IMG/VR virus record: IMGVR_UViG_3300050821_004776
Source of the DNA: an uncultured virus (IMG/VR IMGVR_UViG_3300050821_004776)
Lineage: Duplodnaviria; Heunggongvirae; Uroviricota; Caudoviricetes
Reading direction: 5' to 3' (one strand)
DNA length: 64,000 bases
This document shows, in pieces, positions 1 to 64,000 of this stretch (within the stretch, counting starts at the first letter, position 1; every line of letters begins with the position of its first letter). The notes under the pieces were generated by a model that ran no database searches, was not told where the DNA came from, and saw only the letters and a list, made by a program, of their open reading frames with translations. Both the position numbers and the translations under genes were made by a program.

Positions 1-947
1 TCCCGGCGTCGCACGCCGCGCACTTCGGGGTGGCGGCCAAGAAGGCGGGCATCCCGGGCTTCGCGAGCGGCGGGGTCGCCGGGCAGATCGCGGGCATCCC
101 GGGCTTCGCGAGCGGCGGGGTCGCCGGGCAGATCGCGGGCATCGGCAACATCACGCCGTTCACGGACGCCACCAGCTCCAAGTTCGCCACCGACGCCGCT
201 AAGGGCTTCCTGGCCGCGATTGCCAAGGCCGCCGCGTCAGCGGCAATCCCCACGGCCGGCATCGCGGGGAACGTGCGGAGCTATGAGCCGGACATCATCC
301 AGGCCATGAAGATGATCGGCATCCCGATGTCGGACCTGGCCAACATCCTCGCCCAGATGACGACTGAGTCCGGCGGTAACCCGCTCGCCGTCAACAACTC
401 GGACTCCAACGCCAAGGCGGGAACTCCCTCCACCGGCCTCATGCAGGTCATCGGGCCAACATTCGCGGCGTACGCGGGACCGTACCGCAACGTCGGCCCG
501 TTCCTGAACGGCGTCTCCGTCAACCCGATGGCCAACATCTACGCCGGGCTGAATTACGCGGCCCATTCCTACGGAATCAAGAACCTCGCGGGAGTTCTCG
601 GCCATGGCCATGGCTACCGCGCCGGCGGCCTGGTGATGCCGGGAGCGGGCAGGCCGCACAGCGCCGGGGGCGTCATCAACGAGCCGGTGTACGGCTTCGG
701 GGCGCACTCGGGCATCCCGTACTCCTTCGCCGAGAACGGGCCAGAGCAGATCGTCCCCGCAGGGGCGTCAGCTCACGGCACGACCCAGACCATGCAGCCG
801 ATGACGACCTACCAGGGGCAGGCCGTCCTCACCTCCCTGGGCATGATGGTCAAGCTCCTCCAGCAGATGCCGTACGCCCAGGCTAAGGCCATGTCGGGCT
901 CTGCGGGAGCGGGAGTGCGGCACGGCTACTACGCCGCGCAGGGATGA
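1..947 (+). CDS. Tape measure protein, C-terminal part with SLT-type lytic transglycosylase domain (probably 5'-truncated by the window)
   Basis: GFASGG repeats and the QMTTESGGNP...GLMQVIGPTF transglycosylase motif; lies directly upstream of the tail genes. Confidence 0.85.
   Translation, partial: PASHAAHFGVAAKKAGIPGFASGGVAGQIAGIPGFASGGVAGQIAGIGNITPFTDATSSKFATDAAKGFLAAIAKAAASAAIPTAGIAGNVRSYEPDIIQAMKMIGIPMSDLANILAQMTTESGGNPLAVNNSDSNAKAGTPSTGLMQVIGPTFAAYAGPYRNVGPFLNGVSVNPMANIYAGLNYAAHSYGIKNLAGVLGHGHGYRAGGLVMPGAGRPHSAGGVINEPVYGFGAHSGIPYSFAENGPEQIVPAGASAHGTTQTMQPMTTYQGQAVLTSLGMMVKLLQQMPYAQAKAMSGSAGAGVRHGYYAAQG
45..143 (+). repeat. In-frame 45-bp exact tandem repeat (2.2 copies; AGIPGFASGGVAGQI)
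   Basis: Copies start at 45, 90 and (partial) 135. Confidence 0.9.
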
Positions 948-1018
948 ACTAGACTGACCGGCAGGGAGCGCCCCGGACCCCCGGAGGACTGGCCCGATAA
1001 CGACGGCAAGGAGCATTC

Positions 1019-4000
1019 GTGGCCGCCTATTCGGGCTCGGGCAATTTTCCGTACTGGGTGACCATCACCAATACCGGTGGCGTCACAGGCGCTGCCGCGC
1101 AGTCCGAGAACATCCCGGTTACAGCGAGCACGCAATATCAGTTTAATGTCATTGCCTCTTTCGCCGCCACCTGGGCGAGTGGTGCCCAGCTATCCCTGAC
1201 ATTCTGCAACGCTAGCGGCGCTACCATTTCCACGTTTACTTCCACGCCGTCGAGCATGACCGGCGGAGTTCTTTACCAGCTCAATACAGGACTCGTCACT
1301 GCCCCCGCCGGATCAGTATTCGCCTTCGCGCAGATCATCCTGGCAGGCAACGCCACCAGTGCGCTGAGCGTTTACCAGGCTGAGATTGACGATCAGAACT
1401 ACAACCAGGTCAACGTCAACTACGCGTTCTCCTGGACGTTCTGGCCGTGGTCCGCCGTCCAGGCTTCCACCATCCTCGCCTGGAACTCCAGCCCGCTCCT
1501 GCCGAACGACTCTGACTCCCTCGTGCTCGACGGCGCTATCGAGGTCATGGGCGGCGCGCAGGGGGTCCAGTGCGCGCTCCCCGAGCTGCTCGACTCCAAC
1601 GGCCAGGGGCCGGTCTTCCGCATCCTCGCGCCGCCGTCGCTCAACTCGGCCGCGTTCGGTTATGAGTCGTCTTACGACCTGAACGCCCCCCAGCCCACGC
1701 AGGACGTCGTCTCCTCCATGCTCCTGGACGGCGAGCGGCCCTTCGGCGAGCGCGCGTCCAACCGCACGATCAGCCTGCCCGTCATCATCTTCGGCACGCT
1801 GGCCGGCGGGATGTCCCAGGTGCTGCGAGCGCGTGAGTACCTGATGTCGATCATCGACCAGCAGGTATGGCAGATCAAGTGGACTCCGGCCGATACCGGC
1901 CTGCCCATGATCTTCGATTGCTTCCGCGCGCTGCCCAGCGTCCCGCTCTACGGCTTCAACTACTCCGCCGGCGGCTCGGCCACCAACGCGACGATCGGCC
2001 GTCCCAACTACCCGATCGCCCTGCTGACCCTCTCGATCCAGGCGCTGCCTTACGGGCGCAGCGACATCGACGGCGTGCAGCAGCTATCGTTCAACAGCCC
2101 CGTCATCAACGGCGTCCCCACAGTCCCGGCATCCACCCTGGACACCTTCAATACGGTGTTCAACCCGCCGCCCGTCATCAACGCCCCGGTCTGGACCGCG
2201 ATCGGCACCGCTAACCCGACGTCGGTGTCCTCCTGGAACATCACCACCACCCATACCGCCGTGGTGACCGATTCCATCATCGTTGAGGTGCAGTCCGCTG
2301 CCAACACGATCACGGGCGTCACTGACTCGGCAGGCAACGTCTACTCCCTGCTCAGTGCCGCGTCTACCGGCGGTGCGTGCTGGCAGTCCCTGTGGATCGC
2401 GCCCGTGTCCACGACGCTGAACTCCAGCGGCACCATCACCATCACCGCCAGCGGCTCGGCGAGCTTCTCCTCGGCCGCCTACAGCGTCACCGGGGCCTGG
2501 ACCAAGGCCGCGATCGCCCTGAGCGTCACCGGCACCGCGTCCACGGAGAACGCCACCCTGGCCGGCAATCAGTACAATATGCTGCTCAGCGCCACCTACG
2601 GCCTCGGCAGCGCGGGCGGCACGCCGACGAACTGGACGAGCATCGCGGGCAACTCCGGCAACGGCTTTAACGACACCCTGTCGTACTACTGCGTGCCGCT
2701 CAACCAGTCCACCGCGTCCTACGCGGTCGCTACCCTGCCCAACCCGTGGGGCGCGATCGTGGTAGCCCTCCAGCCTGTCAACCAGTACTGGAACCAGGAC
2801 ATCACCACGCCCCCGCCGACCTTCATCGGCCACAGCACGCACTACACCCCGCCGGTCCCGATCAAGGCCCCGTACCCGGCGGCGGTCTACAGCCAGGTCC
2901 TCCCGGCTCCCGTGAACATCGTCGGCTGCCCTGTCCTGTCGATGTACTTCGGCCAGGCTTATGACACGAGCTGGCCCAAGGACCCGAAATTCCAGTCCAA
3001 CAACGTTTTCTCCTGGACCCTGACCGATAACACGGGCCGGACGCTGAACTTCTCCCTGTCCAAGAAGAAGGTGTATTACGGCGTCAATCCGACAGCCCCG
3101 AAATGGACGCTGATCAATGCCAGCATTCCGCAGGGCCGTGCGTTTAACTACAACAATGTCGTAGCTTACAGCGTCCGCATCACGAACTGGTCGGCGAGCG
3201 GCCATACCGGGTACATCCGCCTGCACTGCTGGCTGAACGACATCGTCGCGAATCCCCAGACAATCCAGAACCCGGTCTCGCCGCGCGGCTCGGTCTACCA
3301 GCTCTTCAGCATGCCCGGCAGTGCGCGCTCGCCCGTCAGCGTCCAGTGCCAGCTCCCGGCGGCGGCCCCGGTCACGAAGGAAATCACCACGCCGTCGAGC
3401 GGCACCTGGGTTGTCCCCCCGGGTGTGTACTCAGTTCAGGCTGAAGCCTGGGGAGCCGGCGGGGCCGGGGCCGCGCTCAACCTCAGCCGGGCGATCTGCG
3501 GCGGCGGAGGCGGCGGCGGAGGCTACTCCCAGGAACCCGCGCTGCCTGTCCTCCCCGGCCAGAAGATTCCCTGGTCGATCGGGGCCGGGGGACTGCCAGG
3601 ACAGCTCGCGCCCACCGTGACCCAGTACACCAGTCCCGGCCTCGGCCACTGGACCTGCCCCGCGAACGTCACCTCGGTCCTGGCCGAAGTCTGGGGCGGC
3701 GGCGCGGCCGGCGGAGCCGGTGCGGGCGGCGGCGGAGGCGGTGCGTACGGACGGCTCAATCTCCCGGTAACCCCCGGGATGACGTACTCCCTGTGGACCG
3801 GCAGGGGCGGCAAGGCCGACACGGGCACCAGCTCCGCGCAGGTAGCCTCCCGCCAGGGCGTGGCATCCTGGTTCGGGCCGCCGGGCAACCTGCAAGCGAA
3901 CACGTCCTACATCCAGGCAGGCGGCGGCCAGACCGCACTCACCGGCAGCACCGGGGGCGGTTACGGCGGCAACGGCAACGTGGTTGTCGCACCGCAGGCG

Positions 4001-7000
4001 CAGATGGCGACTATCTACTCCAACACCTTCGCCGCCAGCAAGACGTTCACTCCCCAGCTCAACACCGGTACCAAAACGCTGGTGGCCGGCACTACGGGCT
4101 TGCTCGTCATGGTGACGCCCGCCGCCGCTGCCATCGCGATCATCGACACCGGGGGCAACGTCTGGACCCAGCTCGCCGTGTCCAGCAACGGAAGCTGTTT
4201 CACCTACGTCTTTGCCTGCCCCAACCCGGGCAAGCCGCTCAACGCCGCCAGCAAGATCGTGGTCTCGCAGAGCGTCAGCCAGGCCGCTGCCATCGGGATC
4301 TTCTCGGTTCCGTGGGTGGTCGCCCAGGACTCAGTGGCCGTCACAGGCTCGGGCTCCTCGGCCGCGCCGTCGATCACCTCCAGTACCCCGGCGAACGCGG
4401 GCGACCTGGTTATCGCGATCTTCTCCAATCCCAGCGCGAACACTAACAGCACCCCGGCCAACTGGACCTCCTTCGGGAACTTCGGTTCCGGCTCGCTGTT
4501 CACCAACGTGTTCGCGATCCAGAACAGCGGCACCGGCACCGAGACCGCGACGTCCTCCTACGCCGTATCACATGCCTGGAACGCCATCGCCCTGACGTTC
4601 GGCACGGAAGTCCACCTGCCGGGCGGTCGCGGCGGTACCTCCCCGGGCACGGGCGGCGGCGGGGGCGGCGGCGCGGCAGGCGCTACGGGTGCCGGCGGCC
4701 CCGGCGGGGACTCCCAGCCGTTCACCGCCAGCCTCGGCCACTGGACCGGCGGCGGCACGGGCGGCACGGGAACCGGGCAAGGAGGCGCAGGCGGTACCGG
4801 CGCTAACGCTCCCGGCTTCCCCCAGCCGGGCTTCGCCCCCGGCGGCGGCGGCGGCGGCGGTTACCAGAGCGCCCCGCTCGCATCCCCGATCAACCCCTCG
4901 GTACAGCTCCCCGGCACGCAGCAGGTGAACTACCTGGGCGCTGACGGCGCGACAGGCATGGTGCAGCTCACCTACTACGTAGGCAGCGGATCGCCTGTGA
5001 ACGGAGGTAACACCACCTTCGGCTCGGCGGGCACCACGGGCACGGTCGTCACCGCGAACGGCGGCCAGTCAGCGGCGAACAACAGCGCCACGGGCGCGGC
5101 AGGCGGCACCGCCGGCGGGAATACCATCTCGTTCGCGGGCGGTACGGGCGGCCTGGTCACCAGCGGCGCGCAGGGCTCCTACATGGTCTCGCCCCGGGCG
5201 GCCTCGGTCTTCCAGGCTCTCGCCACCGCGACCTACAACGCGACGACAGGAACCTCCCCGGCCTCGTCGTCCTCGTGCGCCCAGGGCGTCGCGGTCGCGC
5301 TGATCGAGTCCACGGCCAAGGTCACCGACCTGTCAGTCACGGACTCTGCCGGCAACATCTACACCTTGCAGGGCATCCAGGCTGCGGGCGCGGGAGCTAA
5401 CGGCGTCACCCTGTACGCTTACGTGGCTAACATCGAGTTCCCCATCACTACCTCTACGACCATCACCGCCACCTCGGCTACCAGCCAGCAGTACGGGATC
5501 ATGTGGCAGGCGTCGCCCTGGCTGGCGGCAGGTGTTTCAGCGGGTAACAGCGGTTCCGGTAACGGCACGAGCGGATCTTTCACCGGCCAGTTCGGTGTTA
5601 ACGACACGGAGACCGTCGAAATCGAACTGGGTGTCGTACTCAGCGACGGCAGCACCACCGTAGGCAGTCTCACCCAGACCAAGACCTGGTTCAATGCGGC
5701 GTCTACGAACTCCCTCGCGGCCGGCACCATGACCATGACCGCCTACACCATGCAGAACCAGGGCGGCGGCACGGGCGCGGTCAGCACGGGCGACGTCTTC
5801 AGCGGCTCCCTGTCCGGCTCGGCGAACTGGGCGGTGCTGTGCGTGCCTCTGGCGCTGATGAACCAGCAGGCCGCGATGATCAAGATCGACTGGCGTGTCG
5901 GGACCACGCCCGGTGCGCAGACCACATGGGCCACTGAGGCGGCGATCTCGGCGAACGGGCTCCTGCTGGTGATGGGCGTGTGCGGCTCCGGGGCCTCGAT
6001 CACCACCGGTCCCACTGCCATGGCCGATGCCGCCGGCAACACCTACACCATCAAGAAGACCACCGTGCTGCCTTCCAGCGGCGGGGCCATGTTCGTAGCC
6101 ACCGCACCGGTCACGCATGCCATGGCGGCGGGTACCACGGGCACCTACAACTGGGGGACCGCCTCGGCCGCGCCCGAGTACGTGATCAATACCTACTGGC
6201 TGCCCAACGCGACCAGCGCCGGCGTGGACACCAACGGCGTCACCGCCGTCACGGGCAGCGGCACTGCCGTAGCGGGCTCCTACACTCCCGCTAACCCTAA
6301 CGACCTGCTGGTGGCGTTCAACCCCGCAGTCTTCACCGGCGAGACCTGGAGCAGCCCGGGAGCGCCGTGGAACCTGATGGACGCCACCCTCCAGTCCTAT
6401 GAGCAGACCACCACCTGGGCCGCGCAGGCCACTGACCTGGCCGCGACCAGCTTCGCCTCTACCCTGGGCACTACCGCGCCCTGGGGCCTGTTCCTGTTCG
6501 GCGTGCAGATGCAGCTCGCGGGTGCCGGAGGCGGGGCCGGGGCAGGCCCGAACGGTCCTGGCTATCCGGGAGTGTGGCAGTTCGGCGCTCCCGGCTTCGC
6601 GGGCGCGGGCAAGGGCGGCGTCGGCGCGGGCACCGTCAACGCTCAGGGCGGCGGCGCGTCCCTGATGGGCGGCGGAGGCGGCGGGGCCTACAGCAACAAC
6701 ACCACCGCCGACGAGGGCGGCCAGGGAGCACAGGGAGGCGTGCGCCTGACGTGGGCTCCGCCCCTCCAGACGTTCAGCAACCTGATCGTGCACAGCCTCG
6801 GCTCGAACTCCGACCCGAATGTCAACCCGATCGTTCCTATCCCGATCACCGACGTCCCGAACAACACCGAATACACCGTGCCGTCCGTGAGCGGGCTCCT
6901 GCCTGCCTCATTCTCCTCCACGTACACCATTCTCCTGGCCGCGTACACCTGGAATAACGCATCGTCGTCATCCCCGCGCCAGGTTACGGTCACGGTCAAC

Positions 7001-7498
7001 CAGTACGAGTACCCGGGCGGCCCCCGCTATTCCGTGCAGGCTTCCCGCGCGGTAACTCCAGCGACCGACAGCGTCAACGGGCTCATGTCCATGGGCGAGG
7101 TGACACTGCCGATCAAGGACTACATCGCCTACAACGACCAGAGCTATTTCACGGTCTCGATCAACGACAGCGACACGGGCGACCGCTTCATGGACGTCCT
7201 GTTCCTGGATACCACCGGCCAGACCGCCTTGATCAACATCGACCCTTGCCAGGCGGGCTACGGGCAGTACGTGAACTACTTCATTGACGAGCCCACGCCC
7301 GACCGTGACCTCGGCTTCGTCGGCGCGAGCTTCCAGGACCGGCAGCACCAGGTCAGTGTTCTCGATTACGCGCAGCTCGACGGCGGCCCGCTCTACATCG
7401 GTCCCGGGGACAATCTCTTCCTGGTGTACTCCACCAGCGGAGCGCCTGATCTCGCCTTGTCTTACGCCCCGCGCTGGTACCTTGACCGGAGTGTATAA
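1019..7498 (+). CDS. Very large minor tail / tail fibre-like protein (2159 aa) with glycine-rich domains
   Basis: Position after tape measure; repeated W(G)GGGGGG glycine-rich domains and repeated TDSAGNxY beta-rich modules. Confidence 0.75.
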   Translation: MAAYSGSGNFPYWVTITNTGGVTGAAAQSENIPVTASTQYQFNVIASFAATWASGAQLSLTFCNASGATISTFTSTPSSMTGGVLYQLNTGLVTAPAGSVFAFAQIILAGNATSALSVYQAEIDDQNYNQVNVNYAFSWTFWPWSAVQASTILAWNSSPLLPNDSDSLVLDGAIEVMGGAQGVQCALPELLDSNGQGPVFRILAPPSLNSAAFGYESSYDLNAPQPTQDVVSSMLLDGERPFGERASNRTISLPVIIFGTLAGGMSQVLRAREYLMSIIDQQVWQIKWTPADTGLPMIFDCFRALPSVPLYGFNYSAGGSATNATIGRPNYPIALLTLSIQALPYGRSDIDGVQQLSFNSPVINGVPTVPASTLDTFNTVFNPPPVINAPVWTAIGTANPTSVSSWNITTTHTAVVTDSIIVEVQSAANTITGVTDSAGNVYSLLSAASTGGACWQSLWIAPVSTTLNSSGTITITASGSASFSSAAYSVTGAWTKAAIALSVTGTASTENATLAGNQYNMLLSATYGLGSAGGTPTNWTSIAGNSGNGFNDTLSYYCVPLNQSTASYAVATLPNPWGAIVVALQPVNQYWNQDITTPPPTFIGHSTHYTPPVPIKAPYPAAVYSQVLPAPVNIVGCPVLSMYFGQAYDTSWPKDPKFQSNNVFSWTLTDNTGRTLNFSLSKKKVYYGVNPTAPKWTLINASIPQGRAFNYNNVVAYSVRITNWSASGHTGYIRLHCWLNDIVANPQTIQNPVSPRGSVYQLFSMPGSARSPVSVQCQLPAAAPVTKEITTPSSGTWVVPPGVYSVQAEAWGAGGAGAALNLSRAICGGGGGGGGYSQEPALPVLPGQKIPWSIGAGGLPGQLAPTVTQYTSPGLGHWTCPANVTSVLAEVWGGGAAGGAGAGGGGGGAYGRLNLPVTPGMTYSLWTGRGGKADTGTSSAQVASRQGVASWFGPPGNLQANTSYIQAGGGQTALTGSTGGGYGGNGNVVVAPQAQMATIYSNTFAASKTFTPQLNTGTKTLVAGTTGLLVMVTPAAAAIAIIDTGGNVWTQLAVSSNGSCFTYVFACPNPGKPLNAASKIVVSQSVSQAAAIGIFSVPWVVAQDSVAVTGSGSSAAPSITSSTPANAGDLVIAIFSNPSANTNSTPANWTSFGNFGSGSLFTNVFAIQNSGTGTETATSSYAVSHAWNAIALTFGTEVHLPGGRGGTSPGTGGGGGGGAAGATGAGGPGGDSQPFTASLGHWTGGGTGGTGTGQGGAGGTGANAPGFPQPGFAPGGGGGGGYQSAPLASPINPSVQLPGTQQVNYLGADGATGMVQLTYYVGSGSPVNGGNTTFGSAGTTGTVVTANGGQSAANNSATGAAGGTAGGNTISFAGGTGGLVTSGAQGSYMVSPRAASVFQALATATYNATTGTSPASSSSCAQGVAVALIESTAKVTDLSVTDSAGNIYTLQGIQAAGAGANGVTLYAYVANIEFPITTSTTITATSATSQQYGIMWQASPWLAAGVSAGNSGSGNGTSGSFTGQFGVNDTETVEIELGVVLSDGSTTVGSLTQTKTWFNAASTNSLAAGTMTMTAYTMQNQGGGTGAVSTGDVFSGSLSGSANWAVLCVPLALMNQQAAMIKIDWRVGTTPGAQTTWATEAAISANGLLLVMGVCGSGASITTGPTAMADAAGNTYTIKKTTVLPSSGGAMFVATAPVTHAMAAGTTGTYNWGTASAAPEYVINTYWLPNATSAGVDTNGVTAVTGSGTAVAGSYTPANPNDLLVAFNPAVFTGETWSSPGAPWNLMDATLQSYEQTTTWAAQATDLAATSFASTLGTTAPWGLFLFGVQMQLAGAGGGAGAGPNGPGYPGVWQFGAPGFAGAGKGGVGAGTVNAQGGGASLMGGGGGGAYSNNTTADEGGQGAQGGVRLTWAPPLQTFSNLIVHSLGSNSDPNVNPIVPIPITDVPNNTEYTVPSVSGLLPASFSSTYTILLAAYTWNNASSSSPRQVTVTVNQYEYPGGPRYSVQASRAVTPATDSVNGLMSMGEVTLPIKDYIAYNDQSYFTVSINDSDTGDRFMDVLFLDTTGQTALINIDPCQAGYGQYVNYFIDEPTPDRDLGFVGASFQDRQHQVSVLDYAQLDGGPLYIGPGDNLFLVYSTSGAPDLALSYAPRWYLDRSV

Positions 7499-10402
7499 AT
7501 GACTGCCTCCAGGCCCCCGAATCCTAAGCTCGGGAAATCCACGGCGCTCACCAAGGCGCAGGGCACTTCCGTCCGGCTGAGCACGCTCGTGCCGACCCTG
7601 ACGTCCGTCAATTCCCCGTCCCTGGTCTACCAGCCTGATGCCGTAGGCGGCGTGGGGAACGAGCTGACCGCGCCTACAGGCGGCTCGATCAGCGGGTTCT
7701 ACGGCGTGTGGGTCGCACCGGACCTCAATGGCGACGGCTCGGAGTACACCGTCCAGGTAGAGTGCTTCGGCGGCGGCGGCGGCGGAGGGGGCGGGAACGC
7801 CAGCCAGGGCGGCGGAGGCGGGGGCGGCGGGGAGTACGCCTGCGAAGACCAGTACCCCGTGAAACCAGGTAACAGTTATGCGTGGCTGGTAGGCAACCCT
7901 GGCAGCGGGGGCTACAACAACAGCACGTCGATCAACCCCGGGGCGGCCGGAACTGACGGCGGGACCACCGTTTTCGATCTCACGAGCCTCGGCCTGGCCG
8001 GCGGGGTCATGGCCCACGGCGGCCAGGGGGGCGACCAGACCTCGATCGGCATCGGCGGCGACGGCGGCGACGGCTCCGGCAACTCCATTCATTTTCCCGG
8101 AGGTGCCGGGGCGACGAACAACTCCGCCAACGGCTCCGATGATCCTTCTAGCCTGATCCAGATCAGCGGCAGCTCCTATTGGACGCCCAGCACGGTCAAC
8201 GGCAGCTCCTGGGTGCAGGAACTGATCCTCAACGACGATACGCATGGCACGAACGTCCTTAACGACGCGTCATTCACTACTAACGGCGCTGTTGTCACCA
8301 ATTATTCTCCTGGCGGTCTTGCCTCGTCCAGCGATGGAGTTACCGGAGCGCCTACGCAGGTTCCGGCCTACGCATCGACAGCGGAAACATACGGCACTAA
8401 CCCCACTATCGCCGGTGGCTGCGTGCATTTTACTGTAGGCCAGGCAACCAAGCCATCCGCCCGCATTCTCTGCTCGGGATTCGGGCTTTCCGGTTCACAC
8501 TTTACCCTGGCCGTATGGGTACAGGCCCCGGACGGCATATGGGCCAATAATACGTATACAGGAGCTAAGGGACTAGTAGCCTCTAACCGGGCAAGCTACC
8601 CGGGAAATACCGCCGGCTATTCCATCTACTTTCAGAATACCGGTACCGCCTCCAGTCCTGTGTGGACATTGTTTTTCAGCACGGGCACCGGATCTGACCA
8701 CGGCACGATCTCCAGTCCTGTTCCGGCCACCCCGGGCACATGGTATTACATCGTCTGCACTTTTGACTCAGGCGTTCATAACCTGTGGGTGAACAACGTC
8801 AAGGTGGCTACGGGCACCACTGCGTACACAAGCGTGCCGGGAGGGACTTACCACACATCCCTGGGGCTCAATCCCGTGAATACCAATGACCAGTTCTTCG
8901 GCTACATGTCGAATTTCTGGGCGGTTAACGGGAACGGCGCGCAATCGGCGCTGATAGCCCAGGCGTACGGCCTGACCCCGGCGACCGGCGGCGGCGGGGG
9001 CGGAGCCTCAGGAGGCCCGAGCGCGCCCGGAGGCGTCGGCCTGGCGGCGGCAGGAGCCACAGGGGGTACCGGCGGCTCGCCTCCCGTGCAGCCCGCCAGC
9101 CTCCTGAGCACCACCACGCAGTCGATGGGCGGTTTCTTCGGCGGCAACGCGGGTACCGGCGGCGGCTTCAGCAGTTCCGGCGGCGGCTTTTCCGGCGGGG
9201 GCGGCGGCGGCAGCGGCGACATGCCCGCCAACCCTGCGCAGGTGACACTCCAGTTCCCGTTCCCCAGCGCCGCCACCTACTGCGGGACCGATGCCGGCTC
9301 CAACGCGGGCAGCCTGTACAACGTCAACCAGCAGAGCAACGCGGGCAGCGGCATCAATTCCCTGCTGTACTCCGGCGGCCAGGCATCCGAGCTGGCCAGC
9401 GGGACCAAGAACTGCATGCTGCTATTGCCCGCCGGCCTCGCTCAGCAACTCGGCGCAGGTGCCTGGGCGATCGCCGGCCTGTTCCTGACCGTGACCAATG
9501 CCTATCCGGACAACACCGTGGAATCGATCCTGGAAATCGGGTATTCCTCGGACACGGTGCTGCCCGAGACCTACACAGGGGCGTCACTGACCGCCTACGC
9601 GGGAGCGCTGCCCATTCCCCCCGGCGCGGGCACGATCACCTATGACCTCTCGCAGAGCCCCCTGGCCACCAGTAATATCCTCACCAACGGCACCGCCACG
9701 GCCCTGGTGATCGGCCCTGGCACTACTCCGGGATTCGACGCTTACAACGCGCCCAGCGGACCCGCGTTCTACTGCGCGATCTACGGGCCGGGAGCCTATG
9801 ACAAGTTCGGCAACCCGCAGTTCCCCTACCTGACAGTTATTATCGAGAAGACCCTGACGGGTCAGTACGGTAGCCCCGGCGGTCCCGGCGGGATACTGAT
9901 CACCGCAGTAAATAACACGGCTATTCCCGTGGGGCTCACGAACGCCTTCGCAGGGAAAGACGACGGCGGGAACCAGTACGCGGCAGGCTACACGGGCACT
10001 GTCACGGCGTTCCAGCCAGGCGGCACCCCCGGTGCCTTCGTCCCGGAAACCTGGCATAAGGCAACGCTCGCAAGCCCCTGGACCGGGACCGGCAACGGCT
10101 ACAACGGCTTCTGGTACCGGATGAATCCGGACGGTTTCTGTGAGGCCGTTTTCGATGTCGGGCCTTCATCTAGCGTTAACAGTCCCTCGACAATAGTCAG
10201 TGCTGGCACGATTCCTTCCAGCTATTATCCTTCGGCGAGCACTAATGCCGGACCTTGCTGTGTGTACGGAGCACTGGGGTCCGGTTCTGTAATTCCGTAC
10301 CTTGAAATCTCAAATACCGGTCAGGCAATCGCGCAGAGCATTGGTTCTGGAAGCACAGCAAAGCTCGCCGGTTATATCCGCTGGTGGCCGGGAACGCCGT
10401 AA
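7499..10402 (+). CDS. Minor tail protein (967 aa), glycine-rich with a LamG/concanavalin-like domain
   Basis: Poly-Gly tracts; FTLAVWV...GTWYYIVCTFD...LWVN LamG-like signature; tail context. Confidence 0.7.
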   Translation: MTASRPPNPKLGKSTALTKAQGTSVRLSTLVPTLTSVNSPSLVYQPDAVGGVGNELTAPTGGSISGFYGVWVAPDLNGDGSEYTVQVECFGGGGGGGGGNASQGGGGGGGGEYACEDQYPVKPGNSYAWLVGNPGSGGYNNSTSINPGAAGTDGGTTVFDLTSLGLAGGVMAHGGQGGDQTSIGIGGDGGDGSGNSIHFPGGAGATNNSANGSDDPSSLIQISGSSYWTPSTVNGSSWVQELILNDDTHGTNVLNDASFTTNGAVVTNYSPGGLASSSDGVTGAPTQVPAYASTAETYGTNPTIAGGCVHFTVGQATKPSARILCSGFGLSGSHFTLAVWVQAPDGIWANNTYTGAKGLVASNRASYPGNTAGYSIYFQNTGTASSPVWTLFFSTGTGSDHGTISSPVPATPGTWYYIVCTFDSGVHNLWVNNVKVATGTTAYTSVPGGTYHTSLGLNPVNTNDQFFGYMSNFWAVNGNGAQSALIAQAYGLTPATGGGGGGASGGPSAPGGVGLAAAGATGGTGGSPPVQPASLLSTTTQSMGGFFGGNAGTGGGFSSSGGGFSGGGGGGSGDMPANPAQVTLQFPFPSAATYCGTDAGSNAGSLYNVNQQSNAGSGINSLLYSGGQASELASGTKNCMLLLPAGLAQQLGAGAWAIAGLFLTVTNAYPDNTVESILEIGYSSDTVLPETYTGASLTAYAGALPIPPGAGTITYDLSQSPLATSNILTNGTATALVIGPGTTPGFDAYNAPSGPAFYCAIYGPGAYDKFGNPQFPYLTVIIEKTLTGQYGSPGGPGGILITAVNNTAIPVGLTNAFAGKDDGGNQYAAGYTGTVTAFQPGGTPGAFVPETWHKATLASPWTGTGNGYNGFWYRMNPDGFCEAVFDVGPSSSVNSPSTIVSAGTIPSSYYPSASTNAGPCCVYGALGSGSVIPYLEISNTGQAIAQSIGSGSTAKLAGYIRWWPGTP

Positions 10403-10417
10403 CGAGAGGAAATAAAG

Positions 10418-10711
10418 ATGACCGCAGGAATCCAGCCCAGTCAGGCGGGGCTCAATGCCACTGCCGGGAACATCGTCATCAACGCGCGTAACGCGCTCCA
10501 GCAGATCCTGTTCTTCAACGACTACATCAACAACCTGGGGCAGGCCGGGCTGGTGGCCCTGGGATTCACCACTGACGACGCTAACCTCATGCTCGCGGTA
10601 TTCGGCAATATGTCGGCGATTTCTAACACCTGCCTGGGCGAGCCCTACACCGGGCCGTCGCTGCCGTTCAACTTCCTGGCGCAGACCATCCCCCTCTGGG
10701 GCGGCCAGTAG
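10418..10711 (+). CDS. Small hypothetical protein in tail module
   Basis: 97-aa ORF with upstream GAGGA RBS. Confidence 0.65.
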   Translation: MTAGIQPSQAGLNATAGNIVINARNALQQILFFNDYINNLGQAGLVALGFTTDDANLMLAVFGNMSAISNTCLGEPYTGPSLPFNFLAQTIPLWGGQ

Positions 10712-10740
10712 TAGGCTACGGCGGAAGGCGGTGAACGAGA

Positions 10741-12492
10741 GTGGCTCTTGAGAAGCTTCACGGTACCCAGGTCGTATCGTGGGCACCGCCATTGCCCCAG
10801 CGCGCCTTCCAGATACTCAGCGCGGGTGTTACGTCAGACAACACTAGCGTGGCAGGGCTCAGCACGGACGGCAAGCGCTACGGTTACTTCGTCCTCAGCA
10901 CGGTGCAGTGGGCCGTGCTCGAAGGCTTCCACACGCCCCCGGTAAGCCCCGGTGAGAAGTTCCAGATCTGGGAGTCATTCTCGCCCCTTGAGCCGTTCCT
11001 GTTCCCGCCGGCGTTCGCGGGAGGTGCCGCGCTCCCGGGGACGACGTCGCCCACCACGGCTACTGCGGCACCGGACCTGTTCAACGTCTACGGCATGACC
11101 CAGAACCGCGAGTCAGGGGGCGGTCAGGCGGTATACGACATCCTCGACGCGACCGTGCACTCCATCGCCGCCGTCCAGCAGTCGTCCTCAGGGTCCTGGA
11201 CGGTGTACTTCTCCCCGGTCACGACCGCGACCATCACCCAGGACTGCGGGCTCGTCACCAAGCCGGAGCCCTACAGCCCCCGCTACCTCGGGCAGATCGG
11301 GCACGTCTCGGGTGTCAATCCCGTCTGGACAATTCCGGGCGGTCCCTCCCAGCTCACCTGCCTGCTGGCGGTAGAGCCGGACTTCCGGACCGATGCCCTC
11401 AACCCCGGACGGATCATCACCGCGCACCGGGGCGGGAGCTGCATCTGGGAAGGGCAGCTCACCGAGCCCCAGCCCGCCGCTACCGGGTGGACGCTGACCG
11501 CTAACGGCGTCGGAACGTACGGCACGAACTACGGGGCATGGTGGCAGCCCGGAGCCGGGCCTACCGCCAAGTCCACCGGGTGGTTCCCTGACGGTCCCGT
11601 CGATTTCGCCATCGCGCGCGGCCTGCGCTGGGCCAACCACGGCATCGGCACCCCGGCGGGCATCTACACCGGCCCGACACAGGACCCCGGCTCGCTGACG
11701 ATCACGGACTTCATGAACCTGCTGTGCACGGGCGGTTCCCTGCTATGGGAGCTGGTACAGCCGACGAGCGCCGCGACGTGGCCGCCCGGACCCTGGCAGC
11801 TCGTCGTCCACCCGATGCCCACCGACCGGAACGGCAACCCGCTCGTCGCCGGGCCTGCGCAGAAGACCCAGATCTCGATCCTCCAGGGCGGCCGGTGGAA
11901 GCGCGTGGACATGCTCACCGCCCAGCCACGGCAGCCACCGGACCTGTTCCTGGTGAATACCTCACCGGTAGCGCGGACAATCACGGCCGACTACAACACG
12001 ATCATCCTGTACTACCAGAAGACAGCGGACAAGACCGCCACCAGCACCACGGCGGCCACGGCGGCCACGTACGGCACTACGTTCGTGGACAACCCCGGGT
12101 CGGTGGCCGCGCACGGGCGGCTGGAGTACTACCTGGACGTCACCAACGCCGGGGCCATGACCGCGCTTCAGGCACAGCAGATCGGGCTCAACGTCCTGAC
12201 CAAGTACATCCGGGCGAACTTCGCTAACGCGTTCTCGGTCATGCCCGGCCAGCTCCTCAATCCCGGGGGCTTCCCCGTCGATCTCGGGCTCAACTACGCG
12301 GGCATGGTGTGCGCCATCCAGGGGGTCAGCGCGGCCAGCGGCGGTGAGGTCGGCTTCGCCCCGCTGACCTTCCTGATCGGCACCTATTCCTATGACGATG
12401 ACACGCAGACCGCGACCGTAACGCCTTACCAGAACGCGCTGACTGATATCGCCTCGGTGGTCTCCGCGCTTTATCCGGGCAAATTCGCCTAG
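10741..12492 (+). CDS. Minor tail protein (583 aa)
   Basis: Last gene of tail operon; IWEG...LTANG segment resembles siphovirus minor tail proteins. Confidence 0.6.
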   Translation: MALEKLHGTQVVSWAPPLPQRAFQILSAGVTSDNTSVAGLSTDGKRYGYFVLSTVQWAVLEGFHTPPVSPGEKFQIWESFSPLEPFLFPPAFAGGAALPGTTSPTTATAAPDLFNVYGMTQNRESGGGQAVYDILDATVHSIAAVQQSSSGSWTVYFSPVTTATITQDCGLVTKPEPYSPRYLGQIGHVSGVNPVWTIPGGPSQLTCLLAVEPDFRTDALNPGRIITAHRGGSCIWEGQLTEPQPAATGWTLTANGVGTYGTNYGAWWQPGAGPTAKSTGWFPDGPVDFAIARGLRWANHGIGTPAGIYTGPTQDPGSLTITDFMNLLCTGGSLLWELVQPTSAATWPPGPWQLVVHPMPTDRNGNPLVAGPAQKTQISILQGGRWKRVDMLTAQPRQPPDLFLVNTSPVARTITADYNTIILYYQKTADKTATSTTAATAATYGTTFVDNPGSVAAHGRLEYYLDVTNAGAMTALQAQQIGLNVLTKYIRANFANAFSVMPGQLLNPGGFPVDLGLNYAGMVCAIQGVSAASGGEVGFAPLTFLIGTYSYDDDTQTATVTPYQNALTDIASVVSALYPGKFA

Positions 12493-12902
12493 GGGCGGCA
12501 CCCGTCACTGCGCTCCCAGAACAGCAGAGCCACATAGAACTTATACGTCGCTACGCGCGAAGGATTCTTAGCAGGATTAGCGGGCGCGGATACCGGAGTT
12601 TTCGTGAGCAATTCCAGGGCCTGGCACTCGTGCTGCACGACATGCTGGGTATACATCTGGGCAGCGGCGGCATTTGCCCGCACCTGGTTAGCGAGATCCA
12701 TTGTCTTGACGACGTTTATGCCGAGAATAATAGAGGTAGCGATAAATACGAGACAGAGAATAGCCAGGACGCGTACTTGCCACTTGCGGGTACGGTCTGC
12801 CTTGACTAGCGGCGCTATGAGTCTTTCCGCCACCGCGATGGTCTTAGCTTCTGACTCAGGGCCATCATGGTCCGGGAGGCCCAGCTTGCCGTCTTGGTTC
12901 AT
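12489..12902 (-). CDS. Hypothetical membrane protein
   Basis: One hydrophobic segment (VLAILCLVFIATSIILGI); 4-bp overlap with upstream gene. Confidence 0.65.
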   Translation of the reverse strand: MNQDGKLGLPDHDGPESEAKTIAVAERLIAPLVKADRTRKWQVRVLAILCLVFIATSIILGINVVKTMDLANQVRANAAAAQMYTQHVVQHECQALELLTKTPVSAPANPAKNPSRVATYKFYVALLFWERSDGCRP

Positions 12903-13468
12903 GAACGTTCCTGCTTCCTTCGGACACGGGACAGATCCATTGTGCTCAACAGGATGGCGGCGGCTGTAGGCTCCCCCGCGTGCACAGGGAAGCCAAGATC
13001 CTGCCCCGGCTCCCAGTTCCGGATCTGTACCAGGAAGCGGCGCAGGCTCAGCTCCTCATCTACCGTCAGCGTACCCTCCGTGAAGCTTTCGAGGAGGTCG
13101 TCTATCTCGGCGCGGGCGGGGTCAGGCTGGTGAAGGACGCGGGCCGCGTCGATCGCGATGGACTCAAGCGAGCGCCACAAGGGCTCAACCTTGGTGTTAA
13201 GGGTGCTGACCTGGTCTCTTAGCGGTTCCAGGGAACGGGAGATGGCCGCCTCCACCACAGTAGCCGTATGCGTTGTCTCAGCGTCGAGCTTAGCGTGAAG
13301 TGATGTAACATCGAGCTGAAGCGGAGTGAGCGCTTCCTTCAGCCGGCTGTCAATTTCCTCAATGCGCTTTTTACGAGCTGATTCAGTGTGGTTCTCACGG
13401 TAAAGAAACAAGGTCCCGCTCCCGCCGAGAAACGTACCGACCCCGAGGACAACAGACAGCACGTCCAC
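12899..13468 (-). CDS. Hypothetical protein with N-terminal membrane anchor and coiled coil
   Basis: Hydrophobic N-terminus followed by helical heptads. Confidence 0.65.
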   Translation of the reverse strand: MDVLSVVLGVGTFLGGSGTLFLYRENHTESARKKRIEEIDSRLKEALTPLQLDVTSLHAKLDAETTHTATVVEAAISRSLEPLRDQVSTLNTKVEPLWRSLESIAIDAARVLHQPDPARAEIDDLLESFTEGTLTVDEELSLRRFLVQIRNWEPGQDLGFPVHAGEPTAAAILLSTMDLSRVRRKQERS

Positions 13469-13541
13469 AAGGCCGCTCCTTACCCCGGGAACCAGTTATT
13501 CTCATCCCAGGGTACGGAGCGGGCCGCCTGTGCGCTAGTTC

Positions 13542-14201
13542 TCAGGCGCGGACGACCTTCACCGACTCGTCACTGCCGGGGAGATAGAGATTTACCCAGC
13601 CGTTCTCGATACGCAGGGTACGACCGCCGGTCAGCACGAAGCAGTCCGCCGGCCAGGAATTCCGTGTCACGGTCGCGGGGGTGTCTTCCGTGGCATGCGG
13701 GTACCTCCGCATCAGGTCGGCCTGCGCCGCGTCCACCCGGGCGGTCAGCTCTTCCCACTCCCCGCGCGTCCGGCGCGTCGCCTTCTGGTGCCGCTCGGCA
13801 TCCTGGGCGCGGATGCGGCGGCGGGCCTCGCGCAGCAGGCGGGCGGACAGCTCCGCGTAGGCACGGCCGAGAGCCAGGCACTCGCCGGTCACGCGATCGT
13901 GGTCATCGCCGCGCTCGCGCTTGCTGGCCCCGCTGCCGCCGAACACGCGCGTCACCTCGCCGTAGACACTGCCGCCGGCCGGCACCTGGCAGGACACCTT
14001 CGCGACGGCGGCGTCTCCCGTGACCATGACCTGCGCGCTCCCGGCCCGGTAGGCCGAGTCCGCATTCGGCGCGTACGGCGACGAGGCCGTCTGGAAGATC
14101 CCCTGGCCGGGGGAGGCGGAGTCGTATGCCAGCCCGCGCATCGCGGCGTCGGTCACGAACTCCCCGCCCTGCGGCAGTCGTTCCTTCTTCGTCTTGCTCA
14201 T
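13542..14201 (-). CDS. Hypothetical protein, possible DUF1876/dsRBD-fold domain
   Basis: GASKRERGDDHDRVTGECLALGRA resembles the DUF1876 motif. Confidence 0.5.
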   Translation of the reverse strand: MSKTKKERLPQGGEFVTDAAMRGLAYDSASPGQGIFQTASSPYAPNADSAYRAGSAQVMVTGDAAVAKVSCQVPAGGSVYGEVTRVFGGSGASKRERGDDHDRVTGECLALGRAYAELSARLLREARRRIRAQDAERHQKATRRTRGEWEELTARVDAAQADLMRRYPHATEDTPATVTRNSWPADCFVLTGGRTLRIENGWVNLYLPGSDESVKVVRA

Positions 14202-14491
14202 GCGGTGGTGTTACCTTCCTTCACGAATATTTTCGGGGTGCCGATGGGCTTGGCATCCCACTTCGGGTCGCGGAGAACGAGGAGGGTGTCTTCGTCCACG
14301 ATGATGTTGTCCAGGGGCAGGCCGGCCAGCTTGCGCATCGCGGACTTCCTGGCCGCCCCGCGCAGGTCCTGGGCACGGCCGATCGCCCGGCCCACCGCCT
14401 TCTTCAGCCTGCGGCGCTGCGCGGGGGTCTTGCGGGCCGCCTCGAAGCGCTCGGTGCGCGTCTCCAGGGACAGCGGCTGTGTCTGCGTCAT
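14198..14491 (-). CDS. Basic hypothetical protein
   Basis: Start taken at ATG 14491 (MTQTQP); ATGA overlap with next gene. Confidence 0.55.
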   Translation of the reverse strand: MTQTQPLSLETRTERFEAARKTPAQRRRLKKAVGRAIGRAQDLRGAARKSAMRKLAGLPLDNIIVDEDTLLVLRDPKWDAKPIGTPKIFVKEGNTTA

Positions 14492-14555
14492 GACCTGTGC
14501 AACACGAGCCCTTCCGCGCGCATTCCCGCTGGGTGGCAGGGATTGCACTATTCAC

Positions 14556-14675
14556 TGGCGGGCAGCGCACGCTCGTCGTAAGCGGCTCAGGCTGGCCTAG
14601 AGGCCAGCACCGCAAACCCCGGCCACCAGCACAGATACTGTCGGGATGTGCGACCCGCTGGGTAGAATGTCCGTT
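14556..14675 (+). ncRNA. Putative natural single-guide RNA (tracr paralogue + repeat 3' end + guide)
   Basis: 14556-14619 matches the - strand of 32652-32589 at 56/64 nt (first 30 nt identical), then a hairpin, then GGATGTGCGAC (14644-14654), the last 11 nt of the CRISPR repeat. Confidence 0.8.
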
Positions 14676-15218
14676 ATGGCACTGAATCTCCCGGACCTGG
14701 CTAAATTCGCGGCACGCCCGTTCCCGCAGGGGTATCCCGTTGAGGATCACATCACGCTGTACGCCCCCCAGGACAACCTGCACGGGGCGCTGGCCGCGTT
14801 CGTGGATTCCGTCACCACGTCGCTGGTGCTGGCCATGTACGGGTTTGACGACGACGCCGAGGCCACGGCCATCCTGCGCAAGCTCCAGGACCCGGGCATC
14901 TATGTCCTGCTGGTGCTGGATTCTTCTCAGGCCGCCGGCGTGCACGAGAAGAAACTACTACAGCTCATGAACTACCCGAGCAACTCCGTGGTGATCGGCC
15001 GGTCCGAGGAGAACGCGATCATGCACCTCAAGACCGGTGTCGCCGATGGCCTCTTCACCTTCGGGGGCTCGACCAACTGGAGCGCGTCCGGCGAGGGCAA
15101 GCAGGACAACGAACTCACCTTCAGCCGGCACCCGCTGATCGCCTTCCAGGCGCGCACCAAGATCGACCTGATCGCCGAGACGATCCGCACGAAGCAGCAG
15201 CGAGCCCCGGCGGCTTGA
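14676..15218 (+). CDS. Phospholipase D-family (Nuc-like, single HKD) nuclease
   Basis: HLKTGVAD (HxKxxxxD) and GSTNWS motifs; TAGAAT at 14663-14668, 7 nt before ATG 14676, suggests a leaderless start. Confidence 0.85.
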   Translation: MALNLPDLAKFAARPFPQGYPVEDHITLYAPQDNLHGALAAFVDSVTTSLVLAMYGFDDDAEATAILRKLQDPGIYVLLVLDSSQAAGVHEKKLLQLMNYPSNSVVIGRSEENAIMHLKTGVADGLFTFGGSTNWSASGEGKQDNELTFSRHPLIAFQARTKIDLIAETIRTKQQRAPAA

Positions 15219-15532
15219 TGGCGAGTATCAGGGGCCGGGGCCGGAGGCATACGCACCGGTACAAGAAACGCGCCTCTGACGGCTTTACGCCCTACATCGC
15301 CATCAAGACCTGCGCTGCCTGCGGCAAGCAGTGTTACCGGTCGCGTGACGAGGCCAGGCAGTCTGCTAAGATCAATCATCCCGGCCAGGTGATGCACGCT
15401 TACGAGTGCGAGGAGCCCAGCGGCCAGCGCTGGTGGCATCTCTCTTCTATTCCCGCCGGGAAACTCAAGCGACTGAGAGACCGTGAGGCAAATGGAAGAC
15501 GACCAGGACAAGAACGCGGGAACGCTGCCTGA
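15215..15532 (+). CDS. Small Cys/His-rich hypothetical protein
   Basis: CGKQCY...AYEC...WHLS pattern seen in small phage Zn-binding proteins. Confidence 0.55.
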   Translation: MMASIRGRGRRHTHRYKKRASDGFTPYIAIKTCAACGKQCYRSRDEARQSAKINHPGQVMHAYECEEPSGQRWWHLSSIPAGKLKRLRDREANGRRPGQERGNAA

Positions 15533-15866
15533 CAACGAGATCACGCGCGCCATCGACGCCTTCCTGGACGACCCGGGTACTGGGGTAAAACATGAGGGCA
15601 GGACTATCTAACTGGAAGTGCGTGCTGTGCGACAAGCTGGTGAAGCTGAAGGACATCGTCAGCGGGCACCATATGCGGTCCCGGCACCCTGATTACTGGC
15701 CGGACGGGACTCTCGCGGTGATCGATACCGCTATCGAAGAGGAGATGGACTCCTGTGGGTGATCACCGCGCTCCCCGTCATCCCCTGCGCGGATGGCTGA
15801 CCGCTGCCCTGGTTCTGGCAGTCATCGGCATCCTCGCCGTGCTACTGGCACTGCTACTCTCATAGA

Positions 15867-16205
15867 GTGACCAGGACACATCACGCGACTCGAACATGGC
15901 GTCTATCCTGCGGCTGCCTCCGGGACTACCCGGGCATGCAGCTCGACAAGACCCATCACGTGCTGTGCGTGTCCTGTCAGGTACCGGTGATCACCCTGTA
16001 CGCCTATCACGAGCAGCGCTGCGGCTACACCGCGCTAGCCCGGCGGCCCGGCGACCCTGACCCCGTTCACGTGAGCTGCACGAACGAGCCCGGGAATGCG
16101 TCCTGCCGGCAGGGTGTTCACTACGACAGCTACGCTGTGACTAAGTTCGGGGCGCGGGACAGGCTCCGGTCAGGCGCACAGGGAGCGACAGGCAACCCTG
16201 GCTGA
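15867..16205 (+). CDS. Cys-rich hypothetical protein
   Basis: LSCGC and CVSC motifs. Confidence 0.5.
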   Translation: MTRTHHATRTWRLSCGCLRDYPGMQLDKTHHVLCVSCQVPVITLYAYHEQRCGYTALARRPGDPDPVHVSCTNEPGNASCRQGVHYDSYAVTKFGARDRLRSGAQGATGNPG

Positions 16206-16270
16206 GGAGAGCACCGGATGATCCATCCCCCTTATGAGAACGGCGAAGACGATTTGTCCGGCCAGGGCGG

Positions 16271-17098
16271 ATGGCCAGAGCCCAGCCTGTTCGCATACGG
16301 GGCGGGCAAACTGTGAGGACGCTGCGGGTCCTGGTCGGCTGCGAGTGCTCGGGCCGGGTCCGGGACGCCTTCGACAAACTCGGCTGGGAAGCCTGGTCGG
16401 CGGACCTGCTGCCCTCGGAGAGCAAGCCCGTGCGCACCTGCTACCCGGAGCCCGGCCGGTGGCACCATTACGGGTCCGGGGGCCATGGCTTTCACTACCA
16501 GGGTGACGTCCGCGACCTGTTCAACTGGAATCACCCGGTCAACGATAATCGGAGCCAGGAACAGCGCTTCAGCCCCATCCAGGAGCACATTCCCCTGTGG
16601 GACCTGTTCATCGGCCACCCCCCGTGCGATCACCTGAGCTACGCCGGGGCGCGGTGGTTCAAGGTCAAGCAGGCAGACGGACGCCAGCAGGCAGGCGCGG
16701 ATTTCTTCATGGAGATGGTGAACGCCCCGTCGCCGATGGTGGCCGTCGAGAACCCGCACAGCATCATGCAGAAGCTCTACCGGCCGCCCGCGCAGGTCGT
16801 CCAGCCGTGGATGTTCGGCGATCCCTACGTCAAGGGCATCCACCTGTGGCTCAAGGGGCTGCCCAGGCTGATCCCCGTCTGCCGGGAGGACGACTTCCCT
16901 CAGCTTTTCCGGACGGCCACGGGGGGCGGCTCCTGGCGCACGGACACGGCGGCGGGCCGGAACCTGATGAGCGCGCACGAGGACAGCGAGGGCCGCAGGA
17001 ACCGGGCTAAGGTCCGGAGCCGCACGTTCCCCGGCCTGGCAGAAGCCATGGCCGCCCAGTGGGGCGCGTACGCGAGGGGGTACTACGGTGGGCGCTAA
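16271..17098 (+). CDS. Phage DNA cytosine-5 methyltransferase-like protein
   Basis: VLVGCECSG, GHPPC (catalytic PC) and VENP motifs. Confidence 0.75.
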   Translation: MARAQPVRIRGGQTVRTLRVLVGCECSGRVRDAFDKLGWEAWSADLLPSESKPVRTCYPEPGRWHHYGSGGHGFHYQGDVRDLFNWNHPVNDNRSQEQRFSPIQEHIPLWDLFIGHPPCDHLSYAGARWFKVKQADGRQQAGADFFMEMVNAPSPMVAVENPHSIMQKLYRPPAQVVQPWMFGDPYVKGIHLWLKGLPRLIPVCREDDFPQLFRTATGGGSWRTDTAAGRNLMSAHEDSEGRRNRAKVRSRTFPGLAEAMAAQWGAYARGYYGGR

Positions 17099-17465
17099 GA
17101 AATACTCCGACGAGATCATCTGGCAGCTCCGTACCCGCTACGTCCTGCAAAACGAGTACCTGTCCGACCTGTGCGCGGAACTGGGCATCCCCATGTCATA
17201 CGCCTGGCGTCTCGTGACCGGTGAAGACCGGCCTGACGCCGGCGGACCCTTGCACACGCCCAAGAGCATCGGGCCGTTGCCCCAGCGCCCGCATGACCAG
17301 ACCGGAAACAAGAACCCGAACGCCATCGGCCTGACGCCGGAGGACCGTGAACTCGTTAAACAGCTCGTCCGCGAGGGCCGTTCGCATCAGGCGGCAGCAG
17401 ATTTCCTGCGGGACAAGGGCTGGCGTATTTCCAAATCGACAGTGAGAAGGATCGTGAATGCATGA
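17088..17465 (+). CDS. Helix-turn-helix DNA-binding protein
   Basis: Two HTH-like segments (LCAELGIPMSYAWRLV; SHQAAADFL...ISKSTVRRIV). Confidence 0.6.
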   Translation: MGAKKYSDEIIWQLRTRYVLQNEYLSDLCAELGIPMSYAWRLVTGEDRPDAGGPLHTPKSIGPLPQRPHDQTGNKNPNAIGLTPEDRELVKQLVREGRSHQAAADFLRDKGWRISKSTVRRIVNA

Positions 17466-17935
17466 CGCGCATCTGTTCCGTTATCGGCGTTGACCCCGGG
17501 CAAGCCTGCGGCATAGCGTTCGTGGACTACATGGGCGACCAGATTGCCGGGCGCACGATGCTCCAGGTAGATCACGCCTCAGCCCTGATCGTGCTCGAAG
17601 CCATGCTCCTGGCGCACTACAGCGACCCTGAACGCGTGCCCGAGCGCTGGGCCGGCGTCGAAGCGTTCATCACCGGCAACAGCGCCGGCACCAAGGGCAA
17701 GCCCGCCGAACTCACGCGGCAGCTCGTCATGCGGTTCGGGGAGCTGCTCCAGATGTACGGCTACCGGGTCAAGGTCCGGCCGGCCGCCAGCGTCAAGCCC
17801 TGGGCCACGAACCGTGTCCTGGAGGCCGCAGGGATACTCCAGGAGGCAACCGGGATGCGGCACGCTAACGACGGGGGCCGCCAGGCCCTGTTCACGGCCC
17901 GGTGGGACGCGGGAAAGCCGAGCCCGCTGCGATGA
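17462..17935 (+). CDS. RuvC-like Holliday junction resolvase
   Basis: VIGVDPG, internal Glu (GVEAF) and C-terminal HAND motifs. Confidence 0.75.
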   Translation: MTRICSVIGVDPGQACGIAFVDYMGDQIAGRTMLQVDHASALIVLEAMLLAHYSDPERVPERWAGVEAFITGNSAGTKGKPAELTRQLVMRFGELLQMYGYRVKVRPAASVKPWATNRVLEAAGILQEATGMRHANDGGRQALFTARWDAGKPSPLR

Positions 17936-19101
17936 GGTCCCAGGTGACGATGGTATCGGCCCCGAACCGGATCTGGTTCCGCAACTGGCTCCGCAGGACA
18001 GGGCACAGCCCCGCCGAATACCTGTGGATCAAGGACGAGTTCGCGCTCCTGGGCTGGCGCGGTCCCGTCATCATTCTCGACGGCGGCGCGATAGACCCCG
18101 CGCTCAGCGAGGCTATCCATGCGTGCGTGCAGACAGGCAGCACCCTCACCTACGTGAACACCTGAGGTGTGAACTCATGCAGCAGCCTGTCTACATCTAC
18201 GTCCTGGAGCACCCGAATGAGCCGGCCTGCGTCTTCACCTGGCCGAACGCCTGCAAAAAGTACATCAGGGACGGCTACACGCTGAACGGCAAGCTCTGCC
18301 TGCCCCCCGGGGGCGTCCTGACGCTCACGAGGTACAAGGCCAACCCGAAAGCCGGGCAGCCCGTGATTCTCAGCCCGCTCGACATCGAGAGGTTCATGGC
18401 CGGTGCCTGACGCGATCAACAGTGAGGCGAGGTAACACATGCCCGGATACACGCCGTGCCCTGGCTCTGGCCATGACGTCCGCAGAAATTCCATAAGGTG
18501 CAAGCGCATCGGGAATACTCCGATACCCGTTGACGGTTGCTGCGGATACTGCGGTAAGCGCGTGCAGCTCACGCTACAGAACACCGCCGCACGACACAAA
18601 GAAGCCCAGCCGAGCGAGAAGCCGACAGAGGAGAATGCATGAAGATCAGTATTGACCAGGCCAGGATCGACGCTGACCTGGTGAAGGCCCAGGCCGAGAT
18701 CGAGCGCGGCAGGCCCGAGCGCGCCTTCCGGGAACTACAGAACATCCGCGAGCGCCTCGCGCTGCTTGTCCGGATCGCCCAGTCGGGCACCCCTGTCCCC
18801 GGGAACCGCGCGCCGGCCGTGAACCCCAGCGCCCTGCGGAGCATGGAGGCCGGCGGTGCCTGAGATCCGCAGGAAGGCCAGTGAAGAGATAAAGATCGTG
18901 GTCACCCGCGAAGATCTCCTGAATGCCCTGGACATCGACCTGGAGGAAGTCTTCTACGTCCAGCAGAACCTGACGGCGGGGACGCTTGAGTTCTACATCA
19001 ACGAGACAGGCCGCCGCCGGCTCGCGGCGCAGGCCCAGGACGCGCCCTCCGCGCCTGTCCCTGGCAGTCCCTGGCGGCCCTGGGACAGGCGGAGGCACTG
19101 A
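17932..19101 (+). other. Run of five small hypothetical genes (17932-18165, 18177-18410, 18439-18642, 18639-18863, 18856-19101)
   Basis: Tightly packed ORFs, several with overlapping stop/start codons. Confidence 0.6.
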
Positions 19102-20045
19102 TGGCTAAGATCTGCTACCTCCCCAAGAGCTTCAACGGCACCGCGCTCGGCGTTATCCGGCAGGCTGAGGCGTTCTGCGACGGCTACGCCCGCCAGGGCT
19201 ACCAGATCACGCTGCGCCAGCTCTACTACCGGTTCATCGCCACCGACGCGTTCCCCGAGAGCCGGCGTGACCCGGAATCGGGGACCAAGAACACGGAGCG
19301 CAATTACAAGTGGCTCGGCGGCCTGGTCTCCGACGCGCGCCTGGCCGGCCTGATCGACTGGAGCCACCTGGAGGACCGGGGCCGCGAGCAGCTCGGCGGT
19401 GACACGGGGTGGGGAACTCCCCGCAACATCATCAGGTACGGCGCGAACAACTACGCCATCACCCACTGGGACAACCAGGAGCACTACGTCGAGGTGTGGG
19501 TGGAAAAGCAGGCCCTCGAAGACGTCGTATCCCGCCCGTGCGGGCGGTGGAATGTCCCGTACTTCGCCTGCAAGGGTTACGTCAGCCAGTCCTCCATGCA
19601 CGAGGCCGCGCTGCGACTGCGGCAGATCGGCGGGGACCGCGCCAAGACCGTCATTCACCTCGGGGACCATGACCCTAGCGGCATCGACATGACCCGCGAT
19701 ATCCAGGACCGCCTGCGCATGTTCGGGGCCTCGGTGGACGTCCGCCGGATCGCGCTCAACATGGATCAGGTCGAAACCTATGACCCGCCGCCGTCGCCGG
19801 CCAAGATTACCGACTCCCGCGCGGCCGACTACATCGACCGGTTCGGCCACGACTCCTGGGAGCTGGACGCCCTGGAGCCCGCGACCCTGGAAGCGCTGAT
19901 CGAAGAGGAGATCACCAGCCGCCTGGACATGAGCCTGTGGCAGGGCCGGCTGGACCGCGAGGAGCGCGAGCGCCAGGTGCTGGAGGCCATGGAAGAGCAC
20001 TACGACGACATCCGCGACTACATGCAGGAAGAGGGATGGGCGTGA
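19101..20045 (+). CDS. Topoisomerase VI-A/Spo11-like Toprim protein
   Basis: RQLYYR, VEVWVEK, KGY and GDHDPSG (DxD) motifs. Confidence 0.75.
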   Translation: MAKICYLPKSFNGTALGVIRQAEAFCDGYARQGYQITLRQLYYRFIATDAFPESRRDPESGTKNTERNYKWLGGLVSDARLAGLIDWSHLEDRGREQLGGDTGWGTPRNIIRYGANNYAITHWDNQEHYVEVWVEKQALEDVVSRPCGRWNVPYFACKGYVSQSSMHEAALRLRQIGGDRAKTVIHLGDHDPSGIDMTRDIQDRLRMFGASVDVRRIALNMDQVETYDPPPSPAKITDSRAADYIDRFGHDSWELDALEPATLEALIEEEITSRLDMSLWQGRLDREERERQVLEAMEEHYDDIRDYMQEEGWA

Positions 20046-23000
20046 TCACGCACGCGCACAAGCGGGTAAAAATGCACGGCAGCCTGGAGTTCCGGGTCAC
20101 CTACGCGATCGAGACCCTGCCCTTCCGGCAGCACCCCTTCCGGCCGGCCGCCCAGTACCAGCCGACGCACCTGACGTTCACCCTGGCCAGCGCGAGCCCG
20201 GAGGACGGCAGGCTTCCCCGGTACAAGGATCTTCACGTCAGTCATATCGACATTCGCGGTCCCCGGATCAAGAAGGACGGGACGCCCGGGGACTTCACGG
20301 TCAGGGAAACCCTGTACCGCAGCAGCCGTGAGCCGTGGCCGCCCTGGGCCGAGGACATCGTCCTGAAGGCGATCGCCGAGCTGAAAGGGCTGGACAATGG
20401 CTGACGTAGCCGGCTGCGCCCCTGAGTGGTACCGCAAGCAGCAGGACGACCTGACGAGGCAGCACCAGGCCACGCGCCGGGCCGCCCGTGCGGATACCGA
20501 GAACATGCTCTGGCGGATGACCGCCGATCAGCGCACGATGTTCCTGAACCGGCTGATCGTGGCCGACCCGGAGCGGGCGCAGGCTATCGCGAAGAACGTG
20601 CTGAAATGATGACCTGGGCGCTGTACATCATGATCTACCAGTTCATCGCGCTCCAGGCCGCCCGGTACCTGTACCGGCACCGCGAGTGGAAACTGCCGCA
20701 CCTGAACGAGTTCCGCACGACGGTCTACACCTGGGAGAAGTCCGCCTGGATAGCCTTCGTGCTCGGCCAGGCCTGGCCCGCCGGAATCCTCCGGACCCTG
20801 GCCGGGCTGGGTGTGAAATCAGTTCACTGGTATATCACCGCTGAGAAGCTCGCCCTGCGGAAGCCGCCCGTGATCGACATCGAGAAGGCGGAAGCCGACC
20901 TGGCCAGGGCCGGCCTGGAGCTGGCGGCAGCACAGTCTCCCGGTGACGGGCAGGAGAAGCACATCCCGCCGCCGGACGTGACCGGAACCTTCAGCACCCC
21001 GCCCCGGACCTTCGGCTACACCGACGATGAGTGGGAGGCGGTGTTCTGCCCGACGTTCCCCCACCGGTCCTTCGGCCGCATGCGTTCTCTCCATGGCATC
21101 CCGCCGCCGGACGTGACCGGAACCTTCAGCACCCCGCCGCGCCAGACCGGGGATCGTGATGACGGCTAGCGATCGCCTCACGCCGCCGCCGGAAACTCCC
21201 GGGCCGCGCATTCCCACCGCCGCCGAACTCGACGCGCACTTCATGGTGAGCAACAGCGACGGGAAGCGCTGCGAGGTCATCTCCGCGCCCACAGGCGAGC
21301 CTGTCTGCACTCGCGACGCCGTCTACCGGGTGACGCTGGTCTACCCGGACACGCACGCGTGCGGAAACCGCACCGCAGAATGCGCCCTGTGCCTGGAACA
21401 CACCGAGGGCATCCAGCGTTACGACAAATACAACCTGCTTGTGTGCAAGGCATGCAGGGCATCGGTCACAAAGCTGATAATCGAGCCGCTTGGAGGACGA
21501 GCATGACAGACAGGGGCTTCGCCCGCGTATATCACGAACTGGGCTTGTTCGGCATCGCCTGGAAAGAGGTCCGCAGGCTCATGAACGAGGCCATGAGCCT
21601 GGCCAGCGCCGAGCACCAGATGGGAGCCAAGGGCCGTGTTCCCATTCGCGGCACCAAGCGCGTACTGGTCTACAACTCCGGGATCGACGGACTCGACGCC
21701 ACCTGGTCGATAGAGGACGAGAACCCCGAGGTCCACGTGGACTGGCGCATGACCGCCGCCGAATGGGAAGAGCTGCGCAGCGTTCTCATCGGCCACGGCG
21801 GCACATCCGCGTACGTGAACAGCCTCTACTTGTCAGGGAAGCTAGGCCCGCACGCGCCGGAGATGAAGCACTGATGCCGTGGTGGGGGTGGCTCGTTATC
21901 AGCCTCCTGGGCACGTCACTGACCGCCGTGCTGATCCTGGCCGCGTGGTTCCTGCACGACCTGTCAAAGGGGATGCGGGGATGAGCGCCGTGGCCGCGAC
22001 GCCTGACCGGGCGGTGTGCGCCCACTGCGACCTGCGGGACGCCGCCAGCGGCGAGCACCTCTGCATGGGCTTCCTGTTCGACTGGCTGGAGGACCTGGAC
22101 GGCGAGCACCGCATGCGCGAGTTCGGCGAGCTGATCGGGCTTATGGATGAGCTGGGCATCTGATGTACCAGCTTTTCTACAAGACAGGGGAATCGGCGAA
22201 CTCCGCACAGCACGCCACCGCCTTCCGCACCAGGGCGGAGCGCGCGGAGTTCGCGAAGGGTCCGGAGGTCTACTGGTACCATTTGCCGGAGGATGAGGAC
22301 TGGTGCCGCTGGACACGCGGCGGAGCCTGGCAGGCGACCGCTCGTCCCGGCCCGGCTGACGTAGTGCCCGAGCCCCCCGAGATCACGGAGGATGACCGCT
22401 GGTGAGCGCAGGCACGATCGAGACTGAGATCACGGAGCTGGCCGGCCTTGACCTGGAAAGCGCCCCGCCCTGCCAGATGCGGTGGACTCACCAGGTCACG
22501 CACCGCAGTTTCTGCTGCGGCAAGCCTAGCGTGATACGACTTCACATACGCTGCAAGAGGTGCGGGTTCTCGGCTTACCGGTTCTACTGCCGCGAGTGCT
22601 GGGAGGACATCAGGAAAGGTGACGCGCGCTGCGGGAGCGAGTCCTGCGATAGCTCGGAATTCACCTACAGGGAGAGCTGATGAAAAGCCGGGAACTGATT
22701 ATGCGGTACTTCAAGGCCCGCGCGCTGTCATGGCTGACTGTCAGCACGATTCCCGTCATGATCCCGGGTACTGACAGCCCCGTGGTCCTCGCTGTCTACC
22801 ACAACGGGAAGTACATCAGTCCTGAGGTTGTTCATATTCCTAACGACCCTCGCGACCTGTGGGGGCCGGACGGCCCGATCAGCAAGGAGCCCCCGCCAGA
22901 CGAGGGCGGAGAGGATACACCGCATGAGCATTAAAGACGAGGCCGGCGCGGTCGTGCAGGCGACAGCCGAGGCCGCCGCCAGCCTGTACGCGGCGTTCAT

Positions 23001-23399
23001 GGAGACGCCCGCGCAGGTCAACGGCGCTACGGTTTTCTTTACCCCTGACCAGGCGTTCGAGCTGACTAAGACCGTGATCTGGGAAGCCCTCAGAGACCGG
23101 GGCCTGACGTGAGCACCGCCCTCGCCGAGCCGGAGACCGAAGACCTGGAGAAGCTCCTGGGCAAACCGCCGGACTGCCAGCTATGGCTCATAAAGCGCGG
23201 CGTATTCTGCGGCAAGCCCTCGCTGCATCACGTGAAGCTCACCTGCCCGTGCGGAAATCAGGGGCTGTTCTTCGTGTGCGAGGATCACCTGACGGAGGTA
23301 CGCGGCGGCAGTGTCCGGTGCACGGGGTGCTCGCACTACGGCAGGCTGTGCATGGACCTGGTGCTGGACCCCGCCGGCTGGACGTACGTGATCCTGTGA
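20042..23399 (+). other. Run of about 12 small hypothetical genes, several Cys-rich (21156-21506, 22402-22680, 23109-23399) and a membrane protein (20606-21169)
   Basis: Contiguous ORFs with ATGA/GTGA overlaps. Confidence 0.6.
20962..21138 (+). repeat. 42-bp exact direct repeat (20962-21003, 21097-21138) enclosing a 34-bp copy of primase-helicase sequence
   Basis: CATCCCGCCGCCGGACGTGACCGGAACCTTCAGCACCCCGCC twice; 21041-21074 is identical to 33128-33161. Confidence 0.9.
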
Positions 23400-23608
23400 G
23401 CAGCAGAACCGAAGCCGTGCAACTGGCCAGGCAGCTCCGGAACGAGGGCTTCGACGTTGAACTCACCCGGGGCAGCGGCCACTGGGAGGTGCGCCGCAAC
23501 GGCAGGCGCGTGACCACGTTCGCGAACACTCCCGGTGATCACCGCTGGAAGCGGAACGCCCTTCAGTACATACGCAGGTGGAAGCGCTCGAACGGGGTGA
23601 AGACATGA
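23396..23608 (+). CDS. HicA-like small protein
   Basis: 70 aa; LRNEGFDVELTRGSGHW...TP pattern of HicA-fold proteins. Confidence 0.55.
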   Translation: MSSRTEAVQLARQLRNEGFDVELTRGSGHWEVRRNGRRVTTFANTPGDHRWKRNALQYIRRWKRSNGVKT

Positions 23609-23711
23609 TCCTTGGCGTCCTGGCGATGGCCGGCGGCGTGCTGCTGTTTACCGCGATCGCGGCCGGCATCATGTTCAGCGAGAGGCACGGCACGGACCAC
23701 CGTGATGACGA

Positions 23712-25544
23712 CTAGACCTTCAGCGGCTGGCCGCCGAGCAGCTCGTTGACGATCCTGGGGTCGCGCACCAGGTCGGACAGGTGCCGGGCCTTGTCCTTCA
23801 GCAGCAGCCGGACACGGCTCTCGACGGTATCGGTCGCGACGATGTCGGTCACGTGGACCTGCTTGGCGTTGCGCACGTCGTCGGCGCGGGCCTCAGCCTG
23901 GTGGGCCTGCCAGTACGCCCACGGGCGCTCCAGGAAGACCACGTGGTCGCCCCGGTCAAGGGTCAGGCCGACGCCCCCGGCTGTCACATTGGCGCACAGC
24001 AGGTCCAGCCCGCCGCCCTGGAAGGCCCGCCGCACCATCGTGCGCTGCTTAGCGGTCTGGCCGCCGACGATGAGCCCGACGCGGTAGCCCTCCTGCTGCG
24101 CCCGCACCGCCGCGAGCCTGACAAGCTGGGTGTGCGGGCTGAAGGCGATCAGCGGCGAGCCCCGGCTGTCGTCCATCATCGTCATAAGCTCGTCCACCTT
24201 CCAGGACGGCTCGCGCATGGTGACATGAGTCCTGGGCACCATCTCGCCGAACGTCTCGCTGGTCTCCTTCGTGTCCAGCTCCATGACGATCTCGACGTCG
24301 CACGCCGAGGACGCGAGCTGGGTGAGGCGCTGGAGCTGCGCGAGGATGGTCATGACCTCAAGCGGCTCATCGGTGTCCGGGATGTGCGCGATCATGTCCT
24401 TCGCCATCTCGTCGTAGGCGGCGCGGTAGGCGTGCGGGATGGTGACGACGCGGGTGGAGTAGGACTTAGGCGGGAGATCCTCATTGACGTCGGCCATCGC
24501 CACGCGGCGCAGGGACCCCTGGATGAGGACGTAGAACTCCTCCCGGTTGGCGGTGGAGATGCCATCGACCTTGTCCGGGCCGTAATCGGCGGAGCTGCGG
24601 TCGGTGTAGCGGGCCTTGTACCGGTCAGGGTCGGGGAAGCTCCTGATGTCCATGACGTTCATCGCGTGGTAGAAGCCGCCGATGTCCCGGGTGATGGGCG
24701 TCCCGCTCGCCAGGAGCGTGAACTCGGCGATACGCGCGCACTGCATGGCCGCCGTGGACTGCTTGCTCTGGGCGCACAGGCAGTGGGCCTCGTCCAGGGC
24801 GAGCGTCTTCGGGACGATGAACTCCAGCAACGGCGGCAGCTCGTCGTGCTCGTGCTTCATGTCCAGGCGGAAGGTGTTCCAGCTCATGACGTAGATGTTG
24901 TACCTGCTGGACAGGTTGCGCCGTCGCGTTCCCCGGTAGGCGGTCACCGGCCAGTCCGGGAAGGCGGTTTCCAGCTCCTCCAGCCACGGGTCCACGACCG
25001 ACGCCGGGCATACCACCACGGCCGGCCAGGGATTCTCCCCGCGTGCCTCCAGCTCGGCCAGGGTCAGCAGCACCGTGCGAGTTTTCCCGGTCCGCATGTC
25101 ATCGCCGAAGAAGAACCGCTTGTTGACCGCGCCTGCGTAGGCCCCGGACACCTGGTGGGGCATCGGGGTCCAGGACAGCGAGGACAGGTCGAACTTCAGC
25201 TCGCCGTTCTCGTCGTGGCGGCGGCAGAACTCCCCGAAGATCCAGGACTTCAGTCCTTCGTCCGGGAGCCAGTAGAAGCCGCGCTCCTCCATGAGCTTGG
25301 AGAGCTGGGTGACCATGGCCCAGGTGAGCGGGACCCTGACGTCGCCGGAATTGTCCTTGGTCCTGGCCGGCAGCGCCGTGAGATGCTTCAGCGCCGTGCC
25401 CACCTCAGCGATCTGCCAGTCCGCGCCGTCCACGTGCAGCCGGATGTTCCGGGGGTGCGCGCAGTTCCCTGTGGGGTGGTAGCCCAGGCACTCGATCCGG
25501 GCGGTCAGGGCAGCCGTGGCGTAACGGTCATACCCCTGGCTCAC
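23712..25544 (-). CDS. SNF2-family (SF2) helicase
   Basis: DDMRTGKT, VVCPASV, DEAH, SGTP, GGVGLTL and QAEAR motifs. Confidence 0.92.
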   Translation of the reverse strand: MSQGYDRYATAALTARIECLGYHPTGNCAHPRNIRLHVDGADWQIAEVGTALKHLTALPARTKDNSGDVRVPLTWAMVTQLSKLMEERGFYWLPDEGLKSWIFGEFCRRHDENGELKFDLSSLSWTPMPHQVSGAYAGAVNKRFFFGDDMRTGKTRTVLLTLAELEARGENPWPAVVVCPASVVDPWLEELETAFPDWPVTAYRGTRRRNLSSRYNIYVMSWNTFRLDMKHEHDELPPLLEFIVPKTLALDEAHCLCAQSKQSTAAMQCARIAEFTLLASGTPITRDIGGFYHAMNVMDIRSFPDPDRYKARYTDRSSADYGPDKVDGISTANREEFYVLIQGSLRRVAMADVNEDLPPKSYSTRVVTIPHAYRAAYDEMAKDMIAHIPDTDEPLEVMTILAQLQRLTQLASSACDVEIVMELDTKETSETFGEMVPRTHVTMREPSWKVDELMTMMDDSRGSPLIAFSPHTQLVRLAAVRAQQEGYRVGLIVGGQTAKQRTMVRRAFQGGGLDLLCANVTAGGVGLTLDRGDHVVFLERPWAYWQAHQAEARADDVRNAKQVHVTDIVATDTVESRVRLLLKDKARHLSDLVRDPRIVNELLGGQPLKV

Positions 25545-25931
25545 TCCTCACCCCGGATGCGCATGAGCTTCTCTTCCAGCCGGGCCGTGACCCTGGCGTT
25601 ATCCGCGCACGAGGCAGCGCACGCCTCCGTCACGCCGCTGATCGCGGACGTCAGGCGGGCGCACAGGCCCTCCAGGTCCCGGACGCGGCTTTCGAGCCGG
25701 GCGATCTTCAGCTCCAGGGTCTCTACCCGGACCGTGACGGCCTGGGGGAACGCGGGCGCTTTCACTGCCCTGAACGCCGGATTGTCCTGGCACCCGCAAT
25801 GACCGCACATACTGTGAACTCCCTTCACACTTCGGCGTGCTGATGGGTGAGGTCCCGCCGGGAGCTTTCCTGCCGCCCTCGGGGGAAGGGGAAGCGGGGC
25901 TCGCTCCCGGCGGGACCTCAGCTCGGGGGTG

Positions 25932-27086
25932 TTACTGCGGCGGCTGCCCGCCCGCGAGCCTGGCCAGCAGCGCGGCCTTCTCCGGATCGGCTACTCCCGG
26001 GACCGGCGGGACACCGTTCGGGGCACCAGGAGCCTGCGTACCAGGCGCTGGCGGAGGGGCATAGCCCTGGGGTCCGGGAACTCCTGGCGCGGCACCGTTA
26101 GGAGGCGGCGGGGGCGGAGCCTGGAACTGTACCTGGGGCGGGGTGGCGTACTGGGCAGTAGCCGGGGGTGCGGGCGGCGCAGTAACCGGTGCCGGCACAG
26201 CAGGAGGGGCCTGGACCGCCGCCTGGTAGTAAGCGGCGTTCGGGTCAGGTGCCTGCGGAGCGTATCCCGGCGATGAAGCACCGGCCGGCGGCGGAACAGG
26301 AGAGGGGGCAGCCGCAGGTGCTGGCGGCGCAGCGTAGGTCTGCTGCGGTGCCGAGGGTGCCGGCGCTGGTGAAGTAGGGGGGACCTGCTCAGGGGCGTCT
26401 TCCTGAAGCTCCCTGCCGCCGGGCGTGTACTGGAAGTTGTACAGCTTGGTCGGGTTGTAGCCGGGGCGGCCCGCCGGGCGCTCGCCCGCGCTGACCATGT
26501 AGAAGGTCGCGCCGCCGAGGTGACGGTTGGCGATGGCCTTAGCGGGATCGGTGATGCCGGCGGCGGCCATGGCGTTCTTGAAGGCGTCGCTCGACGCGCC
26601 CTTCAGGTAGACCGACGCCATGCCCTCGGTGAAGATCCCCGGATGGCTGCCGTCCGAGCTGGCCAGGACCGTGCACGGGAGGATGAGGACGAACTTCGGC
26701 TTGCCGGTCCCCTTGAAGTTCTGGGGGACTCCGTCGGAATTGGTCTGCTGCTGGACGTCGGCCGGGGTGAGGTCCCGGGCAACCTGGAGCTGGAGCCAGT
26801 GACCCTGGGGGCGCTGCGCGGTGAAGAACTTGGTCACCGACGCTCCTCCCCCGGTGGGCTGATCCAGGAAGTCCTCCAGGGTGCCACGGGCAAGCACAGG
26901 GGCCTGGGGTGCCGCAGGCTGCTGCTGGTAGGGCTGTTGCGGAGGATAGTAGGCAGGCTGCTGATAGCCAGGAGGAGGTTGCTGGTAGCCAGGAGAAGGG
27001 GGCGCGTACCCCGGCTGCGGATAGCCCGGGGCCTGCTGCGGCGGGTAAGGCTGCTGCGGAGGGTAAGGCTGCTGCGGATACGTCAT
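25932..27086 (-). CDS. Pro/Gln-rich protein, probable ssDNA-binding protein
   Basis: Globular core (GKPKFVL...NPTKLY) flanked by low-complexity arms; lies between exonuclease and helicase. Confidence 0.5.
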   Translation of the reverse strand: MTYPQQPYPPQQPYPPQQAPGYPQPGYAPPSPGYQQPPPGYQQPAYYPPQQPYQQQPAAPQAPVLARGTLEDFLDQPTGGGASVTKFFTAQRPQGHWLQLQVARDLTPADVQQQTNSDGVPQNFKGTGKPKFVLILPCTVLASSDGSHPGIFTEGMASVYLKGASSDAFKNAMAAAGITDPAKAIANRHLGGATFYMVSAGERPAGRPGYNPTKLYNFQYTPGGRELQEDAPEQVPPTSPAPAPSAPQQTYAAPPAPAAAPSPVPPPAGASSPGYAPQAPDPNAAYYQAAVQAPPAVPAPVTAPPAPPATAQYATPPQVQFQAPPPPPPNGAAPGVPGPQGYAPPPAPGTQAPGAPNGVPPVPGVADPEKAALLARLAGGQPPQ

Positions 27087-27151
27087 CGACAGTCCTAAGA
27101 AGAAGAGGATGAGCCCTGTGCTTGCGCGATCGCCTGGTCAGGGGTAAATCT

Positions 27152-27238
27152 CAGTTGCCAGTTCACAGTTGTCAGTTGTCAGTTGCTGCCCGATTTGACC
27201 GCGCCCGCCCACTATAACCCGGTTCGCGCCGCTGTCGA
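27152..27238 (-). promoter_or_regulatory. Promoter (TCGACA-N16-TATAGT) and five heptamer repeats in the leader of the SSB-like gene
   Basis: -35 at 27238-27233 and -10 at 27216-27211; CAGTT at 27152, 27159, 27166, 27173 and 27180. Confidence 0.6.
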
Positions 27239-27253
27239 GCCCTCGCCGGGGTG

Positions 27254-29173
27254 TTACCTCAGGTCACGTTTCAGGCTCGTCCCGGGGCAGCCGGCCTTGG
27301 TCCCCTCGGTGCTGGCGGCGGCATTCCAGAAGGGGCACCACTGGCAGTCATCGTCACTCGGCGTCATCGGCACCTCCCAGAACGTGACGCGCCCTTGTGC
27401 CATGAGCTTCGCCAGGTCTTCCCGCGCCCGGGTCTTGTCCAGGTACTCCAGGGCGAGGCGCAGGTCGTCGTTAGTGATCTCGTGCTCCCAGACGTACATG
27501 TCATCCAGCGTGGACTTGGTGCGCGGCCAGGAGATCAGCACCATCCGCCGGACGTCGAAGCCCTCGTTCATGTAGCCGATCGCGTAGAAGAGGAGCTGGA
27601 GGAAGTAGTGCAGCGGCGGCCCGTCCCGCCTCAGCCGCGTCCGGATCGCCTCGGACTGCCCCTTGTGGTCATCGACCGCGAACCACAGGGTGTCGTAGAG
27701 GTCGGCGGTCCCGGGGTGCGGCTGATCAGCTCCGGGGTCGGGGCAGACACGGCGCTCCGTGAACCAGCGGCCCGGGTTGCCGCCCTGGGCGGCGTCCCAG
27801 GCGAACGCCTGCTCAAGGAACGCGTGGATGGCCGTCCCGACGACCGAAGCCCAGGCGTAGGTGTCCTTGATGGCTCCCGTCGATTCGCCGAACGAGACCC
27901 CGGCCATCTTCCCCACGACCTGCCGGTCACAATTCCCTGTCATCAGGTCATCCGCCAGGCCGAACGCCCCTGTGCCTTCCACCGTGGCACAATACACCAG
28001 TTCCCGCCGCCCTGTGCGCTCTACGGACGCCACTTTCCAGTGCAAGTCGCGTTCCCCGTTCTGGCTAGCGGCTTCCGCACGACGGCGGTGCTCTTCGGTC
28101 AGGAAGAACCACAAGGGAAGATCCGCCCTGCGAAGGGTCAGCTTGTGCAAGGGCGTAGCTTCCGTCGCCAGGGTCTTTCCGCTGATGCCGACGCGCATGC
28201 TCGTTGTGATCAGCCCGTAACCGATACCGCAAACGGCAGCCACGCTGCGCACGAACTCCAGATTTTCGCGGGAAGCGGACGAGATAGAGCAGTGCCCGTC
28301 ATCCTCGCTGACTGTTCCGTCCGCCGCAAAATACCCGGCAAGCCAGGACACGAGAAACGCGCTGGATTCTCCGATGGGAGGCAATTCTTTCCAGAACTTC
28401 GGAAGGGGCCTGATCTCGTGCGAGAGCTGGACGCCCCTGTCCGGCTCGTCAGCCCGGGACTTCACTTCCCTGACTGCCGACGCCGGAAAGAATTTGAGCA
28501 TCGCGCTGTCTTTGCCGTTGGCATAGATGCTGAGAACGCCTGCCTGCACCCGGTTGCTCCCCTGCCGGTTACCGAGACGTGAACCGTCGCCGAAAACAAA
28601 CCCCTGGGCGGCAGCCACATCCATGAGGGTCGCACTGCGCGGCATAGCACGGCGGAGCTGGGTAAGGCGCTGTCCGGGACGAAGTTCCCGGGTCGTAAGA
28701 CGCTGCTGCTTCTTCTGCTTGCCCGACCAGTACGACCGGAACCACGTGTGCTCTGGCGTCGCGTAAATGACCTTCTCACTGCCGCTTCGGGTGAGCGTCA
28801 CCTTCAGCAGCTCTTGTTCGCCGAAGCACGTAACGGGAACACGCCTGAATTTGCCCCAGCGCTTGCGCACATCGCTGCCCGCATACAGCATGGGAACGAG
28901 CAGCTCGGCTTCACCTGTCTTCGCGAGGTCCCGGATAGGCTTCAGTCCTTCCCGGGTCACCACCTCCGTATCGCCCGACAGGCACGCGTGTCCCAGCTCG
29001 GAGGGGCCGAGGTGGCGCTGGACGTTGCGGGGCAGGCGCGCGGCGTAGCGCATCACCACATCCCGCAGCTCGGTGGCGTAGCGCTGAGCCCACAGCGTGT
29101 TGCCGCTGGAGAGGTAGACAGGCGGCCCGTGATAGGTGACCTGATCCGCGAACGCTGCGAGCTTGTCCGGCAT
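27254..29173 (-). CDS. Cas4-like PD-(D/E)xK exonuclease interrupted by an intein
   Basis: Spliced extein reads PSELGHA|CDRQ...GTAIH...ADLYD...DHK...QLLFY...CQWCPF...C (four Cys, Fe-S type). Confidence 0.85.
   Translation of the reverse strand: MPDKLAAFADQVTYHGPPVYLSSGNTLWAQRYATELRDVVMRYAARLPRNVQRHLGPSELGHACLSGDTEVVTREGLKPIRDLAKTGEAELLVPMLYAGSDVRKRWGKFRRVPVTCFGEQELLKVTLTRSGSEKVIYATPEHTWFRSYWSGKQKKQQRLTTRELRPGQRLTQLRRAMPRSATLMDVAAAQGFVFGDGSRLGNRQGSNRVQAGVLSIYANGKDSAMLKFFPASAVREVKSRADEPDRGVQLSHEIRPLPKFWKELPPIGESSAFLVSWLAGYFAADGTVSEDDGHCSISSASRENLEFVRSVAAVCGIGYGLITTSMRVGISGKTLATEATPLHKLTLRRADLPLWFFLTEEHRRRAEAASQNGERDLHWKVASVERTGRRELVYCATVEGTGAFGLADDLMTGNCDRQVVGKMAGVSFGESTGAIKDTYAWASVVGTAIHAFLEQAFAWDAAQGGNPGRWFTERRVCPDPGADQPHPGTADLYDTLWFAVDDHKGQSEAIRTRLRRDGPPLHYFLQLLFYAIGYMNEGFDVRRMVLISWPRTKSTLDDMYVWEHEITNDDLRLALEYLDKTRAREDLAKLMAQGRVTFWEVPMTPSDDDCQWCPFWNAAASTEGTKAGCPGTSLKRDLR
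27932..28984 (-). mobile_element. Intein (351 aa) with LAGLIDADG homing endonuclease
   Basis: Starts CLSGDT; ATPEH block B; GFVFGDGS and WLAGYFAADGT motifs; ends LMTGN before +1 Cys. Confidence 0.92.
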
Positions 29174-29225
29174 GCCTGTGACCCTACCTTACTGCGGGCA
29201 CGGGTTCCGCAACTGTGAACTCACT

Positions 29226-30655
29226 TCACGCCGGCGGTCGCATGAGGCCGACGACGAGCTTGAGCGCCTGGTCTTCGGTAAATCCCGCTTGCATGTACGC
29301 CTTGAACATCTCGTGCGCGGAGATCGCGGCCTCCACTAGCTGGCTGAACGGCTCGGACTGATCGTCACCCATGATGAGCCCCCCGCTTCCCGGCCGCCAG
29401 CGCCTTCCAGTCCGCTCGCGGTGCCGGGCTGTCCGCCTCGTCGTGTGCCCGCGCGTAATCCGCGTCCCCGAGGTACCACAGGCGGCATCCGTGCCCGTCT
29501 TCGCGGAAGCGGATGCCCTCATGCGGCTCGAACGTGAATGACCAGCCCGTGCACTTCGGCGCGCCCTCGTAGTCGATGCGGTCGGCGTACTTGCGCATCA
29601 GGGCGGCGAGACGGCGCTTCACGGCTCCCGCTTGCGGATGATCACCCATGATGAGCCCCCCGCTTGCGGATGATCACGCCGGCCACGCCCAGGAGCCTCC
29701 GCAGCGCCTGCACGTCGGAGAGGGTAACGACATGGCCTACGGTCATGCCGCCCTCGTCCGGGTCCAGGTGCTGGCCGGCGAGGCACAGGAGGTGCAGGGC
29801 CGTATCGCTCATGACAAGCGTGACCGGGTGCAGCCCCTCGTCTTCCGGCGGCCCTGGCGGGGACTGTGAACTCACCTCACGTTCCCGCGCGAGCCACAGC
29901 CCGAGGATCTCCGTGACCTCTTCCGCGATCTTCCGGCCCTGCTCGATGATCTCCGTGTACTCACCCACGGCGCGCTCCTCCCTTGTTCTCGCGCAGCTCC
30001 CACGACGCCTTGACGGGCTTGAGCCAGCGCTGGTACGTCTCGGGGTCTTCCGCCGCCATGGTCTTGCTGTCCACGCGCCAGCCCCCCTTCAGCGTCATCG
30101 TATACGCCGGGTACCTGCCGTGAGGATCGGCCGTGATGTCGAAGGCGTCCGGGAGATCCGCCGGGTCCGGGAACACCGACAGCAGCCACGCCTTGATCGC
30201 GGCCTTCAGCTCCTCGTGCGCTTCCTTCGCCACGGACTCGGCGTCGTCCGCCTTCTTGTTCGATATCAGGAGCTGCTCCAGCTTGCCGCCGGACTCCGGC
30301 TCGATCTTGGCGCGCTTCCGGGCAGGCTGGGGGACCGGCGGTGCCGGCTGGGGAACTGGTTCGGTCACGGCAGCCTCTCTTCCTGGCTGATCATGCGCCA
30401 GGCACACAGCTTGCCGCGCATGCGGGTATCCGGCTGGGCCGGGACGATCTCCACGACGGTGTCCGGTGACAGCCCCGCCCGCGCGCACTCCCGCACGAAC
30501 CCGGCCAGCTCGCCCACGGTCGGCGTCATCTTCCACGTCAGGAACACCTCCGCCCGGACCTGCGACCACACCGTCTCATCGTCGTGGACGTCGAAGCGGT
30601 CGGGTATGTAGCCAGGATCGTCAGGCGGGGGCTCAGGGGTGTAACCGCAGTTCAC
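29226..30655 (-). other. Five small hypothetical genes (29226-29372, 29365-29649, 29642-29968, 29961-30368, 30365-30655)
   Basis: Overlapping ORFs; GTG at 30655 is preceded by AAGGAG. Confidence 0.6.
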
Positions 30656-30702
30656 AGGGGACTCCTTAGGTACGGGCCGGGGGATGTAGCCAGGATCGTC
30701 AG

Positions 30703-31095
30703 GTCGCACATCCTGTCTCTCACCACAGGCATTGTCACATCGTCAGCATGCTGTACCCCGGCGTCTTCTTGCTGTCGCACATCCTGTCTCTCACCACGGG
30801 CATTGTCACGCCCTTGAGACGCCGCAGCTCACGCAGTGCCTTGGCGTCGCACATCCTGTCTCTCACCACGGGCATTGTCACCATTGTCACGGCCGGACCG
30901 AGGCGCTCCGGGAAGCGTCGCACATCCTGTCTCTCACCACGGGCATTGTCACATGTACGCCGGGTTGCCGTTCGCCTGCTGGACCGCGTCGCACATCCTG
31001 TCTCTCACCACGGGCATTGTCACCTGAAAATCAGGTGGGGCGCATGCCGGGAACACACGGTCGCACATCCTGTCTCTCACCACGGGCATTGTCAC
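30703..31095 (-). CRISPR. CRISPR array: 6 x 36-bp repeats (- strand GTGACAATGCCCGTGGTGAGAGACAGGATGTGCGAC), 5 spacers of 35-36 bp
   Basis: Repeats start at 30703, 30774, 30846, 30917, 30988 and 31060; spacers 35/36/35/35/36 bp, all different; single variant repeat at 30703 is the trailer end. Confidence 0.98.
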
Positions 31096-31240
31096 GGCTC
31101 GCTTATTTTACCGGCCTTGGCCTGCGGATACGTCCCCGCTTGCGAGCGGCGGGGCGGCCCCAGGCTTCCGGGATCAGGTTATCCCCCCTCTTGTATTCGA
31201 GTTCTGGCTCCCTGCCTGCCTGCGAGCGCTTCCCGGAATT
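31096..31240 (-). promoter_or_regulatory. Probable CRISPR leader/promoter overlapping the nuclease 3' end
   Basis: TAAAAT at 31110-31105, 9 nt before the first repeat; CGCTCGCA occurs twice upstream. Confidence 0.55.
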
Positions 31241-32548
31241 CTGCTGGGCACGCCACCGCTCGCGGATGTTGACAGCGGCGTTGACGTCCGCGTCGGCCTC
31301 GTACCCGCAGCTCACGCACAGGAACCGCGTACTCGCCCGGTTAGCCCTCTCCGTGCAGCCGCAGGCGGGACAGCACTGGCTGGTGTAAGCGGGATTGACC
31401 TCCGGGGCGCTGCCGCCCTTCTGCGCGTACAGCACGGGAATCGCCCCGAGGTTAGCGGCCAGCAGTTCCCGGTTCAGCCCCTTTTTGGCCGCGACGTTCG
31501 TGCCGGGAACCTCTTCAGTGCCGGCGGCCGACCGTGTCATGGCGGGCAGCTTCAGGTCCTCGAAGACCACCGTCTCATAGGAGTCCGCCATCACCCGGGT
31601 GAGCTTGTGCAGGTGATCGCGCATGCGGTGCTCCGCCAGGGCGCGCAGTTCCCGCAGCTCGCCCAGGGTCCGGAGGTACCGCGTACCCGGGTGCCATTTC
31701 TTCCGGCATCCCGGGACCTGGCAGCGCTCCCGGTGCTCAGCCTCCGCTCGCCGCCGCTGACGGGCTAGCCGCTGCTCAAGAGCCGTGTACCTGGCGCGTT
31801 CAGCCTCGGTCAGGCCGGGGGTGATGGCGTAACGCCCGTCGCTGACGGCGACCTGCAAGTTCACGCCCCGGTCCGCGCCCGCTACCGTTCCGGGCAGGGC
31901 CGCCGGCCGCGCGTAAGCCTCAGTGCTGAGCGTGATCACGATCTCGAACTTGCCCTGGATGCCGCGCTTCACCCTGATGCTGGCGATATCAGCACCGGCA
32001 GGCAGCTCCCGGTGATACCGGATCTTCCATTCCCCGCCGAAGGCCCCGGGCAGCTTTACCCGGGCATGCAGCCCTGACACCGAGCGGATCGCGGGTACCG
32101 GCACGTTGGTACCGCCGGCTGTCATGAGAGAGCTGTCCGCGTAGCGTTTCCGGTACCTGACGCTCGCCTTCTCGCCTCGTGCCCGGCGTTCAGTCACCTT
32201 CTTGCGGGCCTGCCTCAGCTCATCGCCTATGGCCGCGCCCAGCGCTACCGAGTGCACGTCGCTCATGGGATACACGCCGTCGTCCCATCTGAAGGTGAGC
32301 TGCTCGCGGATGATCTTGCCCGTCCACGGGTCACTGTACACCGCCGGCTTCGCGGGCAGCATGCCCTTCCCGGCATGGCCTGCCCTGAGCGCGCTGTTCA
32401 CGTCCGCCAGGAACCGGACCTTGAAATTGTAGCCACGGTTGACTCCCGTGACCTGCTTGTCGTACGCGGCCTGCTGTGTCTTGCTGGGGTAAGCCGCGTA
32501 CTTGTATGCCCGGGACTCCCCGGTCTTAGGGCGCTTGCGTTTCGGCAT
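31103..32548 (-). CDS. tnpB: CRISPR-associated TnpB / miniature Cas12-like RuvC nuclease (481 aa)
   Basis: N-terminal AYKYAAYP; RuvC-I GADRG, RuvC-II VFEDL, Zn finger CPAC...CVSC, RuvC-III DADVNAAVNI; adjacent array and anti-repeat. Confidence 0.93.
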   Translation of the reverse strand: MPKRKRPKTGESRAYKYAAYPSKTQQAAYDKQVTGVNRGYNFKVRFLADVNSALRAGHAGKGMLPAKPAVYSDPWTGKIIREQLTFRWDDGVYPMSDVHSVALGAAIGDELRQARKKVTERRARGEKASVRYRKRYADSSLMTAGGTNVPVPAIRSVSGLHARVKLPGAFGGEWKIRYHRELPAGADIASIRVKRGIQGKFEIVITLSTEAYARPAALPGTVAGADRGVNLQVAVSDGRYAITPGLTEAERARYTALEQRLARQRRRAEAEHRERCQVPGCRKKWHPGTRYLRTLGELRELRALAEHRMRDHLHKLTRVMADSYETVVFEDLKLPAMTRSAAGTEEVPGTNVAAKKGLNRELLAANLGAIPVLYAQKGGSAPEVNPAYTSQCCPACGCTERANRASTRFLCVSCGYEADADVNAAVNIRERWRAQQNSGKRSQAGREPELEYKRGDNLIPEAWGRPAARKRGRIRRPRPVK

Positions 32549-32559
32549 CGCATCCCTTC

Positions 32560-32653
32560 ATTCCCGACAATGCCCATGGTGAGAGACAGGGTTCGCGGTG
32601 CAGGCCCGGAGGCCAGTCTTAACCGCTTACGACGAGCGTGCGCTGCCCGCCAT
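32560..32653 (-). ncRNA. tracrRNA-like RNA with 25-nt anti-repeat (32566-32590)
   Basis: CCTGTCTCTCACCATGGGCATTGTC is complementary to the crRNA repeat (24 Watson-Crick pairs + 1 G-U); extended -10 TGTTACAGT at 32667-32659. Confidence 0.88.
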
Positions 32654-32682
32654 CGGCTACTGTAACACGCTCTTCGCGGGAT

Positions 32683-34971
32683 CTATTCCGTCTCCCGCTC
32701 GCTCTCGTGCCGCAGGTCCCCGGGCCTGATCCGTGGCTGGTGAACTATCGTGCCCTCCAGGACGGGCGGTGCCATGGAGAGCTTGCGGTACGAGCCCTGC
32801 CCCGACGCCGTGAACGTGCCGTCGTCGGTCAGTTCCCGAATCCAGTTCTTGACCGTGCTCAGCTTCACGTCCCTGAACGGCCCGGAGGTATCCGCCATGG
32901 CAGCCTTGGCCAAGCTGTTCTGGCTGTAAAAGTTCACCGGCTCCTCGGACACCAGGCGCACGAGCCGCAGCTTCCCCTGGGCCTTGCCCGTGCTGGCGGC
33001 CACATCTTCCAGGGCATTGTCCGGCTCCGGTGCCCAGTTCCGGAACATCGGGGTCTTCGGGTACTTCGTGATACCCGCGTCCGCGCTGTTCCGGCCGTCG
33101 CCTGGCATCCAGAGAAAACCGGCCACCGTGTTCTGCCCGACGTTCCCCCACCGGTCCTTCGTCACGGTCAGCGTGGAGTACCCGGGGTCCGACTTGGTGA
33201 ACGGCTGGGCCTGCTCGACACGGATCACGTAATCGGCGGCGCTCTCCTTGCGCTCGGCCCCGAACGTGGTGGTGCCGCTCTTGGGGAGGTGGTCCAGGAC
33301 CACGGCGGTGCCGCCGGCCTTGGTGTACAGGTTGAGGAATTCCTGGAAGATGTACTGCTCGATCGCGTCCCCGTCGTTGGCCGAAGTGCCCGGTGCCAGC
33401 CTGGCCTGGAGTCCCCGGAACGCGTCGATCACCAGCAGGCACGGGCCAAGCTCGGCAAGGGCATCGGTCAGGTCGGTAAGCGCGGGCAGCTCGTCGGAAT
33501 AATGCAGGTGATAAGCGATGGCATGCGGCTGGAGGCCCATGTACTTCAGCTTGGCGTTAAGACCCCGGTCCTGCCGCTCGAAGTCAATCCATATGACGTG
33601 AGAACCTTCGAGGATCTGCTGTTCCGCCCATTTGGCGGCGGCCCATGTCTTTCCCGCTGACCGGTGGCCTGAGATGACGGTAATGCTCCCCGGCGCGATG
33701 ATCGGCTGCGGATTGGAGTCCCTGCCCACGATTGTCAGCATGGTAGGGGCGGGCGGTTCTTCAAGGCGGGAGATGTCCCTGAATCCGCTGAACTTCCGTG
33801 CCAGGACAAACGCTACGTCCCGGTCAGCCTGCAAGCGGGCTAGCCCTAGCTTGAACTGCCTGTCGTACTCCGGCGTGCCCCGGACAAGAGCGGCGAGGTA
33901 ATCAGCGGGGCTCTGCGACGACGGCTGGGGATTGTCCTGGGTGAGAGGCCGGACCTCGAATAGCGCCTGCTGCTGAACCGTTTCCAGGATTCTCTGCTCG
34001 CGCAGCGCCCGCAGTTTCCGCTCTGTCTCGAAAGCCTGGCTAGTGCGCTCGGCTATCTCATTCAGCTCGCCCTGGCTGGCGGGAAGATGCTCAACGGTCT
34101 TTTCCTGTGCCTGGACGAGAGCCGCCGCCTTCTGCTCGGTGTTGGCATCGACCAGGCCGGAGAGGTGGTGTTCTTCCCAGGGCTCGGCGGGATTGAGCGC
34201 CAGGGCCACGCGCTTGAGCTGTTCCATGGCCTGACCGGGGTTCAGGCGGGACGCCAGCAGGTAAAGGGCGAATTCCGCCAGCTCCGTACGGTGGCCGAGG
34301 GAATTGTCCGCCTGCGCCAGCCACCACTCAGGGCCGTCCGCTGGCCGGGTATAAGCGGTCGCGCTCTGCGGCACGGGAGGATTGGCGAGGTAATTGACCC
34401 AGCGCTCAGGCAGTTCAGGCAGCTCGTCCACGTTAGGGAGAAGGCACACCTCGCCGAGCGGGTCGAAACACTGGACGAGCTGGCCGTTCTTGTGATTGAC
34501 GTCGCCCGGAGCCCAGCTAAATCTGTGCGCTGTCCTTACTATCTCTATGTGCGTGCCGCCGTGCTCGTCCGCGAACTGGGCCAGCGCCGAGTCGGTGAAG
34601 TCGAGCCAGTCCGGCTTGCGGAACAGGTACCGGCCGCTGGGATTGCCGTAGCCCCGGCTCGTGACCCGGAACGTCGCGGGCAGGTCCCCCAGCCACGCCT
34701 CCGCCTTGTCCATCGTGTCCATGCCGCGCTTGTGGTCGTAGTGATCCACGTCGAAGGCGACCACGCCCGGCGGCGGCCGGAAGGCAAGGCGGTGCGCTCC
34801 GGCGGGCTGGGCCACGACAGTGGGGAAGGGAGACGATCCTCCGGTGGTGCCGGGAACGGGGGTGTACGCGCCGGACTGCCGCGCCAGGCACCAGACAGGC
34901 TGCCAGCCGTTCATGATCATGTTCTGCGCCAGTTGCAGCAGCAGCTCGGGCGGTGCCACGTTCGCAGGCAT
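32683..34971 (-). CDS. Bifunctional primase-polymerase / AAA helicase
   Basis: N-terminal prim-pol FDVD...GRYLF; C-terminal GHRSAGKT, WIDFE, LVIDA and VLDH motifs; TGGTACCGT 7 nt before ATG 34971 suggests a leaderless start. Confidence 0.88.
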   Translation of the reverse strand: MPANVAPPELLLQLAQNMIMNGWQPVWCLARQSGAYTPVPGTTGGSSPFPTVVAQPAGAHRLAFRPPPGVVAFDVDHYDHKRGMDTMDKAEAWLGDLPATFRVTSRGYGNPSGRYLFRKPDWLDFTDSALAQFADEHGGTHIEIVRTAHRFSWAPGDVNHKNGQLVQCFDPLGEVCLLPNVDELPELPERWVNYLANPPVPQSATAYTRPADGPEWWLAQADNSLGHRTELAEFALYLLASRLNPGQAMEQLKRVALALNPAEPWEEHHLSGLVDANTEQKAAALVQAQEKTVEHLPASQGELNEIAERTSQAFETERKLRALREQRILETVQQQALFEVRPLTQDNPQPSSQSPADYLAALVRGTPEYDRQFKLGLARLQADRDVAFVLARKFSGFRDISRLEEPPAPTMLTIVGRDSNPQPIIAPGSITVISGHRSAGKTWAAAKWAEQQILEGSHVIWIDFERQDRGLNAKLKYMGLQPHAIAYHLHYSDELPALTDLTDALAELGPCLLVIDAFRGLQARLAPGTSANDGDAIEQYIFQEFLNLYTKAGGTAVVLDHLPKSGTTTFGAERKESAADYVIRVEQAQPFTKSDPGYSTLTVTKDRWGNVGQNTVAGFLWMPGDGRNSADAGITKYPKTPMFRNWAPEPDNALEDVAASTGKAQGKLRLVRLVSEEPVNFYSQNSLAKAAMADTSGPFRDVKLSTVKNWIRELTDDGTFTASGQGSYRKLSMAPPVLEGTIVHQPRIRPGDLRHESERETE

Positions 34972-35007
34972 GAGACTGACGGTACCACGGGGATGGGATA
35001 CCAGCGA

Positions 35008-35175
35008 GAATAGGGGGGTCAAGGGGGGGTCAGAATAGGGGGGTCAAGGGGGGTCAAAGGGGGGTCAAACAGGAGCAGCGCCAACTGGGTCAAGGGGGGG
35101 TCAACACGGCACCCTTTTAAGGGGGCCGTGAACCCCCTGACCCTTGACCCCCCGCTGTTGACCTGACCCCCCCTG
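35008..35175. repeat. Candidate replication origin: iteron-like GGGTCA repeats converging on a palindrome
   Basis: Seven GGGTCA copies, then CACGGC-ACCCTTTTAAGGGG-GCCGTG (35105-35130), then four TGACC(C) copies; lies between divergent primase and polymerase genes. Confidence 0.7.
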
Positions 35176-35241
35176 GCTCTTCCGGGCTCTTCCGGCTCGA
35201 TGAGAAGGAGGGCTGGAAGCTGGCCGTGGTAGGCTCGCGCC

Positions 35242-37737
35242 GTGAGTGATGAGGACGAGCTGGCCCGGCAAGAGGCAATGAAATTCGCGGACAGGCACGT
35301 GCCCATGGCGCTGGAACACCCAGAGCCCGAATCCTCCCCCGGGGCTGAAAATCCCGGGCTGTCCCATGAGGACTGCGAGCTGGTGCCCGATCCTGTCATC
35401 AAGGGAAGCTGGTGGTGCCGGACGCACGGGGAGGGCAGGCTCATGCTCCTGGGCCACGAGCCCGCAGAGGCGGTCGCCCCCGTCGATGTCGCGGAGCTGC
35501 CGAGCGTCAGGATGCTGCTGGCCGCCGAGCCTGCCCTGGTGCACGAGGCCGCTCCCGCGCCCGTTCCCCAGCCTCCCGTGAAGAAGAAGCGGAGCGCGCG
35601 CATGACTCCTGAGGAGAAGGCGGCTAAGGCAGCGGAGCGCGCGGCCGAGCGCGAGAGGAAAAAGGCCGAGAGGGCGGCGGAGCGCCTGAAGGCGAAAAAC
35701 GCCGAGAAGGCGGAGAAGATCCGCGAGGCCGAAGGCGGCTGGACCGATCTTCCCGCCGTGGTCCTCCGTGACGGCACCGTCCGCCATGTCAGCGATAAGG
35801 ACGCGTGGGCTGTTATCGAGATGTACCTGGAGGATCTCTGCCTGGACTGCGAGACATCCGGCTATCCGCTCGGGCACCGGCTCTATGAACTGCGCACTGT
35901 CCAGGCTGGAGGCGAGAAGGCCGCTATCGTCTTTGACGCGAGTTCGCCGGGGCAGATGGAAATCGCCTCTCTCGCCCTCACGATGGCGGGGAAACTGCGT
36001 GCCCATTCCGCTACCGCCGATATCATCCCCTGCGTGGCGGCCGGCCTTATCGGCTGGGATCAGGCATGGGCCAAAACGCAGGATTCCGTCCTTAACGCGA
36101 AACTGAACGACCCGAAAATGAGCGGATCTGACGCTGACGCGCTGAAAGCGCTCGCGGCCGATCTTCTCCGGGAATACGCCGTTTCGCCAAAAGCCGAAGA
36201 AGACAAGAACGCGCTTTTCCGGGAAATGGGCTGCCTTGTCGATACGACGCTCACGACGCCTCCGGAGAAAAACGGCTGGTACCGCGTAAATCCCAATTCC
36301 GTCGTAATGACACGTTATGCCGGATCTGACGTTCTCGACCTGGCCGCCGTACTGCGCGTCCTGCCGCCCGTACCGGTCACGGAGGCGGTAATGGACCGCG
36401 AGCGCGAATTCCAGGCCGCGTGCGCTTCCGTCACCTGGACTGGATTCGCCCTGGATGCCGCGCATATCAAGGCTAAGATCGCCGGGGAGGAGGCGGCCCG
36501 CGAGGAGGCCGCGCATAACGTCCTGGTTCTCAGCGACGGGAAGATCACCAACCCGAAGTCGCCGGCTGTCATCAAGCTGCTGCCCGAGGTTATTCCCGGG
36601 ATCGAGCTGGGCGTCAACCGCAAGACAAAGCGGGTAAGCGCGGACAAGGGGTCGCTGGAAAAGGTCGCCCGTACCGATGACCCGCTCACTCATCACCTGG
36701 TAAAGCAGATTCTCGCCTACCGGCACCATGACACGACTCTCGGGCTGCTGCTGCGCCCGCTGGAGAATCTCTGCGACTACGGCGACGGGCGCATGCGGCC
36801 CACCGTGTACACGATCGAGGCGTCCACCGGGCGCACGAGCTGCCGCCGGCCTAACGGGCAGCAGTTCAGCCGGCAAGGCGGCGTGCGTGCCTGCGTGACC
36901 GCCGGGACCATGACCCTGGAACTCGTCGGCGGGCAGTGGGAGGTAGTTCCCGGGGCACAGGCTTGCGAGATGCGCGGTATCAGCGCCGACTTCGAGGGCT
37001 GCGAGATCCGCGTGGCGGCGGCGCTGAGCGGCGATGCGGGCCTGTACGAGGCCGAGGTGTCCACGTTCTGCTACTACTGCCGGGAGGACCCCTGCGGGTG
37101 CGGGAAACGGCACCTGGGGCTGCACTGGCGCACGGCGCACGGCGCGCACAAGCAGGACGCCACCAAGGAACACCGCTACATGGCCAAGCGCGGTACGTTC
37201 ACCCGCCTCTTCGGCGGCGGCCCCGAGACGGCGGCTGACCAGGTGGGCGCTGAGGTGAAGGACATGCAGGCGATCTTCGCGGCCTTCGATGAGAACGCGC
37301 CGGAGTTCACCGCCTGGGACAAGTGGATGCGCCAGTGCTACAAGGAGGGTTCCATGGTCTGGCGCGACTACGCCACCGGGACCAACTACAGCCAGCCCAT
37401 CGACGGCGTGAACCGGATGATCTACCAGACGTACTCAGGGCGGCCCGTCTACATCGCCAACGGGGCGCACGCGGCCGGGAACGGGGCTATCCAGGGCACC
37501 GCCCGGGAGCTGCTGGTGGACGGGACGCTGCGCTGGCGCAGGACGCGCTGGGGGCACCTGCCGCTGCTGCCCGTCCATGACCAGATCATCGCGTTCGTCC
37601 CCGGGCACGAGGCCCGCGAGGCGACCGCCGCCCTGGCCGGCGCGATGGAGACCACGGTCCTGTCCTCGCCCGGGTTCGAGATCCGCATCGGCGCGGACGT
37701 GGATGAGCCCTTCGTGAGCTGGCCGGATTCGAGCTGA
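35242..37737 (+). CDS. polA: Family A DNA polymerase with 3'-5' exonuclease domain
   Basis: DCETSG (ExoI), TGRTS, ADFEGCEIR (motif A), RYMAKRGTF (motif B), IQGTA and VHDQ (motif C). Confidence 0.93.
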   Translation: MSDEDELARQEAMKFADRHVPMALEHPEPESSPGAENPGLSHEDCELVPDPVIKGSWWCRTHGEGRLMLLGHEPAEAVAPVDVAELPSVRMLLAAEPALVHEAAPAPVPQPPVKKKRSARMTPEEKAAKAAERAAERERKKAERAAERLKAKNAEKAEKIREAEGGWTDLPAVVLRDGTVRHVSDKDAWAVIEMYLEDLCLDCETSGYPLGHRLYELRTVQAGGEKAAIVFDASSPGQMEIASLALTMAGKLRAHSATADIIPCVAAGLIGWDQAWAKTQDSVLNAKLNDPKMSGSDADALKALAADLLREYAVSPKAEEDKNALFREMGCLVDTTLTTPPEKNGWYRVNPNSVVMTRYAGSDVLDLAAVLRVLPPVPVTEAVMDREREFQAACASVTWTGFALDAAHIKAKIAGEEAAREEAAHNVLVLSDGKITNPKSPAVIKLLPEVIPGIELGVNRKTKRVSADKGSLEKVARTDDPLTHHLVKQILAYRHHDTTLGLLLRPLENLCDYGDGRMRPTVYTIEASTGRTSCRRPNGQQFSRQGGVRACVTAGTMTLELVGGQWEVVPGAQACEMRGISADFEGCEIRVAAALSGDAGLYEAEVSTFCYYCREDPCGCGKRHLGLHWRTAHGAHKQDATKEHRYMAKRGTFTRLFGGGPETAADQVGAEVKDMQAIFAAFDENAPEFTAWDKWMRQCYKEGSMVWRDYATGTNYSQPIDGVNRMIYQTYSGRPVYIANGAHAAGNGAIQGTARELLVDGTLRWRRTRWGHLPLLPVHDQIIAFVPGHEAREATAALAGAMETTVLSSPGFEIRIGADVDEPFVSWPDSS

Positions 37738-37867
37738 CATGGCGAAGGCCCCCCTGCGCGGTGCGCGGGAGGGCCTCCGGCGGCGGGCTACAGGATGCCC
37801 AGGAGCAGCAGGATGATGAGGATGGCGATGATTACCAGGAGGACGTACAGCAGGTCCGTGCGCACGG

Positions 37868-38038
37868 TCAGGCACCCCCGTGATGCCCCGTGCCCCACCA
37901 GCCCCAGATGAAGTGAGCCGCCAGGAGGGCCAGGCCGATGAAGGCGCAGGTCATCAGGTGCTCCAGGGAGACGGTCTTGTCTACCCAGGACAGGATGGCC
38001 CCGATCAGGAAGACGACGAAGGCGAAGATTGCGAACAT
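37868..38038 (-). CDS. Small two-TM membrane protein, holin candidate
   Basis: 56 aa (MFAIFAFVVFLIG...), two hydrophobic helices, near the endolysin; a second very hydrophobic peptide ORF follows (about 37788-37871). Confidence 0.5.
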   Translation of the reverse strand: MFAIFAFVVFLIGAILSWVDKTVSLEHLMTCAFIGLALLAAHFIWGWWGTGHHGGA

Positions 38039-38085
38039 TTGGAGTTCCTTCCCTGCGGGCCGGGTGCAGACAGGCGGCCCAGTCT

Positions 38086-38590
38086 CATGATAGACCCCCG
38101 GGACTTGCCGGGCCAGGAATAACCGGGAGCGTGCCGGCGCTGTAGTGATCATGACACCTGATGTAGACTCGCGCCCATGAGCATGAGCACTGAGGACGTC
38201 TGCGGCGCGCTGACCGTGGCAGGTGCCGACGAGGACCTGGTGGGCCGGATCTTCGCCGCGCGCCTGGAGCCCGAGCACCTGGATGACCCGATGCGGAAGT
38301 TCGCCATCGGGGTTCCCCTCGGGGAAGAGCGGGCTATGCTGGTCGTGTACCGCTTCGGGAAGCCGCCCTCGGAAACCGACGACGAGTACTTCCACTGGAT
38401 TCCGCAGTGGCTCGAAGTCGCCGGGCCGTTCCCGCTCGCGGACGCCGAGGCCAAGGCGAAGGAGCTGACCAGTGCCTGAGGACAAGAAAATCCCGCTGCT
38501 GCGCGCCGACGCCACCGACGATGACCTCCAGGATGAGCCGGAGGCGCAGGACGAGCCTGAGGGCCAGGCCGCCCCCGGGGGTCTATCATG
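38086..38590. promoter_or_regulatory. 17-bp perfect inverted repeat pair, putative divergent promoters
   Basis: CATGATAGACCCCCGGG (38086-38102) and CCCGGGGGTCTATCATG (38574-38590). Confidence 0.6.
38177..38479 (+). CDS. Hypothetical protein
   Basis: 100-aa acidic ORF. Confidence 0.55.
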   Translation: MSMSTEDVCGALTVAGADEDLVGRIFAARLEPEHLDDPMRKFAIGVPLGEERAMLVVYRFGKPPSETDDEYFHWIPQWLEVAGPFPLADAEAKAKELTSA

Positions 38591-38653
38591 CCCGGTCTGC
38601 GGGCTGCGGCTCTGCGGGCACAACCTCCCCTATGCGTGAACTGAGGTAACACC

Positions 38654-39826
38654 ATGAGTGACGGCATGACGCCTTCCAGCCCCCCGCAGCCGGTGCATTC
38701 GGCGGCGGAGTACACGGGCAAGCCGTTCGGCCGCCCCGGCACGGTGCTGTTCACGAAGGCGTGGCGGATCAAGCACAACGTCTTCGGGGCGAGTGCCCGT
38801 GCCACGGGTTCCGGCGCGACCCTGCTGGGCGAGGACTCGATCTACGTCAGCCTCCTGCTGGGCGGCCTGCCCGTGTACGCCGGCTACAACTACGGCACGT
38901 TCAGTAACTGGACTGCCCTGAGCGCCCGGTTCGGCGCTGTCGCGAAGCTCGTGTCGATCACGCCCGTCGTGCAGGGCACCGCCGCGTCCATGTGCCTGGA
39001 CATCGAGCCCGGCAACGCCTCGCCCGCCCAGGCTCCCGAGTTCCAGCGGCAGGGCAATCACGCCGGCGCGCTCAAGCCCTGGTACTACTGCTCAGCCGGG
39101 GACGCCCAGGCGGTCATCAGCGCCCTGGCAGGGGCCGGCTTCGCCCGGGACACGTACTTCCTGTGGACCGCGCACTGGATCGGCAGGCACATCTGCGCTC
39201 CCGCCGTCTGCGGTTACCCCGCCGCCGACGCCACCCAGTACCAGGACAACGGGAATTTTGACTCCGATATCTTCTCCGTGGCGATGTTCACTGTCGATCA
39301 GTTCCCGGTGCTGTCGCTGACCGTGCCGCCCATGACCGATCCCATCGGGGGCGTGGACGCCGTGCACACCGCGCAGGCGCGGCTCAATGTGTGGGCGGCC
39401 TCCCCGCTGCACACCAACGCCACGGTCACCGTGGACGGCTCGTTCGGGCCGCTCACCCAGGCGGCGGTCAAGTCCTTCCAGGCCGCGAAGAAGATCACCA
39501 CGGACGGCACGGTCGGTCCGGTCACCTGGGGCGACCTTAACGCCACGCCGCCCGTCACCCCGCCGCCGCCCCCGCCGCCCCCGCTCCCGTTCGCGCCGCT
39601 GTCCTGCACGCCGGGCATCCAGCGCTATATCGACGTCGGCCGTGGCATCGCCGGCTATAAGGGCACCTACACCACGGTTATCAGCGACCGCACGGGCAAG
39701 ACGGTCTTCAGCAGCAAGGGCTCGATCGCCTCGTTCCGCGCTTCCGTTCCGGCCGCCGGCCCTTACCTCGTCCGCTCCGAGGCCGAGGGGTACGGCACCT
39801 CAGTGAAGACCGTAGACGTCAAGTGA
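38654..39826 (+). CDS. Endolysin (GH25/DUF1906-like catalytic domain + peptidoglycan-binding domain)
   Basis: LDIEPG, WTAHW and ATQY motifs; [17 protein letters not shown]...[11 protein letters not shown]-binding motif. Confidence 0.85.
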
Positions 39827-40515
39827 CCTATGCCAACGGCCCGGTGCCGGACAGCGCCACGCAGGCGGCGGTGCCGGCTGTGACTGTACGGCCAGTTCAC
39901 TGGTACCACATCTGGGCCGGGGATGACCATCACGGATCGCTGTGGCGGGAAGCCGCCGAAGAGCATTTCGCTGCCCTGGAAGCCGCCGAGTTCGGCGGGG
40001 ACGTGCACGTCGGCATCACCGGCGGTCATGAGCAGGCCGCGCGGGCATGGGACTGGGCGGAGAAGCGCTGGCCTGCGGTAGCGAACATCATGGCGTTCGG
40101 GGAGGGCTTCGAGATGCCCACCATTGACGCCCTGTGGAAGGACTCCGGCAACCGGGTGGCGGATACGCCCGTGCTCTACGCCCACGCCAAGGGCGCGTTC
40201 AACCACGACCCGGGCAACATCCGCTACCGCAGGGCCATGACCGCGCACCTGGTGTCAGGCTGGCGCGACCGCGTGGAAGAGCTTCGTGACTACGACGTGC
40301 TCGGGCTGCACTGGCTGACGCATGATGAGTTCCCGGACCGGATCAGCAAGGGCAGGCCGATGCCCGGCGGCAACTTCTGGTGGGCGAGAGCCGGCTACCT
40401 GTGCACGCTCCTGCCCGTGGAGTGGTACAGCCGCTACTGCGCCGAGGGCTGGGTCGGGCGCGGCGACCCGAAGGCGAAGGGCCTCCTGCCGGGCTGGCCG
40501 GACTACTGGTGGTAG
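39823..40515 (+). CDS. Hypothetical protein, possibly glycosyltransferase-related
   Basis: VLYAHAKG and GGNFWWAR motifs; function uncertain. Confidence 0.45.
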
Positions 40516-40549
40516 CCTGAAGGCGCGCGAAGTATCCCCCTAGCTAGGA

Positions 40550-40783
40550 GTGCACGTGGGAATTGTCCAGACCGTCGAGACTGACATCGAGAACGTTATC
40601 CACCACGCCAGGGTCGCCGTCGAGCGGGCTACCGCCACGGTCGCCGCTGACGTGCGTTCCGCCGTGCAGTCCGCCGAGGCGGCCATCACGGCTGACGAGC
40701 CGGCGGTCCTCGCCGCGCTCCAGTCCGGGGCCAAGGCTGTCGAGCAGGCCATCGAGGCCGCGCTTGCCGCGCATGGGCTCTAG
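40550..40783 (+). CDS. Ala-rich helical hypothetical protein
   Basis: AGGAG RBS; amphipathic sequence. Confidence 0.55.
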   Translation: MHVGIVQTVETDIENVIHHARVAVERATATVAADVRSAVQSAEAAITADEPAVLAALQSGAKAVEQAIEAALAAHGL

Positions 40784-41217
40784 CAGTCCCGCAGCCGGCC
40801 CGGAGGACGCTGAAGCGTCTCCCGGGCCTTCTGCGCCCCCGGCAGGAAGTCCCCCGTTCGATTTCGGGGACGGCCCGGGGTACAGCCGCTGGCGCATCGA
40901 AGAGTTCGAGCGGCGTTACTTCGATTCACTCATCTTTCCCGCAGGGCCGCTCTGCATCGTCACGGGCTGCTGAGGATCAGTTCACGTCCGCCATCTGTGA
41001 ATAGATTTCACAGTAAGGTCCCGGGCCGTCTGCGCACGCGAATGCCTGGGCCATGCTCCCGCTGGCCGTCGTCATCCGGCTGAGCATCAGGTCGTAGTGC
41101 CGGCGGCAGGCGAACGCCGCGTGCTTCCCGTCCTGCGTCAGCAGGATCAGGCCGGCGCTCTCCCCGCAGGTGCTGTCTGGCATGCTGTCTCCTTCGGTGT
41201 ATGTGTAGTGTGTAAGC

Positions 41218-41649
41218 ATGACGCCGAGGCCCAAGCGGAACGCGCAAGGCGCTCGCTGGCGACGGCTCGTCGCGTTCGTCGTTAACCGTGATTTCGGCCG
41301 CTGCTGGATCTGCGGGCACTGGGCTGCGCATTCAGCGGACCACCTTATCCCCGTGACGGAAGACCCGTCGCTGGAATGGGACGTGAAGAACCTCAAGGCC
41401 GCGCACGGCTACCCGAAGGGCTGCCCGGACTGCACGATCGCGGCGGTGAAGCGCGGCGGCAAGCCGGTCTACTGCAATGAGATTCGCCAGTACGGGTCCG
41501 TCGAGCGCGCCCGGCGCAAGATCGAGGAGCGCACGGGCCTGCGGCTGCCCATCGGCGATACCGCGACCGTGCCCGAGGGCCGTGATTGCTGGTTACTCAC
41601 GGGTATTGCTCCTGACGGCTACGTCATGTTAATGTTTCCTGGTCGTTAA
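41218..41649 (+). CDS. HNH endonuclease-like protein
   Basis: CWICGH...ADHLIP...NLKAAH...CN motifs. Confidence 0.75.
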   Translation: MTPRPKRNAQGARWRRLVAFVVNRDFGRCWICGHWAAHSADHLIPVTEDPSLEWDVKNLKAAHGYPKGCPDCTIAAVKRGGKPVYCNEIRQYGSVERARRKIEERTGLRLPIGDTATVPEGRDCWLLTGIAPDGYVMLMFPGR

Positions 41650-41694
41650 TTCTCAACAAGGAAGGAGTGCTGTCGTGGCCTCAGGAGCCTGCAC

Positions 41695-42354
41695 GTGATC
41701 GGGGCGGCGCTACTCGCCGCTATCACCGTCACCTCGGGTGATACGCTCTCCGGCCTTGCCGCTTCGCACGGCGTCCCGCTGGCTGCCGTGGAGCGGCTCA
41801 ACCCGGGCATCACGGACCCGGACCTTATTTTCCCCGGTGAGAAGATCCAGCTCGCCGACGACGTGCTCGTAGAGCCGGGGAATACCCTGTCGGGAATCGC
41901 CGCCGCGCACGGTTTCGCGCTCGCCGCGATCGAGTCCGCCAACCCGGCCATCACCAACCCGAACTACATCTACCCGGGCGAGCGCGTCAGCCTGCCTGCG
42001 GGAGCCGCCGCTCCGTCCGTTGCCGACACCCGAACGGGTACCGGGCAGGGCACGGCTCCCTCTGAGGTCACGACCGCCGCCGCTCCGCTGCACGACACGG
42101 CTGACGTGTCCACGGCCGGCGACGGCGCGTTCCAGGCATGCGTGATCAGCCGCGAGTCCGGCGGCAATCCCCAGGTGATGAATTCCACCGGGCACTACGG
42201 GCTTTACCAGTTCAGCGCCTCCACCTGGGCCGCCTACGGCGGTAACCCGGCGGACTTCGGCAACGCCACCGTGGCGCAGCAGAATGCGGTCTTCGATGCT
42301 GCCATGGCAGCGGGCGGCCAGTTCAACTGGAGTCCCTACGATGGATGTTTATAG
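41695..42354 (+). CDS. 2x LysM + Rpf/SceD-like transglycosylase
   Basis: Two GxTLSGxA LysM repeats; RESGGN, GLYQF and STW...YGG motifs. Confidence 0.88.
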   Translation: MIGAALLAAITVTSGDTLSGLAASHGVPLAAVERLNPGITDPDLIFPGEKIQLADDVLVEPGNTLSGIAAAHGFALAAIESANPAITNPNYIYPGERVSLPAGAAAPSVADTRTGTGQGTAPSEVTTAAAPLHDTADVSTAGDGAFQACVISRESGGNPQVMNSTGHYGLYQFSASTWAAYGGNPADFGNATVAQQNAVFDAAMAAGGQFNWSPYDGCL

Positions 42355-42386
42355 TAATCACGCGATTACGTAGGGTGTATAAAACC

Positions 42387-42422
42387 GGGCAGGGCCTCGC
42401 CAAGGTGAGGCCCTGCCCTTTT
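42387..42422 (+). terminator. Intrinsic terminator-like hairpin
   Basis: GGGCAGGGCCTC...GAGGCCCTGCCC (12-bp stem) followed by TTTT. Confidence 0.7.
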
Positions 42423-42459
42423 CCCGCAGGCCACGGTCTTGCCGGCTCCTGCGGGAGTT

Positions 42460-42486
42460 CCTGTGGTGAGAGACAGGATGTGTGAC
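42460..42486 (+). CRISPR. Orphan partial CRISPR repeat
   Basis: CCTGTGGTGAGAGACAGGATGTGTGAC matches the 3' 27 nt of the trailer repeat at 26/27. Confidence 0.85.
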
Positions 42487-43329
42487 CTAAGACCCGTATT
42501 CCTCCTGGGCACGGGCGTTCTGCACGCCGTTCAGCAGGTAGGAGGTCACGGCCAGGCCGCCGCCCCCGCTGTTGATCTCGAAGCCGTAGTCCAGGCCCGT
42601 CAGCCACCAGGCGTGCGCCAGCGCGTGGAAGTGCATCGCCTGGCCGAAGAACGGGTTGAGGCTGCCGTGGAAATCTGCCATCGGCCGCTGGGCGGCGAAG
42701 TAGATCCGGTGCCAGCAGTCGCCGTGCTGGCAGACGTAGCCGCCGTTGACGTTCCACCAGATGCCGTCCTCGTACACGACACCGTAGGAGGTTCCCGGCC
42801 CCCTGCTGGCCCACCGGCCGTTGCGCATCGCTGCGGTCCAGACCATGACTTCGGTCCCGCCCTGGCCCTGGTGCGTGCCGGCCGCGTCGTAGCCCGGCTC
42901 GAACCACACGTCGAAGCCCGCGTTCCAGCTCCCGCCGCGCGTGAGCGCTGTCCGCAGGTTCACGACGGGATTGCCGTCATGGGCTGCGGGCACGGGATAC
43001 CAGGTCTTCCGGCCGCCCTCGTACGGCACCATGCCGTGCTCGGCTCCCTGCCCGATGTTGGGGTAGACCCAGCCCCCCTGCGACGCCTGGACCACCTGGA
43101 ACGCCGGCAGGTAGACGTTACCGCTCTCCGTCAGCCTCAGGGTGCTCCAGATGTTCCCGGACGTCTCGGTGTAGATGCCGAAGTACTCGTGCTCGCCGTT
43201 ATGGGAGTACGTGGACCGCGCCGCTGTCACGGGATGGGTTACAGCAGCCTGCGCGAAGCTCATCCCGGTCAGCAGTACGGCCAGGGTGGTGACCGCGCCG
43301 GTGATAGCGGCGCTCAGTGTCCTGATCAT
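42487..43329 (-). CDS. Secreted glycoside hydrolase family 12 (endoglucanase-like)
   Basis: Signal peptide; YPNI, NAGFDVWF, TEVMVW and GFEI motifs, with both catalytic Glu present. Confidence 0.82.
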   Translation of the reverse strand: MIRTLSAAITGAVTTLAVLLTGMSFAQAAVTHPVTAARSTYSHNGEHEYFGIYTETSGNIWSTLRLTESGNVYLPAFQVVQASQGGWVYPNIGQGAEHGMVPYEGGRKTWYPVPAAHDGNPVVNLRTALTRGGSWNAGFDVWFEPGYDAAGTHQGQGGTEVMVWTAAMRNGRWASRGPGTSYGVVYEDGIWWNVNGGYVCQHGDCWHRIYFAAQRPMADFHGSLNPFFGQAMHFHALAHAWWLTGLDYGFEINSGGGGLAVTSYLLNGVQNARAQEEYGS

Positions 43330-43565
43330 GCAAATCTCCTTTCAGTGGTCTTCGGGCGTGATGGGCTTGCAGTGCTCGCTGAAGAAGACCGCGTGCACGT
43401 CCGCGAAGGTGGCGACGATCTGTGTCGCCCCGCCCGGCCCTATGCGCACGATGTCCGCCCCGCCGCTTTCCTGGAGGTAATGCCACCGGATGCCGCTCAC
43501 CTCGAACGCGAGAAGCGAGCCGGTCACCACGGTGATGTCCCTGTTGCCGTCGCTGGTCATGCCGG

Positions 43566-43853
43566 TCATGCTGCTGCCTTCTGCCGCTTGCGGAGCTTGG
43601 CCGGGATGTGCAGGCTGGCTTCAGCCAGGTGGGCGTTATGCCACTTCACCCAGGTAGCGAGCTGAGCGCGCCGCCAGCACTTCAGCGGGGTCTTGCCCGG
43701 CCTGTACTGGATCAGCGTGGGGACCGGCATCCCCCAGGATTCCCCGGACGTGGCTTCCCGCTTGTACCAGTTCGAGATGGCCTGTGACGTGACCCCCAGT
43801 TCCAGGGCCACTACTTCCTGGCCGACTAGATCGACCTTGTGGACGTTCGGCAT
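43566..43853 (-). CDS. HTH/excisionase-like DNA-binding protein
   Basis: VALELGVTSQAISNW HTH followed by MPVP...W. Confidence 0.6.
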   Translation of the reverse strand: MPNVHKVDLVGQEVVALELGVTSQAISNWYKREATSGESWGMPVPTLIQYRPGKTPLKCWRRAQLATWVKWHNAHLAEASLHIPAKLRKRQKAAA

Positions 43854-44162
43854 GTGTTACCTCCTATCACAGTGTGATGCCATGGCGAGGTCATGGTGAT
43901 GTTACCTTATTTCACAGTCGCGGGTTGACGCCGAGGACAAGCTCCCACAGGACGTTGAGGGCTTCTCGCTGTTCGTCCGCGTCTCCCGTGCGCTTGCCGG
44001 GGTCCAGTTCGCGCTCAACGACGCGGATAGCCGCGTGCGGAGTCATCCGTTACCAGCCTGTCAGCCAGTGCCCGAGGTGGTACAGGGCGTCGATCGTGAT
44101 GGCGGCCAGCAGGACGGCGGCGGCGAGAACGTACAGGAGCCCCAGGACGCTGAGGCAGCCGG

Positions 44163-46267
44163 TCAGGGTGCGCATGTGCCGCGCTTGACCAGCGGGCGTT
44201 CCGGCCGTCCGTGCGCGTATGCCATCGCGCTCCCGAAACCGGTCCAGGGCAGGTCCGTGCGGCCAGTCCGCTCCCAGAAATGACCATCGGCGTCTTCCAC
44301 GACGTCCCCTTCGGCCCACTCAGGCTCGCGGTGCGCGACCGCGTCCTCGTAGATCTCCTGGGCGTTCAGGACCCGGTAGCCCTTGCGGATCAGTGCTGCC
44401 CTCAGCTCGTCCAGGGTGATCGCCGCCGGGTGATCAGGGGCAGGGGCGGTCTGCTGATAGGTGAAGTGCTCCGGCTCGCGTCCGGCGTTCCGCAGCGCGG
44501 CTACCCAGCTTCCTTCTCTCAGGGTCCGGGTGTGCGCCGCGCTGCGGGTGCCGTCCGTGCGCTCCACGGTGACGCGGAAAAGGCCGGTCCCCGCTTCGGC
44601 GTTGCCGGCGTCCATGGCGCGGCTCGTTGCGAGCTGCGCGGCGGTGCGGCGGAAGAGGGCCTCCGTCAGGGTGGTGCAGTCATGGAAAGCGAACGTAAGC
44701 TGGCTCTGCCCTGACGCGAGGCCGCCTGTCCGGAGCGCGTGGTGCCGGAGGGCGTTCCGCAGGTCGTGCTTGGTGATGGTGTCGTTGTCGTCAGTGAAGA
44801 AGTGCATCAGGATTTGCCTCCTAGGGCGTTGCTGAGAGCGGTGAAATCGGAGAGGGTGCTCTGGAGTCCGGCCACCGCGACCTGGTAGTTCCCCGCCGTG
44901 AATTCCAGGGCGGAGGTGCTCAGGTCTGTCATCGCCGACCGGTACAGCGCGCCGTCCACCGGGGGAGGGTAGGCGGAGGCTGTCGCGGCGTCGGTACTGA
45001 CCTGAGTCGCCTGGGCGTCGCACTGGGTGTAGGCGACCGCTGTTTTCAGGCAGTCATCCCATGCTCCCAGGGCCGTGACCGTGGCGCTGTAGTCCGCGCC
45101 GGCGTTGCCCGCCAGCCAGGAGTTCAGCGTTACGGTCACGGGCTGTTGCGCGGGGGCGGGCCGGAACACGACCTGGGTCAGTACCAGGGTGATGCCGAAG
45201 CCGAGGATGGCCAGGGCGATGAGGAGCGCCAGGGCGCGGTGACTGAGCTTCATGGGTTAAACGCTAGCCGACCGCGATGGTGACTGTCAGGGCGGTGGGG
45301 TTGCCGAGCGCCGCGTACGCGGCCTTCTTCACGTATAGCGCGCCGACCGCGACGTCCTGATCCGGAGGGGTGTCCTCGTTGAAGCGGACGGTGTTCTTGG
45401 TGGCGCGCTCCTTGGTGAACTTGACAACGAGTTCTCTGGTTTCCTTCTTGACAGCCATCAGGTTGCCTCCTTTTTGATGTTGGTGCGCGATGCGCGGGTG
45501 AAAACGGGTGATACACGGACGCCGATCCGCCAGTGAAACAGCAGCTCGGCGTTGAGGACTCGCTCCATCTTGCGAGCGACGGCTTCCGGGTCCATTCCCT
45601 CGGGAATGCGCTCGGGGTGATCCGTGATAGCGATCACGAACTTGTTTTCCACGACGTTGGTCCGGGGCTTCACCGGCCGGCCGCCCATTTGTAGAGCGCG
45701 TACAGGGCATGCCCGGTGACGGCCCCGCCGTAAGTCTCGGCGAATGTCAGCCAGAAATCCGCTGCCCCGTGCTCGTGGCTTGCGGCGTACAGGATGCAGG
45801 CCATGACCAGCGCAAGGAGGATGGTGGCGGGTTGCAGCGCCAGGGTCAGGAAGCGCTTGAAGGCTTTCACGGTCCCACCCCCCACTTCGGGGAGGCGGCG
45901 AGCACGATCAGCTCAGGAGCCTTGAAACAGTACTCCTGGGTCAGGAGCTTGCGCACCTTGCTGATCGCACGGGGTGCCGTGGTGGCGCTGACGGTTTCCA
46001 GGTGGTTGTAGTCCTCGTGTGCCCAGCGCCACACGACTTCGTACTCGACGGCTTTCACGCGTTCTCCCTGAAGTACTGGACGGTGATGCGGAAGGTACCC
46101 ACGCCGGGCATGACTACCTGGAAGTCCGACGTCGGCGGTGTATCGCTGAGGGCGGTCATCGACCATTCCTGGCTGGCCGGCCCGAGCTGCACGCGGCCGG
46201 TAAAGATCGCGCTGCGGAGCCTGCGGGCGAAGTCCCCCGCGTCCACCGTGGGGTACGGCGGCATCAC
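44163..46267 (-). other. Run of small hypothetical genes (including 44807-45253, 45264-45458, 46055-46267)
   Basis: Contiguous - strand ORFs. Confidence 0.55.
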
Positions 46268-47091
46268 GCGGTTTCCTTAGCGGCAGCACGGCGGCGGGGA
46301 GCGCGGGCCTTCGGCTTCTCTTCCGGCCTGGTGGCCTTCAGCGACGCCTGGATCGCGTCCATCATGTTCACGATCGCCGCGCCGCCCGGTTCGGCGGGCT
46401 TGGGGGCCGCGATGACGTGGCCCTTCTCGATCTTCGCCTGGATCACGGCGGCGACCGCCTCAGTCGAGACATCCTTCTGGGCGGCGTAGTCAAAGTCGCC
46501 GGTCATCTGCTCGATGAGCCTGGCAGCCAGTGCCTGCTCGTCCTCGCTCGCCGTCATCGGCGGGGCCGCGAAGTCGGGCGTGAGCACGTCGGCATGCCAT
46601 TCGAGCGACTCCAGGATCAGGTAGCCGTCCTGCGGGGCAAGCACGGCCAGGGCTACCCGCTGCCGCATGGCGAAGGTCAGGATCGCGACCTTGCCCGACG
46701 CCTGGAGCGCGCCCGCCAGCAGGGCGTAGGTCTTCTCGCCCCCCTTGTCGGGCTGCACGTGGTAGGACGTCTTGATCGCCGTCCGGGGCACGCTCGCCGC
46801 GTTCGTGAACATGAGGATCGACGCCACGCGGTTCTTCGGGCCGTAGGCTGCCTTGAAGTCCTCGTCGTCCAGGATGACCAGGGAGCCGTCCGGGGCGTCG
46901 TAGCCTTTGGCGATGTCATTCCACTGGACTTCCTGCCCGTCCGCCTCAGCCACCCGCGTGAAGCGGATGCGCGAGCCGTCGCTCTTGCGGACCATGTGCA
47001 GTCCGAGCTGGTTGTCCTTGGTGGAACTGCCGAGCTTGACCGGCATGTTCAGGAGCGAGAGCGTGATGGCTCCCGTCCAGATCGATCGCAT
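46264..47091 (-). CDS. ku: Ku (NHEJ end-binding) homologue
   Basis: MRSIWTGAI...PVKL...GSRIRF...IAKGY typical of prokaryotic Ku. Confidence 0.93.
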   Translation of the reverse strand: MRSIWTGAITLSLLNMPVKLGSSTKDNQLGLHMVRKSDGSRIRFTRVAEADGQEVQWNDIAKGYDAPDGSLVILDDEDFKAAYGPKNRVASILMFTNAASVPRTAIKTSYHVQPDKGGEKTYALLAGALQASGKVAILTFAMRQRVALAVLAPQDGYLILESLEWHADVLTPDFAAPPMTASEDEQALAARLIEQMTGDFDYAAQKDVSTEAVAAVIQAKIEKGHVIAAPKPAEPGGAAIVNMMDAIQASLKATRPEEKPKARAPRRRAAAKETA

Positions 47092-47373
47092 ATTCAGTCT
47101 CCTTACTCGTCGTCGTTCGTGACGATGGTGTAGGTGTCGGTGATCTTGCCGTTGCGGACGGACACGGAAGCGCCTATCCCGCCGCCGGCCAGGCCGTCGA
47201 GCACCACGCGGGCGTACTCGGGGGCAGCGCTGCCGTCGAGGTCCGCGCGCAGCGCGTTCAGGTCATCGAAGATCTCTTCGCACTTTTCGCCTGAGTCCAG
47301 ATAGGTGAGCTTGATCTTGCTCAATGCGTTCTCCTTTGATTGTCGTTACTGTCTCTCATGGCGTGGTAACGCG

Positions 47374-47682
47374 CTAGTGTTTCGGCGCATTCCCGGATGC
47401 CACGCAAATCGGGCAGATTCTTGCCGCGCCGCCACGGCGCTTGAGTCTCCGCTCGAAATTGCGATCGACATTTTCCCATGTGCGGGATAGCTCCCAGCCG
47501 ATGCCCGCGTCCTTGAGGACTTCCATTAGCCGCGCGCCATGGCCGTTGCCATGGTCGCGGAGCCGGGCTTTCAGGTTGGTGCTCCACCCGGTGTAGTGCC
47601 GGGCGTGCTTGTAGGGCTCGCTGAAATGAATCAGGTAGACCGTGCCTAGGGTTCCGTCTCCTCCTGGGAGTCCGGCATCCAT
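47374..47682 (-). CDS. GIY-YIG nuclease family protein
   Basis: VYLIHF...HYTGWSTNLKARL..H..G motif. Confidence 0.75.
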   Translation of the reverse strand: MDAGLPGGDGTLGTVYLIHFSEPYKHARHYTGWSTNLKARLRDHGNGHGARLMEVLKDAGIGWELSRTWENVDRNFERRLKRRGGAARICPICVASGNAPKH

Positions 47683-50600
47683 GTGCACTCTCCGTTCTCG
47701 AAAATGCGGAGGAGCTTGCCGAGCCGCCCGTAGACAGCAAGGAGGCGGACCGGCCGGCCGGGCAGCAGGCGGCTGGACGTGAGGCAGTCCTTTATCGCGT
47801 GCTGCAAGCCGGGGAGCGTGCCCGGGTAGATCTGGGGGACAGGGCACCCTCGCCGTACGTACCGGTCAGCCGGTCGGGTCATGCCATTGAATCTAGCATT
47901 TTCTTGAAGCGCATCGTCTCTTCGCAGGTGACGCTGTCTTTGCAGACCATCTGCGCGCTCAGGGGGTCGCGGCGCAGTTCCGTGGCTATGCCCCGGCAGC
48001 GCCCGCACCTGTGAGGTGACTTCACGGGCGTTATGTCCTGCCTGTAGCGCTGCCTGGCCTGCCATTCCCGGTAGACGCCGCGCGCCATCCAGGCGGAGAT
48101 CAGGAGCGTGGCAGCGCCGAGAGCGCTTCCGATGATGACCGGGAAGATGATGTTCACGGATTTGCCTTCTCTCATCTCAGTTCTGTATTCCCCCCTGAGC
48201 AGGGGATTACCCTGTTTCCCCGGGGTCCAGCTCGCGGTCCTGCCAGTCGTACGATCCGATGATCTTGCCCTCGGAGTTCCGGACAAGGCCACCTGAGATG
48301 AGGGCGCGGCCGGCGCTGAGATTGGCCGCTGTCCGGGACAGCGCGGCGGTCAGCTCGCCGAAGCTAAGGCCCGGGGTCTCGGTGATGACCAGGACAAAGT
48401 TACGTGACTTCACAGTTTCTCCATTTCAAGGCGCGCTTCCGCGACGGCTTGTGCCTCAGCGGGGTCGGGCTGCGCTTCGGGGTGCCGGGCCAGCAGCGCG
48501 CTTATGATAGCCGCGTGCTCTCCGGCGGTGTGGCCGCAGTTCATTTGTCCAGGAGCCTCCAGTTCTTGCGGTACTCGACGCGGATGCTGAACCAGATGTA
48601 CGCCCGGTATGCCGCGCTTTCCCGGGTGGACGCCCAGACCGCGTAGCCGGCTGGGCCGAACATGCTGATACCTGAGACGCAGGACTGCGATTTTGTCAGG
48701 AATACAGCGCGTTCTTCGTTTTTGGTCCAGCAGGCGATCTCGTGCGTCTCGGGGATCTCGCCGCCGATGACTCGCCGGTCGGCCTTCGGGATCGGCAGGA
48801 GGACGTACCACCTGTACGTTGAGTTGCTCATGTGTTCCTGTCGTGATGGATGAGAAGGAGGAAGACTGCCCAGATCTGGATTTCGAGCGCGCAGAGGATC
48901 ACGAAGAGCATCATCGCGTTGCTCATAGCCATGTTGCCGCCAGCAGCACGAGGCCGCCGGCGCTGGCCAGGGCGATGCCCAGCATGATCACGAGCCGGAG
49001 GGGCCGCTGGTGGGGGCGTACCCGGTGCGGGTGGCCGCCTGTGATGCCGAGGACCGGAAGGCCCCACAGGTAGCCTGAGTGGTGCTTCAGGTTACCGTGG
49101 TCGCCGGGCTGCGGGCCGTATATGGATTCCCAGTACCACCAGTCGTATTCAGGGCGCGGCGGTGAATTGGGGTCGCTGTTCGGGTTCGAGCTTCTCATTG
49201 CTCATTCCTCAGTTTATCGTCGGCGCTGAGCGCTCCGGCAATAGCATCGGCCGCCTCGCGGGAGACAAGGCAGAGAATGGGCGCGCTTACGCCGTCCGGC
49301 GTAGTGCATACCACATTCCAGTTCCCGTAGGTGGGGGAAACGGCGGGTGCCACGGTGAATTCATTCACAGGATCAGGCTCCAGATCTGGTCGGGGATATT
49401 GCCGTCGAATTGCCCGACGACATCCTGTATCTTGGCGATGCCGGCCGTGACCGACGCCGCGATGCGCTCGCCGTGCGCGAAGATGCCCCGCGTGCGATCG
49501 AGCTGGTACCAGGTGATGTTCTCGACGGGCACGCAGAATTCGGCCTCATCCGCACCGCAGTAGGGGCAGGCCGCCACCAGGATGGCCGCTACGCGGCGCA
49601 GGCGCACGTCTTCCAGCACGTCATCGCGTAGCCGGGCAACGGTGGTGATGCGCGCTCCCGGCTGCGCCGGCCGCTCCATCGTGGCGGTCGCGGCGTGGCG
49701 CGGCGAGGCCGGCGGTCGTGCCGGCTGTTCCATCGGGAGGGTCGCGGCGTGGCGCGGCGTGTACGCCGATAGCTGGGCCGCGCGGGCGCGCATGTCTTCC
49801 GGTGCCTCATGGTGCGGCGTGACCGGGATGTCCAGCGCCCGGACAGCGGCCTGTTTCTTCGGTGCCTGCCGCGCGCCGGCTACCAGGATGCCGCCGACCA
49901 CCAGGACGCCGCCTGCCACGGCCAGGGTGTTCACGAACCCGGCGGTCAGGCCCGTGGTCTCGTTCTCGAACACCACAGCGCCGACGATCGCCAGCAGCGC
50001 GCCGACGACGAACGGCCCGGCCGGCGTGGGCCTGACATCCCTGGCCGGGATTCCCCCCTTGAATTGCGGCGGCCCGAGCATCCGCGCGGCGCGGAACAAG
50101 CCGAAGATCATGACTGCCTCCTAATGATCTGTGTGTGCGATGGTGCCGACCCGGCGGGTGCCCGCCATGATGGGCGTGTAAGCCCATACGAGAGAATTTT
50201 CCGCCTCGTCGCCGGCGGTGGCGAATTCTTGCTTGCCGGTCGTGACGGGCACGAGGTCGCCATCCTCATCGACTGCCAGGATGGCTTTCACGCCGTCCAT
50301 CAGGTCGCAGTCGGCCAGGTCGTACATCGTGCTTACGTCCGTGCCCGACGCGAGGTGCAGTTCGCCTGTGTCGTACAGGATGACGAATTGCGGGATAGGT
50401 GCCGTCAGGTCCTTCTCCCAGTCGAGAGGCTCGCCGAGTGCCTCGTAATCCGGTTCGTCCCGCCATGCCTCTTCTTCGCCGGCAGGCAGGTAATCGGGAG
50501 TAAGCTCGCCGCTCGGGCCGGGGTCGCCGTAGTTGTCGAGATGGTCGTCATAGCCCTTCACCGCTCGTACGCCCACAGCGTCCTGGCGCGGTTCTCCAGC

Positions 50601-51934
50601 CGTACCTGGTAAGTCTTGCCGACGACAGGGCACTCGCGATTCCAGTCGAGTACCAGCAGGCCGGCCTGACCGCGCGCTACCTCCGGCCCGGGACCGTCTG
50701 CCTTGAGCCGCTTGATCCTGCCGGTGCCGAACGCGATGCCATTGTGCCGCGCGATCACCGAGAGCCAGTGGTTTGTCGCCTTGTGGCCGTCGTCGCCTTT
50801 CGGCATGAATGTCACGCTGTCCTCGCGGATGTGCGCGATGGCCAGGTCGTACAGCCATATCACGATCACGTGGTAATCAGGCAGGTGATGTAGCCACGAT
50901 ATGCGCACGGTCGTGCCCACCTTGATGTCCGGGTCCTGGCCTGTTCTCTGGGATTCCCAGAGCAGCCGGGACAGGTTCGCGTAGGTCATGTCCGGCGTGT
51001 CTTTGGGTAGCCGGAAGACATATACGCCCATTTATTCGGCCTCCAGCCGTAGCTTGTAGACGTTGTAGAGGTGCTCATGGGATTGGGCTGACGCGTGCAG
51101 GTCACCCTGGATACGCCCGCGCAGGTCCCGCAGTTCCTGGTGGAGGGCCTTCACCTGCTCTTCCAGGGCGTAGTAGACCCTGGGATCGACAGTGATCTCC
51201 CGGCTATCCGCCTGGTTGACGACGGACACGACCTGAGCGCTGTCGCCCCAGGATATTGCGGCTGTTTCAGCCGCGTGCGCGGCTACGGCGGCGAAGCCGT
51301 CTTCCGGCTGGTGATGGATGACCATCCGGCCGGGGTTGCCCTTGCTGTCGATGCCGGTCACCATCCATTCGTCAGTTACTCTCATTTGAATCCCTCGTCT
51401 TCCAGTATGGCTTTGATCAGTTCTTCCTTGGTCCACCTGATGTAGGTGAAATAGCCCATCAGGCCGCCTTTCCGCACGTGCAGGTCGGCGAGAAATGGCT
51501 TGGACCTGCGGTTCAGTTCCCGGAATCGCTTGTCGTACTCGCGGTGCCGGCGCTCTTCGGCTTCAGCTTCCAGCGCGCTTCGCGCCGCGTCCGGGTCGAT
51601 TCCGGCGGCGACTGCTTGCGCGATCTGGAATTCCATCGTCCCGAACGCCGATTCCCTGATGGCGTCTTCCTGCCATTTATCCATGGCTGACCCTCTTGTC
51701 TCTCTGTGCGTCGTTCTCCACTTGCCAGAACCAGGTGTCTCCGGCCTCGTTCAGGACGTGGTAGACCCGCTTGCCGATGTCCCCCTTGCTGACGCGGACG
51801 ATGACGGCCGACAGGCTGATCGGTCCTTTTTCTGTCTCGATGACGGACTTACCGACGTCTTCGGCCCGGATCGTGTAGAAGACGAACCCCAGCCGTGCGG
51901 GCCGGTCCGGCGCGAAGATCTCGTGATAAGCGCT
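47646..51934 (-). other. Run of small hypothetical genes (including 48541-48831, 49365-50111, 50558-51031, 51382-51684)
   Basis: Contiguous - strand ORFs with RBS-like motifs. Confidence 0.55.
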
Positions 51935-53145
51935 CATTTCACTCCTATTCCTGGCAGGTTGGATACGGCGCGGGCCGATGGCGTGAACGCCAGGTCCGCT
52001 TCGGTGTCGTCTGGTACCGTCTCCATCGGCGGCCAGAGCATGTCGTGCAGCCCGGAAGCCGCGTCCAGGACGGGAACGGCGTCCCACCCCTTCGCGCGGC
52101 CTCGCTGCCCCTTGTGCGCGCCGTACAGCATGGTCCCGGAGATTACCCTGGCTTCTCCGAGTGCTTCAGGGAAGATGCGCCTGATCAGGTGGCTGTCTTC
52201 CGCCTCCCGGTAGTAGTTCCCGCTCGGCATCTCGCGCAGTGCGGCGAGCAGATCGGACAGGAAGATCCGGTCCAGGCCGCGCCGCATGATCAGGTCAGCG
52301 GTATCGAGCAGGCAGCGCTGTTCGGCCACGGGGACGGGTTTCTCGCCGGCGCTGAGCGCCATTGTCACGAACGCGTCGTAGATCCGGCGCGGCCAGTCTC
52401 CGCCGGCGCACGACGCCCACGCGAACAGCGGTCCCCAGATCTGCCTCTTGCGCTTCTCCAGCTTGGGGTGGACGAACCGCACCGGTCCGCGCATGTACGC
52501 GGTCATGGCGTCGGCCCGCGACCCCGCCCACGCGTGAATCGCCTCGTGCAGGATCTTGGCGTCCGCCCGTACGCTGTCTTCCAGGGTGTCCCGCAGCGCC
52601 AGGCCGCTCGGGGCCTCCTCCATCTTGAACCAGATCGAGCGGGTGTACAGGTCGTTCGGCACGGCAGTTCTCAGCCCGTTCATGAAGGCCATGCCGTAGG
52701 TCGGGACGTCCTGAGTGACCCTGTTGACGGACATCGATGTTGTCGCGTCCTGCCTGTAGCAGTCGATCAGGATGGCATAGATCTTGGTGTTCCGGCCGTT
52801 CATCCCGGAGTCGCCGAAGATCTTGCCGATGTCGTCGCATACCAGGTTCGGGACTTCCCGTTCGAGGTACTTGTGCGACAGCGCCGGCTCGGTTGTCTGG
52901 CGTCCGACGCGCCACGGGCTGTACGCCAGCATCATCGGGATATCGCACGCGAACGTGGTCTTGCCCGACGCCGGCGTGTCGGCCGTGGCGAGACAGTGCG
53001 GGATGGTCGTGAACGCGCGCCGGACGTGCGAGACGAACAGCATTCCGGTCATGACGTCCTTGTAGTGGTCCGGCGCGTACGCGAGCTGGTCTATGAACCC
53101 CCTGACCTTGTTCGGCACGTAGTCATCTGGCAGGCGGTTAGGCAT
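51934..53145 (-). CDS. P-loop protein, DUF3631-like
   Basis: PASGKTT Walker A, LVCDDI Walker B-like, and TRSI...QIWGPL segments. Confidence 0.6.
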   Translation of the reverse strand: MPNRLPDDYVPNKVRGFIDQLAYAPDHYKDVMTGMLFVSHVRRAFTTIPHCLATADTPASGKTTFACDIPMMLAYSPWRVGRQTTEPALSHKYLEREVPNLVCDDIGKIFGDSGMNGRNTKIYAILIDCYRQDATTSMSVNRVTQDVPTYGMAFMNGLRTAVPNDLYTRSIWFKMEEAPSGLALRDTLEDSVRADAKILHEAIHAWAGSRADAMTAYMRGPVRFVHPKLEKRKRQIWGPLFAWASCAGGDWPRRIYDAFVTMALSAGEKPVPVAEQRCLLDTADLIMRRGLDRIFLSDLLAALREMPSGNYYREAEDSHLIRRIFPEALGEARVISGTMLYGAHKGQRGRAKGWDAVPVLDAASGLHDMLWPPMETVPDDTEADLAFTPSARAVSNLPGIGVK

Positions 53146-56100
53146 TCATTCTCCCTTGAGTAGCTGTCTGCCCTTGTCCGTGACGGTGAGCGACCAGCGG
53201 CGGGGCAGGCGCACGCCGTCGATCAGGCCGGCGTCCATGGCACGGTCCACGGACTGGTATCCGAACCTGAGATGGACCTGGTTCTCGTGCCGGGGTGACA
53301 CGCGCCACGCTGGCTTGATCTTCGGGCAGCCGGGATGCGCCGCCACGTACGCGGTCACCTCAGTCATCCTCGGGCCGATCCTCTTCTCCGCTAGCTTCCT
53401 TCTACTCCTAAGCCTGCCCATTGCCCCAGTATTCCTCTCCGTTGTAAGTGACTGACATGTAGCCTCCCTGAGCGGCTTCCGCCCACTGGTCGTCGTCCCA
53501 GAAACCGGTTTCGGTGGCCTCGCCGTAGATGTCGTGTGCGGTCTGTGCCGCGTACGTGGTCCAGTGGCTGTCAGCCACCAGGGACAGTCCCTCGTCCCAG
53601 GCTTTCTGACCCCATTGGCCCACGCACTCGTCGCGGAAGGTCATCAGCGCTGCATACTCGTCGCTGTGTTCGTCTTCCCATTCGGCGCTGTCCTCGGTGC
53701 GGGCGTACAGGCCGTCCAGGTAGCGGATGCGCATCTCGACGTTGTGTGTGTACAGGATGCTGCCCGCGTCGATCTCGCGTTCTCCGGTGAAGCTCATTCG
53801 TACCCCTGCTCTCTGTTCGCCAGCGCGATCAGGGCCGCAAGCGACACCTGTGTTTCGCGCTTTGTCCGGAGGTCCCGGATCACTGCCGCGTCGTTGGGGT
53901 CGTCCGACCAGTGGATAGTGATCCGGTTGGGCGATCCGATGACCACCTTGTGCTCGGATACCTGTGTCATGTCATCCCGTCCTTCTCTAGCTCGTTGCGG
54001 TGGGTCAGTACGTACTCCACTTCGGCAGTCCCGAACCTGAGTTTCGCCCGCGTCGTCCCGTACTTCTCGCAGTAAGCGAGGATCTGTGCCGCCACGTTAA
54101 GCAGCAGGTTTTTCATGGCCGCCATTACTTCACTTCCACCTTTTCATCCCCCGGGAGATCGCCCCACCAGAGGTCGCCCGTATATTCGGTCTGGATCATC
54201 TCTGGCATGAAGGGGTCTATGTTGTCCCCTTTGAGGCTGAAAAATCCGAGGTAGGTATGTGTGCCGCATTGCGCGTCAATCATGATGCTGCGGCTTCCAG
54301 CTCTTGCCCCCCGTATGCGCCGCCGCGACCATTCTTCCCCTTCGGGGGAATGAAGCCATTCGGCTACTTCGGGATTCACGGCTTACCCCGCAAGCTATCT
54401 GCGATGCAGGCCAGGACTGCCAGGACCGAAGGCGCTGCCCAGTGGGACTGTTCCCCGCTTGGGTGGTCTACCGTCGCCTCAACCTCGCCTGATTCGTCCG
54501 GCGGGACGTCCAGGGTGATGGCGTATTGCATTACGGGTGGTTCGGCGTGCGGTACAGGCCGCCGCCGCGACCATTCTTCCCCTTCGGGTGAATGAAGCCA
54601 TTCGGCTACTTCGGGATTCACGGCTTGCCCCGCAAGCCATCTGGGTCGGCCCACTGGAGCAGTTCGGCGTCGTCGGCGTCTATGTGCGCGGTCAGGGATT
54701 GCAGTTCCGCGATTTCGCTGTAGCTTATGCGTTCGGCCCGGATTTCGCCGCGCAAGTATTCCAGCCGCTTTCGGGTGCTGTTCACGGGTGGTTCGGCGTG
54801 CGGTACAGGCCGGCGTCGTCAGGCACGGTCAGCCGGTACCTGTTTTCGGTCAGCCTGTGGAAGTGCGCCGAGTTCTTGTACGGGCCGAACCGGGCGTCCG
54901 CGTCCGCGCAGAAGATCTCCGCCATGAACCACCCCCATTCGTCCCAGGTGGCCGCGTAGCGCGCTCCCTCGCGTCCGTAGTATTCGCTGGAAGCTCCCAC
55001 GTCGCCGCCATTGGCGTACTTGCGGACGCGCATGACCTTTCCGCGCTGATCCCGGTAGCCGGGCGGAAGACTGTGCTTGTCGTAGGTGCCGAGCGAGATC
55101 TCGTACCCGTGCGGGCGGGTGCGGGACTGGTGGACGCTGAACGCCATCAGTTCCACGTCGGCGGTGATGTAGCCTTTTAGCTTCGCGCAGTGAAGTGCCC
55201 TCGCCACTTCGGTTTGCGGAAGGTCAGTGTGCAGTCGCATGGTAGTTCTCCTTTTATTCGTCGTTGCGCGCGATTAGTTCGCTTAGCCTCGCGGCTTGCT
55301 TATCGGATAGGTAACCGTATGCGTCGCCAGGCCACCAGTCGTCTCCGAATTTCGCGTTCCCGTAATCATTCAGGAGGGAAATCATTTCCTGTAGCGTTTC
55401 GGGTGCCATGTTTTTCTCTTAGCTGTAGATGACGGACCCGATGACTATGAGCTGTAGCAGTTCATCGGCACACGGGGCGTCCAGGTCGGCGTCGTCGGGG
55501 TTGTACAGCAGGTTGACGCACTGCTGTTCGAGCGCGTCACTCCATGCGGGGTATTCGGTGCCGCGCGGCGTGGTCTCCATCTTGCCCTGGTTGTCCAGGA
55601 CGTGTTTCGCCATCTCCATGACTCTCTTGTGGGTGACGTGAGTGGCGTGCGTGTTTTCGCCGTCGTACGCCCACACCTCCACCGACCAGTCGTCCGGGAT
55701 GCTGTCCCAGTCGCGGTATGGCGTGGTGTCCGCCTTTTGCCACCAGTCGTAGGAGAGGCACCCGGACCCGAAGATGTGGGTGAACGTGTCTTGCGGCGTG
55801 GATGTCCTGATAGTCATCAGTGATCAGATCCTTTCTGCTTGTTCTCGTTCTGGTAGTGAGCGTGCGACTCGTCCTTGCCGGCGAAGCCGTACTTCTGCGC
55901 GTGGTGCCCGCAGAACAGCAGTTCCTTACCGGTGGCGAACATCACGCGCCAGAGCGCCGGCTGCATGCAGCGGTCACACTCGTCCTTGGCGTTGGGCGCG
56001 TCGATCCGGACGGGCACGGGTCGCGGGGTCGTGGTCGCGGTGTTCATCGCAATCTCCTTCTCCGGGGTGCCGGCGTCCCCCCGATGTTAACGATCTCGAT

Positions 56101-59100
56101 GTCGTCGTACCCCTGGTCTTCGGCGTGTTCGGCGATGTCTTCTGCCTCAACCTGGGTATCCCAGACATCTATTCCGTCCGCGTTCTCCCACGGGATGCCG
56201 TCTACCAGAACCTGGTAACTCATCGCAGGAACACCGCATAATCTCGTGTCCGATCAGGTGGAAGTACCGCCCCTGGCTTTCCAGGACGATCTCGTCGTTG
56301 TGCGTGACCACGGTCCCGTGCCGCCACGACTCATTGCGCGGCAGCAGGCCGCCGGGTGCCTGCCTGTAGCGCACGACGTCTCCGATGGCGACGGGCGTGC
56401 CGTCCGTGTACAGCGGCACCTGGCGTCTGTTCGCCTCGCGTGCGGCGGCGAATCGTCCGGCGTCAGGCATCGTATGAGCAGCGCGGACCGTCGTCGGAAT
56501 CTTCATCGAGCAGTTCGCCGCTGCACTCTCCGATTGTCAGCGGCGAGTCGTCGTTGATATTCCCCGTCACGCGGCGGGCAGACTCCAGCAGCAGGTTGTC
56601 GCCGCACCTGTCCGGGTGGTTGACGTACAACGGCGCGCGTTTGTCATTGGGAAGGCCGTGCTGTTTGCTCATGTTCTCCGCGTTGGCTTTGAGATTGGCG
56701 TACGTCTCACTCCGTACCAGGGCACGCAGGGCATCCGCCATCTCGCCGGCGGGCATGCTGGTTTCGCCCGCGAGAGGACGCGGCTCTTCGGCCACGCGCC
56801 GTGCGATTTCCGCGACGTACTCCCACTCGAAGTCCGCGAGGGTGCCTAGTTCTTCCGCCGCGTAGTCGAGCGCGCCGAAGATGCTGGCAGTGACGTACAC
56901 GTCGTCGTCGCCGCTGTGGCGGGCGACGTGGTAGTGGATGTGGTCAGAAGGCATTGGTTACCTCTTCCGTGGTGTAGTGGCCGCTGTTGGTGGCGGCGTG
57001 GATTATGGCGGCGTGCCAGTCACGCCAGCCGGCCGCTTCCGCTTCCGTTTTCAGGTCGCCGGCAGCGTGCTCGATTGTGTAGGTGCCGCGCGTGCTTGGC
57101 TGGCCGTGATCGTTGTAGATCACGACCGCGATAGCGTCGTCGCCGTCCCAGAGACGAATCTCTGCCGCTTCGGGACCGTCCGCGCTGTACCATTCGTCTC
57201 CGCAGAACTGAATGTGCAGTTCCCTTCCGTTCTCCTCTTGCTCGTCGTCGTCCGGACCGGCGTCCCATTCACCCGCGTACAGGTCCGGCATCAGATGGTC
57301 ACCATCACGAATGGGTGATGAGACGGGACGAAATGCTCTTCGCCGTTGACGGGACGGGCGTAGATGCCCCACAAGACCTGGCGCACGCACCCTGCTGTGT
57401 CGTAGCGGGCAGCGGTCTGGTCGGAGTAGTCCACGCCGGGCGTCGCACTGAACGCGGGGTGAATGAACCATTCTCCGACGCGCGGGATAGGTCCGTCCCA
57501 GTCTTCCAGCCGTGCTACCGTCTTGCCGTCCGATTCGATGATCATCAGCATGATTCGCAGTCCTCCTCTTGATAGTCGCTGTCGTCGCCGGGGTCGGGCG
57601 TGTCCTCTCCCGGTAGTGCCGCGAGGCAGTTGGAACACGTCGCCGGCCTGTAGTCGTCGTCCCAGTAGGAGAAACCCTCGCACCCGGGACACTCGATCTT
57701 GTGGGCGTGGTGCCAGTCCGCCCAGCGGTCGAACGCCGGCGACTTGATGTTGCCGATGTTCAGGTTGTAGCGCCGGATCACTTCATCTACGGCGGGTGTT
57801 TCGGTCGCACTCGTGAGCAGGGTAGCCGCTGCTTCCGTGTAGCCGTGTTTGAGCGCCATCGCGATGTCGCACCCGTAGTCGTCGCACGGGTGATCACGCT
57901 CAATCGCGTCGGCCAGTTTTGCTCGTGTAGCCGGGTTCATTGGCGTGTTACCTTTCCTCTCTCGCCGGCACGATGTACTCAAAGCAAGGGGTCCACGCGC
58001 ACCCGAACCGGCGACCGCCGGGGTAGCCGTTGAACCTGCTCGCGAAATAGCGGCGTTCGCCGTCCCGCATGGTTACGGCAGTGAACGCGTAGTCTTTGCC
58101 CATGATCGTTCGCCGCCAATGCCGGCTATCGCCCTGACGAACGGTCTGGCCGCGTGAGAAATGGATCTCGCCTCGCGGACCGGTCCGTGGTTCTGAATTC
58201 ATTTGCTAAATTCCTCTCTTGCGGTGTTGAGCTGCATTCGCAGGGCGCGGTAGGGCAGGTATATCCGCCACCACGCCCAATCGTGGATACGGTGAAGCAA
58301 CGGTTACCGGTTTGTCACCGGGACGACGCGCATGGCGGGCAATTCGTCCGTGACGTTCTCCCGGTACCACTTGCGCATGCGGTAAGCCTCACGCCGCGAC
58401 ATCGGACCTTGCGCTATGAACCACCCTCCCCCGCTGTTGATTTCCAGCAGGAAAATGCCCCTGCCCCGTACGCCGACGTATTCCCGGATCAGTTCTCGCA
58501 TCCCCTCTTTGGTGTCGGCCCTGAGGATGCCGGATTTCTCCGTGAGCGCATACCAGCGCATGCCCGAACTGTTCAGTTCGCACGGCCAGATGTTCTCGCC
58601 GCCATATGTCCACGGCTTACGCGTCGTCATCCTCACTCCATTCCCGGATCTCTTGCAGCGCGTTATGCGCTTCCGCCGCACGGCGTGCCGAGTCGGCCAG
58701 GATCTGTGACGTGGACCGCAGGCCGCGCGTGGTCATGATGGTTTTGTCTTGCGCCGCACTCCTGACCGGATCATCCTTGATCAAGTTGTACGCGCCCAAG
58801 ATCTCAGCCGAGACGTCGCGCATGTTGCCCGCGTACACTTCTAGCGCCGTAAGCAGGACACTGGAATGCGTGGCTATGAAGTCTTCTAGCGCTAGCTGGC
58901 GCTCTGAATTCTTGCCCATCAGTACCCTTCCCTTAGTGCCCCATAGGCCAGTTCGGCTTCCACCACGCGCGCGTAGGGTACGCTCTCAGGCCATGCCGGT
59001 ATCGGCCTGACCGAATATCCGAGATCGATCGATCCGAGAGAGGCTAGTATCTCGCCCACGTTGTTGACTAGGCACGCTTGCCAGTGTTGCGCCCCGCTCA

Positions 59101-62100
59101 CGAAATAGTTCTCGCCCGGCGTGATGTCCGCGTCATGATCGATACTCCACCGCACTTTCCACCCGCGTTCGTCGGCTATCTCTTTTGCCATCGCTAGCCG
59201 GATTGCCCCCCGGGTCCGCCCGCTTGTGCGCGTCTCCCGCGCCGGGTCGTGGCTGTAGCCTGCGTGCTCGAAGAAAAACGCTTCCGCGTCGGTCAGCGTG
59301 ACGACGTGCCCGTTACTGCTCATGTGAGGTACCTTCCTGTAGGTCCGGAGGACAGCCGGCGTTCGCCGCTAATCGTGGCGCTTATCAGCGCGTCGATCTC
59401 GCCCCTGTTGGCGCGTAGCCACTTACGCTTGTTAGCGGCACGCTGGTATTGCAGGTAGAGATACTCATCGTTCTCTACCCATTGCATTCGTTCGGTGTCG
59501 TTCACGGTTTGCGTTCTCCTCTTGCCCTAGCCGGCCTGCACTTGGAGAGTAACATCGTCCCCTTCGGGATCGGCCACCGGATCGTAGTGGTACTCGATTG
59601 CCCAGTGTCCGTAGCCGATAGCGTCGGACAGTTCCGAGAGCAGGCTAGTCCAGTTTTCCGGGCGTTCGGGGGACGCGTGGATCACCATGTCCCAAAATCC
59701 CGTCCCCGTCCCGTTAAGGTCCAGGTACAGCCGGTCACCGAACGTCTCAGGCCCGATGTGAAGGGCGTTCACGATCTCGCGGACCCGATCGATGCCTAGC
59801 GCGTTCTCCACTTGCGTCTCAGGCGACTGGGCGGGATCGGTGTACGCGCCGGCGATATCCGAGAGCGCCACGGGTGCCCACGCCGACGCGCGCAAGTCCA
59901 GGGGATTTTCCCCCGTCCCCTTTTCGTCGCCGTCCCACGTGAGATCGTCAAGTGCAGCGGTGAGAAACGCCACCGCCGCATCCTGCACGTATTCGCCCGT
60001 CTCGTGTCCGTTGATTGTTTCGTGGTCGTACAGTTCATCGGTCATTTGCCGTTGTCCTTACTCGTTTCCGTACTGGTTGCGGTAGCCGCGCGGGTGATCG
60101 GTCGCGCCGATGCGCGCGCGTGCTTCCCATATCGCCTCTTCCGAAGGCGCGATATCCGCTCGCACTATCGCGTGGAAGTCTGCGATGAGCTGCAAGTGCG
60201 CGTCGGTAGGTCCGGGCGTGCCGTGGCCGTTCTCCCACATGATCGTGTAGGCCAGGGTTTCTGGAGAGAACGCTACCGTTACCCCGTTAATCCAAGGGGA
60301 CTGCCCGTGTTCTTCCGCGTGATCCATCATGGTCAGCGCGGTATCCGCATCGCCGGTCATGTGGGTAAGTACCTCGTATGTGCGGGTGAATGTGCCCACC
60401 GTAATCTCGTTCATTCGTAACACCTCCCGACGATGACTGTTTCGTCATCGATGATCTTGACCAGTGTCGCCGAGAACACCGTATCGGCACTGCCCCCGTC
60501 CCATCCCGGCGTGGCCGTCATGCGGGTGAACGTGCCTAGATCGTACAGGTCGCCCCGGTAGCGGAAGAATGTCGCGCTATCCTCGCCGCGATCGATCGCA
60601 GGCCAGTCGAGATAGTCGAATTCTTCCCGTTCGGTGGGCGTGAGCGTGTACGCGTCTATCAGGGGACGCGGCACGTGGTTCGTGATGTACTTCATGGTTC
60701 CCTCTCGCCCTCTTCCCGCATTACGGGTGTCCGGGGTGATAGGCGGTGTCCGGGATTCGGTCACTCCGCGCGTCCGGGGTAAAGATGGATGTTGCCATGT
60801 CCCCTCCCGTGTCGTCGGGAGACTCCCGCACGAATTCCGGTCCGTCCGGCGTGCTGACCACCCGCCCGATGAGGATGTCACTGCCCGCCGCGTGCGACCC
60901 CCACGTCATGTAGATCAGGAGGGTATCCGGCTGGTTTTTGTCCGTGACCGGAATCACCTTCACGCCGGCATCCCATCCTCTGAGATGGATCGGGCCGGCG
61001 TTACTCCGCCCGCCTAGGCTGACGTTGTTGCCGCGCCCATTCTGCGCAGTTGCGAAATATCTCGACATGTTCTCGCCTCTCTAGTGCCGATGCCAGGCAG
61101 TGATAGTGAAGTCCCCTGTTTCCTCGTTACAGCACGAGGAAAGATCCGCCGGCACGGGTAGTACGATGTCTATCTCCGCCGGCCTTTCCGTCTCTGCCGC
61201 TTTGTCCCCTGCATAGAGGGGAAGCCTCACAGTGAAGTGCCCGCTAGCGTACAGGACTAGCTGACGCCCATCGGGCAGGTTGATAGCGAGCGGCGTGTCC
61301 GTTTCGGGACTGTCCCGCTCGATAGTGATCTCGGATACGTGCATGGTAGCCATGTTCTCGCCTCTCTTTAGGCACGTCGCCGGCGCACGGACACCACTGT
61401 GAAGGTGAAGCCGCTATCGCCGGCGTGATCCACCCGCGCGCGGTACTGTCCGCCCCATACGCGCATGTACCCGTGGTTGCTGGCATCGGTCAGCACGTCT
61501 CCCGCCTCATCGTCGCTCATGTCGAGTAGCCGCGTGAGGAGTGCCTTTGTCTCATCCCATGAGAGCGTATGCGGGGATTCCGCCCTGTCCGGACAGTCGG
61601 CGCACGTGTAATCCGGACCGCGATCGTTGTGGGCGTGGGATGTGCTCACGCCAAGGTAGCCGCTAGTCATCGCGCGTACTCCGATGCCCACGTGGGCAGT
61701 TCGCCGGTAATCCGGCGGTAACCCACCGCGTAACGATGCATGTCCAGGAACGCCGTCGCGTCACGCTTGCTCGTGAAGCGGCCTACGTTGCCCGTGTCGA
61801 GCCACGTAGCCTCATAGAACGACCGCTTGTTGAGCGTGCGCTTGCATAGCGCGTAGGGGGTTGGGTACCCCGCCGCGCCACGCGGCAGGATCACGATACG
61901 TGTCGGACGCGCGTGGTAACTGTCCACGGGCAGTTTGCCCTTTACGCCGGCGGGGAACGCTTTCGCGAGATTGGCTAGCGTGTCGCTAGGGTGCAGTGCT
62001 GTCATTGGATTACCTCTCGTTTTGTGCCGCTGTTGGCGGGGGCAGTCCAGACTTACTCCCGATGGGCGGTGGCTAGCAGTGTGCTGCTGTGTACAGGTAG

Positions 62101-64000
62101 ACCTGACCGTTGTCAGAGTAAGCGCATACTTGGATTTGTGCCGTGCGCGATGCCGGGCGGGGCATTGTGCGGCCTGTTAGCAACCCTGCCGCAAACATGA
62201 GAAGAAACAGGCCGGCTAGCAGAGAGAGAAACATGATGCGGCTCATGGCGGTTACTTGCTAAGGGGAAGGTTCAGCCAGATTCCGGCGCGTTCCGCCATG
62301 TCTCGCCGCGCGCGGTCAAACGCGCAATCGTCCGTGTCGGCGCGGAAGACAGGGAAGTAGCGGCCTGAATAGTAGGACGCATAGCGGTCATGGGCGTGCG
62401 TTCGCCACGTGACGCAATTACCGGCAGGGTCCATTCCCATGACGACGTATTCGCCTACCGATACGGGGGTAGCCGCGATAATCTGATATCCGGCATTGTA
62501 GGTATCGAGCTTGGGAGTGATCAGCATTTCTGTAACCTCTCGTTTGGTGTGCCGCTGTTGGCGTTGGCAGTCTGGGCTTACCAGCGATGGGCGGTGATCA
62601 AGACGCGTTCGCGTGCAGTGCGTAGCTGTAAGCCGTTACGGCTTCGGCCATACGATCGGGCGCTAGCCGCGCTAGTTCCGCGAGGATACCAGCGGCACGC
62701 GCTTCAATCTTTTTCGCCTCATTGGTCGCCGTCACCCAGTCTGCGGGAAGGTCGGCATCGGACGTACACGCCGCGCGCTTTGCGGCGTTGCGCCACGTTG
62801 CCACGTGATAGCCATCCTCCTTTAGCGCGTGAATGGCCGCTTGGATCATGTCCGGCGTGAGCGGTATTCCGGTTTTCATGAGCGTGATTCTCCCGTATAT
62901 TCCAGCAGGTGAGTAAGGCAGAGAAGGTAAGCCGCGTCGTCGGTATCCTCCGGTATGACATCACTGTCTGGGTCCAGGCACCACGGGCAATCCTCCCCGG
63001 CGGGGTTCTCGCCGCGCGTGGGGTCGTAAGGCACGGTCACGATATCGTCGCCGGTATCGGCTTGATAGCGCGCGTAACTGGCGTCGTCATACCACGCGTC
63101 CGTTCCTGGCATGTCGCTACTTCCCGCTCTCTTGCGGCGTGGCCTTGCGGACCATACGTCGGGTGGCGCGCTTGCGGACGGACCGCGCGCGGGGGTCTGG
63201 GTAGTCGTCATCGCGTTGCATCGCACGGTACAGCGCCGTGCGGCTGAATCGCGTAACCGGGGCAGTCATGGCGTCTAGTCTCCCTTACCTGACCGTAGGC
63301 ACGTAGCCTTGTGCGGCTAGTTCCGCACGCGTGAGCGGACCGGAGTAGCCGCGCCGGCGCGCGTTACGCTTGCGCGCTTCCATAGCCTTACGTTCGCTCT
63401 CTGCCCGTTCCGCTTGCTTGCGGGCATTGAGTTTGCCGATAACCGCTACGGGGTTATCGCGCGATACGAATTTGCCGTTGCCGGCCCGGTAGGCAGTCAT
63501 TGTGAATCCTCTCGATTGGTGCCGCTGTTGGCGGGGGCAGTCCAGACTTACTCCCGATGGGCGACCCTATTTGGCGTCTTTGTCCGCCCAGAGGCGGGTG
63601 ATCTCGGCAACGGTAGCCGCGTCTAGGGTGATGATAGCCTTTCGGCCTTTGACGCTAGCCGGACCGTCCGTGACCGTCGCCGCTACCATGACGCCTAGTT
63701 CGCCGGCGGTGGCGACGTGTGATCTCTCGGCATTGGCTACCCATATCATTCTGCTTACCGGCATGGCCGTGTCTCCTCAGATCAGGTTGCGGATGACGTT
63801 GTACAGGAACTGGTCACAGAACGGGAAAGGCGGGTTGACGAAATACGCCGTTACCTCGTATTCCACGTTCGGTGCGTTGGGCACGGTGTAACGCGCGGGA
63901 GTGTGCGTCTTTTCGCCGATAAGCGCGGCGTTCATTATGTCTATGACTTCATCGATTGTGAGTTTGAAGTCCGTCAGCCCGTGCGTCTGTGACAGCAGTT
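53146..64000 (-). other. Long run of about 25-30 small hypothetical genes (probable early/host-takeover region)
   Basis: Short, tightly packed - strand ORFs with GAGAGG/GGAG RBS; no recognisable domains. Confidence 0.6.
62024..63563 (-). repeat. Three 45-bp start-associated repeats (62024-62068, 62549-62593, 63519-63563)
   Basis: Copies 1 and 3 are identical and copy 2 matches at 37/45; each lies just upstream of a CGAGAGG RBS. Confidence 0.9.

Follow-up and report, generated by a model that had tools for sequence, protein, structure and literature searches.

In a stretch of 64,000 nucleotides from an uncultured soil phage (IMG/VR record IMGVR_UViG_3300050821_004776; hereafter the window), an orphan single-guide RNA lies between two divergent genes, one for a 97-aa basic protein (p97) and one for a PLD-family nuclease, and the first bases of its guide recur a short distance upstream of the RNA itself. 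The question raised by this locus is whether such a short self-match serves RNA-guided control of the flanking promoters, which was the main reading of a first-pass annotation, or whether it records how the RNA gene came to lie there. The features concerned are listed in Table 1.

Table 1. Features of the orphan RNA locus and of the CRISPR locus in the window
Feature	Position	Strand	Evidence
p97, 97-aa basic protein; divergent gene, ancestral, not cargo	14198..14491	-	Orthologs at the corresponding position in L003 and L084
ATTC, candidate PAM/TAM of the split target	14522..14525	+	ATTC also before the intact L003 site; ATGC in L084
Left copy of the duplicated 9-mer (guide positions 1-9)	14526..14534	+	Single copy in L084 (9/9) and L003 (7/9)
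Insertion, 129 bp	14526..14654 (equivalently 14535-14663)	+	p97-ATG to PLD-ATG gap compared with relatives
Weak candidate -10 of the orphan RNA (TGCACT or CACTAT)	14544..14551	+	Putative, by eye
Fused natural single-guide scaffold, made up of a tracr homolog, a short closed duplex, and the 3' end of the repeat	14556..14654	+	Homology to tracrRNA and repeat
Guide, being the right flank, through the PLD -10 to the PLD ATG	14655..14678	+	24/24 to L084:2453-2476; 22/24 to L003:9968-9991
TAGAAT, ancestral -10 of the PLD promoter (probably leaderless)	14663..14668	+	Sequence and 7-nt distance to ATG unchanged in L003 and L084
PLD-family nuclease, single-HKD (NucT/DrmC-like), ancestral neighbour	14676..15218	+	Pfam PLDc_2, 1.5e-9
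CRISPR array, 6 repeats of 36 nt, 5 internal spacers of 35-36 nt	30703..31095	-	
TnpB/Cas12-like nuclease, 481 aa, RuvC triad intact, presumed trans-acting effector	31103..32548	-	
tracrRNA upstream of the nuclease gene, 26-bp anti-repeat	32555..32652	-	Duplex with repeat, -53.5 kcal/mol

The self-match and the insertion

The match to the guide start had been placed at 14526-14536, directly after TTC, with 9 contiguous matches and 10/11 overall, and these coordinates are correct; across 20 positions the upstream copy agrees with the guide at 12/20. Both copies of a 10-bp direct repeat reported at 14525 and 14654 are also present, and the 10-mer occurs nowhere else in the window, but its first C doubles as the final base of TTC at the left copy and of the CRISPR repeat at the right copy, which reduces the true duplication to 9 nt, with one further base ambiguous. 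Direct repeats of at least 10 nt lying 20-200 nt apart form 119 pairs in the window (65% GC), and a 10-nt repeat alone is therefore ordinary; random draws give a 9-nt match fixed to one starting position and at most 150 nt upstream of it in ∼0.9% of cases. The upstream match is on these comparisons not due to chance, and its origin is best traced to an insertion because insert-free relatives keep one copy. In the window, the gap between the p97 and PLD start codons is 184 nt, compared with 55 nt in both L003 and L084, a difference of 129; these syntenic relatives both lack the cassette (2/2) and have the site only once, immediately adjoining the -10. Relatives without the cassette but with one copy of the 10-mer were the observation that the first-pass annotation had itself set against regulation, and its alternative, an insertion scar, is what the two genomes bear out.

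The insert is not an assembly artefact, since both of its junctions are spanned with 0 differences by contigs of two further DNA runs (X2, 14459-16162; X3, 14318-14935) and another assembly, L082, is 99.99% identical over 12 kb; no joint skipping the insert was found among the contigs listed for four of the seven runs. Gain in the window phage, rather than loss in both relatives, is favoured on grounds of parsimony; the filled allele is represented once (n = 1), and three gene comparisons give no single branching order for the phages. DNA identity around the site between the relatives and the window phage is ∼72–77%. No insert-free relative closer than this pair was seen, and the searches returned few comparable loci: the PLD nuclease gave 45 viral loci, with a p97 neighbour in 1/45 (L003) and the scaffold in 0/45; a scan of metagenomes with the promoter motif gave five matches (one the same phage, one L084, syntenic and empty, and three unrelated, which were set aside); an alignment search with p97 returned L003's contig again and no other; and neither the scaffold pattern in viral contigs nor a tail-protein scan for further alleles produced a match. 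A duplication of 9 bp of the DDE type was considered and rejected, as the ends of the insert show no terminal inverted repeats in the repeat list or by eye. The upstream 9-mer is thus best read as the left stump of a split target, of which the guide is the full right-hand continuation, and the short self-match as mainly a leftover, or scar, of the insertion.

Both flanking genes occur in the insert-free relatives. No Pfam, NCBIfam, PADLOC or PHROG family was found for p97, all of whose Atlas matches were <0.9. The PLD nuclease retains an intact HxKxxxxD..GSxN motif and is 76% and 72% identical to its orthologs in the insert-free relatives; it was rejected as effector of the orphan RNA or as toxin cargo, being ancestral. 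TAGAAT does stand in the guide DNA 7 nt before the PLD ATG (14676), as had been noted, and the last 12 bases before this ATG are identical (12/12) in the window phage, L003, and L084. The 30 bases nearest p97 agree at 9–14/30 between the phages, as against 22–24/24 in the target block. Both empty alleles carry a -35-like GTGACG, placed 16 nt ahead of TAGAAT; this GTGACG has decayed in the left flank of the window. The guide overlaps the PLD promoter because it is the flank, and the promoter block predates the insert, so that the overlap calls for no regulatory account; most of the case for promoter control through the seed falls away. Outside the window, AATGTCCGTTATG, a part of the promoter block, occurs a second time without the guide seed at G001:6638-6619 (-), and the block containing AATGTCCGTTATG is probably a shared phage promoter motif.

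The orphan single-guide RNA

The single guide is real at the level of sequence, and its transcription is presumed. Positions 14556-14619 are identical to the phage tracrRNA at 56/64 bases, including all of the first 30, and the differences cluster past these 30 bases and in a hairpin loop. The last 11 nt of the scaffold (14644-14654) are the end of the CRISPR repeat, an 11-mer with seven exact matches (six in the array and one in the orphan). In the orphan duplex, two pairs are changed on both sides relative to the tracr:repeat duplex with pairing kept (T-A to C-G and T-A to G-T), and together with the clustered differences these double-sided changes point to selection on the orphan RNA. The 5' CGCAC of the scaffold can pair with the tail as a pseudoknot partner. 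Judged by folding alone, the RNA does no better than shuffles (z -0.4), and a longer fold allows base-pairing between the guide seed and the 5' end of the scaffold. A search for an Rfam family gave none for the scaffold, and a tRNA scan was also empty. The orphan may be either the ancestral or a re-fused form of the guide; re-fusion of tracr and half-repeat has been reported in dead Cas12f derivatives (PMC10691335), and repeat-like regulators are known (10.1101/2023.03.03.530964).

A scan for the sigma70 consensus found no promoter for the orphan RNA, whose candidate -10 is off consensus. TGCACT precedes the orphan RNA by the distance at which TACAGT precedes the tracrRNA, and a putative -35 would fall on 14521-14528, overlapping the stump. 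Among the matches listed, which come from contigs of four of the seven runs and as contigs cannot prove absence, there is no RNA contig of the orphan; an RNA contig over 14565-14619 was rejected as its transcript, as it belongs to the tracr locus (8 differences, running into the anti-repeat). No second copy of the orphan RNA was found in the window or in G001.

The flank of the fully matching site in L084 is ATGC and that of the L003 site, with mismatches at guide positions 4–5, is ATTC, the same as at the stump. If the PAM were TTC, neither relative would hold a clean target, as L003 has two seed mismatches and L084 has TGC, and this absence could reflect either escape or plain drift. The LaTranC-derived TranC11a is reported to use TTC (10.1101/2025.09.28.678669) but is too distant for its PAM to be transferred to the window nuclease, and RdCas12n, the nearest solved relative, is reported to use an AAC PAM (PMC12216341).

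The CRISPR locus

A CRISPR locus consisting of nuclease, tracrRNA, and six-repeat array lies 16 kb from the orphan RNA. The best duplex with the repeat reaches -35 kcal/mol upstream of the nuclease ORF vs. -20 in the ORF tail, and the tracrRNA locus is covered by one contig of an RNA run. The nuclease scores above cut-off with NCBIfam guided_TnpB, its best folds are TnpB and Cas12f, its best PADLOC profile is Cas12u4 (1e-37), and its best solved relative by sequence is 9j09, which is RdCas12n. The RuvC residues D226, E330, and D421 are invariant in eight aligned proteins. Close homologs in the search number only two (56–58%), both without DNA context; a genome scan with the nuclease alignment gave 22 loci, all of them distant Ktedonobacteria TnpBs (24–39% identity), and a search of viral contigs gave two distant loci, with none from the alignment-based search. 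Cas1, Cas2, and Y1 transposase were not found in the 132 of 184 window ORFs (of at least 100 aa) that were scanned.

Protospacers were found for 0/5 array spacers. The array gave no match in GenBank phages and six weak partial matches in plasmids (E 0.4–4), an exact scan of viral contigs with spacer 5 gave none, and comparison of all spacers with 107 loci, G002/G003, and 42 viral records gave nothing convincing. The reverse strand of spacer 5 (30773-30739, -) resembles, in related phages, the end of the gene for a 583-aa tail protein (22/35 to G003, in the PAM-distal half only), a hint that the array may target relatives.

Several smaller features accompany this locus. A TAAAAT -10 lies at the end of the nuclease gene (31110-31105, -), 9 nt before the first repeat, and the array seems, from this motif, to have its own promoter. 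The last bases of spacer 3 (30916-30882, -) are the opening 9 of the repeat, probably duplicated by slippage. The 19 bases past the last repeat (30702-30684, -) recur 78 nt downstream (30624-30606, -) inside the next gene, with the flank CCGC; they would form a second guide matching its own neighbourhood, where cutting would follow if CCGC served as a PAM, and they may be the cassette's own homing guide. No homologs of the gene holding the recurrent 19-mer were found outside the window phage. An AT(T/C)CCCGC-like motif lies ∼30 nt upstream of both RNA genes (32683-32652, -; 14522-14556, +), with similar -10 regions, and the promoters or left ends of the tracr and orphan genes may be homologous, a weak likeness. 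A conserved L-x-P-x-x-W-G..R-rich C-terminal tail, predicted to be disordered, is found in P0001-P0003 and P0005 (34% identical) and may mark a wider family or an RNA/promoter element.

A proposed RNA-only homing or competition element

The insertion, its duplication, the full-length match to empty alleles, the tracr and repeat homology, and the intact RuvC triad are the observations behind a reading that is held to be fairly probable, in which the 129-bp insert is a protein-free, RNA-guided homing or competition element, driven in trans by the phage's CRISPR nuclease, which cuts insert-free alleles while the filled allele is immune. Its transcription and loading, the PAM, cleavage, homing, and the route of the duplication would then be as follows. 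The insert would encode a one-piece guide RNA whose guide is the DNA directly after the insert, as in IS200/IS605 TnpB elements, and this orphan RNA would be loaded in trans into the TnpB/Cas12-like nuclease of the phage. The complex would recognise the uninterrupted allele through the PAM and 20–24 nt of the conserved PLD promoter block, either in related co-infecting phages or in the phage's own genomes that lose the insert by slippage between the 9-bp repeats. Cutting of the uninterrupted allele would either destroy the rival or be repaired off the filled allele, copying the insert. The filled allele would be immune, as its left copy has the PAM with only 9 matches and its right copy has the full match with CGAC, the end of the repeat, in place of the PAM. 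Loss by slippage would recreate a perfect target, and the element could thereby guard itself. Conservation of the promoter block across phages that are otherwise ∼72–77% alike locally would widen the range of rivals, and the target suits homing in that it falls on the conserved portion of the spacer region. The duplication may have arisen, as a guess, when a cut target lost bases from its left end and that end was then ligated to the RNA gene; the phage encodes Ku.

Such a cycle has precedents. TnpB is reported to cut the empty donor joint, after which repair restores the element (PMC8612924; 10.1101/2023.03.14.532601), omegaRNA-only elements served in trans have been described (10.1101/2023.03.14.532601; PMC10691335), and a gene drive by TnpB between competing plasmid copies has been reported (PMC11870625). 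The match to the empty allele is itself no proof of activity because a guide that is the flank matches by construction, and a local identity of ∼72–77% may be too far for homing. An extended form of the homing reading is doubtful: the stump would also act as a feedback site that represses the RNA's promoter, making the gene drive self-limiting, and one nuclease would serve two guide systems, a split tracr/crRNA array and an unsplit 129-bp RNA-only homing element in a promoter that rival phages conserve. The phage would then preserve a living stage between TnpB omegaRNA and CRISPR and would supply its 481-aa enzyme with a natural sgRNA of 99 nt.

As the empty target is visible in relatives and the partner nuclease is identified, the role of the element in homing or in inter-phage killing is directly testable, and the material needed is small (one protein, one 99-nt scaffold, and two natural alleles). 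The presence of unsplit and split guide forms in one genome bears on the origin of type V CRISPR from TnpB, and the orphan scaffold makes a compact natural sgRNA available.

Alternative explanations

Autorepression as a selected function, in which the complex would bind the 9-nt stump uncut and damp the RNA's own promoter, PLD read-through, or the p97 promoter, is unlikely, although several features would suit it. ATTC and the 9-mer are intact on the left even though they are severed from the -10 and the next 30 bases differ strongly between phages, the stump overlaps the likely -35 of the orphan RNA, and no seed match exceeds it in length across the window and the 10.4 kb of G001 outside it, where no other match of at least 7 nt follows TTC. 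Short guides are reported to act as repressors in tracr-L (PMC11417352) and vsgRNAs (10.64898/2026.06.01.729453), TldR, which is derived from TnpB, is reported to bind with a ∼6-nt seed (10.1101/2023.11.30.569447), and TnpB ChIP off-targets suggest weak seed needs (10.1101/2023.03.14.532601). However, the 9-mer match is fully explained by the duplication, and its intactness is to be expected if the insert is young, since at a divergence of 8/64 the chance of 9 unchanged bases is p ∼0.3 (the authors' own arithmetic). In addition, p97 and the PLD gene are present without the cassette in 2/2 relatives, the cas/tracr promoter has no seed match of at least 7 nt, unlike the case of tracr-L, and an enzyme with an intact RuvC is not a dead repressor. 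With its full-length target lying elsewhere, the RNA-guided autorepression or divergent promoter control first proposed for this site recedes as the main reading. As a side effect of the homing layout, binding to the stump that damps the RNA or PLD read-through is about evenly balanced between yes and no.

The insert might also be an inert relic in which transcription or loading has ceased, whether a remnant of some older TnpB element or a stray product of recombination between tracr and repeat, and the off-consensus -10, the lack of an orphan RNA contig among the matches listed, the lack of a second copy in the window or G001, and the pairing of the seed with the scaffold 5' end in the longer fold would agree with this; the 30 leading bases shared with the tracrRNA, the double-sided duplex changes, and the intact repeat end and pseudoknot partner make it improbable. 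Even less credence is given to a decoy, in which the orphan RNA would sequester either the nuclease of the phage itself or a compatible TnpB/Cas12 of the host, in the manner of vsgRNA or Racr. Phage single-guide RNAs that sequester Cas9 have been reported (10.64898/2026.06.01.729453), but no matching effector other than the phage's own was found, the genome scan having given only the distant Ktedonobacteria TnpBs, and a decoy needs no position inside its own target; this reading is very improbable.

Comparison with known systems

The homing reading is closest to IS200/IS605 TnpB-omegaRNA and to standalone omegaRNA or PATE-like elements, which are described as alike in having the right flank as guide, the empty site as target (here 24/24 and 22/24), and an RNA-only element served in trans. 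IS605 transposition leaves no duplication, and the insertion route is therefore not explained by it: insertion occurs 3' of the TAM without duplication, whereas the window insert has a 9-bp direct repeat, a difference that would disappear only if the left-end match were coincidental. The effector in the window is moreover CRISPR-associated with a split tracr/crRNA, unlike that of IS605, and Y1 TnpA (Y1_Tnp) was found neither in the 132 of 184 window ORFs scanned nor in the three records (0/3), with an orphan copy number of one. The biological role of standalone omegaRNAs is stated to be unknown (PMC10691335). Within the titles and abstract starts covered, which take in few subscription papers, no fused Cas12-type guide inserted in its own target was found in a phage that also has a split system, and relative to the standalone omegaRNA/PATE idea, a fused guide inside its own target beside a split CRISPR system would be the new element.

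The nuclease and its array resemble TranC and other TnpB-to-Cas12 intermediates, such as the phage-borne CauTranC9 and Cas12r, which as reported share the TnpB-sized nuclease, the short downstream array, the lack of detected Cas1/Cas2, and the phage location (10.64898/2026.03.27.714800; 10.64898/2026.04.20.719267). As in type V CRISPR or TranC-like loci, the TnpB-like RuvC effector adjoins an array and a tracrRNA anti-repeat is present; the window phage differs from TranC in having the tracr upstream of the gene and a second, unsplit guide 16 kb away inside its own target, and LaTranC itself is only weakly similar to the window nuclease (E 8e-7). Cas12n (V-U4) is alike in the best PADLOC profile, the best solved relative RdCas12n, and a disordered C-terminal tail, but its tracr is reported to overlap the 3' part of the ORF (PMC12216341), whereas the anti-repeat in the window lies upstream. 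The PAM of Cas12n is reported to be A-rich (PMC12216341), and the target is flanked by ATTC in the window and L003 and by ATGC in L084.

Natural single guides with a short match near a promoter are also found in tracr-L, scaRNA, vsgRNA, and TldR. These use Cas9 or a dead TnpB and target a cas or host promoter, whereas the window system has an intact RuvC and a full-length target in rival phages; the cas promoter in the window has no match of at least 7 nt, unlike in tracr-L/vsgRNA systems, and the match sits at the orphan RNA's own flank, while TldR has an inactivated RuvC triad in place of the D226, E330, and D421 retained here. CreTA/CrePA are CRISPR-repressed toxin-antitoxin systems in which the toxin gene travels with the regulatory RNA; unlike them, the window locus has no travelling toxin, since PLD and p97 occur in both insert-free relatives. 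Free-standing homing endonucleases of phages (PMC13565253) and viral CRISPR mini-arrays (PMC11656645) are reported to attack a conserved site of related co-infecting phages in a comparable way, and differ in that the specificity in the window lies in a 129-bp RNA gene inside the target, using the phage's own nuclease.

Further features of the phage genome

The window is identified as phage by genes for tail, primase, PolA, SNF2 helicase, Ku, and lysins, and its GC content together with Rv2632c-like and resuscitation-type domains suggests an actinobacterial host. The Ku protein, relevant to the repair of cuts, is encoded at 46264-47091 (-). A gene for a PD-(D/E)XK nuclease with an intein and a LAGLIDADG domain lies at 29173-27254 (-), where the phage of L003 aligns across without the middle part, and constitutes a second homing element in the phage. 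Between the divergent primase and PolA genes, tandem G-rich repeats at 35007-35100 are possibly a replication origin.

Follow-up and report, generated by a model that had tools for sequence, protein, structure and literature searches.

Several known systems combine a scaffold and a guide in one natural RNA. The omega-RNAs (or reRNAs) of the TnpB nucleases from IS200/IS605 and IS607 elements consist of a scaffold, a pseudoknot, and a 3' guide; the pseudoknot lies just 5' of the guide, as it does in the guides of Cas12f. The guide comes from the DNA next to the element, which makes the element-free allele the target of the nuclease. IS200/IS605 elements are not known to duplicate their target on insertion. 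Both reRNA and crRNA reportedly serve as guides for the TranCs, which are TnpB-like. As cited in later papers, the TranCs are intermediates between transposons and CRISPR systems (Jin et al. 2025, Cell 188:6283). Another natural single-guide RNA is tracr-L, from the type II-A system of S. pyogenes (Workman et al. 2021, as cited in an excerpt of 10.1101/2023.03.03.530964). The same excerpt describes stand-alone cr-like RNAs and mini-arrays (scaRNA, CreA, and others), some of which are carried by phages. Natural single guides (omega-RNA and tracr-L), TranC intermediates, and the targeting of empty sites by omega-RNAs are all in print already. The first-pass annotation of this DNA had assumed that single guides belong to TnpB and split guides to Cas12f and Cas12n; with TranC intermediates in print (Jin et al. 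2025, as cited), this is out of date.

Here we consider one genome, that of a soil phage. All coordinates refer to the window, which is the whole 64-kb stretch of DNA that was analysed (Table 1). We use "copy A" for a fused-guide scaffold and "copy B" for the tracrRNA. What is new, as judged from sequence, is that a related phage, L030, has an empty site where copy A is inserted, and that the putative guide of copy A equals the uninterrupted site.

Table 1. Features of the two scaffold copies, their surroundings, and the CRISPR locus, in window coordinates.
Feature	Position	Strand	Remarks
Copy A, fused guide scaffold, 98 nt	14557..14654	+	Based on homology, repeat end, and fold
Copy A, stem 1	14557-14563 with 14571-14577	+	CGCAC (14566-14570) in the loop of stem 1
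Copy A, stem 2	14582-14585 with 14610-14613; 14591-14597 with 14602-14608	+	
Copy A, cis hairpin, 6 bp	CCCGGC 14618-14623 with GTCGGG 14640-14645	+	
Copy A, repeat 3' end GGATGTGCGAC	14644-14654	+	Includes pseudoknot strand GTGCG 14648-14652
Left flank, ATTC then CCGCTGGGT	14522..14534	+	Upstream copy of 9-bp duplication (10 bp with the preceding C)
First 22 nt of inserted module, presumed promoter	14535..14556	+	-10-like CACTAT 14546-14551
Guide position, CCGCTGGGTAGAATGTCCGTTATGG...	14655..14690	+	Assumed extent; array spacers are 35-36 nt
PLD-like (PLDc_2) gene	14676..15218	+	Directly downstream of module; homologue in 45/45 retrieved IMG/VR loci
Divergent upstream gene, 97 aa, no family	14198..14491	-	Start kept in L030: M-[ST]-Q-T-...-P-L
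CRISPR array, six 36-nt repeats with five spacers of 35-36 nt	30703..31095	-	Repeat GTGACAATGCCCGTGGTGAGAGACAGGATGTGCGAC on the - strand
TnpB/Cas12-type RNA-guided nuclease, 481 aa	31103..32548	-	Intact RuvC triad D226/E330/D421
tracrRNA (copy B)	32554..32651	-	Same scaffold, then 25-nt anti-repeat 32566-32590; directly upstream of nuclease start codon
Solitary partial repeat, last 29 nt	42458..42486	+	GTGTG for GTGCG; pairs with tracrRNA at -44.9 kcal/mol

The CRISPR array and the nuclease are real. The nuclease has the fold of TnpB: its predicted structure is matched by ISDra2 TnpB (8h1j, Foldseek E 5.1e-17), and also by Cas12f and by LaTranC (E 1.6e-12 for the fold; the sequence match is weak, at E 0.38). 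By sequence, the nearest solved structure is RdCas12n (PDB 9J09, E 3.3e-20 over residues 183-434), which was absent among the Foldseek matches listed. The protein matches Cas12f1-like_TNB from Pfam (PF07282, E 3e-15), and it scores 29.8 bits against PF01385 (OrfB_IS605 core), just below the cut-off of 30.5. The three catalytic residues do not vary in either of two alignments, one with 5 and one with 32 sequences, and the cysteines of the CxxC...CxxC zinc finger (C393, C396, C411, and C414) are invariant in the larger one. Residues 445-481 form a disordered tail.

Clade placement aside, the features of a TranC are present: a TnpB-like nuclease of TnpB size, a short array adjacent to it, a guide that is split into tracrRNA and crRNA, and no adaptation genes. 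As in the TranCs, single and split guide formats are tied to one protein lineage. But as far as the available text on TranCs goes, this locus differs in that its tracrRNA is upstream of the nuclease gene and in that the copy with the single format is unlinked, having been inserted elsewhere in the phage genome, and was apparently re-fused. The locus also resembles the Cas12n systems (type V-N or V-U4, as in RdCas12n), with a compact nuclease that has a disordered C-terminal tail, a presumed dependence on a tracrRNA, and a putative pseudoknot that adjoins the guide. In the portion of the Cas12n description that is accessible, however, the tracrRNA overlaps the 3' tail of the ORF, rather than preceding the gene as it does here, and we found no anti-repeat in the Cas12n-type location, between the last catalytic Asp and the array. 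Also, the PAM of Cas12n is A-rich and lies 5' of the target, whereas here we have only a candidate, ATTC.

Copy A is a paralog of the tracrRNA: over its 98 nt, 72 positions are identical in an ungapped pairwise alignment. The first 63 columns, from 14557, hold 55 of the identities, and T14556 matches T32652. Realignment gave the same 56/64, without gaps, that the first-pass annotation had reported for 14556-14619 (+) against 32652-32589 (-). A block of 29 identical nt (GGCGGGCAGCGCACGCTCGTCGTAAGCGG), which holds stem 1 and a pseudoknot strand, occurs exactly twice in the window, as against 0 expected (100 shuffles). The two copies also have the GGCC-N4-GGCC stem in common with, as had been noticed, different loops (TAGA in copy A and TCCG in copy B). 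A covariance model that was built from both copies matches only these two in the window, at 115.9 and 110.4 bits; the next best score was 15.7 bits (E 0.11). No Rfam family reached its gathering score anywhere in the window. A possible third copy of the scaffold at the 3' end of the nuclease ORF was rejected: its alignment was unconvincing and the covariance model gave at most 15.7 bits anywhere in that gene. Upstream of the scaffold, 8 of the proximal 14 nt of the module are identical to the region upstream of the tracrRNA. We considered whether the homology reaches as far as TCCCGC, about 30 nt upstream, and rejected this as well, as identity is at background past about 14 nt.

Copy A is built like a fused single guide, with a tracr scaffold, a cis hairpin, the 3' end of a repeat, and a guide position. 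It has the hallmark of a single guide or omega-RNA, which is a tracr-homologous scaffold and a repeat-derived segment before the guide on one strand. Copy B has the corresponding feature of a tracrRNA: at the place where copy A has CCCGGC, its anti-repeat begins with CCTGTC and continues for 25 nt, pairing with the repeat at -58.8 kcal/mol, so this part of the first reading was correct. The window contains no other strong anti-repeat, besides the array itself and the complement of the solitary repeat at 42.4 kb. Copy A has lost the anti-repeat. Instead, as had been proposed, CCCGGC can pair in cis with GTCGGG, and after this hairpin come the last 11 nt of the CRISPR repeat. The loop of the hairpin is positionally homologous to the anti-repeat of the tracrRNA, with 14/25 positions identical. 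Because its duplex with the repeat is weak (-24.6 vs. -58.8 kcal/mol for copy B), copy A is unable to serve the array as a tracrRNA. The repeat end had been given as ATGTGCGAC, which is exact, and the match actually extends to 11 nt (GGATGTGCGAC). The 11-mer is present seven times in the window, six times in the array and once in copy A, as against 0.13 expected. The 3' end of copy A is that of the tracrRNA up to GTCGGGA and then that of the repeat (TGTGCGAC), with the junction at a GGA microhomology.

All 29 of the proposed pairs can form in copy A, including the pseudoknot of CGCAC with GUGCG, while copy B lacks three of the stem pairs and four of the five pairs of the cis pseudoknot. The copies differ at four paired stem positions (alignment columns 35, 50, 64, and 66), and copy A is paired at all four. 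The other differences are in loops, linkers, or the former anti-repeat. The complementarity of 5' CGCAC to 3' GTGCG, another observation from the first pass, extends to 5/5 pairs in copy A, and the GUGCG strand is present in every repeat of the array. GUGCG has an alternative partner, CGCA at 14611-14614, and the minimum-energy fold pairs it with CGCA and not with CGCAC. If both strands of the pseudoknot are held single, then the minimum-energy fold is exactly the proposed three stems, at -38.1 kcal/mol as compared to -39.3 kcal/mol without the constraint. The fold of copy A is not more stable than those of shuffled sequences (z = -0.83; 36/200 shuffles equal it). Between the two sequences, A and B, no pair changed on both sides, so there is no compensatory covariation to report. 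A similar arrangement to the pseudoknot of copy A is described in the available part of a report on Cas12n: in the single guide of RdCas12n, stem 1 is lengthened by pairing between the 5' region and nucleotides -4 to -2 (PMC12216341).

Relative to L030, which is syntenic on both sides (window 11880-15480), the copy A module is a 129-bp insertion. L030 has an empty site, in which ATTCCCGGCGGGT directly abuts AGAATGTCCGTTATG, and its divergent intergenic region is about 54 nt, as compared to 184 nt in this phage. The insertion is flanked by a 9-bp duplication: CCGCTGGGT occurs only twice in the 64-kb window, at the left flank and at 14655-14663. Of 20,000 random positions in the window, 1.06% have a 9-mer that is found again in the 200 nt upstream. 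The left flank thereby keeps a 9-nt seed match to the guide (14526-14534) after ATTC, which is a candidate PAM (or TAM). This PAM is a guess, because we found no protospacer for any spacer: the whole array had no protospacer match in INPHARED and no exact match of over 16 nt in 5, and then in 42, viral records, and exact 22-mers of spacers 4 and 5 each had 0 matches in IMG/VR. One DNA contig runs across the insertion (14318-14935) without any difference from the window, and no junction that skips the 129 bp was listed in two DNA runs.

The putative guide is the insertion site as it would read without the interruption, and as it does read in L030, except that L030 has mismatches at guide positions 4-5. 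It overlaps a -10-like TAGAAT (14663-14668) and the start codon of the PLD-like gene (14676). This start is supported by the homologues of the PLD-like protein, as in most loci the matches begin at query residues 1-4. The guide has no further match of at least 12 nt in the window, and its first 20 nt had 0 matches in IMG/VR; the 19-mer that it has in common with L030 matched only the contig of L030 itself. The empty site was seen in this one relative. Also, any insertion is followed by the sequence of its own target site, so the identity of the guide with the empty site is automatic. For this identity to carry meaning, the RNA must be made and the left flank must be a PAM.

The first-pass annotation interpreted copy A as a snapshot of the transition from omega-RNAs to tracrRNA and crRNA. 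We find this weaker than a secondary re-fusion, because copy A is a derived insertion relative to L030, because its hairpin loop is homologous to the anti-repeat of the tracrRNA, and because GTCGGGA and TGTGCGAC are joined at a microhomology. Our best explanation, to which we assign a probability of about one half, is that copy A arose by a secondary fusion and is a natural single-guide RNA that directs the nuclease at genomes without the insert, for exclusion or for homing. A copy of the tracrRNA, with the 14 nt proximal to it from its promoter region, may have been joined to the end of a CRISPR repeat, of which the last 8-11 nt are present. A 6-bp hairpin that closes in cis would then have replaced the long repeat:anti-repeat duplex in trans, and the GUGCG from the repeat would pair with CGCAC in the loop of stem 1 to place a pseudoknot just 5' of the guide. 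Because the 129-bp module lies inside the former 54-nt divergent promoter region, the guide would be the uninterrupted site itself. The ribonucleoprotein would recognize the insert-free genomes of related phages, in which ATTC comes directly before CCGCTGGGTAGAATGTCCGT. The phage's own genome would be spared, as its site is split and only 9 nt follow ATTC, and as the repeat end GCGAC stands before the full match, just as it does before every spacer in the array. The outcome would be the exclusion of co-infecting relatives or the homing of the cassette via recombinational repair, and either would follow the logic of TnpB omega-RNAs. Of the original suggestion of a stand-alone single guide, the fused anatomy stands. 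The sequences also show the paralogy, the loss of the anti-repeat and with it of tracrRNA ability, the complete pairing of copy A, the insertion with its duplication, and an intact active site in the nuclease. We infer that copy A is transcribed and loaded onto the nuclease, that ATTC functions as the PAM, and that the empty allele is cleaved. A more specific proposal is that copy A is a guide-only homing cassette of 129 bp, re-fused and bearing its promoter: the nuclease, encoded elsewhere, would cut the un-inserted allele in co-infecting relatives, and repair would copy the cassette. We consider this rather doubtful.

We see three other ways to explain copy A. It could be a relic, left when a copy of the tracrRNA recombined illegitimately with a repeat-spacer unit, and perhaps integrated via homology of a spacer to its target in the promoter region of the PLD-like gene, and so not, or no longer, a working guide. 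We think that this is unlikely, but we take it seriously. Elsewhere in the window there are other signs of rearrangement mediated by repeats: the first 9 nt of the repeat form the end of spacer 3, an 8-nt duplication (CTGACGAT) flanks the last repeat of the array, and there is the truncated solitary repeat at 42458-42486. The fold energy of copy A is ordinary, and the scans for consensus sigma-70 promoters and for terminators (14100-15300) gave 0 promoters and 0 terminators; where the tracrRNA has the -10-like TACAGT, the aligned position of copy A reads TGCACT. Of the contigs from two metatranscriptome libraries (runs X5 and X6, which are of low depth and are not small-RNA libraries), none lies over 14328-14991, while the tracrRNA and the 5' region of the nuclease are covered at 32283-32643 (X5) and 32427-32577 (X6). 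These results also count against our preferred reading, the lack of RNA contigs only weakly. The phage also encodes a Ku protein, which might, speculatively, favor insertion by end joining. On the other hand, decay should bring mismatches into the stems, and copy A is better paired than the working tracrRNA: each of the four differences at paired stem positions favors copy A. The differences cluster in loops and in the anti-repeat, which is now useless, while the 29 nt with stem 1 and the pseudoknot strand stayed identical.

Alternatively, copy A could be a regulatory single guide, of the tracr-L or cr-like type, that binds the phage's own DNA without cleaving it. Bound at the 9-nt match at 14526-14534, beside ATTC and 22 nt upstream of the scaffold, it would repress its own promoter, the divergent operon that starts at 14491, or both. 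The occupied allele did retain this partial match and its flank, the site is within the divergent promoter region, and known regulatory guides use partial matches. However, the insertion accounts more simply for a repeat of 9-10 bp, either by duplication of its target site or by a junction at a microhomology, and 9 bp is less than the 11-bp duplex that is given for tracr-L in the excerpt of 10.1101/2023.03.03.530964. Furthermore, nothing ties the flanking genes to the CRISPR system, the 97-aa gene has no family, and the PAM is only a candidate. A regulatory role seems improbable to us. We give even less credence to the idea that neither copy is a trans guide and that both act in cis as mRNA leaders at the 5' end, copy B for the nuclease and copy A for the PLD-like gene. 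In that case, copy A would tie the expression or mRNA processing of the PLD-like gene to the nuclease, or its antisense strand would merely be transcribed as the long 5' UTR of the divergent gene. In both copies the last nucleotide is 21-30 nt upstream of a start codon, no terminator intervenes, and one RNA contig runs from the tracrRNA into the nuclease ORF (32643 to 32283). In L030, divergent -10-like elements overlap at TAGAAT/ATTCTA; if these are the promoters, then the insert separates the minus-strand gene from its old promoter. But a leader leaves the exact 11-nt repeat end with its pseudoknot strand, and the loss of the anti-repeat, unexplained. Also, the roles of leader and guide are compatible: TnpB omega-RNAs are processed from the transcript that encodes the nuclease.

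If copy A is a single guide, then how does it compare to the known ones? Like a TnpB omega-RNA, it would combine a scaffold and a 3' guide in one RNA, with a pseudoknot just before the guide; this guide would come from the DNA next to the element, so that the element-free allele is targeted; and the partner nuclease has the TnpB fold. Unlike an omega-RNA, copy A is 16.4 kb away from the nuclease gene rather than at its 3' end, its scaffold is just 98 nt, and its presumed nuclease also has a tracrRNA and an array with six repeats. It also differs from IS200/IS605 elements: the insert is flanked by a duplication of 9-10 bp, and no TnpA or other member of the Y1 or serine transposase families was found among the 48 ORFs scanned in the window (the public contig that contains the nuclease is 118 kb). 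As far as the accessible descriptions go, copy A is like tracr-L in that a tracrRNA, a repeat-like segment, and a guide are naturally fused, and in having a short partial match to a putative promoter (the 9 nt after ATTC). But tracr-L is part of a Cas9 system and is encoded within the cas locus, as a longer isoform of the tracrRNA, whereas copy A would serve a type V nuclease that is TnpB-like, is encoded far from the locus by a paralogous gene of its own, and has a full-length guide match to the empty site of relatives. With the cr-like RNAs it has in common a repeat-derived guide outside of the array, in a mobile element; these are, in the excerpt that we cite, repeats or repeat-spacer units without a fused tracr scaffold. 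By this description the solitary repeat is of the cr-like kind and copy A is not.

If our preferred reading is true, then one genome has both guide formats for one TnpB-like nuclease, namely a tracrRNA with an array and an unlinked fused guide, and an insertion polymorphism shows the target of the single guide. This would bear on how type V guides split from transposon-type RNAs, or re-fuse into them, and on whether phages use such nucleases against each other. Copy A would also be a naturally minimized scaffold, of 98 nt, for a 481-aa nuclease. And if the homing cassette were real, then it would be a minimal natural "gene drive" among phages, and it would imply that, in nature, a split CRISPR guide can turn back into a single guide of the omega-RNA type.

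The collections that we searched yielded no second genome with this system. The covariance-model search beyond this phage, as the first-pass annotation had suggested, matched 0/48 viral records, and an exact 24-mer of the scaffold had 0 matches in IMG/VR. For the nuclease, one search of IMG/VR gave two distant C-terminal matches and another gave none. A scan of JGI metagenomes returned the same phage only (L007 is identical to window 21105-35063). Among GTDB genomes there were 22 distant TnpBs from Ktedonobacteria, at 24-39% identity, and the 50 INPHARED records were all ordinary TnpBs, of which the best, from Saccharomonospora phage PIS 136, is in a normal IS605 with TnpA. The only close homologues of the nuclease, P0002 and P0003, came from Logan and are 56-58% identical. 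As for the solitary repeat, 8 nt of its guide match the 5' coding region of the nuclease; this 8-mer occurs four times in the window and we treat the match as chance.

The fused single-guide-like RNA (copy A) aligns without gaps to the tracrRNA upstream of the 481-aa nuclease (copy B), with 72 of 98 positions identical, including all of the first 29 nt; the identity of 56/64 in the first-pass annotation was correct. When we scanned the window, with filters off, with a covariance model built from both copies, it found copies A and B only (115.9 and 110.4 bits). The next best match in the window had 15.7 bits (E = 0.11), and there were zero matches in 48 related or retrieved viral records. Copy A retains 14 of the 25 anti-repeat positions and has lost the ability to pair with the repeat (computed energy, -24.6 kcal/mol). 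The anti-repeat is replaced by a cis hairpin with a 16-nt loop, in which CCCGGC (14618-14623) pairs with GTCGGG (14640-14645). Next comes GGATGTGCGAC, which is exactly the repeat's final 11 nt and which, within the window, is confined to the array's six repeats and copy A. Because TGTCGGGA (the hairpin's 3' arm and the next A) is identical in both copies and at an equal distance, copy A can be described as the tracr through GTCGGGA joined to the repeat from TGTGCGAC. We would place the putative tracr/repeat junction at the GGA that is common to both. The proposal that copy A is a stand-alone natural single guide stands as far as its fused-guide anatomy is concerned, while a function as a guide is putative.

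Features of the window and of the proposed copy A fold
Feature	Position	Strand	Remarks
97-aa gene	starts 14491	-	one side of copy A
Copy A	14557-14654	+	fused single-guide-like RNA
PLD-like gene	starts 14676		other side of copy A
CRISPR array	31095 to 30703	-	six 36-nt repeats, spacers 35-36 nt
481-aa nuclease	32548 to 31103	-	
Copy B	32651 to 32554	-	tracrRNA
Anti-repeat	32590 to 32566	-	25 nt, last part of copy B
Primase/helicase	32683-35022		phage gene
Solitary partial repeat	42458-42486	+	repeat's last 29 nt, GTGTG replacing GTGCG
Ku homologue	46264-47091	-	PF02735, E = 6.7e-32
84-nt direct repeat	54318-54401, 54560-54643		96% identical
71-nt family, three copies	61998-62068, 62523-62593, 63493-63563		65-89% identical
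Stem 1	alignment columns 1-7 with 15-21		CGCAC in loop
Stem 2	alignment columns 26-29 with 54-57, 35-41 with 46-52		
Hairpin 3	alignment columns 62-67 with 84-89		
Pseudoknot	alignment columns 10-14 with 92-96		CGCAC with GUGCG

The proposed fold has three stems and a pseudoknot, and we counted its pairs on the two-sequence alignment. Copy A forms all 29 of them. In copy B, 3 stem pairs are missing, as are 4 of the 5 pairs of the cis pseudoknot, and the latter loss is expected of a trans-acting RNA. If the 3' partners are shifted by 1-3 columns, then pairing falls from 88% to 31-40%. The copies differ at four paired stem columns (35, 50, 64, and 66), at all of which copy A is paired; everywhere else, the differences affect loops, linkers, or what was once the anti-repeat. 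This pattern is the opposite of neutral decay, and on it chiefly rests our view that copy A is, or was until recently, under selection as an RNA. There were 0 pairs with compensatory covariation in this alignment of just two sequences. Copy A's minimum free energy (-39.3 kcal/mol, z = -0.83) is ordinary for its composition, and the minimum-energy fold uses an alternative partner for GUGCG nearby. When the pseudoknot strands are kept open, the optimum (-38.1 kcal/mol) coincides exactly with the proposed fold. This predicted layout matches, in miniature, that of the RdCas12n single guide, in which nucleotides -4 to -2 are described as pairing with the 5' region and lengthening stem 1 (PMC12216341). 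The same source describes a core of stem 1, stem 2, and pseudoknot that is conserved among TnpB, Cas12n, and Cas12f.

Copy A lies within a 184-nt intergenic region between divergent genes. A PLD homologue is encoded in 45 of the 45 IMG/VR loci that we retrieved with the PLD protein, and most of these matches start at query residues 1-4. In L030, a relative whose PLD is 72% identical and which is syntenic on both sides across window 11880-15480, only about 54 nt separate the start codons of the 97-aa-type and PLD genes, and ...GATGATTCCCGGCGGGT is followed directly by AGAATGTCCGTTATG. The window instead reads ATTC-CCGCTGGGT-(22 nt + 98-nt scaffold)-CCGCTGGGT-AGAATGTCCGTTATG. Because L030 is contiguous where the window is interrupted, the copy A module is an insertion of 129 bp, flanked by a direct duplication of 9 bp, or of 10 bp with the C before it included. 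CCGCTGGGT is absent elsewhere in the window on both strands, and a 9-mer recurred within 200 nt upstream for 1.06% of 20,000 random positions. In the 22-nt left arm, the proximal 14 nt are similar to what lies 5' of copy B (8/14 identical). We read CACTAT (copy A) and TACAGT (copy B), 6-8 nt 5' of the scaffold's first G, as -10-like hexamers; a consensus sigma-70 scan gave no promoter at either place.

Guides of type V and TnpB systems lie 3' of the scaffold, so copy A's guide would read CCGCUGGGUAGAAUGUCCGU... ATTC followed by this sequence is predicted only in genomes that lack the insert. The phage itself has only 9 matching bases after ATTC, and its full match has GCGAC on the 5' side, a non-target flank that also shields each spacer of the array. 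Since the ATTC-flanked full match is confined to insert-free genomes, a fused guide would distinguish empty from occupied alleles, as omega-RNA does for its transposon. The predicted outcome would be that related phages are excluded or that the cassette homes. We give this reading a probability of about 0.5, because any insert automatically yields a guide that equals the empty site. The match would be meaningful only if the RNA is made and if ATTC (or TTC) is the PAM. L030's site mismatches the guide at positions 4-5, and protospacer searches found none for any array spacer.

Parts of the phage are present in two metatranscriptome runs from two studies. One RNA contig (32283-32643) covers the ORF's first 265 nt and reaches through the tracrRNA to a point 8 nt from the predicted 5' end, and another spans 32427-32577. 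In 14328-14991, there was no contig from either run. Since the RNA contigs are of low depth, come from libraries built for purposes other than small RNAs, and may include carried-over DNA, they neither show nor rule out that copy A is transcribed. Across 14318-14935, a DNA contig of a third sample matches the window at every base, and none of the joints listed deletes the 129 bp. In the longer RNA contig, G replaces T (+ strand) at 32557, inside the nuclease's ribosome-binding region; with a single contig at depth 3.85 behind it, this change could be strain variation or else an error.

The first-pass annotation viewed copy A as a snapshot of omega-RNA splitting. Three observations make a secondary fusion the more likely course: the state with copy A is the derived one at this site, the copy A loop shows homology to an anti-repeat, and the 3' junction looks recombinant. 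Alternatively, the single guide may be ancestral and have been copied later. Natural single guides are the rule for TnpB, omega-RNA-only non-autonomous derivatives of IS605 exist, and TranCs reportedly accept both reRNA and crRNA. Split guides have been described in TranC intermediates (Jin et al. 2025). tracr-L, a natural single guide of Cas9, is described as matching a promoter over 11 bp by a source that also presents stand-alone cr-like RNAs, phage-borne ones included, as widespread (10.1101/2023.03.03.530964). At the level of titles, we found no phage whose type V or TnpB-like nuclease is accompanied by an unlinked, re-fused tracr-crRNA gene, which does not prove absence; the supplementary tables of viral TranC systems in a bioRxiv preprint may include relatives. 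Overall, the first-pass observation holds, and there is partial support for its interpretation: copy A has the anatomy of a fused guide, with a putative guide function.

The 481-aa protein matches Pfam's Cas12f1-like_TNB, with OrfB_IS605 slightly under the family cut-off, and its RuvC triad (D226/E330/D421) and four zinc-finger cysteines are conserved across 32 aligned homologues. Its predicted fold (mean pLDDT 82.6, with a disordered tail at residues 445-481) matches ISDra2 TnpB (8h1j, E = 5e-17), ISFba1 TnpB, several Cas12f, and LaTranC. By sequence, the nearest solved chain is 9J09 (E = 3.3e-20), which is RdCas12n (PMC12216341). Among the 120 matches listed from a collection of 5.8 billion proteins, only two are close homologues (56-58% identity); the rest are at most 52% identical, most of them 30-45% over about half of the query, and the named ones are TnpBs, several of them actinobacterial. 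Cas1, Cas2, Cas4, and TnpA families were absent from the 48 window ORFs scanned. TnpB-sized and associated with an array, the protein is a nuclease of the TranC or small type V kind.

On the minus strand, the order is copy B, nuclease, array. In a duplex scan of both window strands, copy B's anti-repeat pairs with the repeat at -58.8 kcal/mol; the only other strong partners are the complements of the array itself and of the solitary repeat, and there was nothing in the 3' tail of the nuclease ORF. This differs from Cas12n, whose tracrRNA is described as sitting in the ORF's tail (PMC12216341). Just 3' of the anti-repeat, copy B (32546-32566, -) reads GGGAATGAAGGGATGCGATG. Within it, GGGATGCGAT faintly resembles the repeat end GGATGTGCGAC minus 2 nt and overlaps the nuclease's ribosome-binding site and start codon; the resemblance could be a trace of a single-guide ancestor or due to chance.

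The last array repeat (region 30703-30773, -) lies between the two copies of an 8-nt direct duplication: CTGACGAT ends spacer 5 and also opens the downstream sequence. Without the intervening repeat, spacer 5 is in frame with the downstream gene (30365-30709). Also, spacer 3 (30882-30916, -) terminates in the repeat's first 9 nt (GTGACAATG). Instead of Cas1-Cas2 adaptation, the insertion of repeats or recombination may have enlarged the array. The 20 nt 3' of the last repeat recur 78 nt downstream (19/20 identical; 30605-30702, -), giving a repeated PDDPGYIP motif in ORF 30365-30709. The solitary repeat is in a convergent intergenic region, 3' of a terminator-like hairpin, and adjoins the stop codon of minus-strand ORF 42487-43329. 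Because it still pairs with the tracrRNA (computed, -44.9 kcal/mol), it could be an orphan crRNA antisense to that ORF's 3' end.

The window (65% G+C) also encodes a family A DNA polymerase, a SNF2 helicase, Ku, transglycosylase and endolysin-like genes, and a 2159-aa glycine-rich protein; a tRNA search of its entire length found none. Speculatively, Ku may bear on end-joining insertions like the 129-bp module. Phages of Gordonia, Rhodococcus, and Corynebacterium are distant protein relatives (about 33% identity across a quarter of the primase), and the runs that contain window sequence are from soil metagenomes. Two public contigs, G001 and L007, are fragments of this same phage, and L007 is identical to window 21105-35063. 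Both end precisely at G-rich tandem units (AGAATAGGGGGGTCAAGGGGGG; 35007-35063), which are probably an assembly break point. Finally, a stretch of about 35 nt (27151-27186) has a depth of 118-122 in two DNA runs and, in the RNA runs, of 23.8 and 3.9, versus about 1-5 elsewhere. Loose ends are numerous there, and the stretch is probably conserved across many organisms. The 639-aa ORF listed with this stretch (27254-29173, -) has a LAGLIDADG_3 match and may contain an intein or homing endonuclease.

Follow-up and report, generated by a model that had tools for sequence, protein, structure and literature searches.

A CRISPR array beside a TnpB-like nuclease gene in a soil phage carries a trailer spacer that probably stems from a relative's primase-helicase gene

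Organization of the locus and its genomic setting

The window (the whole stretch of 64,000 nucleotides analysed here) comprises the first 64 kb of a complete virus record of 118,021 bases with direct terminal repeats, which occurs in soil metagenomes and has a GC content of about 65%. A CRISPR array was identified on its minus strand (30703..31095), consisting of six 36-nt repeats and five spacers of 35–36 nt. It adjoins a gene for a TnpB-like type V nuclease of 481 aa (31103..32548, minus strand), upstream of which lies a predicted tracrRNA of roughly 90 nt (32561..32652, minus strand). Directly upstream of this cassette follows a gene of the phage itself (32683..34971, minus strand), whose product of 762 aa resembles a primase-polymerase with an AAA_25 helicase-like domain. 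This product revealed Prim-Pol and AAA_25 domains above the Pfam cut-offs and a PHROG primase match, its helicase role being suggested by the domain. Based on the GC content and on the matches of the primase-helicase among cultured phages, 95 of 99 of which belonged to Gordonia, Corynebacterium or Rhodococcus phages, all of them weak, the host is probably actinobacterial.

The five spacers occupy positions 30739..30773 (S1, 35 nt, between the repeats 30703-30738 and 30774-30809), 30810-30845 (S2), 30882-30916 (S3), 30953-30987 (S4) and 31024-31059 (S5), all on the minus strand, and are identical in a second assembly (L005). Thus, we found near-identical repeats, unique spacers of constant length and an adjoining effector with RuvC as its only nuclease domain. 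Five repeats are identical and the one at 30703-30738 carries a single change. S1 was assigned to the trailer end for three reasons: the variant repeat lies there, the nuclease gene is found at the opposite end, and pairing of the anti-repeat is in the minus sense, with a duplex energy of -81.3 kcal/mol compared to -73.6 kcal/mol when the opposite strands are paired. Taken with a scaffold copy fused to the 3' end of a repeat, described below, the distal position of the variant repeat and the sense of this duplex fix the orientation of the array. S1 is therefore likely to be the oldest spacer, and as the trailer spacer it may be obsolete. In the crRNA sense, the last 9 nt of S3 equal the first 9 nt of the repeat, leaving only 26 unique nucleotides, possibly as a product of slippage. 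The 19 nt directly behind the trailer repeat (30684-30702) are found again within the next gene, at a distance of 78 nt (30606-30624), where the flank is CGC instead of TTC; this duplicate could represent another guide, which would be the sixth, a scar left by an insertion, or a repeated peptide.

No genes for Cas1 or Cas2 were detected in the complete genome, and searches for TnpA of both types (Y1 and serine recombinase) resulted in no matches, so that the acquisition of spacers would require machinery from outside. Further features of the genome were recorded alongside the locus. G-rich short repeats and an inverted pair form an origin-like region (35007-35163) between the divergent primase-helicase and polymerase genes, and an intergenic motif of 45–70 nt is repeated at least five times in the region 61998-63563 and at genome positions 64061-64479. 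Dispersed duplicates connect 46237-46269 of the window with genome positions 109455-109487 (33 nt, 94%) and, as an exact inverted copy of 22 nt, 14136-14157 with 49446-49467. RNA contigs with a depth of 19–70 cover the 5' end of a proline-rich gene (25932-27086) at 26790-27192 in three runs. An intein-like insert in the exonuclease gene (27254-29173) spans about 350 aa and includes a LAGLIDADG domain. It is missing at the same site in three related virus records (G002, G003 and G004) and represents another homing-type element in the module shared with the CRISPR cassette.

The nuclease and its predicted guide RNAs

In the nuclease, the RuvC residues D226, E330 and D421 as well as a four-cysteine zinc finger are intact, and the three catalytic residues were invariant in 46 aligned rows. 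The only NCBIfam model above its cut-off was NF040570 (guided_TnpB, 114 bits, cut-off 100), while PADLOC, for which no cut-off was given, resulted in Cas12u4 as best match (E 1e-37), followed by a Cas12f model (3.5e-35). RdCas12n (9j09; PMC12216341) was the best sequence match in the PDB (E 3e-20), limited to the C-terminal half. The predicted structure (pLDDT of 84) was most similar in fold to the ISDra2 TnpB (8h1j), with LaTranC (9jfq) at rank 14, and its C-terminal tail appeared disordered with low confidence (pLDDT below 50 at residues 440-455 and 462-481). Close homologues formed only two clusters with 56–58% identity, after which the identity dropped to that of ordinary TnpB proteins; a locus search with the single nuclease sequence likewise returned only distant TnpB.

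Between the 5' part of the repeat and the anti-repeat of the tracrRNA (about 32566-32591), a duplex of -58.8 kcal/mol is predicted, compared to -32.4 kcal/mol for the best other window and -28.4 kcal/mol as the best value for the tail of the gene together with the leader. A loop with the sequence GTCGT could pair with the 3' end of the repeat, giving a pseudoknot recognized by eye. A possible -10 hexamer (32659..32664, minus strand) was seen by eye 6 nt before the start of the scaffold; a sigma-70 scan revealed no promoter, and Rfam resulted in no match. RNA contigs near-identical to the window covered the 5' half of the nuclease gene in four of four RNA runs and S5 in one, although these runs were found using the DNA of the window, may themselves hold DNA and give no information on strand or level; S1 was covered by none of the RNA contigs listed. 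Contigs of two studies ended at 32643 and 32642, near the predicted start of the tracrRNA, which is a weak hint at this start.

Two further repeat-derived elements were identified in the window. A second scaffold copy is fused to the 3' end of a repeat (14556..14654, plus strand) and resembles a natural single-guide RNA. The guide of this element, within the region 14523-14675, corresponds to the promoter region of the gene that follows, which looks phospholipase-D-like by eye; nine nucleotides of the guide recur just upstream (14526-14534), directly behind a TTC (14523-14525). In addition, a solitary partial repeat of the trailer variant was found (42460..42486, plus strand) with TTC at its left junction (42458-42460, with an ambiguity of one base). 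The solitary repeat (42458-42488) lies behind a terminator-like hairpin and on the strand opposite to the array.

Based on its sequence, the nuclease locus appears to work like a tracrRNA-dependent TnpB derivative of the Cas12n/TranC grade, with RNA guidance as a prediction. Inference of about 50 independent TnpB-to-CRISPR events has been reported (PMC12669027), and small phage-borne type V systems are known (bioRxiv 10.64898/2026.04.20.719267; 10.64898/2026.03.27.714800). Cas12n (V-U4/V-N) is described as requiring a tracrRNA that overlaps the C-terminal tail of the ORF, with a disordered tail and an A-rich PAM (PMC12216341). Besides its leading PADLOC match to Cas12u4, with Cas12f next, and its PDB match to RdCas12n, the phage nuclease has in common with that description the disordered tail and the predicted need for a tracrRNA, but differs in its predicted PAM (TTC) and in its best fold match to the ISDra2 TnpB, and since its anti-repeat is located upstream of the gene instead of within the tail, we did not file it as Cas12n. 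A TranC protein is characterized by the use of both split guides (tracrRNA plus crRNA) and fused guides by one and the same protein. Among the TnpB-to-Cas12 intermediates listed as TranC, the phage-borne CauTranC9 is included (bioRxiv 10.64898/2026.03.27.714800; PMC13565253), and likewise the present locus combines a TnpB-sized phage nuclease and a split tracrRNA/crRNA with a fused guide form in the same genome, but only two clusters of close homologues were found for it. In comparison to IS200/IS605 or IS607 elements, TnpB sequence and fold are shared, but TnpA is absent here.

Origin of the trailer spacer

The preliminary description had pointed out that S1 resembles a site in the resident primase-helicase gene, and this likeness was reproduced on the same strand and in the same frame. 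S1 (minus strand, frame 0) translates into SKKTPGYSMLT, compared to TKSDPGYSTLT at the resident site (33164..33198, minus strand), with identities of 23/35 nt and 7/11 aa. The resident site lies 481–515 bp from the stop of the gene and differs from the guide at 12 positions, seven of which fall within the first 20 nt. Judged against the genome alone, this match is at chance level. S1 finds another match of equal quality at 11710 (23/35), the best matches of S2–S5 elsewhere in the genome reach 23–24, at least 23 matches were obtained in 41 of 300 dinucleotide shuffles, and the six-frame BLOSUM score of 37 was reached by 32 of 150 shuffles.

The protein family of the resident gene gave a different result. 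The search with the helicase region yielded 40 proteins including the resident, and in a profile built from the other 39 the S1 peptide scored 35.9 bits at column 592, which is the column of the resident site. In this profile, the resident itself scored 27.2 bits, and all 39 homologues tested by leave-one-out stayed below S1 (maximum 34.5). Neither the 20,000 shuffles nor the 19,239 genomic 35-mers included one that reached the score of S1, and S2–S5 did not exceed 10.4. The tail probability for S1 was about 2e-6 to 9e-6; correcting for five spacers and some 46 gene-lengths raises it to about 2e-3 at most. Since the site had been fixed in advance of any family comparison, a clean second test was possible on the four residues in which S1 differs from the resident, and 44 of 51 full-length homologues were used for it after removal of those at least 90% alike. 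S, K, T and M are found in 24, 11, 11 and 7 of these 44 non-redundant homologues, respectively; in their columns, the first three are more frequent than any other residue, and M shares second place. The resulting probabilities were 2.8e-6 with background frequencies and 5.5e-6 with a BLOSUM-like substitution model. Of 57 rows, one did not contain the motif and was dropped; among the remaining 56, three homologues matched 9/11 and eight matched 8/11 of the residues of S1, and none matched all 11. A wider profile search of homologues added no better peptide match (best 6/11). Finally, a six-frame comparison of all spacers with five phage genomes resulted in S1 on the homologous site of G001 as top match. 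Thus, although the numbers given earlier for the genome alone are at chance level, the conclusion on the origin holds because of the family statistics, and the derivation of S1 from a homologue of the resident primase-helicase is strongly supported.

Regarding the carrier of this homologue, a motif-seeded, non-exhaustive scan of 185,579 prokaryote genomes did not find the primase-helicase family, which makes a related phage the likely source. The four family loci compared here (G001–G004) are all virus records that share 18–51 of 107 test ORFs with the phage, replication genes included. Based on both observations, the source of S1 was very likely the gene of a relative. The four records themselves match S1 at the homologous site in only 17–19 of 35 nt, compared to 23 for the resident, so that they are not targets of S1 either; their sites lie 474–540 bp from the stop of the gene. 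In G002 and G003 the primase gene is inverted, G001 ends just after it, and G004 shows the same gene order, with other genes filling the slot of the cassette. None of the four carries the nuclease. A locus search with the single primase sequence found no relative. Within the S1 peptide, T4 and M9 are common to the sister clade of the resident (P0002/P0003/P0181, support of 1.0), the serine at position 1 occurs in other clades, and the aspartate of the resident at position 4 was found in only 1 of 44 homologues. In 40-residue windows over residues 321–640, resident and P0002 are 56–85% identical, with 80% and 78% in the two windows spanning the S1 site and no sharp drop, while their N-terminal parts fall into different groups. 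Comparison of P0001 with P0002, P0003 and P0004 showed the family to be a mosaic between N-terminal and helicase halves; the tree of the N-terminal part was a quick IQ-TREE tree and that of the helicase part was calculated with FastTree.

Separately, an exact duplicate of 34 nt was noticed between the primase-helicase gene (33128-33161, 2 nt beyond the site homologous to S1) and 21041-21074. An unrelated ORF (20606-21169) carries the latter copy antisense in its 3' end, flanked by direct repeats of 45 nt (20962-21006 and 21097-21141). Outside the CRISPR parts and the 62–64 kb motif, only one other exact dispersed duplicate of at least 22 nt was recorded; the 34-nt duplicate is also present in L005, has no TTC flank and is possibly a repair scar.

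At the DNA level, no near-perfect protospacer was found for any of the five spacers in viral, genome, metagenome, phage, plasmid and soil DNA searches, and the expectation that near-perfect matches would turn up in primase-helicase genes was thus not borne out in the viral, metagenome and phage searches. Viral contigs gave no hits for the repeat, the relaxed S1 pattern, S2, S4 or the first 21 nt of S5; S2 was also searched in genomes, with no hits. The S1 peptide pattern returned only the same phage from metagenomes. BLASTn of the whole array, which also covered S3, resulted in no hits against phages and in six records against plasmids (E 0.3–4). The match of S2 on a Streptomyces plasmid (about 29/36; one record inspected) was rejected due to its CTC flank and mismatches at the 5' end of the guide. 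For S1, BLASTn against phages revealed four records (E 0.4–4), the best being three Enterobacter phages with 27/32 matches (E 0.4). These are the highest raw identities obtained for S1 and were read as chance; in the one phage inspected, the flank is CTT, and the first 14 nt include five mismatches. S2–S5 reached 22–24 matches in the four related genomes, which is chance level. In the soil DNA runs, two of four of which yielded contigs, neither new spacers nor spacer-only contigs were detected.

A 5'-TTC PAM is predicted from three junctions, as TTC precedes the primase site, the copy of the fused guide and, more loosely, the solitary repeat. At the resident site it is the codon of Phe591 (33199..33201, minus strand), directly 5' of the sequence homologous to S1. 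Since a count of 56/56 is partly built into the search pattern, we based the conservation of this residue on 40 of 40 aligned rows and on its invariance in alignment A1. The codon is TTC in all five DNA copies, and TTC makes up 1.4% of positions. A codon-frame test, in which S1, S2 and S4 scored best in sense frame 0, was discarded as PAM evidence, as it fits TTC but AAG or AAC equally well. Compared to the guide, the resident site keeps the PAM and is mismatched at positions 2, 7, 8, 10, 11, 12, 15, 22, 23, 26, 33 and 34. Given the general behaviour of type V seeds and these mismatches, seven of which lie in the first 20 nt, self-cutting at the resident site is not expected. The proposal that divergence avoids self-cleavage therefore fits the pattern, PAM intact and seed region mismatched, with cleavage as its presumed part. 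The divergence looks like ordinary divergence of the family acting as a filter, and the rare D4 leaves room for escape.

Possible role of the locus

Taken together, we consider it probable (about 0.68) that S1 was captured from a related, unsampled phage and guides the nuclease against that relative, the copy of the phage itself escaping by seed mismatches. Directly seen are the array with its anti-repeat and intact nuclease gene, as well as the match of S1 to the family and its pattern of mismatches with the resident; the remaining steps would proceed as follows. As the complete genome has neither cas1 nor cas2, Cas1-Cas2 of the host or another route would add the spacer. The upstream tracrRNA would pair with the repeat and the pair would load on the nuclease, and the complex would then read 5' TTC from the conserved Phe codon and cut the essential replication gene of the rival while both phages, by co-infection or superinfection, share a host, which is probably actinobacterial. 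The suggestion that the system serves competition between phages is thus backed by the family match of S1, with competition as the presumed outcome; it rests on one spacer of five, as S2–S5 have no assigned target.

This reading could be extended to RNA-guided intronless homing, in which a cut made in the neighbouring gene of a co-infecting relative would be mended with the DNA of the phage as template, so that the resistant allele and, 0.5 kb away, the cassette are copied into the relative. We regard this extension as possible but doubtful. The target lies in the gene adjoining the cassette, 481–515 bp from its stop, and position and mismatches would fit a predicted cut in a nearby conserved gene of the relative next to a resistant allele of one's own. 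The patchy distribution of the cassette (nuclease in 0/4 relatives, other genes in its slot in G004), the mosaic family of the primase-helicase, and the two other guide sources, which abut native DNA with TTC at the junction, point in the same direction. However, the finding of a target next door is biased, because only the primase-helicase family was profiled in depth, and by share of the genome a target in the adjacent gene among five spacers would be expected in an estimated 1 in 10 cases. Moreover, repair between phages may be poor at a local DNA identity of 66%, no cassette-bearing relative with a matching conversion tract was found among the relatives compared, the gene is inverted in G002 and G003 and located at the very end of G001, and the identity to P0002 does not fall off sharply at the site.

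An origin of S1 in the ancestral gene of the lineage itself, followed by escape through mutation or recombination, seems unlikely to us. It would agree with the resident being the closest of the five DNA copies, with the less common Gly codon GGG shared by resident and S1, with T4 and M9 in the sister clade next to the rare D4 of the resident, and with the clustering of five of the 12 mismatches in codons 3–4. But the 12 differences, including three synonymous codons and a switch between the Ser codons AGC and TCC outside the seed, far exceed what escape needs, the serine at peptide position 1 is absent from the clade of the resident (T there), and a perfect self-spacer together with an active nuclease should be lethal upon acquisition. 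The PAM kept at the resident site would also allow the nuclease to sit on its own primase-helicase gene as a regulator without cutting, but the guide is mismatched at position 2 and at five more positions from 7 to 12, the site is situated far inside the coding sequence and the nuclease has its catalytic residues intact, which makes such binding very improbable. Least of all do we believe in a chance resemblance of a spacer from an unrelated sequence. The genome-only statistics and the higher raw identity of the Enterobacter phages would be compatible with it, but the small probabilities in the profile (2e-6 to 9e-6) and in the conditional test at the pre-named site (about 3–6e-6) argue against it, as does the exact start of the guide after the conserved Phe codon.

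Mini-arrays carried by viruses such as SPV1 and SPV2 target related viruses (PMC11656645), and the locus described here agrees with them in having a virus-borne spacer against a related virus. According to that account, they consist of one or two spacers with repeats identical to those of the host and use the effector of the host, whereas the phage locus has five spacers and its own nuclease and tracrRNA. CRISPR-Cas systems of huge phages, as reported, have compact arrays (median of six repeats), mostly without Cas1 and Cas2, and some of their spacers are directed against core genes of other phages (PMC7162821); by comparison, the present phage has 118 kb, a TnpB-like effector of 481 aa and, as presumed target, a homologue of the gene adjoining its cassette. 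Free-standing endonucleases of T4 cut hundreds to thousands of bp from their own gene (PMC2988022) and rely on differences in a conserved gene close by to separate self from non-self (PMC13565253). As in the intronless homing of T4 Seg and Mob enzymes, the nuclease gene occupies a variable intergenic slot, the cut is predicted to fall in a conserved gene next to this slot in a relative, and the phage's own allele would be resistant, but specificity would come from a CRISPR spacer, and transfer is a prediction. In the same source, drive by TnpB in plasmids is noted and homing at orthologous phage sites is treated as a theoretical possibility (PMC13565253). No natural CRISPR-guided intronless homing between phages was found in full-text searches of a library with few subscription papers. 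Targeting of relatives by a phage is known, and the position of the target about 0.5 kb from the cassette, as in intronless homing, would be the new part.

Methodologically, statistics on a protein family recovered the target of S1 in a case in which matching of DNA does not succeed, and for an uncharacterised nuclease of 481 aa with a tracrRNA of about 90 nt and a natural single-guide form, a predicted TTC PAM can be given that is open to testing. As a tentative picture at best, the cassette might be a natural CRISPR-guided homing element among phages, in which a TnpB-derived nuclease of a small clade would use its oldest spacer to cut the primase-helicase gene of relatives, repair would copy the cassette, and the same nuclease would also serve the fused guide and the solitary repeat, each aimed at its own empty site. 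The clade, which would be a small undescribed one in this picture, may already be listed in the tables of the Cas12n and TranC papers. If the target in the neighbouring gene does reflect homing, the locus would connect CRISPR arrays with the selfish role of TnpB and illustrate one possible route for the spread of new type V systems from phage to phage; a TnpB-to-Cas12 intermediate would then persist in a phage through selfish homing as well as through defence.

Follow-up and report, generated by a model that had tools for sequence, protein, structure and literature searches.

The nuclease locus and its guide RNAs

The window, a stretch of 64,000 nucleotides, is part of the GC-rich, actinophage-like genome of a soil phage that carries tape measure, helicase, primase, endolysin and Ku genes. 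It encodes a compact TnpB/Cas12n-like nuclease with a CRISPR array and a tracr-like RNA, a fused single-guide copy at a distance and a solitary repeat between a LysM-transglycosylase gene and a GH12-like gene (Table 1).

Table 1. Features of the window that bear on the solitary repeat
Feature	Position	Strand	Remarks
TTC plus 9-nt duplication	14523..14534	+	copies the sequence 3' of the omega-like cassette; strongest bracket
Omega-like single-guide copy	14535..14654	+	scaffold fused to the last 11 nt of the repeat; promoter-like 5' part
19-nt exact copy of post-terminal-repeat sequence	30606..30624	-	5' flank CGC, no TTC
CRISPR array	30703..31095	-	6 repeats of 36 nt, 5 spacers of 35-36 nt
Conserved DNA block	31096..31230	-	overlaps nuclease C-terminal tail; kept in four clade phages
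TnpB/Cas12n-like nuclease P0001, 481 aa	31103..32548	-	RuvC D/E/D motifs, zinc finger
Proposed 8-nt target	32522..32529	-	nuclease codons 7-9; flank GCC; judged to be chance
Tracr-like RNA	32563..32652	-	scaffold and anti-repeat (32566-32597), directly upstream of nuclease gene
LysM-transglycosylase (Rpf-like) gene	41695..42354	+	upstream of orphan
Candidate promoter	42348..42376	+	TTTATA, 17 nt, TAGGGT; putative start near 42384
Hairpin 1	42387..42418		12-bp arms at 42387 and 42407; terminator-like on minus strand (GH12-like gene)
Hairpin 2	42422..42456		arms at 42422 and 42448-42456
Left-junction bracket	42458..42462	+	TTC (42458-42460) plus CT, the first 2 nt of the guide; p 0.009-0.026
Orphan repeat	42460..42486	+	last 27 nt of array repeat, crRNA sense, 3' end intact
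Would-be guide	42487..42506	+	antisense of last codons and stop of GH12-like gene; native sequence
GH12-like gene P0002	42487..43329	-	conserved C-terminal EEYG[SA]-stop

The only NCBIfam cut-off that P0001 passed was that for guided TnpB. Its best solved relative was RdCas12n (PDB 9J09; PMC12216341), with E values of 3e-20 for the single protein and 7e-37 for a profile, and the kinship of P0001 with Cas12n rests on these best matches; LaTranC was a distant match only (E 9e-13). P0001 falls, by alignment, into a small phage clade of array-bearing TnpB/Cas12n-like effectors. The array begins 7 nt past the nuclease stop, and the tracr-like RNA contains an anti-repeat of 25-32 nt that gives the window's best duplex with the repeat. 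In RNA libraries of two studies, contig ends fall at 32642 and 32643, some 10 nt within the putative tracr start, which is only a weak hint in favor of that start. The conserved block over the nuclease tail may be a leader or an embedded scaffold. This single genome thus combines array, split tracr, fused single guide and solitary repeat, and it can serve as a natural model for the transition from TnpB to Cas12.

Several smaller features were seen in and around these guide loci. Spacer 3 ends (30882-30890) with a copy of the repeat's first 9 nt. The 19 nt after the terminal repeat (30684-30702) recur 78 nt downstream, apparently in the 5' part of the next gene (frame judged by eye). The guide of the omega-like cassette (14523-14674) covers the -10 of a downstream PLD-like gene, and a residual 9-nt, TTC-flanked site just before the promoter-like region of the cassette is a possible self-repression site. 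A recurring 10-mer near this cassette was not enriched.

The orphan repeat and its surroundings

The coordinates of the hairpins, the orphan repeat, TGTATAAA and CTAAGACC in the original prediction were all confirmed by re-check. The orphan matched the last 27 nt of the consensus repeat at 25 of 27 positions, with two mismatches, and differed from the terminal repeat R6 by a single mismatch. The repeat core gave 8 matches at three or fewer mismatches, compared with 0.58 expected, and 8 was reached in 0 of 100 shuffles. The orphan is a genuine copy of the phage's own array repeat, far above chance. It is also still able to pair with the tracr, as had been claimed: the orphan-tracr duplex was calculated at -38.5 kcal/mol, compared with -43.3 kcal/mol for the corresponding 27 nt of the consensus, and both substitutions give G-U pairs with the tracr in the crRNA sense.

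The region around the orphan (42354-42510) folds with a z-score of -5.1. The promoter candidate was based on TAGRRT as the -10 consensus. TAGGGT at 42371 was a better -10 candidate than TGTATAAA at 42376, and the candidate promoter is one of two sites of the TTTATA-17-TAGGGT type in the 64 kb. Two other TAGRRT sites in the window lie 7 nt before an ATG, which suggests the start position in Table 1; a sigma-70 scan called no promoter. Hairpin 1, described originally as a terminator, was indeed predicted to be one, although on the minus strand only, where it would serve the GH12-like gene; the plus strand has only four U. Hairpin 1 may also stop a plus-strand transcript before the repeat. In a repeat-free allele, hairpin 2 would directly adjoin the GH12-like stop.

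P0002 itself had no Pfam match, and the GH12 label rests on PF01670 in three of its eight homologs. The sequence 3' of the orphan is the antisense of AQEEYGS-stop, the C-terminus of P0002. As originally described, CTAAGACC (42487) begins at the GH12-like stop: read in reverse complement, it is the stop region of the minus-strand open reading frame 42487-43329. In the two closest P0002 homologs the stop lies at the same position, after EYGA, so the would-be guide is native coding DNA and not an acquired spacer.

The RNA-library contigs listed for positions 31100-46000 (4 of 10 runs) extend over the LysM gene as far as 42345 and, from 43229, over the 5' part of the GH12-like gene. The orphan is in none of these listed contigs; small RNAs are poorly captured in such libraries, so its absence says nothing for or against transcription. 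The orphan was present in just one other record, G001 (L003), which agrees with the window at 6020 of 6020 bases and does not count as independent; its 10.4 kb past the window end contained no further copy of the repeat or scaffold. An Rfam search of the window gave no family match.

Orphan repeats in related phages

The clade was defined by a search of the full library and alignment of the nuclease, and genomic context was analyzed for G004, G005, G006 and G007. G005 and G007 are complete and G004 is 75% complete; G002 and G003 are subsets of G004 and were counted once with it. Repeats or repeat tails ending in GCGAC directly follow the nuclease gene in all four phages, and a conserved block over the tail of the nuclease gene is common to the window and G004-G006. 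The repeats themselves differ widely among clade phages. A scaffold profile search detected no homolog in G004-G006. Cas1, Cas4 and Y1 transposase were detected in none of the five records searched (G001 and G004-G007), and the absence of Cas1 and Cas4 from all five means that spacer acquisition would need the host.

Orphan repeats were present in two of the five clade phages examined, the window phage and G005. G005 has four (O1-O4), located 17-115 kb from its array in record coordinates. All four end at the repeat's last base, as does the 27-nt window orphan, and are 18, 36, 36 and 35 nt long; each orphan carries variants seen in leader-distal array repeats. G004 and G006 had no orphans above control, and none were found in G007, where only a 10-nt tail was searchable. 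In G007 (L382 11310-11700) the array has decayed to hairpins plus the shared 10-nt tail, with irregular spacing. Five matches of the G005 repeat tail outside G005 look like chance, and among 80 of 120 genome matches from leader-motif scans there were only known clade members and chance matches.

The orphans occupy gene junctions: O1 is flanked by a promoter-like site and a gene, O2 is at a gene start and O3 is in frame in the 5' end of a gene that we take to be PTH2-like. A 41-nt stretch identical to a site 10 kb away in the same genome precedes O3, and the two together read as a displaced spacer-plus-repeat unit. O4 and the window orphan both abut the stop codon of an opposite-strand open reading frame; removal of O4 in silico restored a stop with a purine-rich ribosome-binding site and an ATG directly after it. 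Relative to the neighboring genes, two G005 orphans are in the crRNA sense and two are anti-repeats, as expected for undirected insertion. The orphan guides had no match with three or fewer mismatches in 20 nt elsewhere in their own genomes.

A conserved RNA-like element was seen in G005 (L229 18410-18534), G006 (81497) and G004 (4239) and was not found in the window. It matches positions 1177-1238 of a large-subunit rRNA model at E 2.5e-4, below the gathering score and with a large insertion, and resembles the L11-binding domain.

Junction structure and candidate PAM

In four of the six dispersed elements, TTC at the left junction is followed by a duplicate of the bases with which the downstream sequence begins. 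The duplication is 9 nt long in the omega-like cassette, 7 nt in O4, 4 nt in O1 and 2 nt in the window orphan. O2 shows a duplication of 4 nt preceded by AGC, and no duplication was seen in O3, so both are without the TTC bracket. Per-site null probabilities were 0.015 for a duplication of 2 nt, 0.001 for 4 nt and 3e-5 for 7 nt. When the best of 64 trinucleotides was allowed, 8 of 20,000 null sets reached four of six elements and none of 19,999 six-element null sets reached the summed score, the null being random positions, TTC being perhaps commoner in intergenic DNA, and the junction window and parameters having been chosen after the data were viewed. With the omega-like cassette left out, 22 of 23,999 five-element null sets reached the summed score. 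The window bracket is the weakest case: it overlaps the first 3 nt of the repeat match and is lost if the junction is barred from that match. The adjacency of orphans to stop codons would follow from the same motif, as TTC on one strand is GAA, often found after a stop, on the other. Searches with P0002 and its alignment for an empty allele found only this phage in viral contigs, and the LysM homolog in G007 has other neighbors.

TTC is a PAM of type I-C and I-G systems. Taken together, the junctions predict TTC as the PAM of this compact phage nuclease clade. The PAM reported for Cas12n is AAN (PMC12216341). Protospacers provided little further information on this point. No convincing protospacer was found in 2.27 Mb of DNA and none for the window array in INPHARED, and three other clade arrays had only weak protospacer matches. 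Spacers compared with 401 genomes gave a best match of 29/35, and six of the 40 matching loci examined reached 75%. The only candidate protospacer was a full-length 29/36 match of spacer 4 of G004 (L087 11601-11636) to terminase genes of the Streptomyces phages Asis, Geonosis and phiSAJS1, with AAC or AGA as flanks. It is a weak hint that clade arrays may target other actinophages. The CGC flank of the 19-nt self match downstream of the array is compatible with safety under either TTC or AAN.

Origin and possible function of the orphan repeat

From the structure of these junctions, we lean towards the view that the orphan is an ectopic, 5'-truncated copy of the array repeat that was inserted between TTC and native DNA with a short duplication. 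The insertion would probably be a by-product of the machinery that feeds the array (spacer acquisition) or of break repair. In the spacer-side step of adaptation by Cas4-Cas1-Cas2, a PAM-selected DNA end is joined to the repeat. By a first route, a PAM-selected end of phage DNA would be joined one-sidedly to the 3' end of the repeat by host Cas1-Cas2(-Cas4), and the left side would then be resolved through microhomology. By a second route, a PAM-anchored break would be repaired with the array as template. The presence of promoter-like DNA in the omega-like cassette at 14.5 kb favors a DNA route. The window's Ku gene (46264-47091) also is present in G004 and is absent from G005-G007, so Ku is not required for orphans to arise.

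Several observations count against insertion at TTC: two of the six elements (O2 and O3) lack the bracket, the duplication in the window is only 2 nt, no empty allele was found, and G004, G006 and G007 are without orphans. In addition, the closest solved relative uses AAN and the flanks of the candidate protospacer are AAC or AGA.

Once in place, the orphan could be transcribed from the upstream candidate promoter or by read-through, and its RNA could pair with the tracr and load the phage nuclease. In this respect the description of the orphan as a third guide source is plausible, given its intact 3' end, its pairing with the tracr and the upstream promoter candidate; in Cas12r, a phage TnpB-like system, one repeat end of 26 nt is enough to make a guide (10.64898/2026.04.20.719267). 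The guide of the orphan would match only its own locus, where the repeat end stands in place of the PAM, and the repeat-free allele of relatives, where TTC is intact. As the repeat end replaces the PAM, the orphan would pose no danger to its carrier and might act as a weapon against relatives. This functional half of the reading requires a TTC-like PAM for the effector, and many orphan copies are probably neutral scars.

An extension of this reading, which we regard as doubtful, is that the repeat by itself is a homing element: repeats at TTC/protospacer junctions would turn flanking native DNA into guides for the phage's nuclease, and the empty allele of a co-infecting relative would be cut and could be converted. 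If so, arrays would seed distributed, allele-specific drives throughout the genome with no coding sequence and no transposase, and orphans that guide against empty alleles would be the smallest RNA-guided homing elements known to us. For the insertion itself, the junction signature (repeat 3' end joined to protospacer base 1, PAM left behind and a short duplication) bears in a concrete and testable way on the origin of solitary phage CRISPR repeats.

Alternative explanations

The orphan could instead be the functionless remnant of a larger mobile cassette, similar to the right end of an IS200/IS605 element, after an internal deletion. A precise junction between right end and flank together with a left motif is the anatomy of TnpB elements, and both are seen here; the omega-like cassette at 14.5 kb shows that longer units have moved. 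We consider this origin unlikely, as Y1 transposase (PF01797) was detected in none of the five records and the elements have duplications of 2-9 nt, whereas IS200/IS605 insertion makes none. The orphans also carry variants specific to their arrays, and one carries a spacer-like piece.

A function on the opposite strand seems rather improbable. The 3' UTR of the GH12-like mRNA would carry a 27-nt anti-repeat and titrate the pre-crRNA as an antisense sponge. The orphan does lie between the GH12-like stop and its predicted terminator, on the strand most surely transcribed, and the duplex with the repeat was calculated at -46.8 kcal/mol. G004, G005 and G006 are without a dedicated long anti-repeat, and the best pairing sites in G005 are its orphans. 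However, both substitutions give A-C mismatches in this orientation, compared with G-U pairs in the crRNA sense, two of the four G005 orphans have the opposite orientation and the TTC bracket is left unexplained.

The original prediction proposed an autoregulatory crRNA. Such a guide, of the CreR, scaRNA or tracr-L type, would direct the nuclease to codons 7-9 of its own gene and damp its transcription; we judge this very unlikely. The match to these codons (32529-32522) is there, as stated; it comprises the 8 nt at the 5' end of the guide and lies 20 nt into the nuclease gene. The last residue of P0002 is Ser, compared with Ala in its two closest homologs, and the Ser codon supplies part of the match and so lengthens it; the promoter candidate upstream also would suit such a role. 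Yet CTAAGACC has three sites in the window besides 42487, one in the nuclease gene and two equal ones at 23066-23073 and 12847(-), the last of which had been overlooked. The earlier caution that 8 nt is within chance was upheld: matches in the nuclease locus were obtained for 15% of random 8-mers and 7% of composition-matched 8-mers. The GCC at the 5' flank of the target fits neither TTC nor the AAN of Cas12n, and the guide is constrained coding sequence. Orphans of G005 occur at unrelated sites, and the longest matches of their guides to the G005 nuclease locus were only 5, 6, 5 and 8 nt; G004, G006 and G007 have no orphans. Known cases are reported to lie in or beside the cas locus and to target promoters (10.1101/2023.03.03.530964).

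Least probable is the other original proposal, a Racr-like decoy for a host CRISPR system whose repeat is similar: the orphan is a solitary repeat downstream of a promoter candidate, as reported for Racrs (PMC10651486), but its repeat is that of the phage itself and is tied to the phage's own nuclease, repeats differ widely within the clade, a sample of 401 genomes from a single actinobacterial order contained neither a host array with the repeat nor any other copy of it, and published solitary units are described as 'not associated with cas genes' (PMC10651486). The orphan has neither the target of an autoregulatory guide nor, in the genomes sampled, the likeness to a host repeat of a Racr.

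Comparison with known systems

Cas12n proteins range from 400 to 700 aa, and P0001, a TnpB-like RuvC nuclease of 481 aa with intact D/E/D and an array, falls within this description. The window shares with Cas12n (V-N/V-U4) a GC-rich, actinophage-like setting and conserved tail DNA after the last RuvC Asp, and adaptation genes are likewise absent from the five records searched here, as reported for Cas12n (PMC12216341). It differs from Cas12n in that P0001 is phage-borne, the long anti-repeat is upstream of the gene and not in its tail, and there is an extra, fused single-guide copy. The DNA of the nuclease tail is conserved and gave only patchy duplexes; the long anti-repeat upstream of the gene in the window is absent in G004 and G006.

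The orphan resembles solitary repeat units (PMC11656645), and the phage repeats of Racr units are likewise single, intergenic and downstream of a promoter candidate (PMC10651486). In contrast to Racr units, the orphan copies the repeat of an array on the same phage genome, which also encodes the matching effector and tracr, and comes with a TTC-anchored duplication; several copies can occur per genome, as in G005. Standalone repeats and mini-arrays such as CreR, scaRNA and Cracr have been described (10.1101/2023.03.03.530964; 10.1101/2024.10.29.618823), and the orphan resembles the standalone repeats among them. The orphans differ in being 11-115 kb from the locus and in having no second repeat, no PAM-flanked promoter target and flanking coding DNA as guide. 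Nor is the window orphan a viral mini-array, in which two repeats enclose an acquired spacer directed at a related virus, as it has a single repeat followed by native coding DNA.

In IS200/IS605 TnpB homing, the guide derives from the right-end flank and the target is the empty allele. The logic proposed for the orphan is the same as that described for these elements, with DNA at the right end as guide and the empty allele recognized by its motif (10.64898/2026.03.27.714800). The differences are that the orphan element is at most one repeat long and noncoding, the tracr and nuclease would have to act in trans, the duplication is variable and no transposase is present. TranC and Cas12r, TnpB-derived effectors of phages or bacteria, also combine a TnpB-sized nuclease with an array that lacks cas1 and cas2, and have a split tracr/crRNA beside a fused form, as is encoded in the window (10.64898/2026.03.27.714800; 10.64898/2026.04.20.719267); dispersed orphan repeats were not found in the passages of these two reports that were searched. 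Fusion of a half-repeat to the tracr has been described for inactivated Cas12f (PMC10691335). No title or abstract searched, in a set that leaves out most subscription journals, described a phage whose own repeats had been dispersed in a PAM-anchored manner.

Other features of the window and library

Two 45-nt direct repeats flank a 34-nt segment that is identical to part of the primase-helicase gene (20962-21141, 33128-33161). The exonuclease-like gene at 27254-29173 has an internal LAGLIDADG domain, which may be part of an intein. Intergenic blocks are repeated among small minus-strand genes, one of 84 nt in two copies and one of 71 nt in three copies (54318-54643, 61998-63563). In L002 (1-5900), from an unrelated large phage, a long run of small ORF-like units is formed from a 12-nt repeat.
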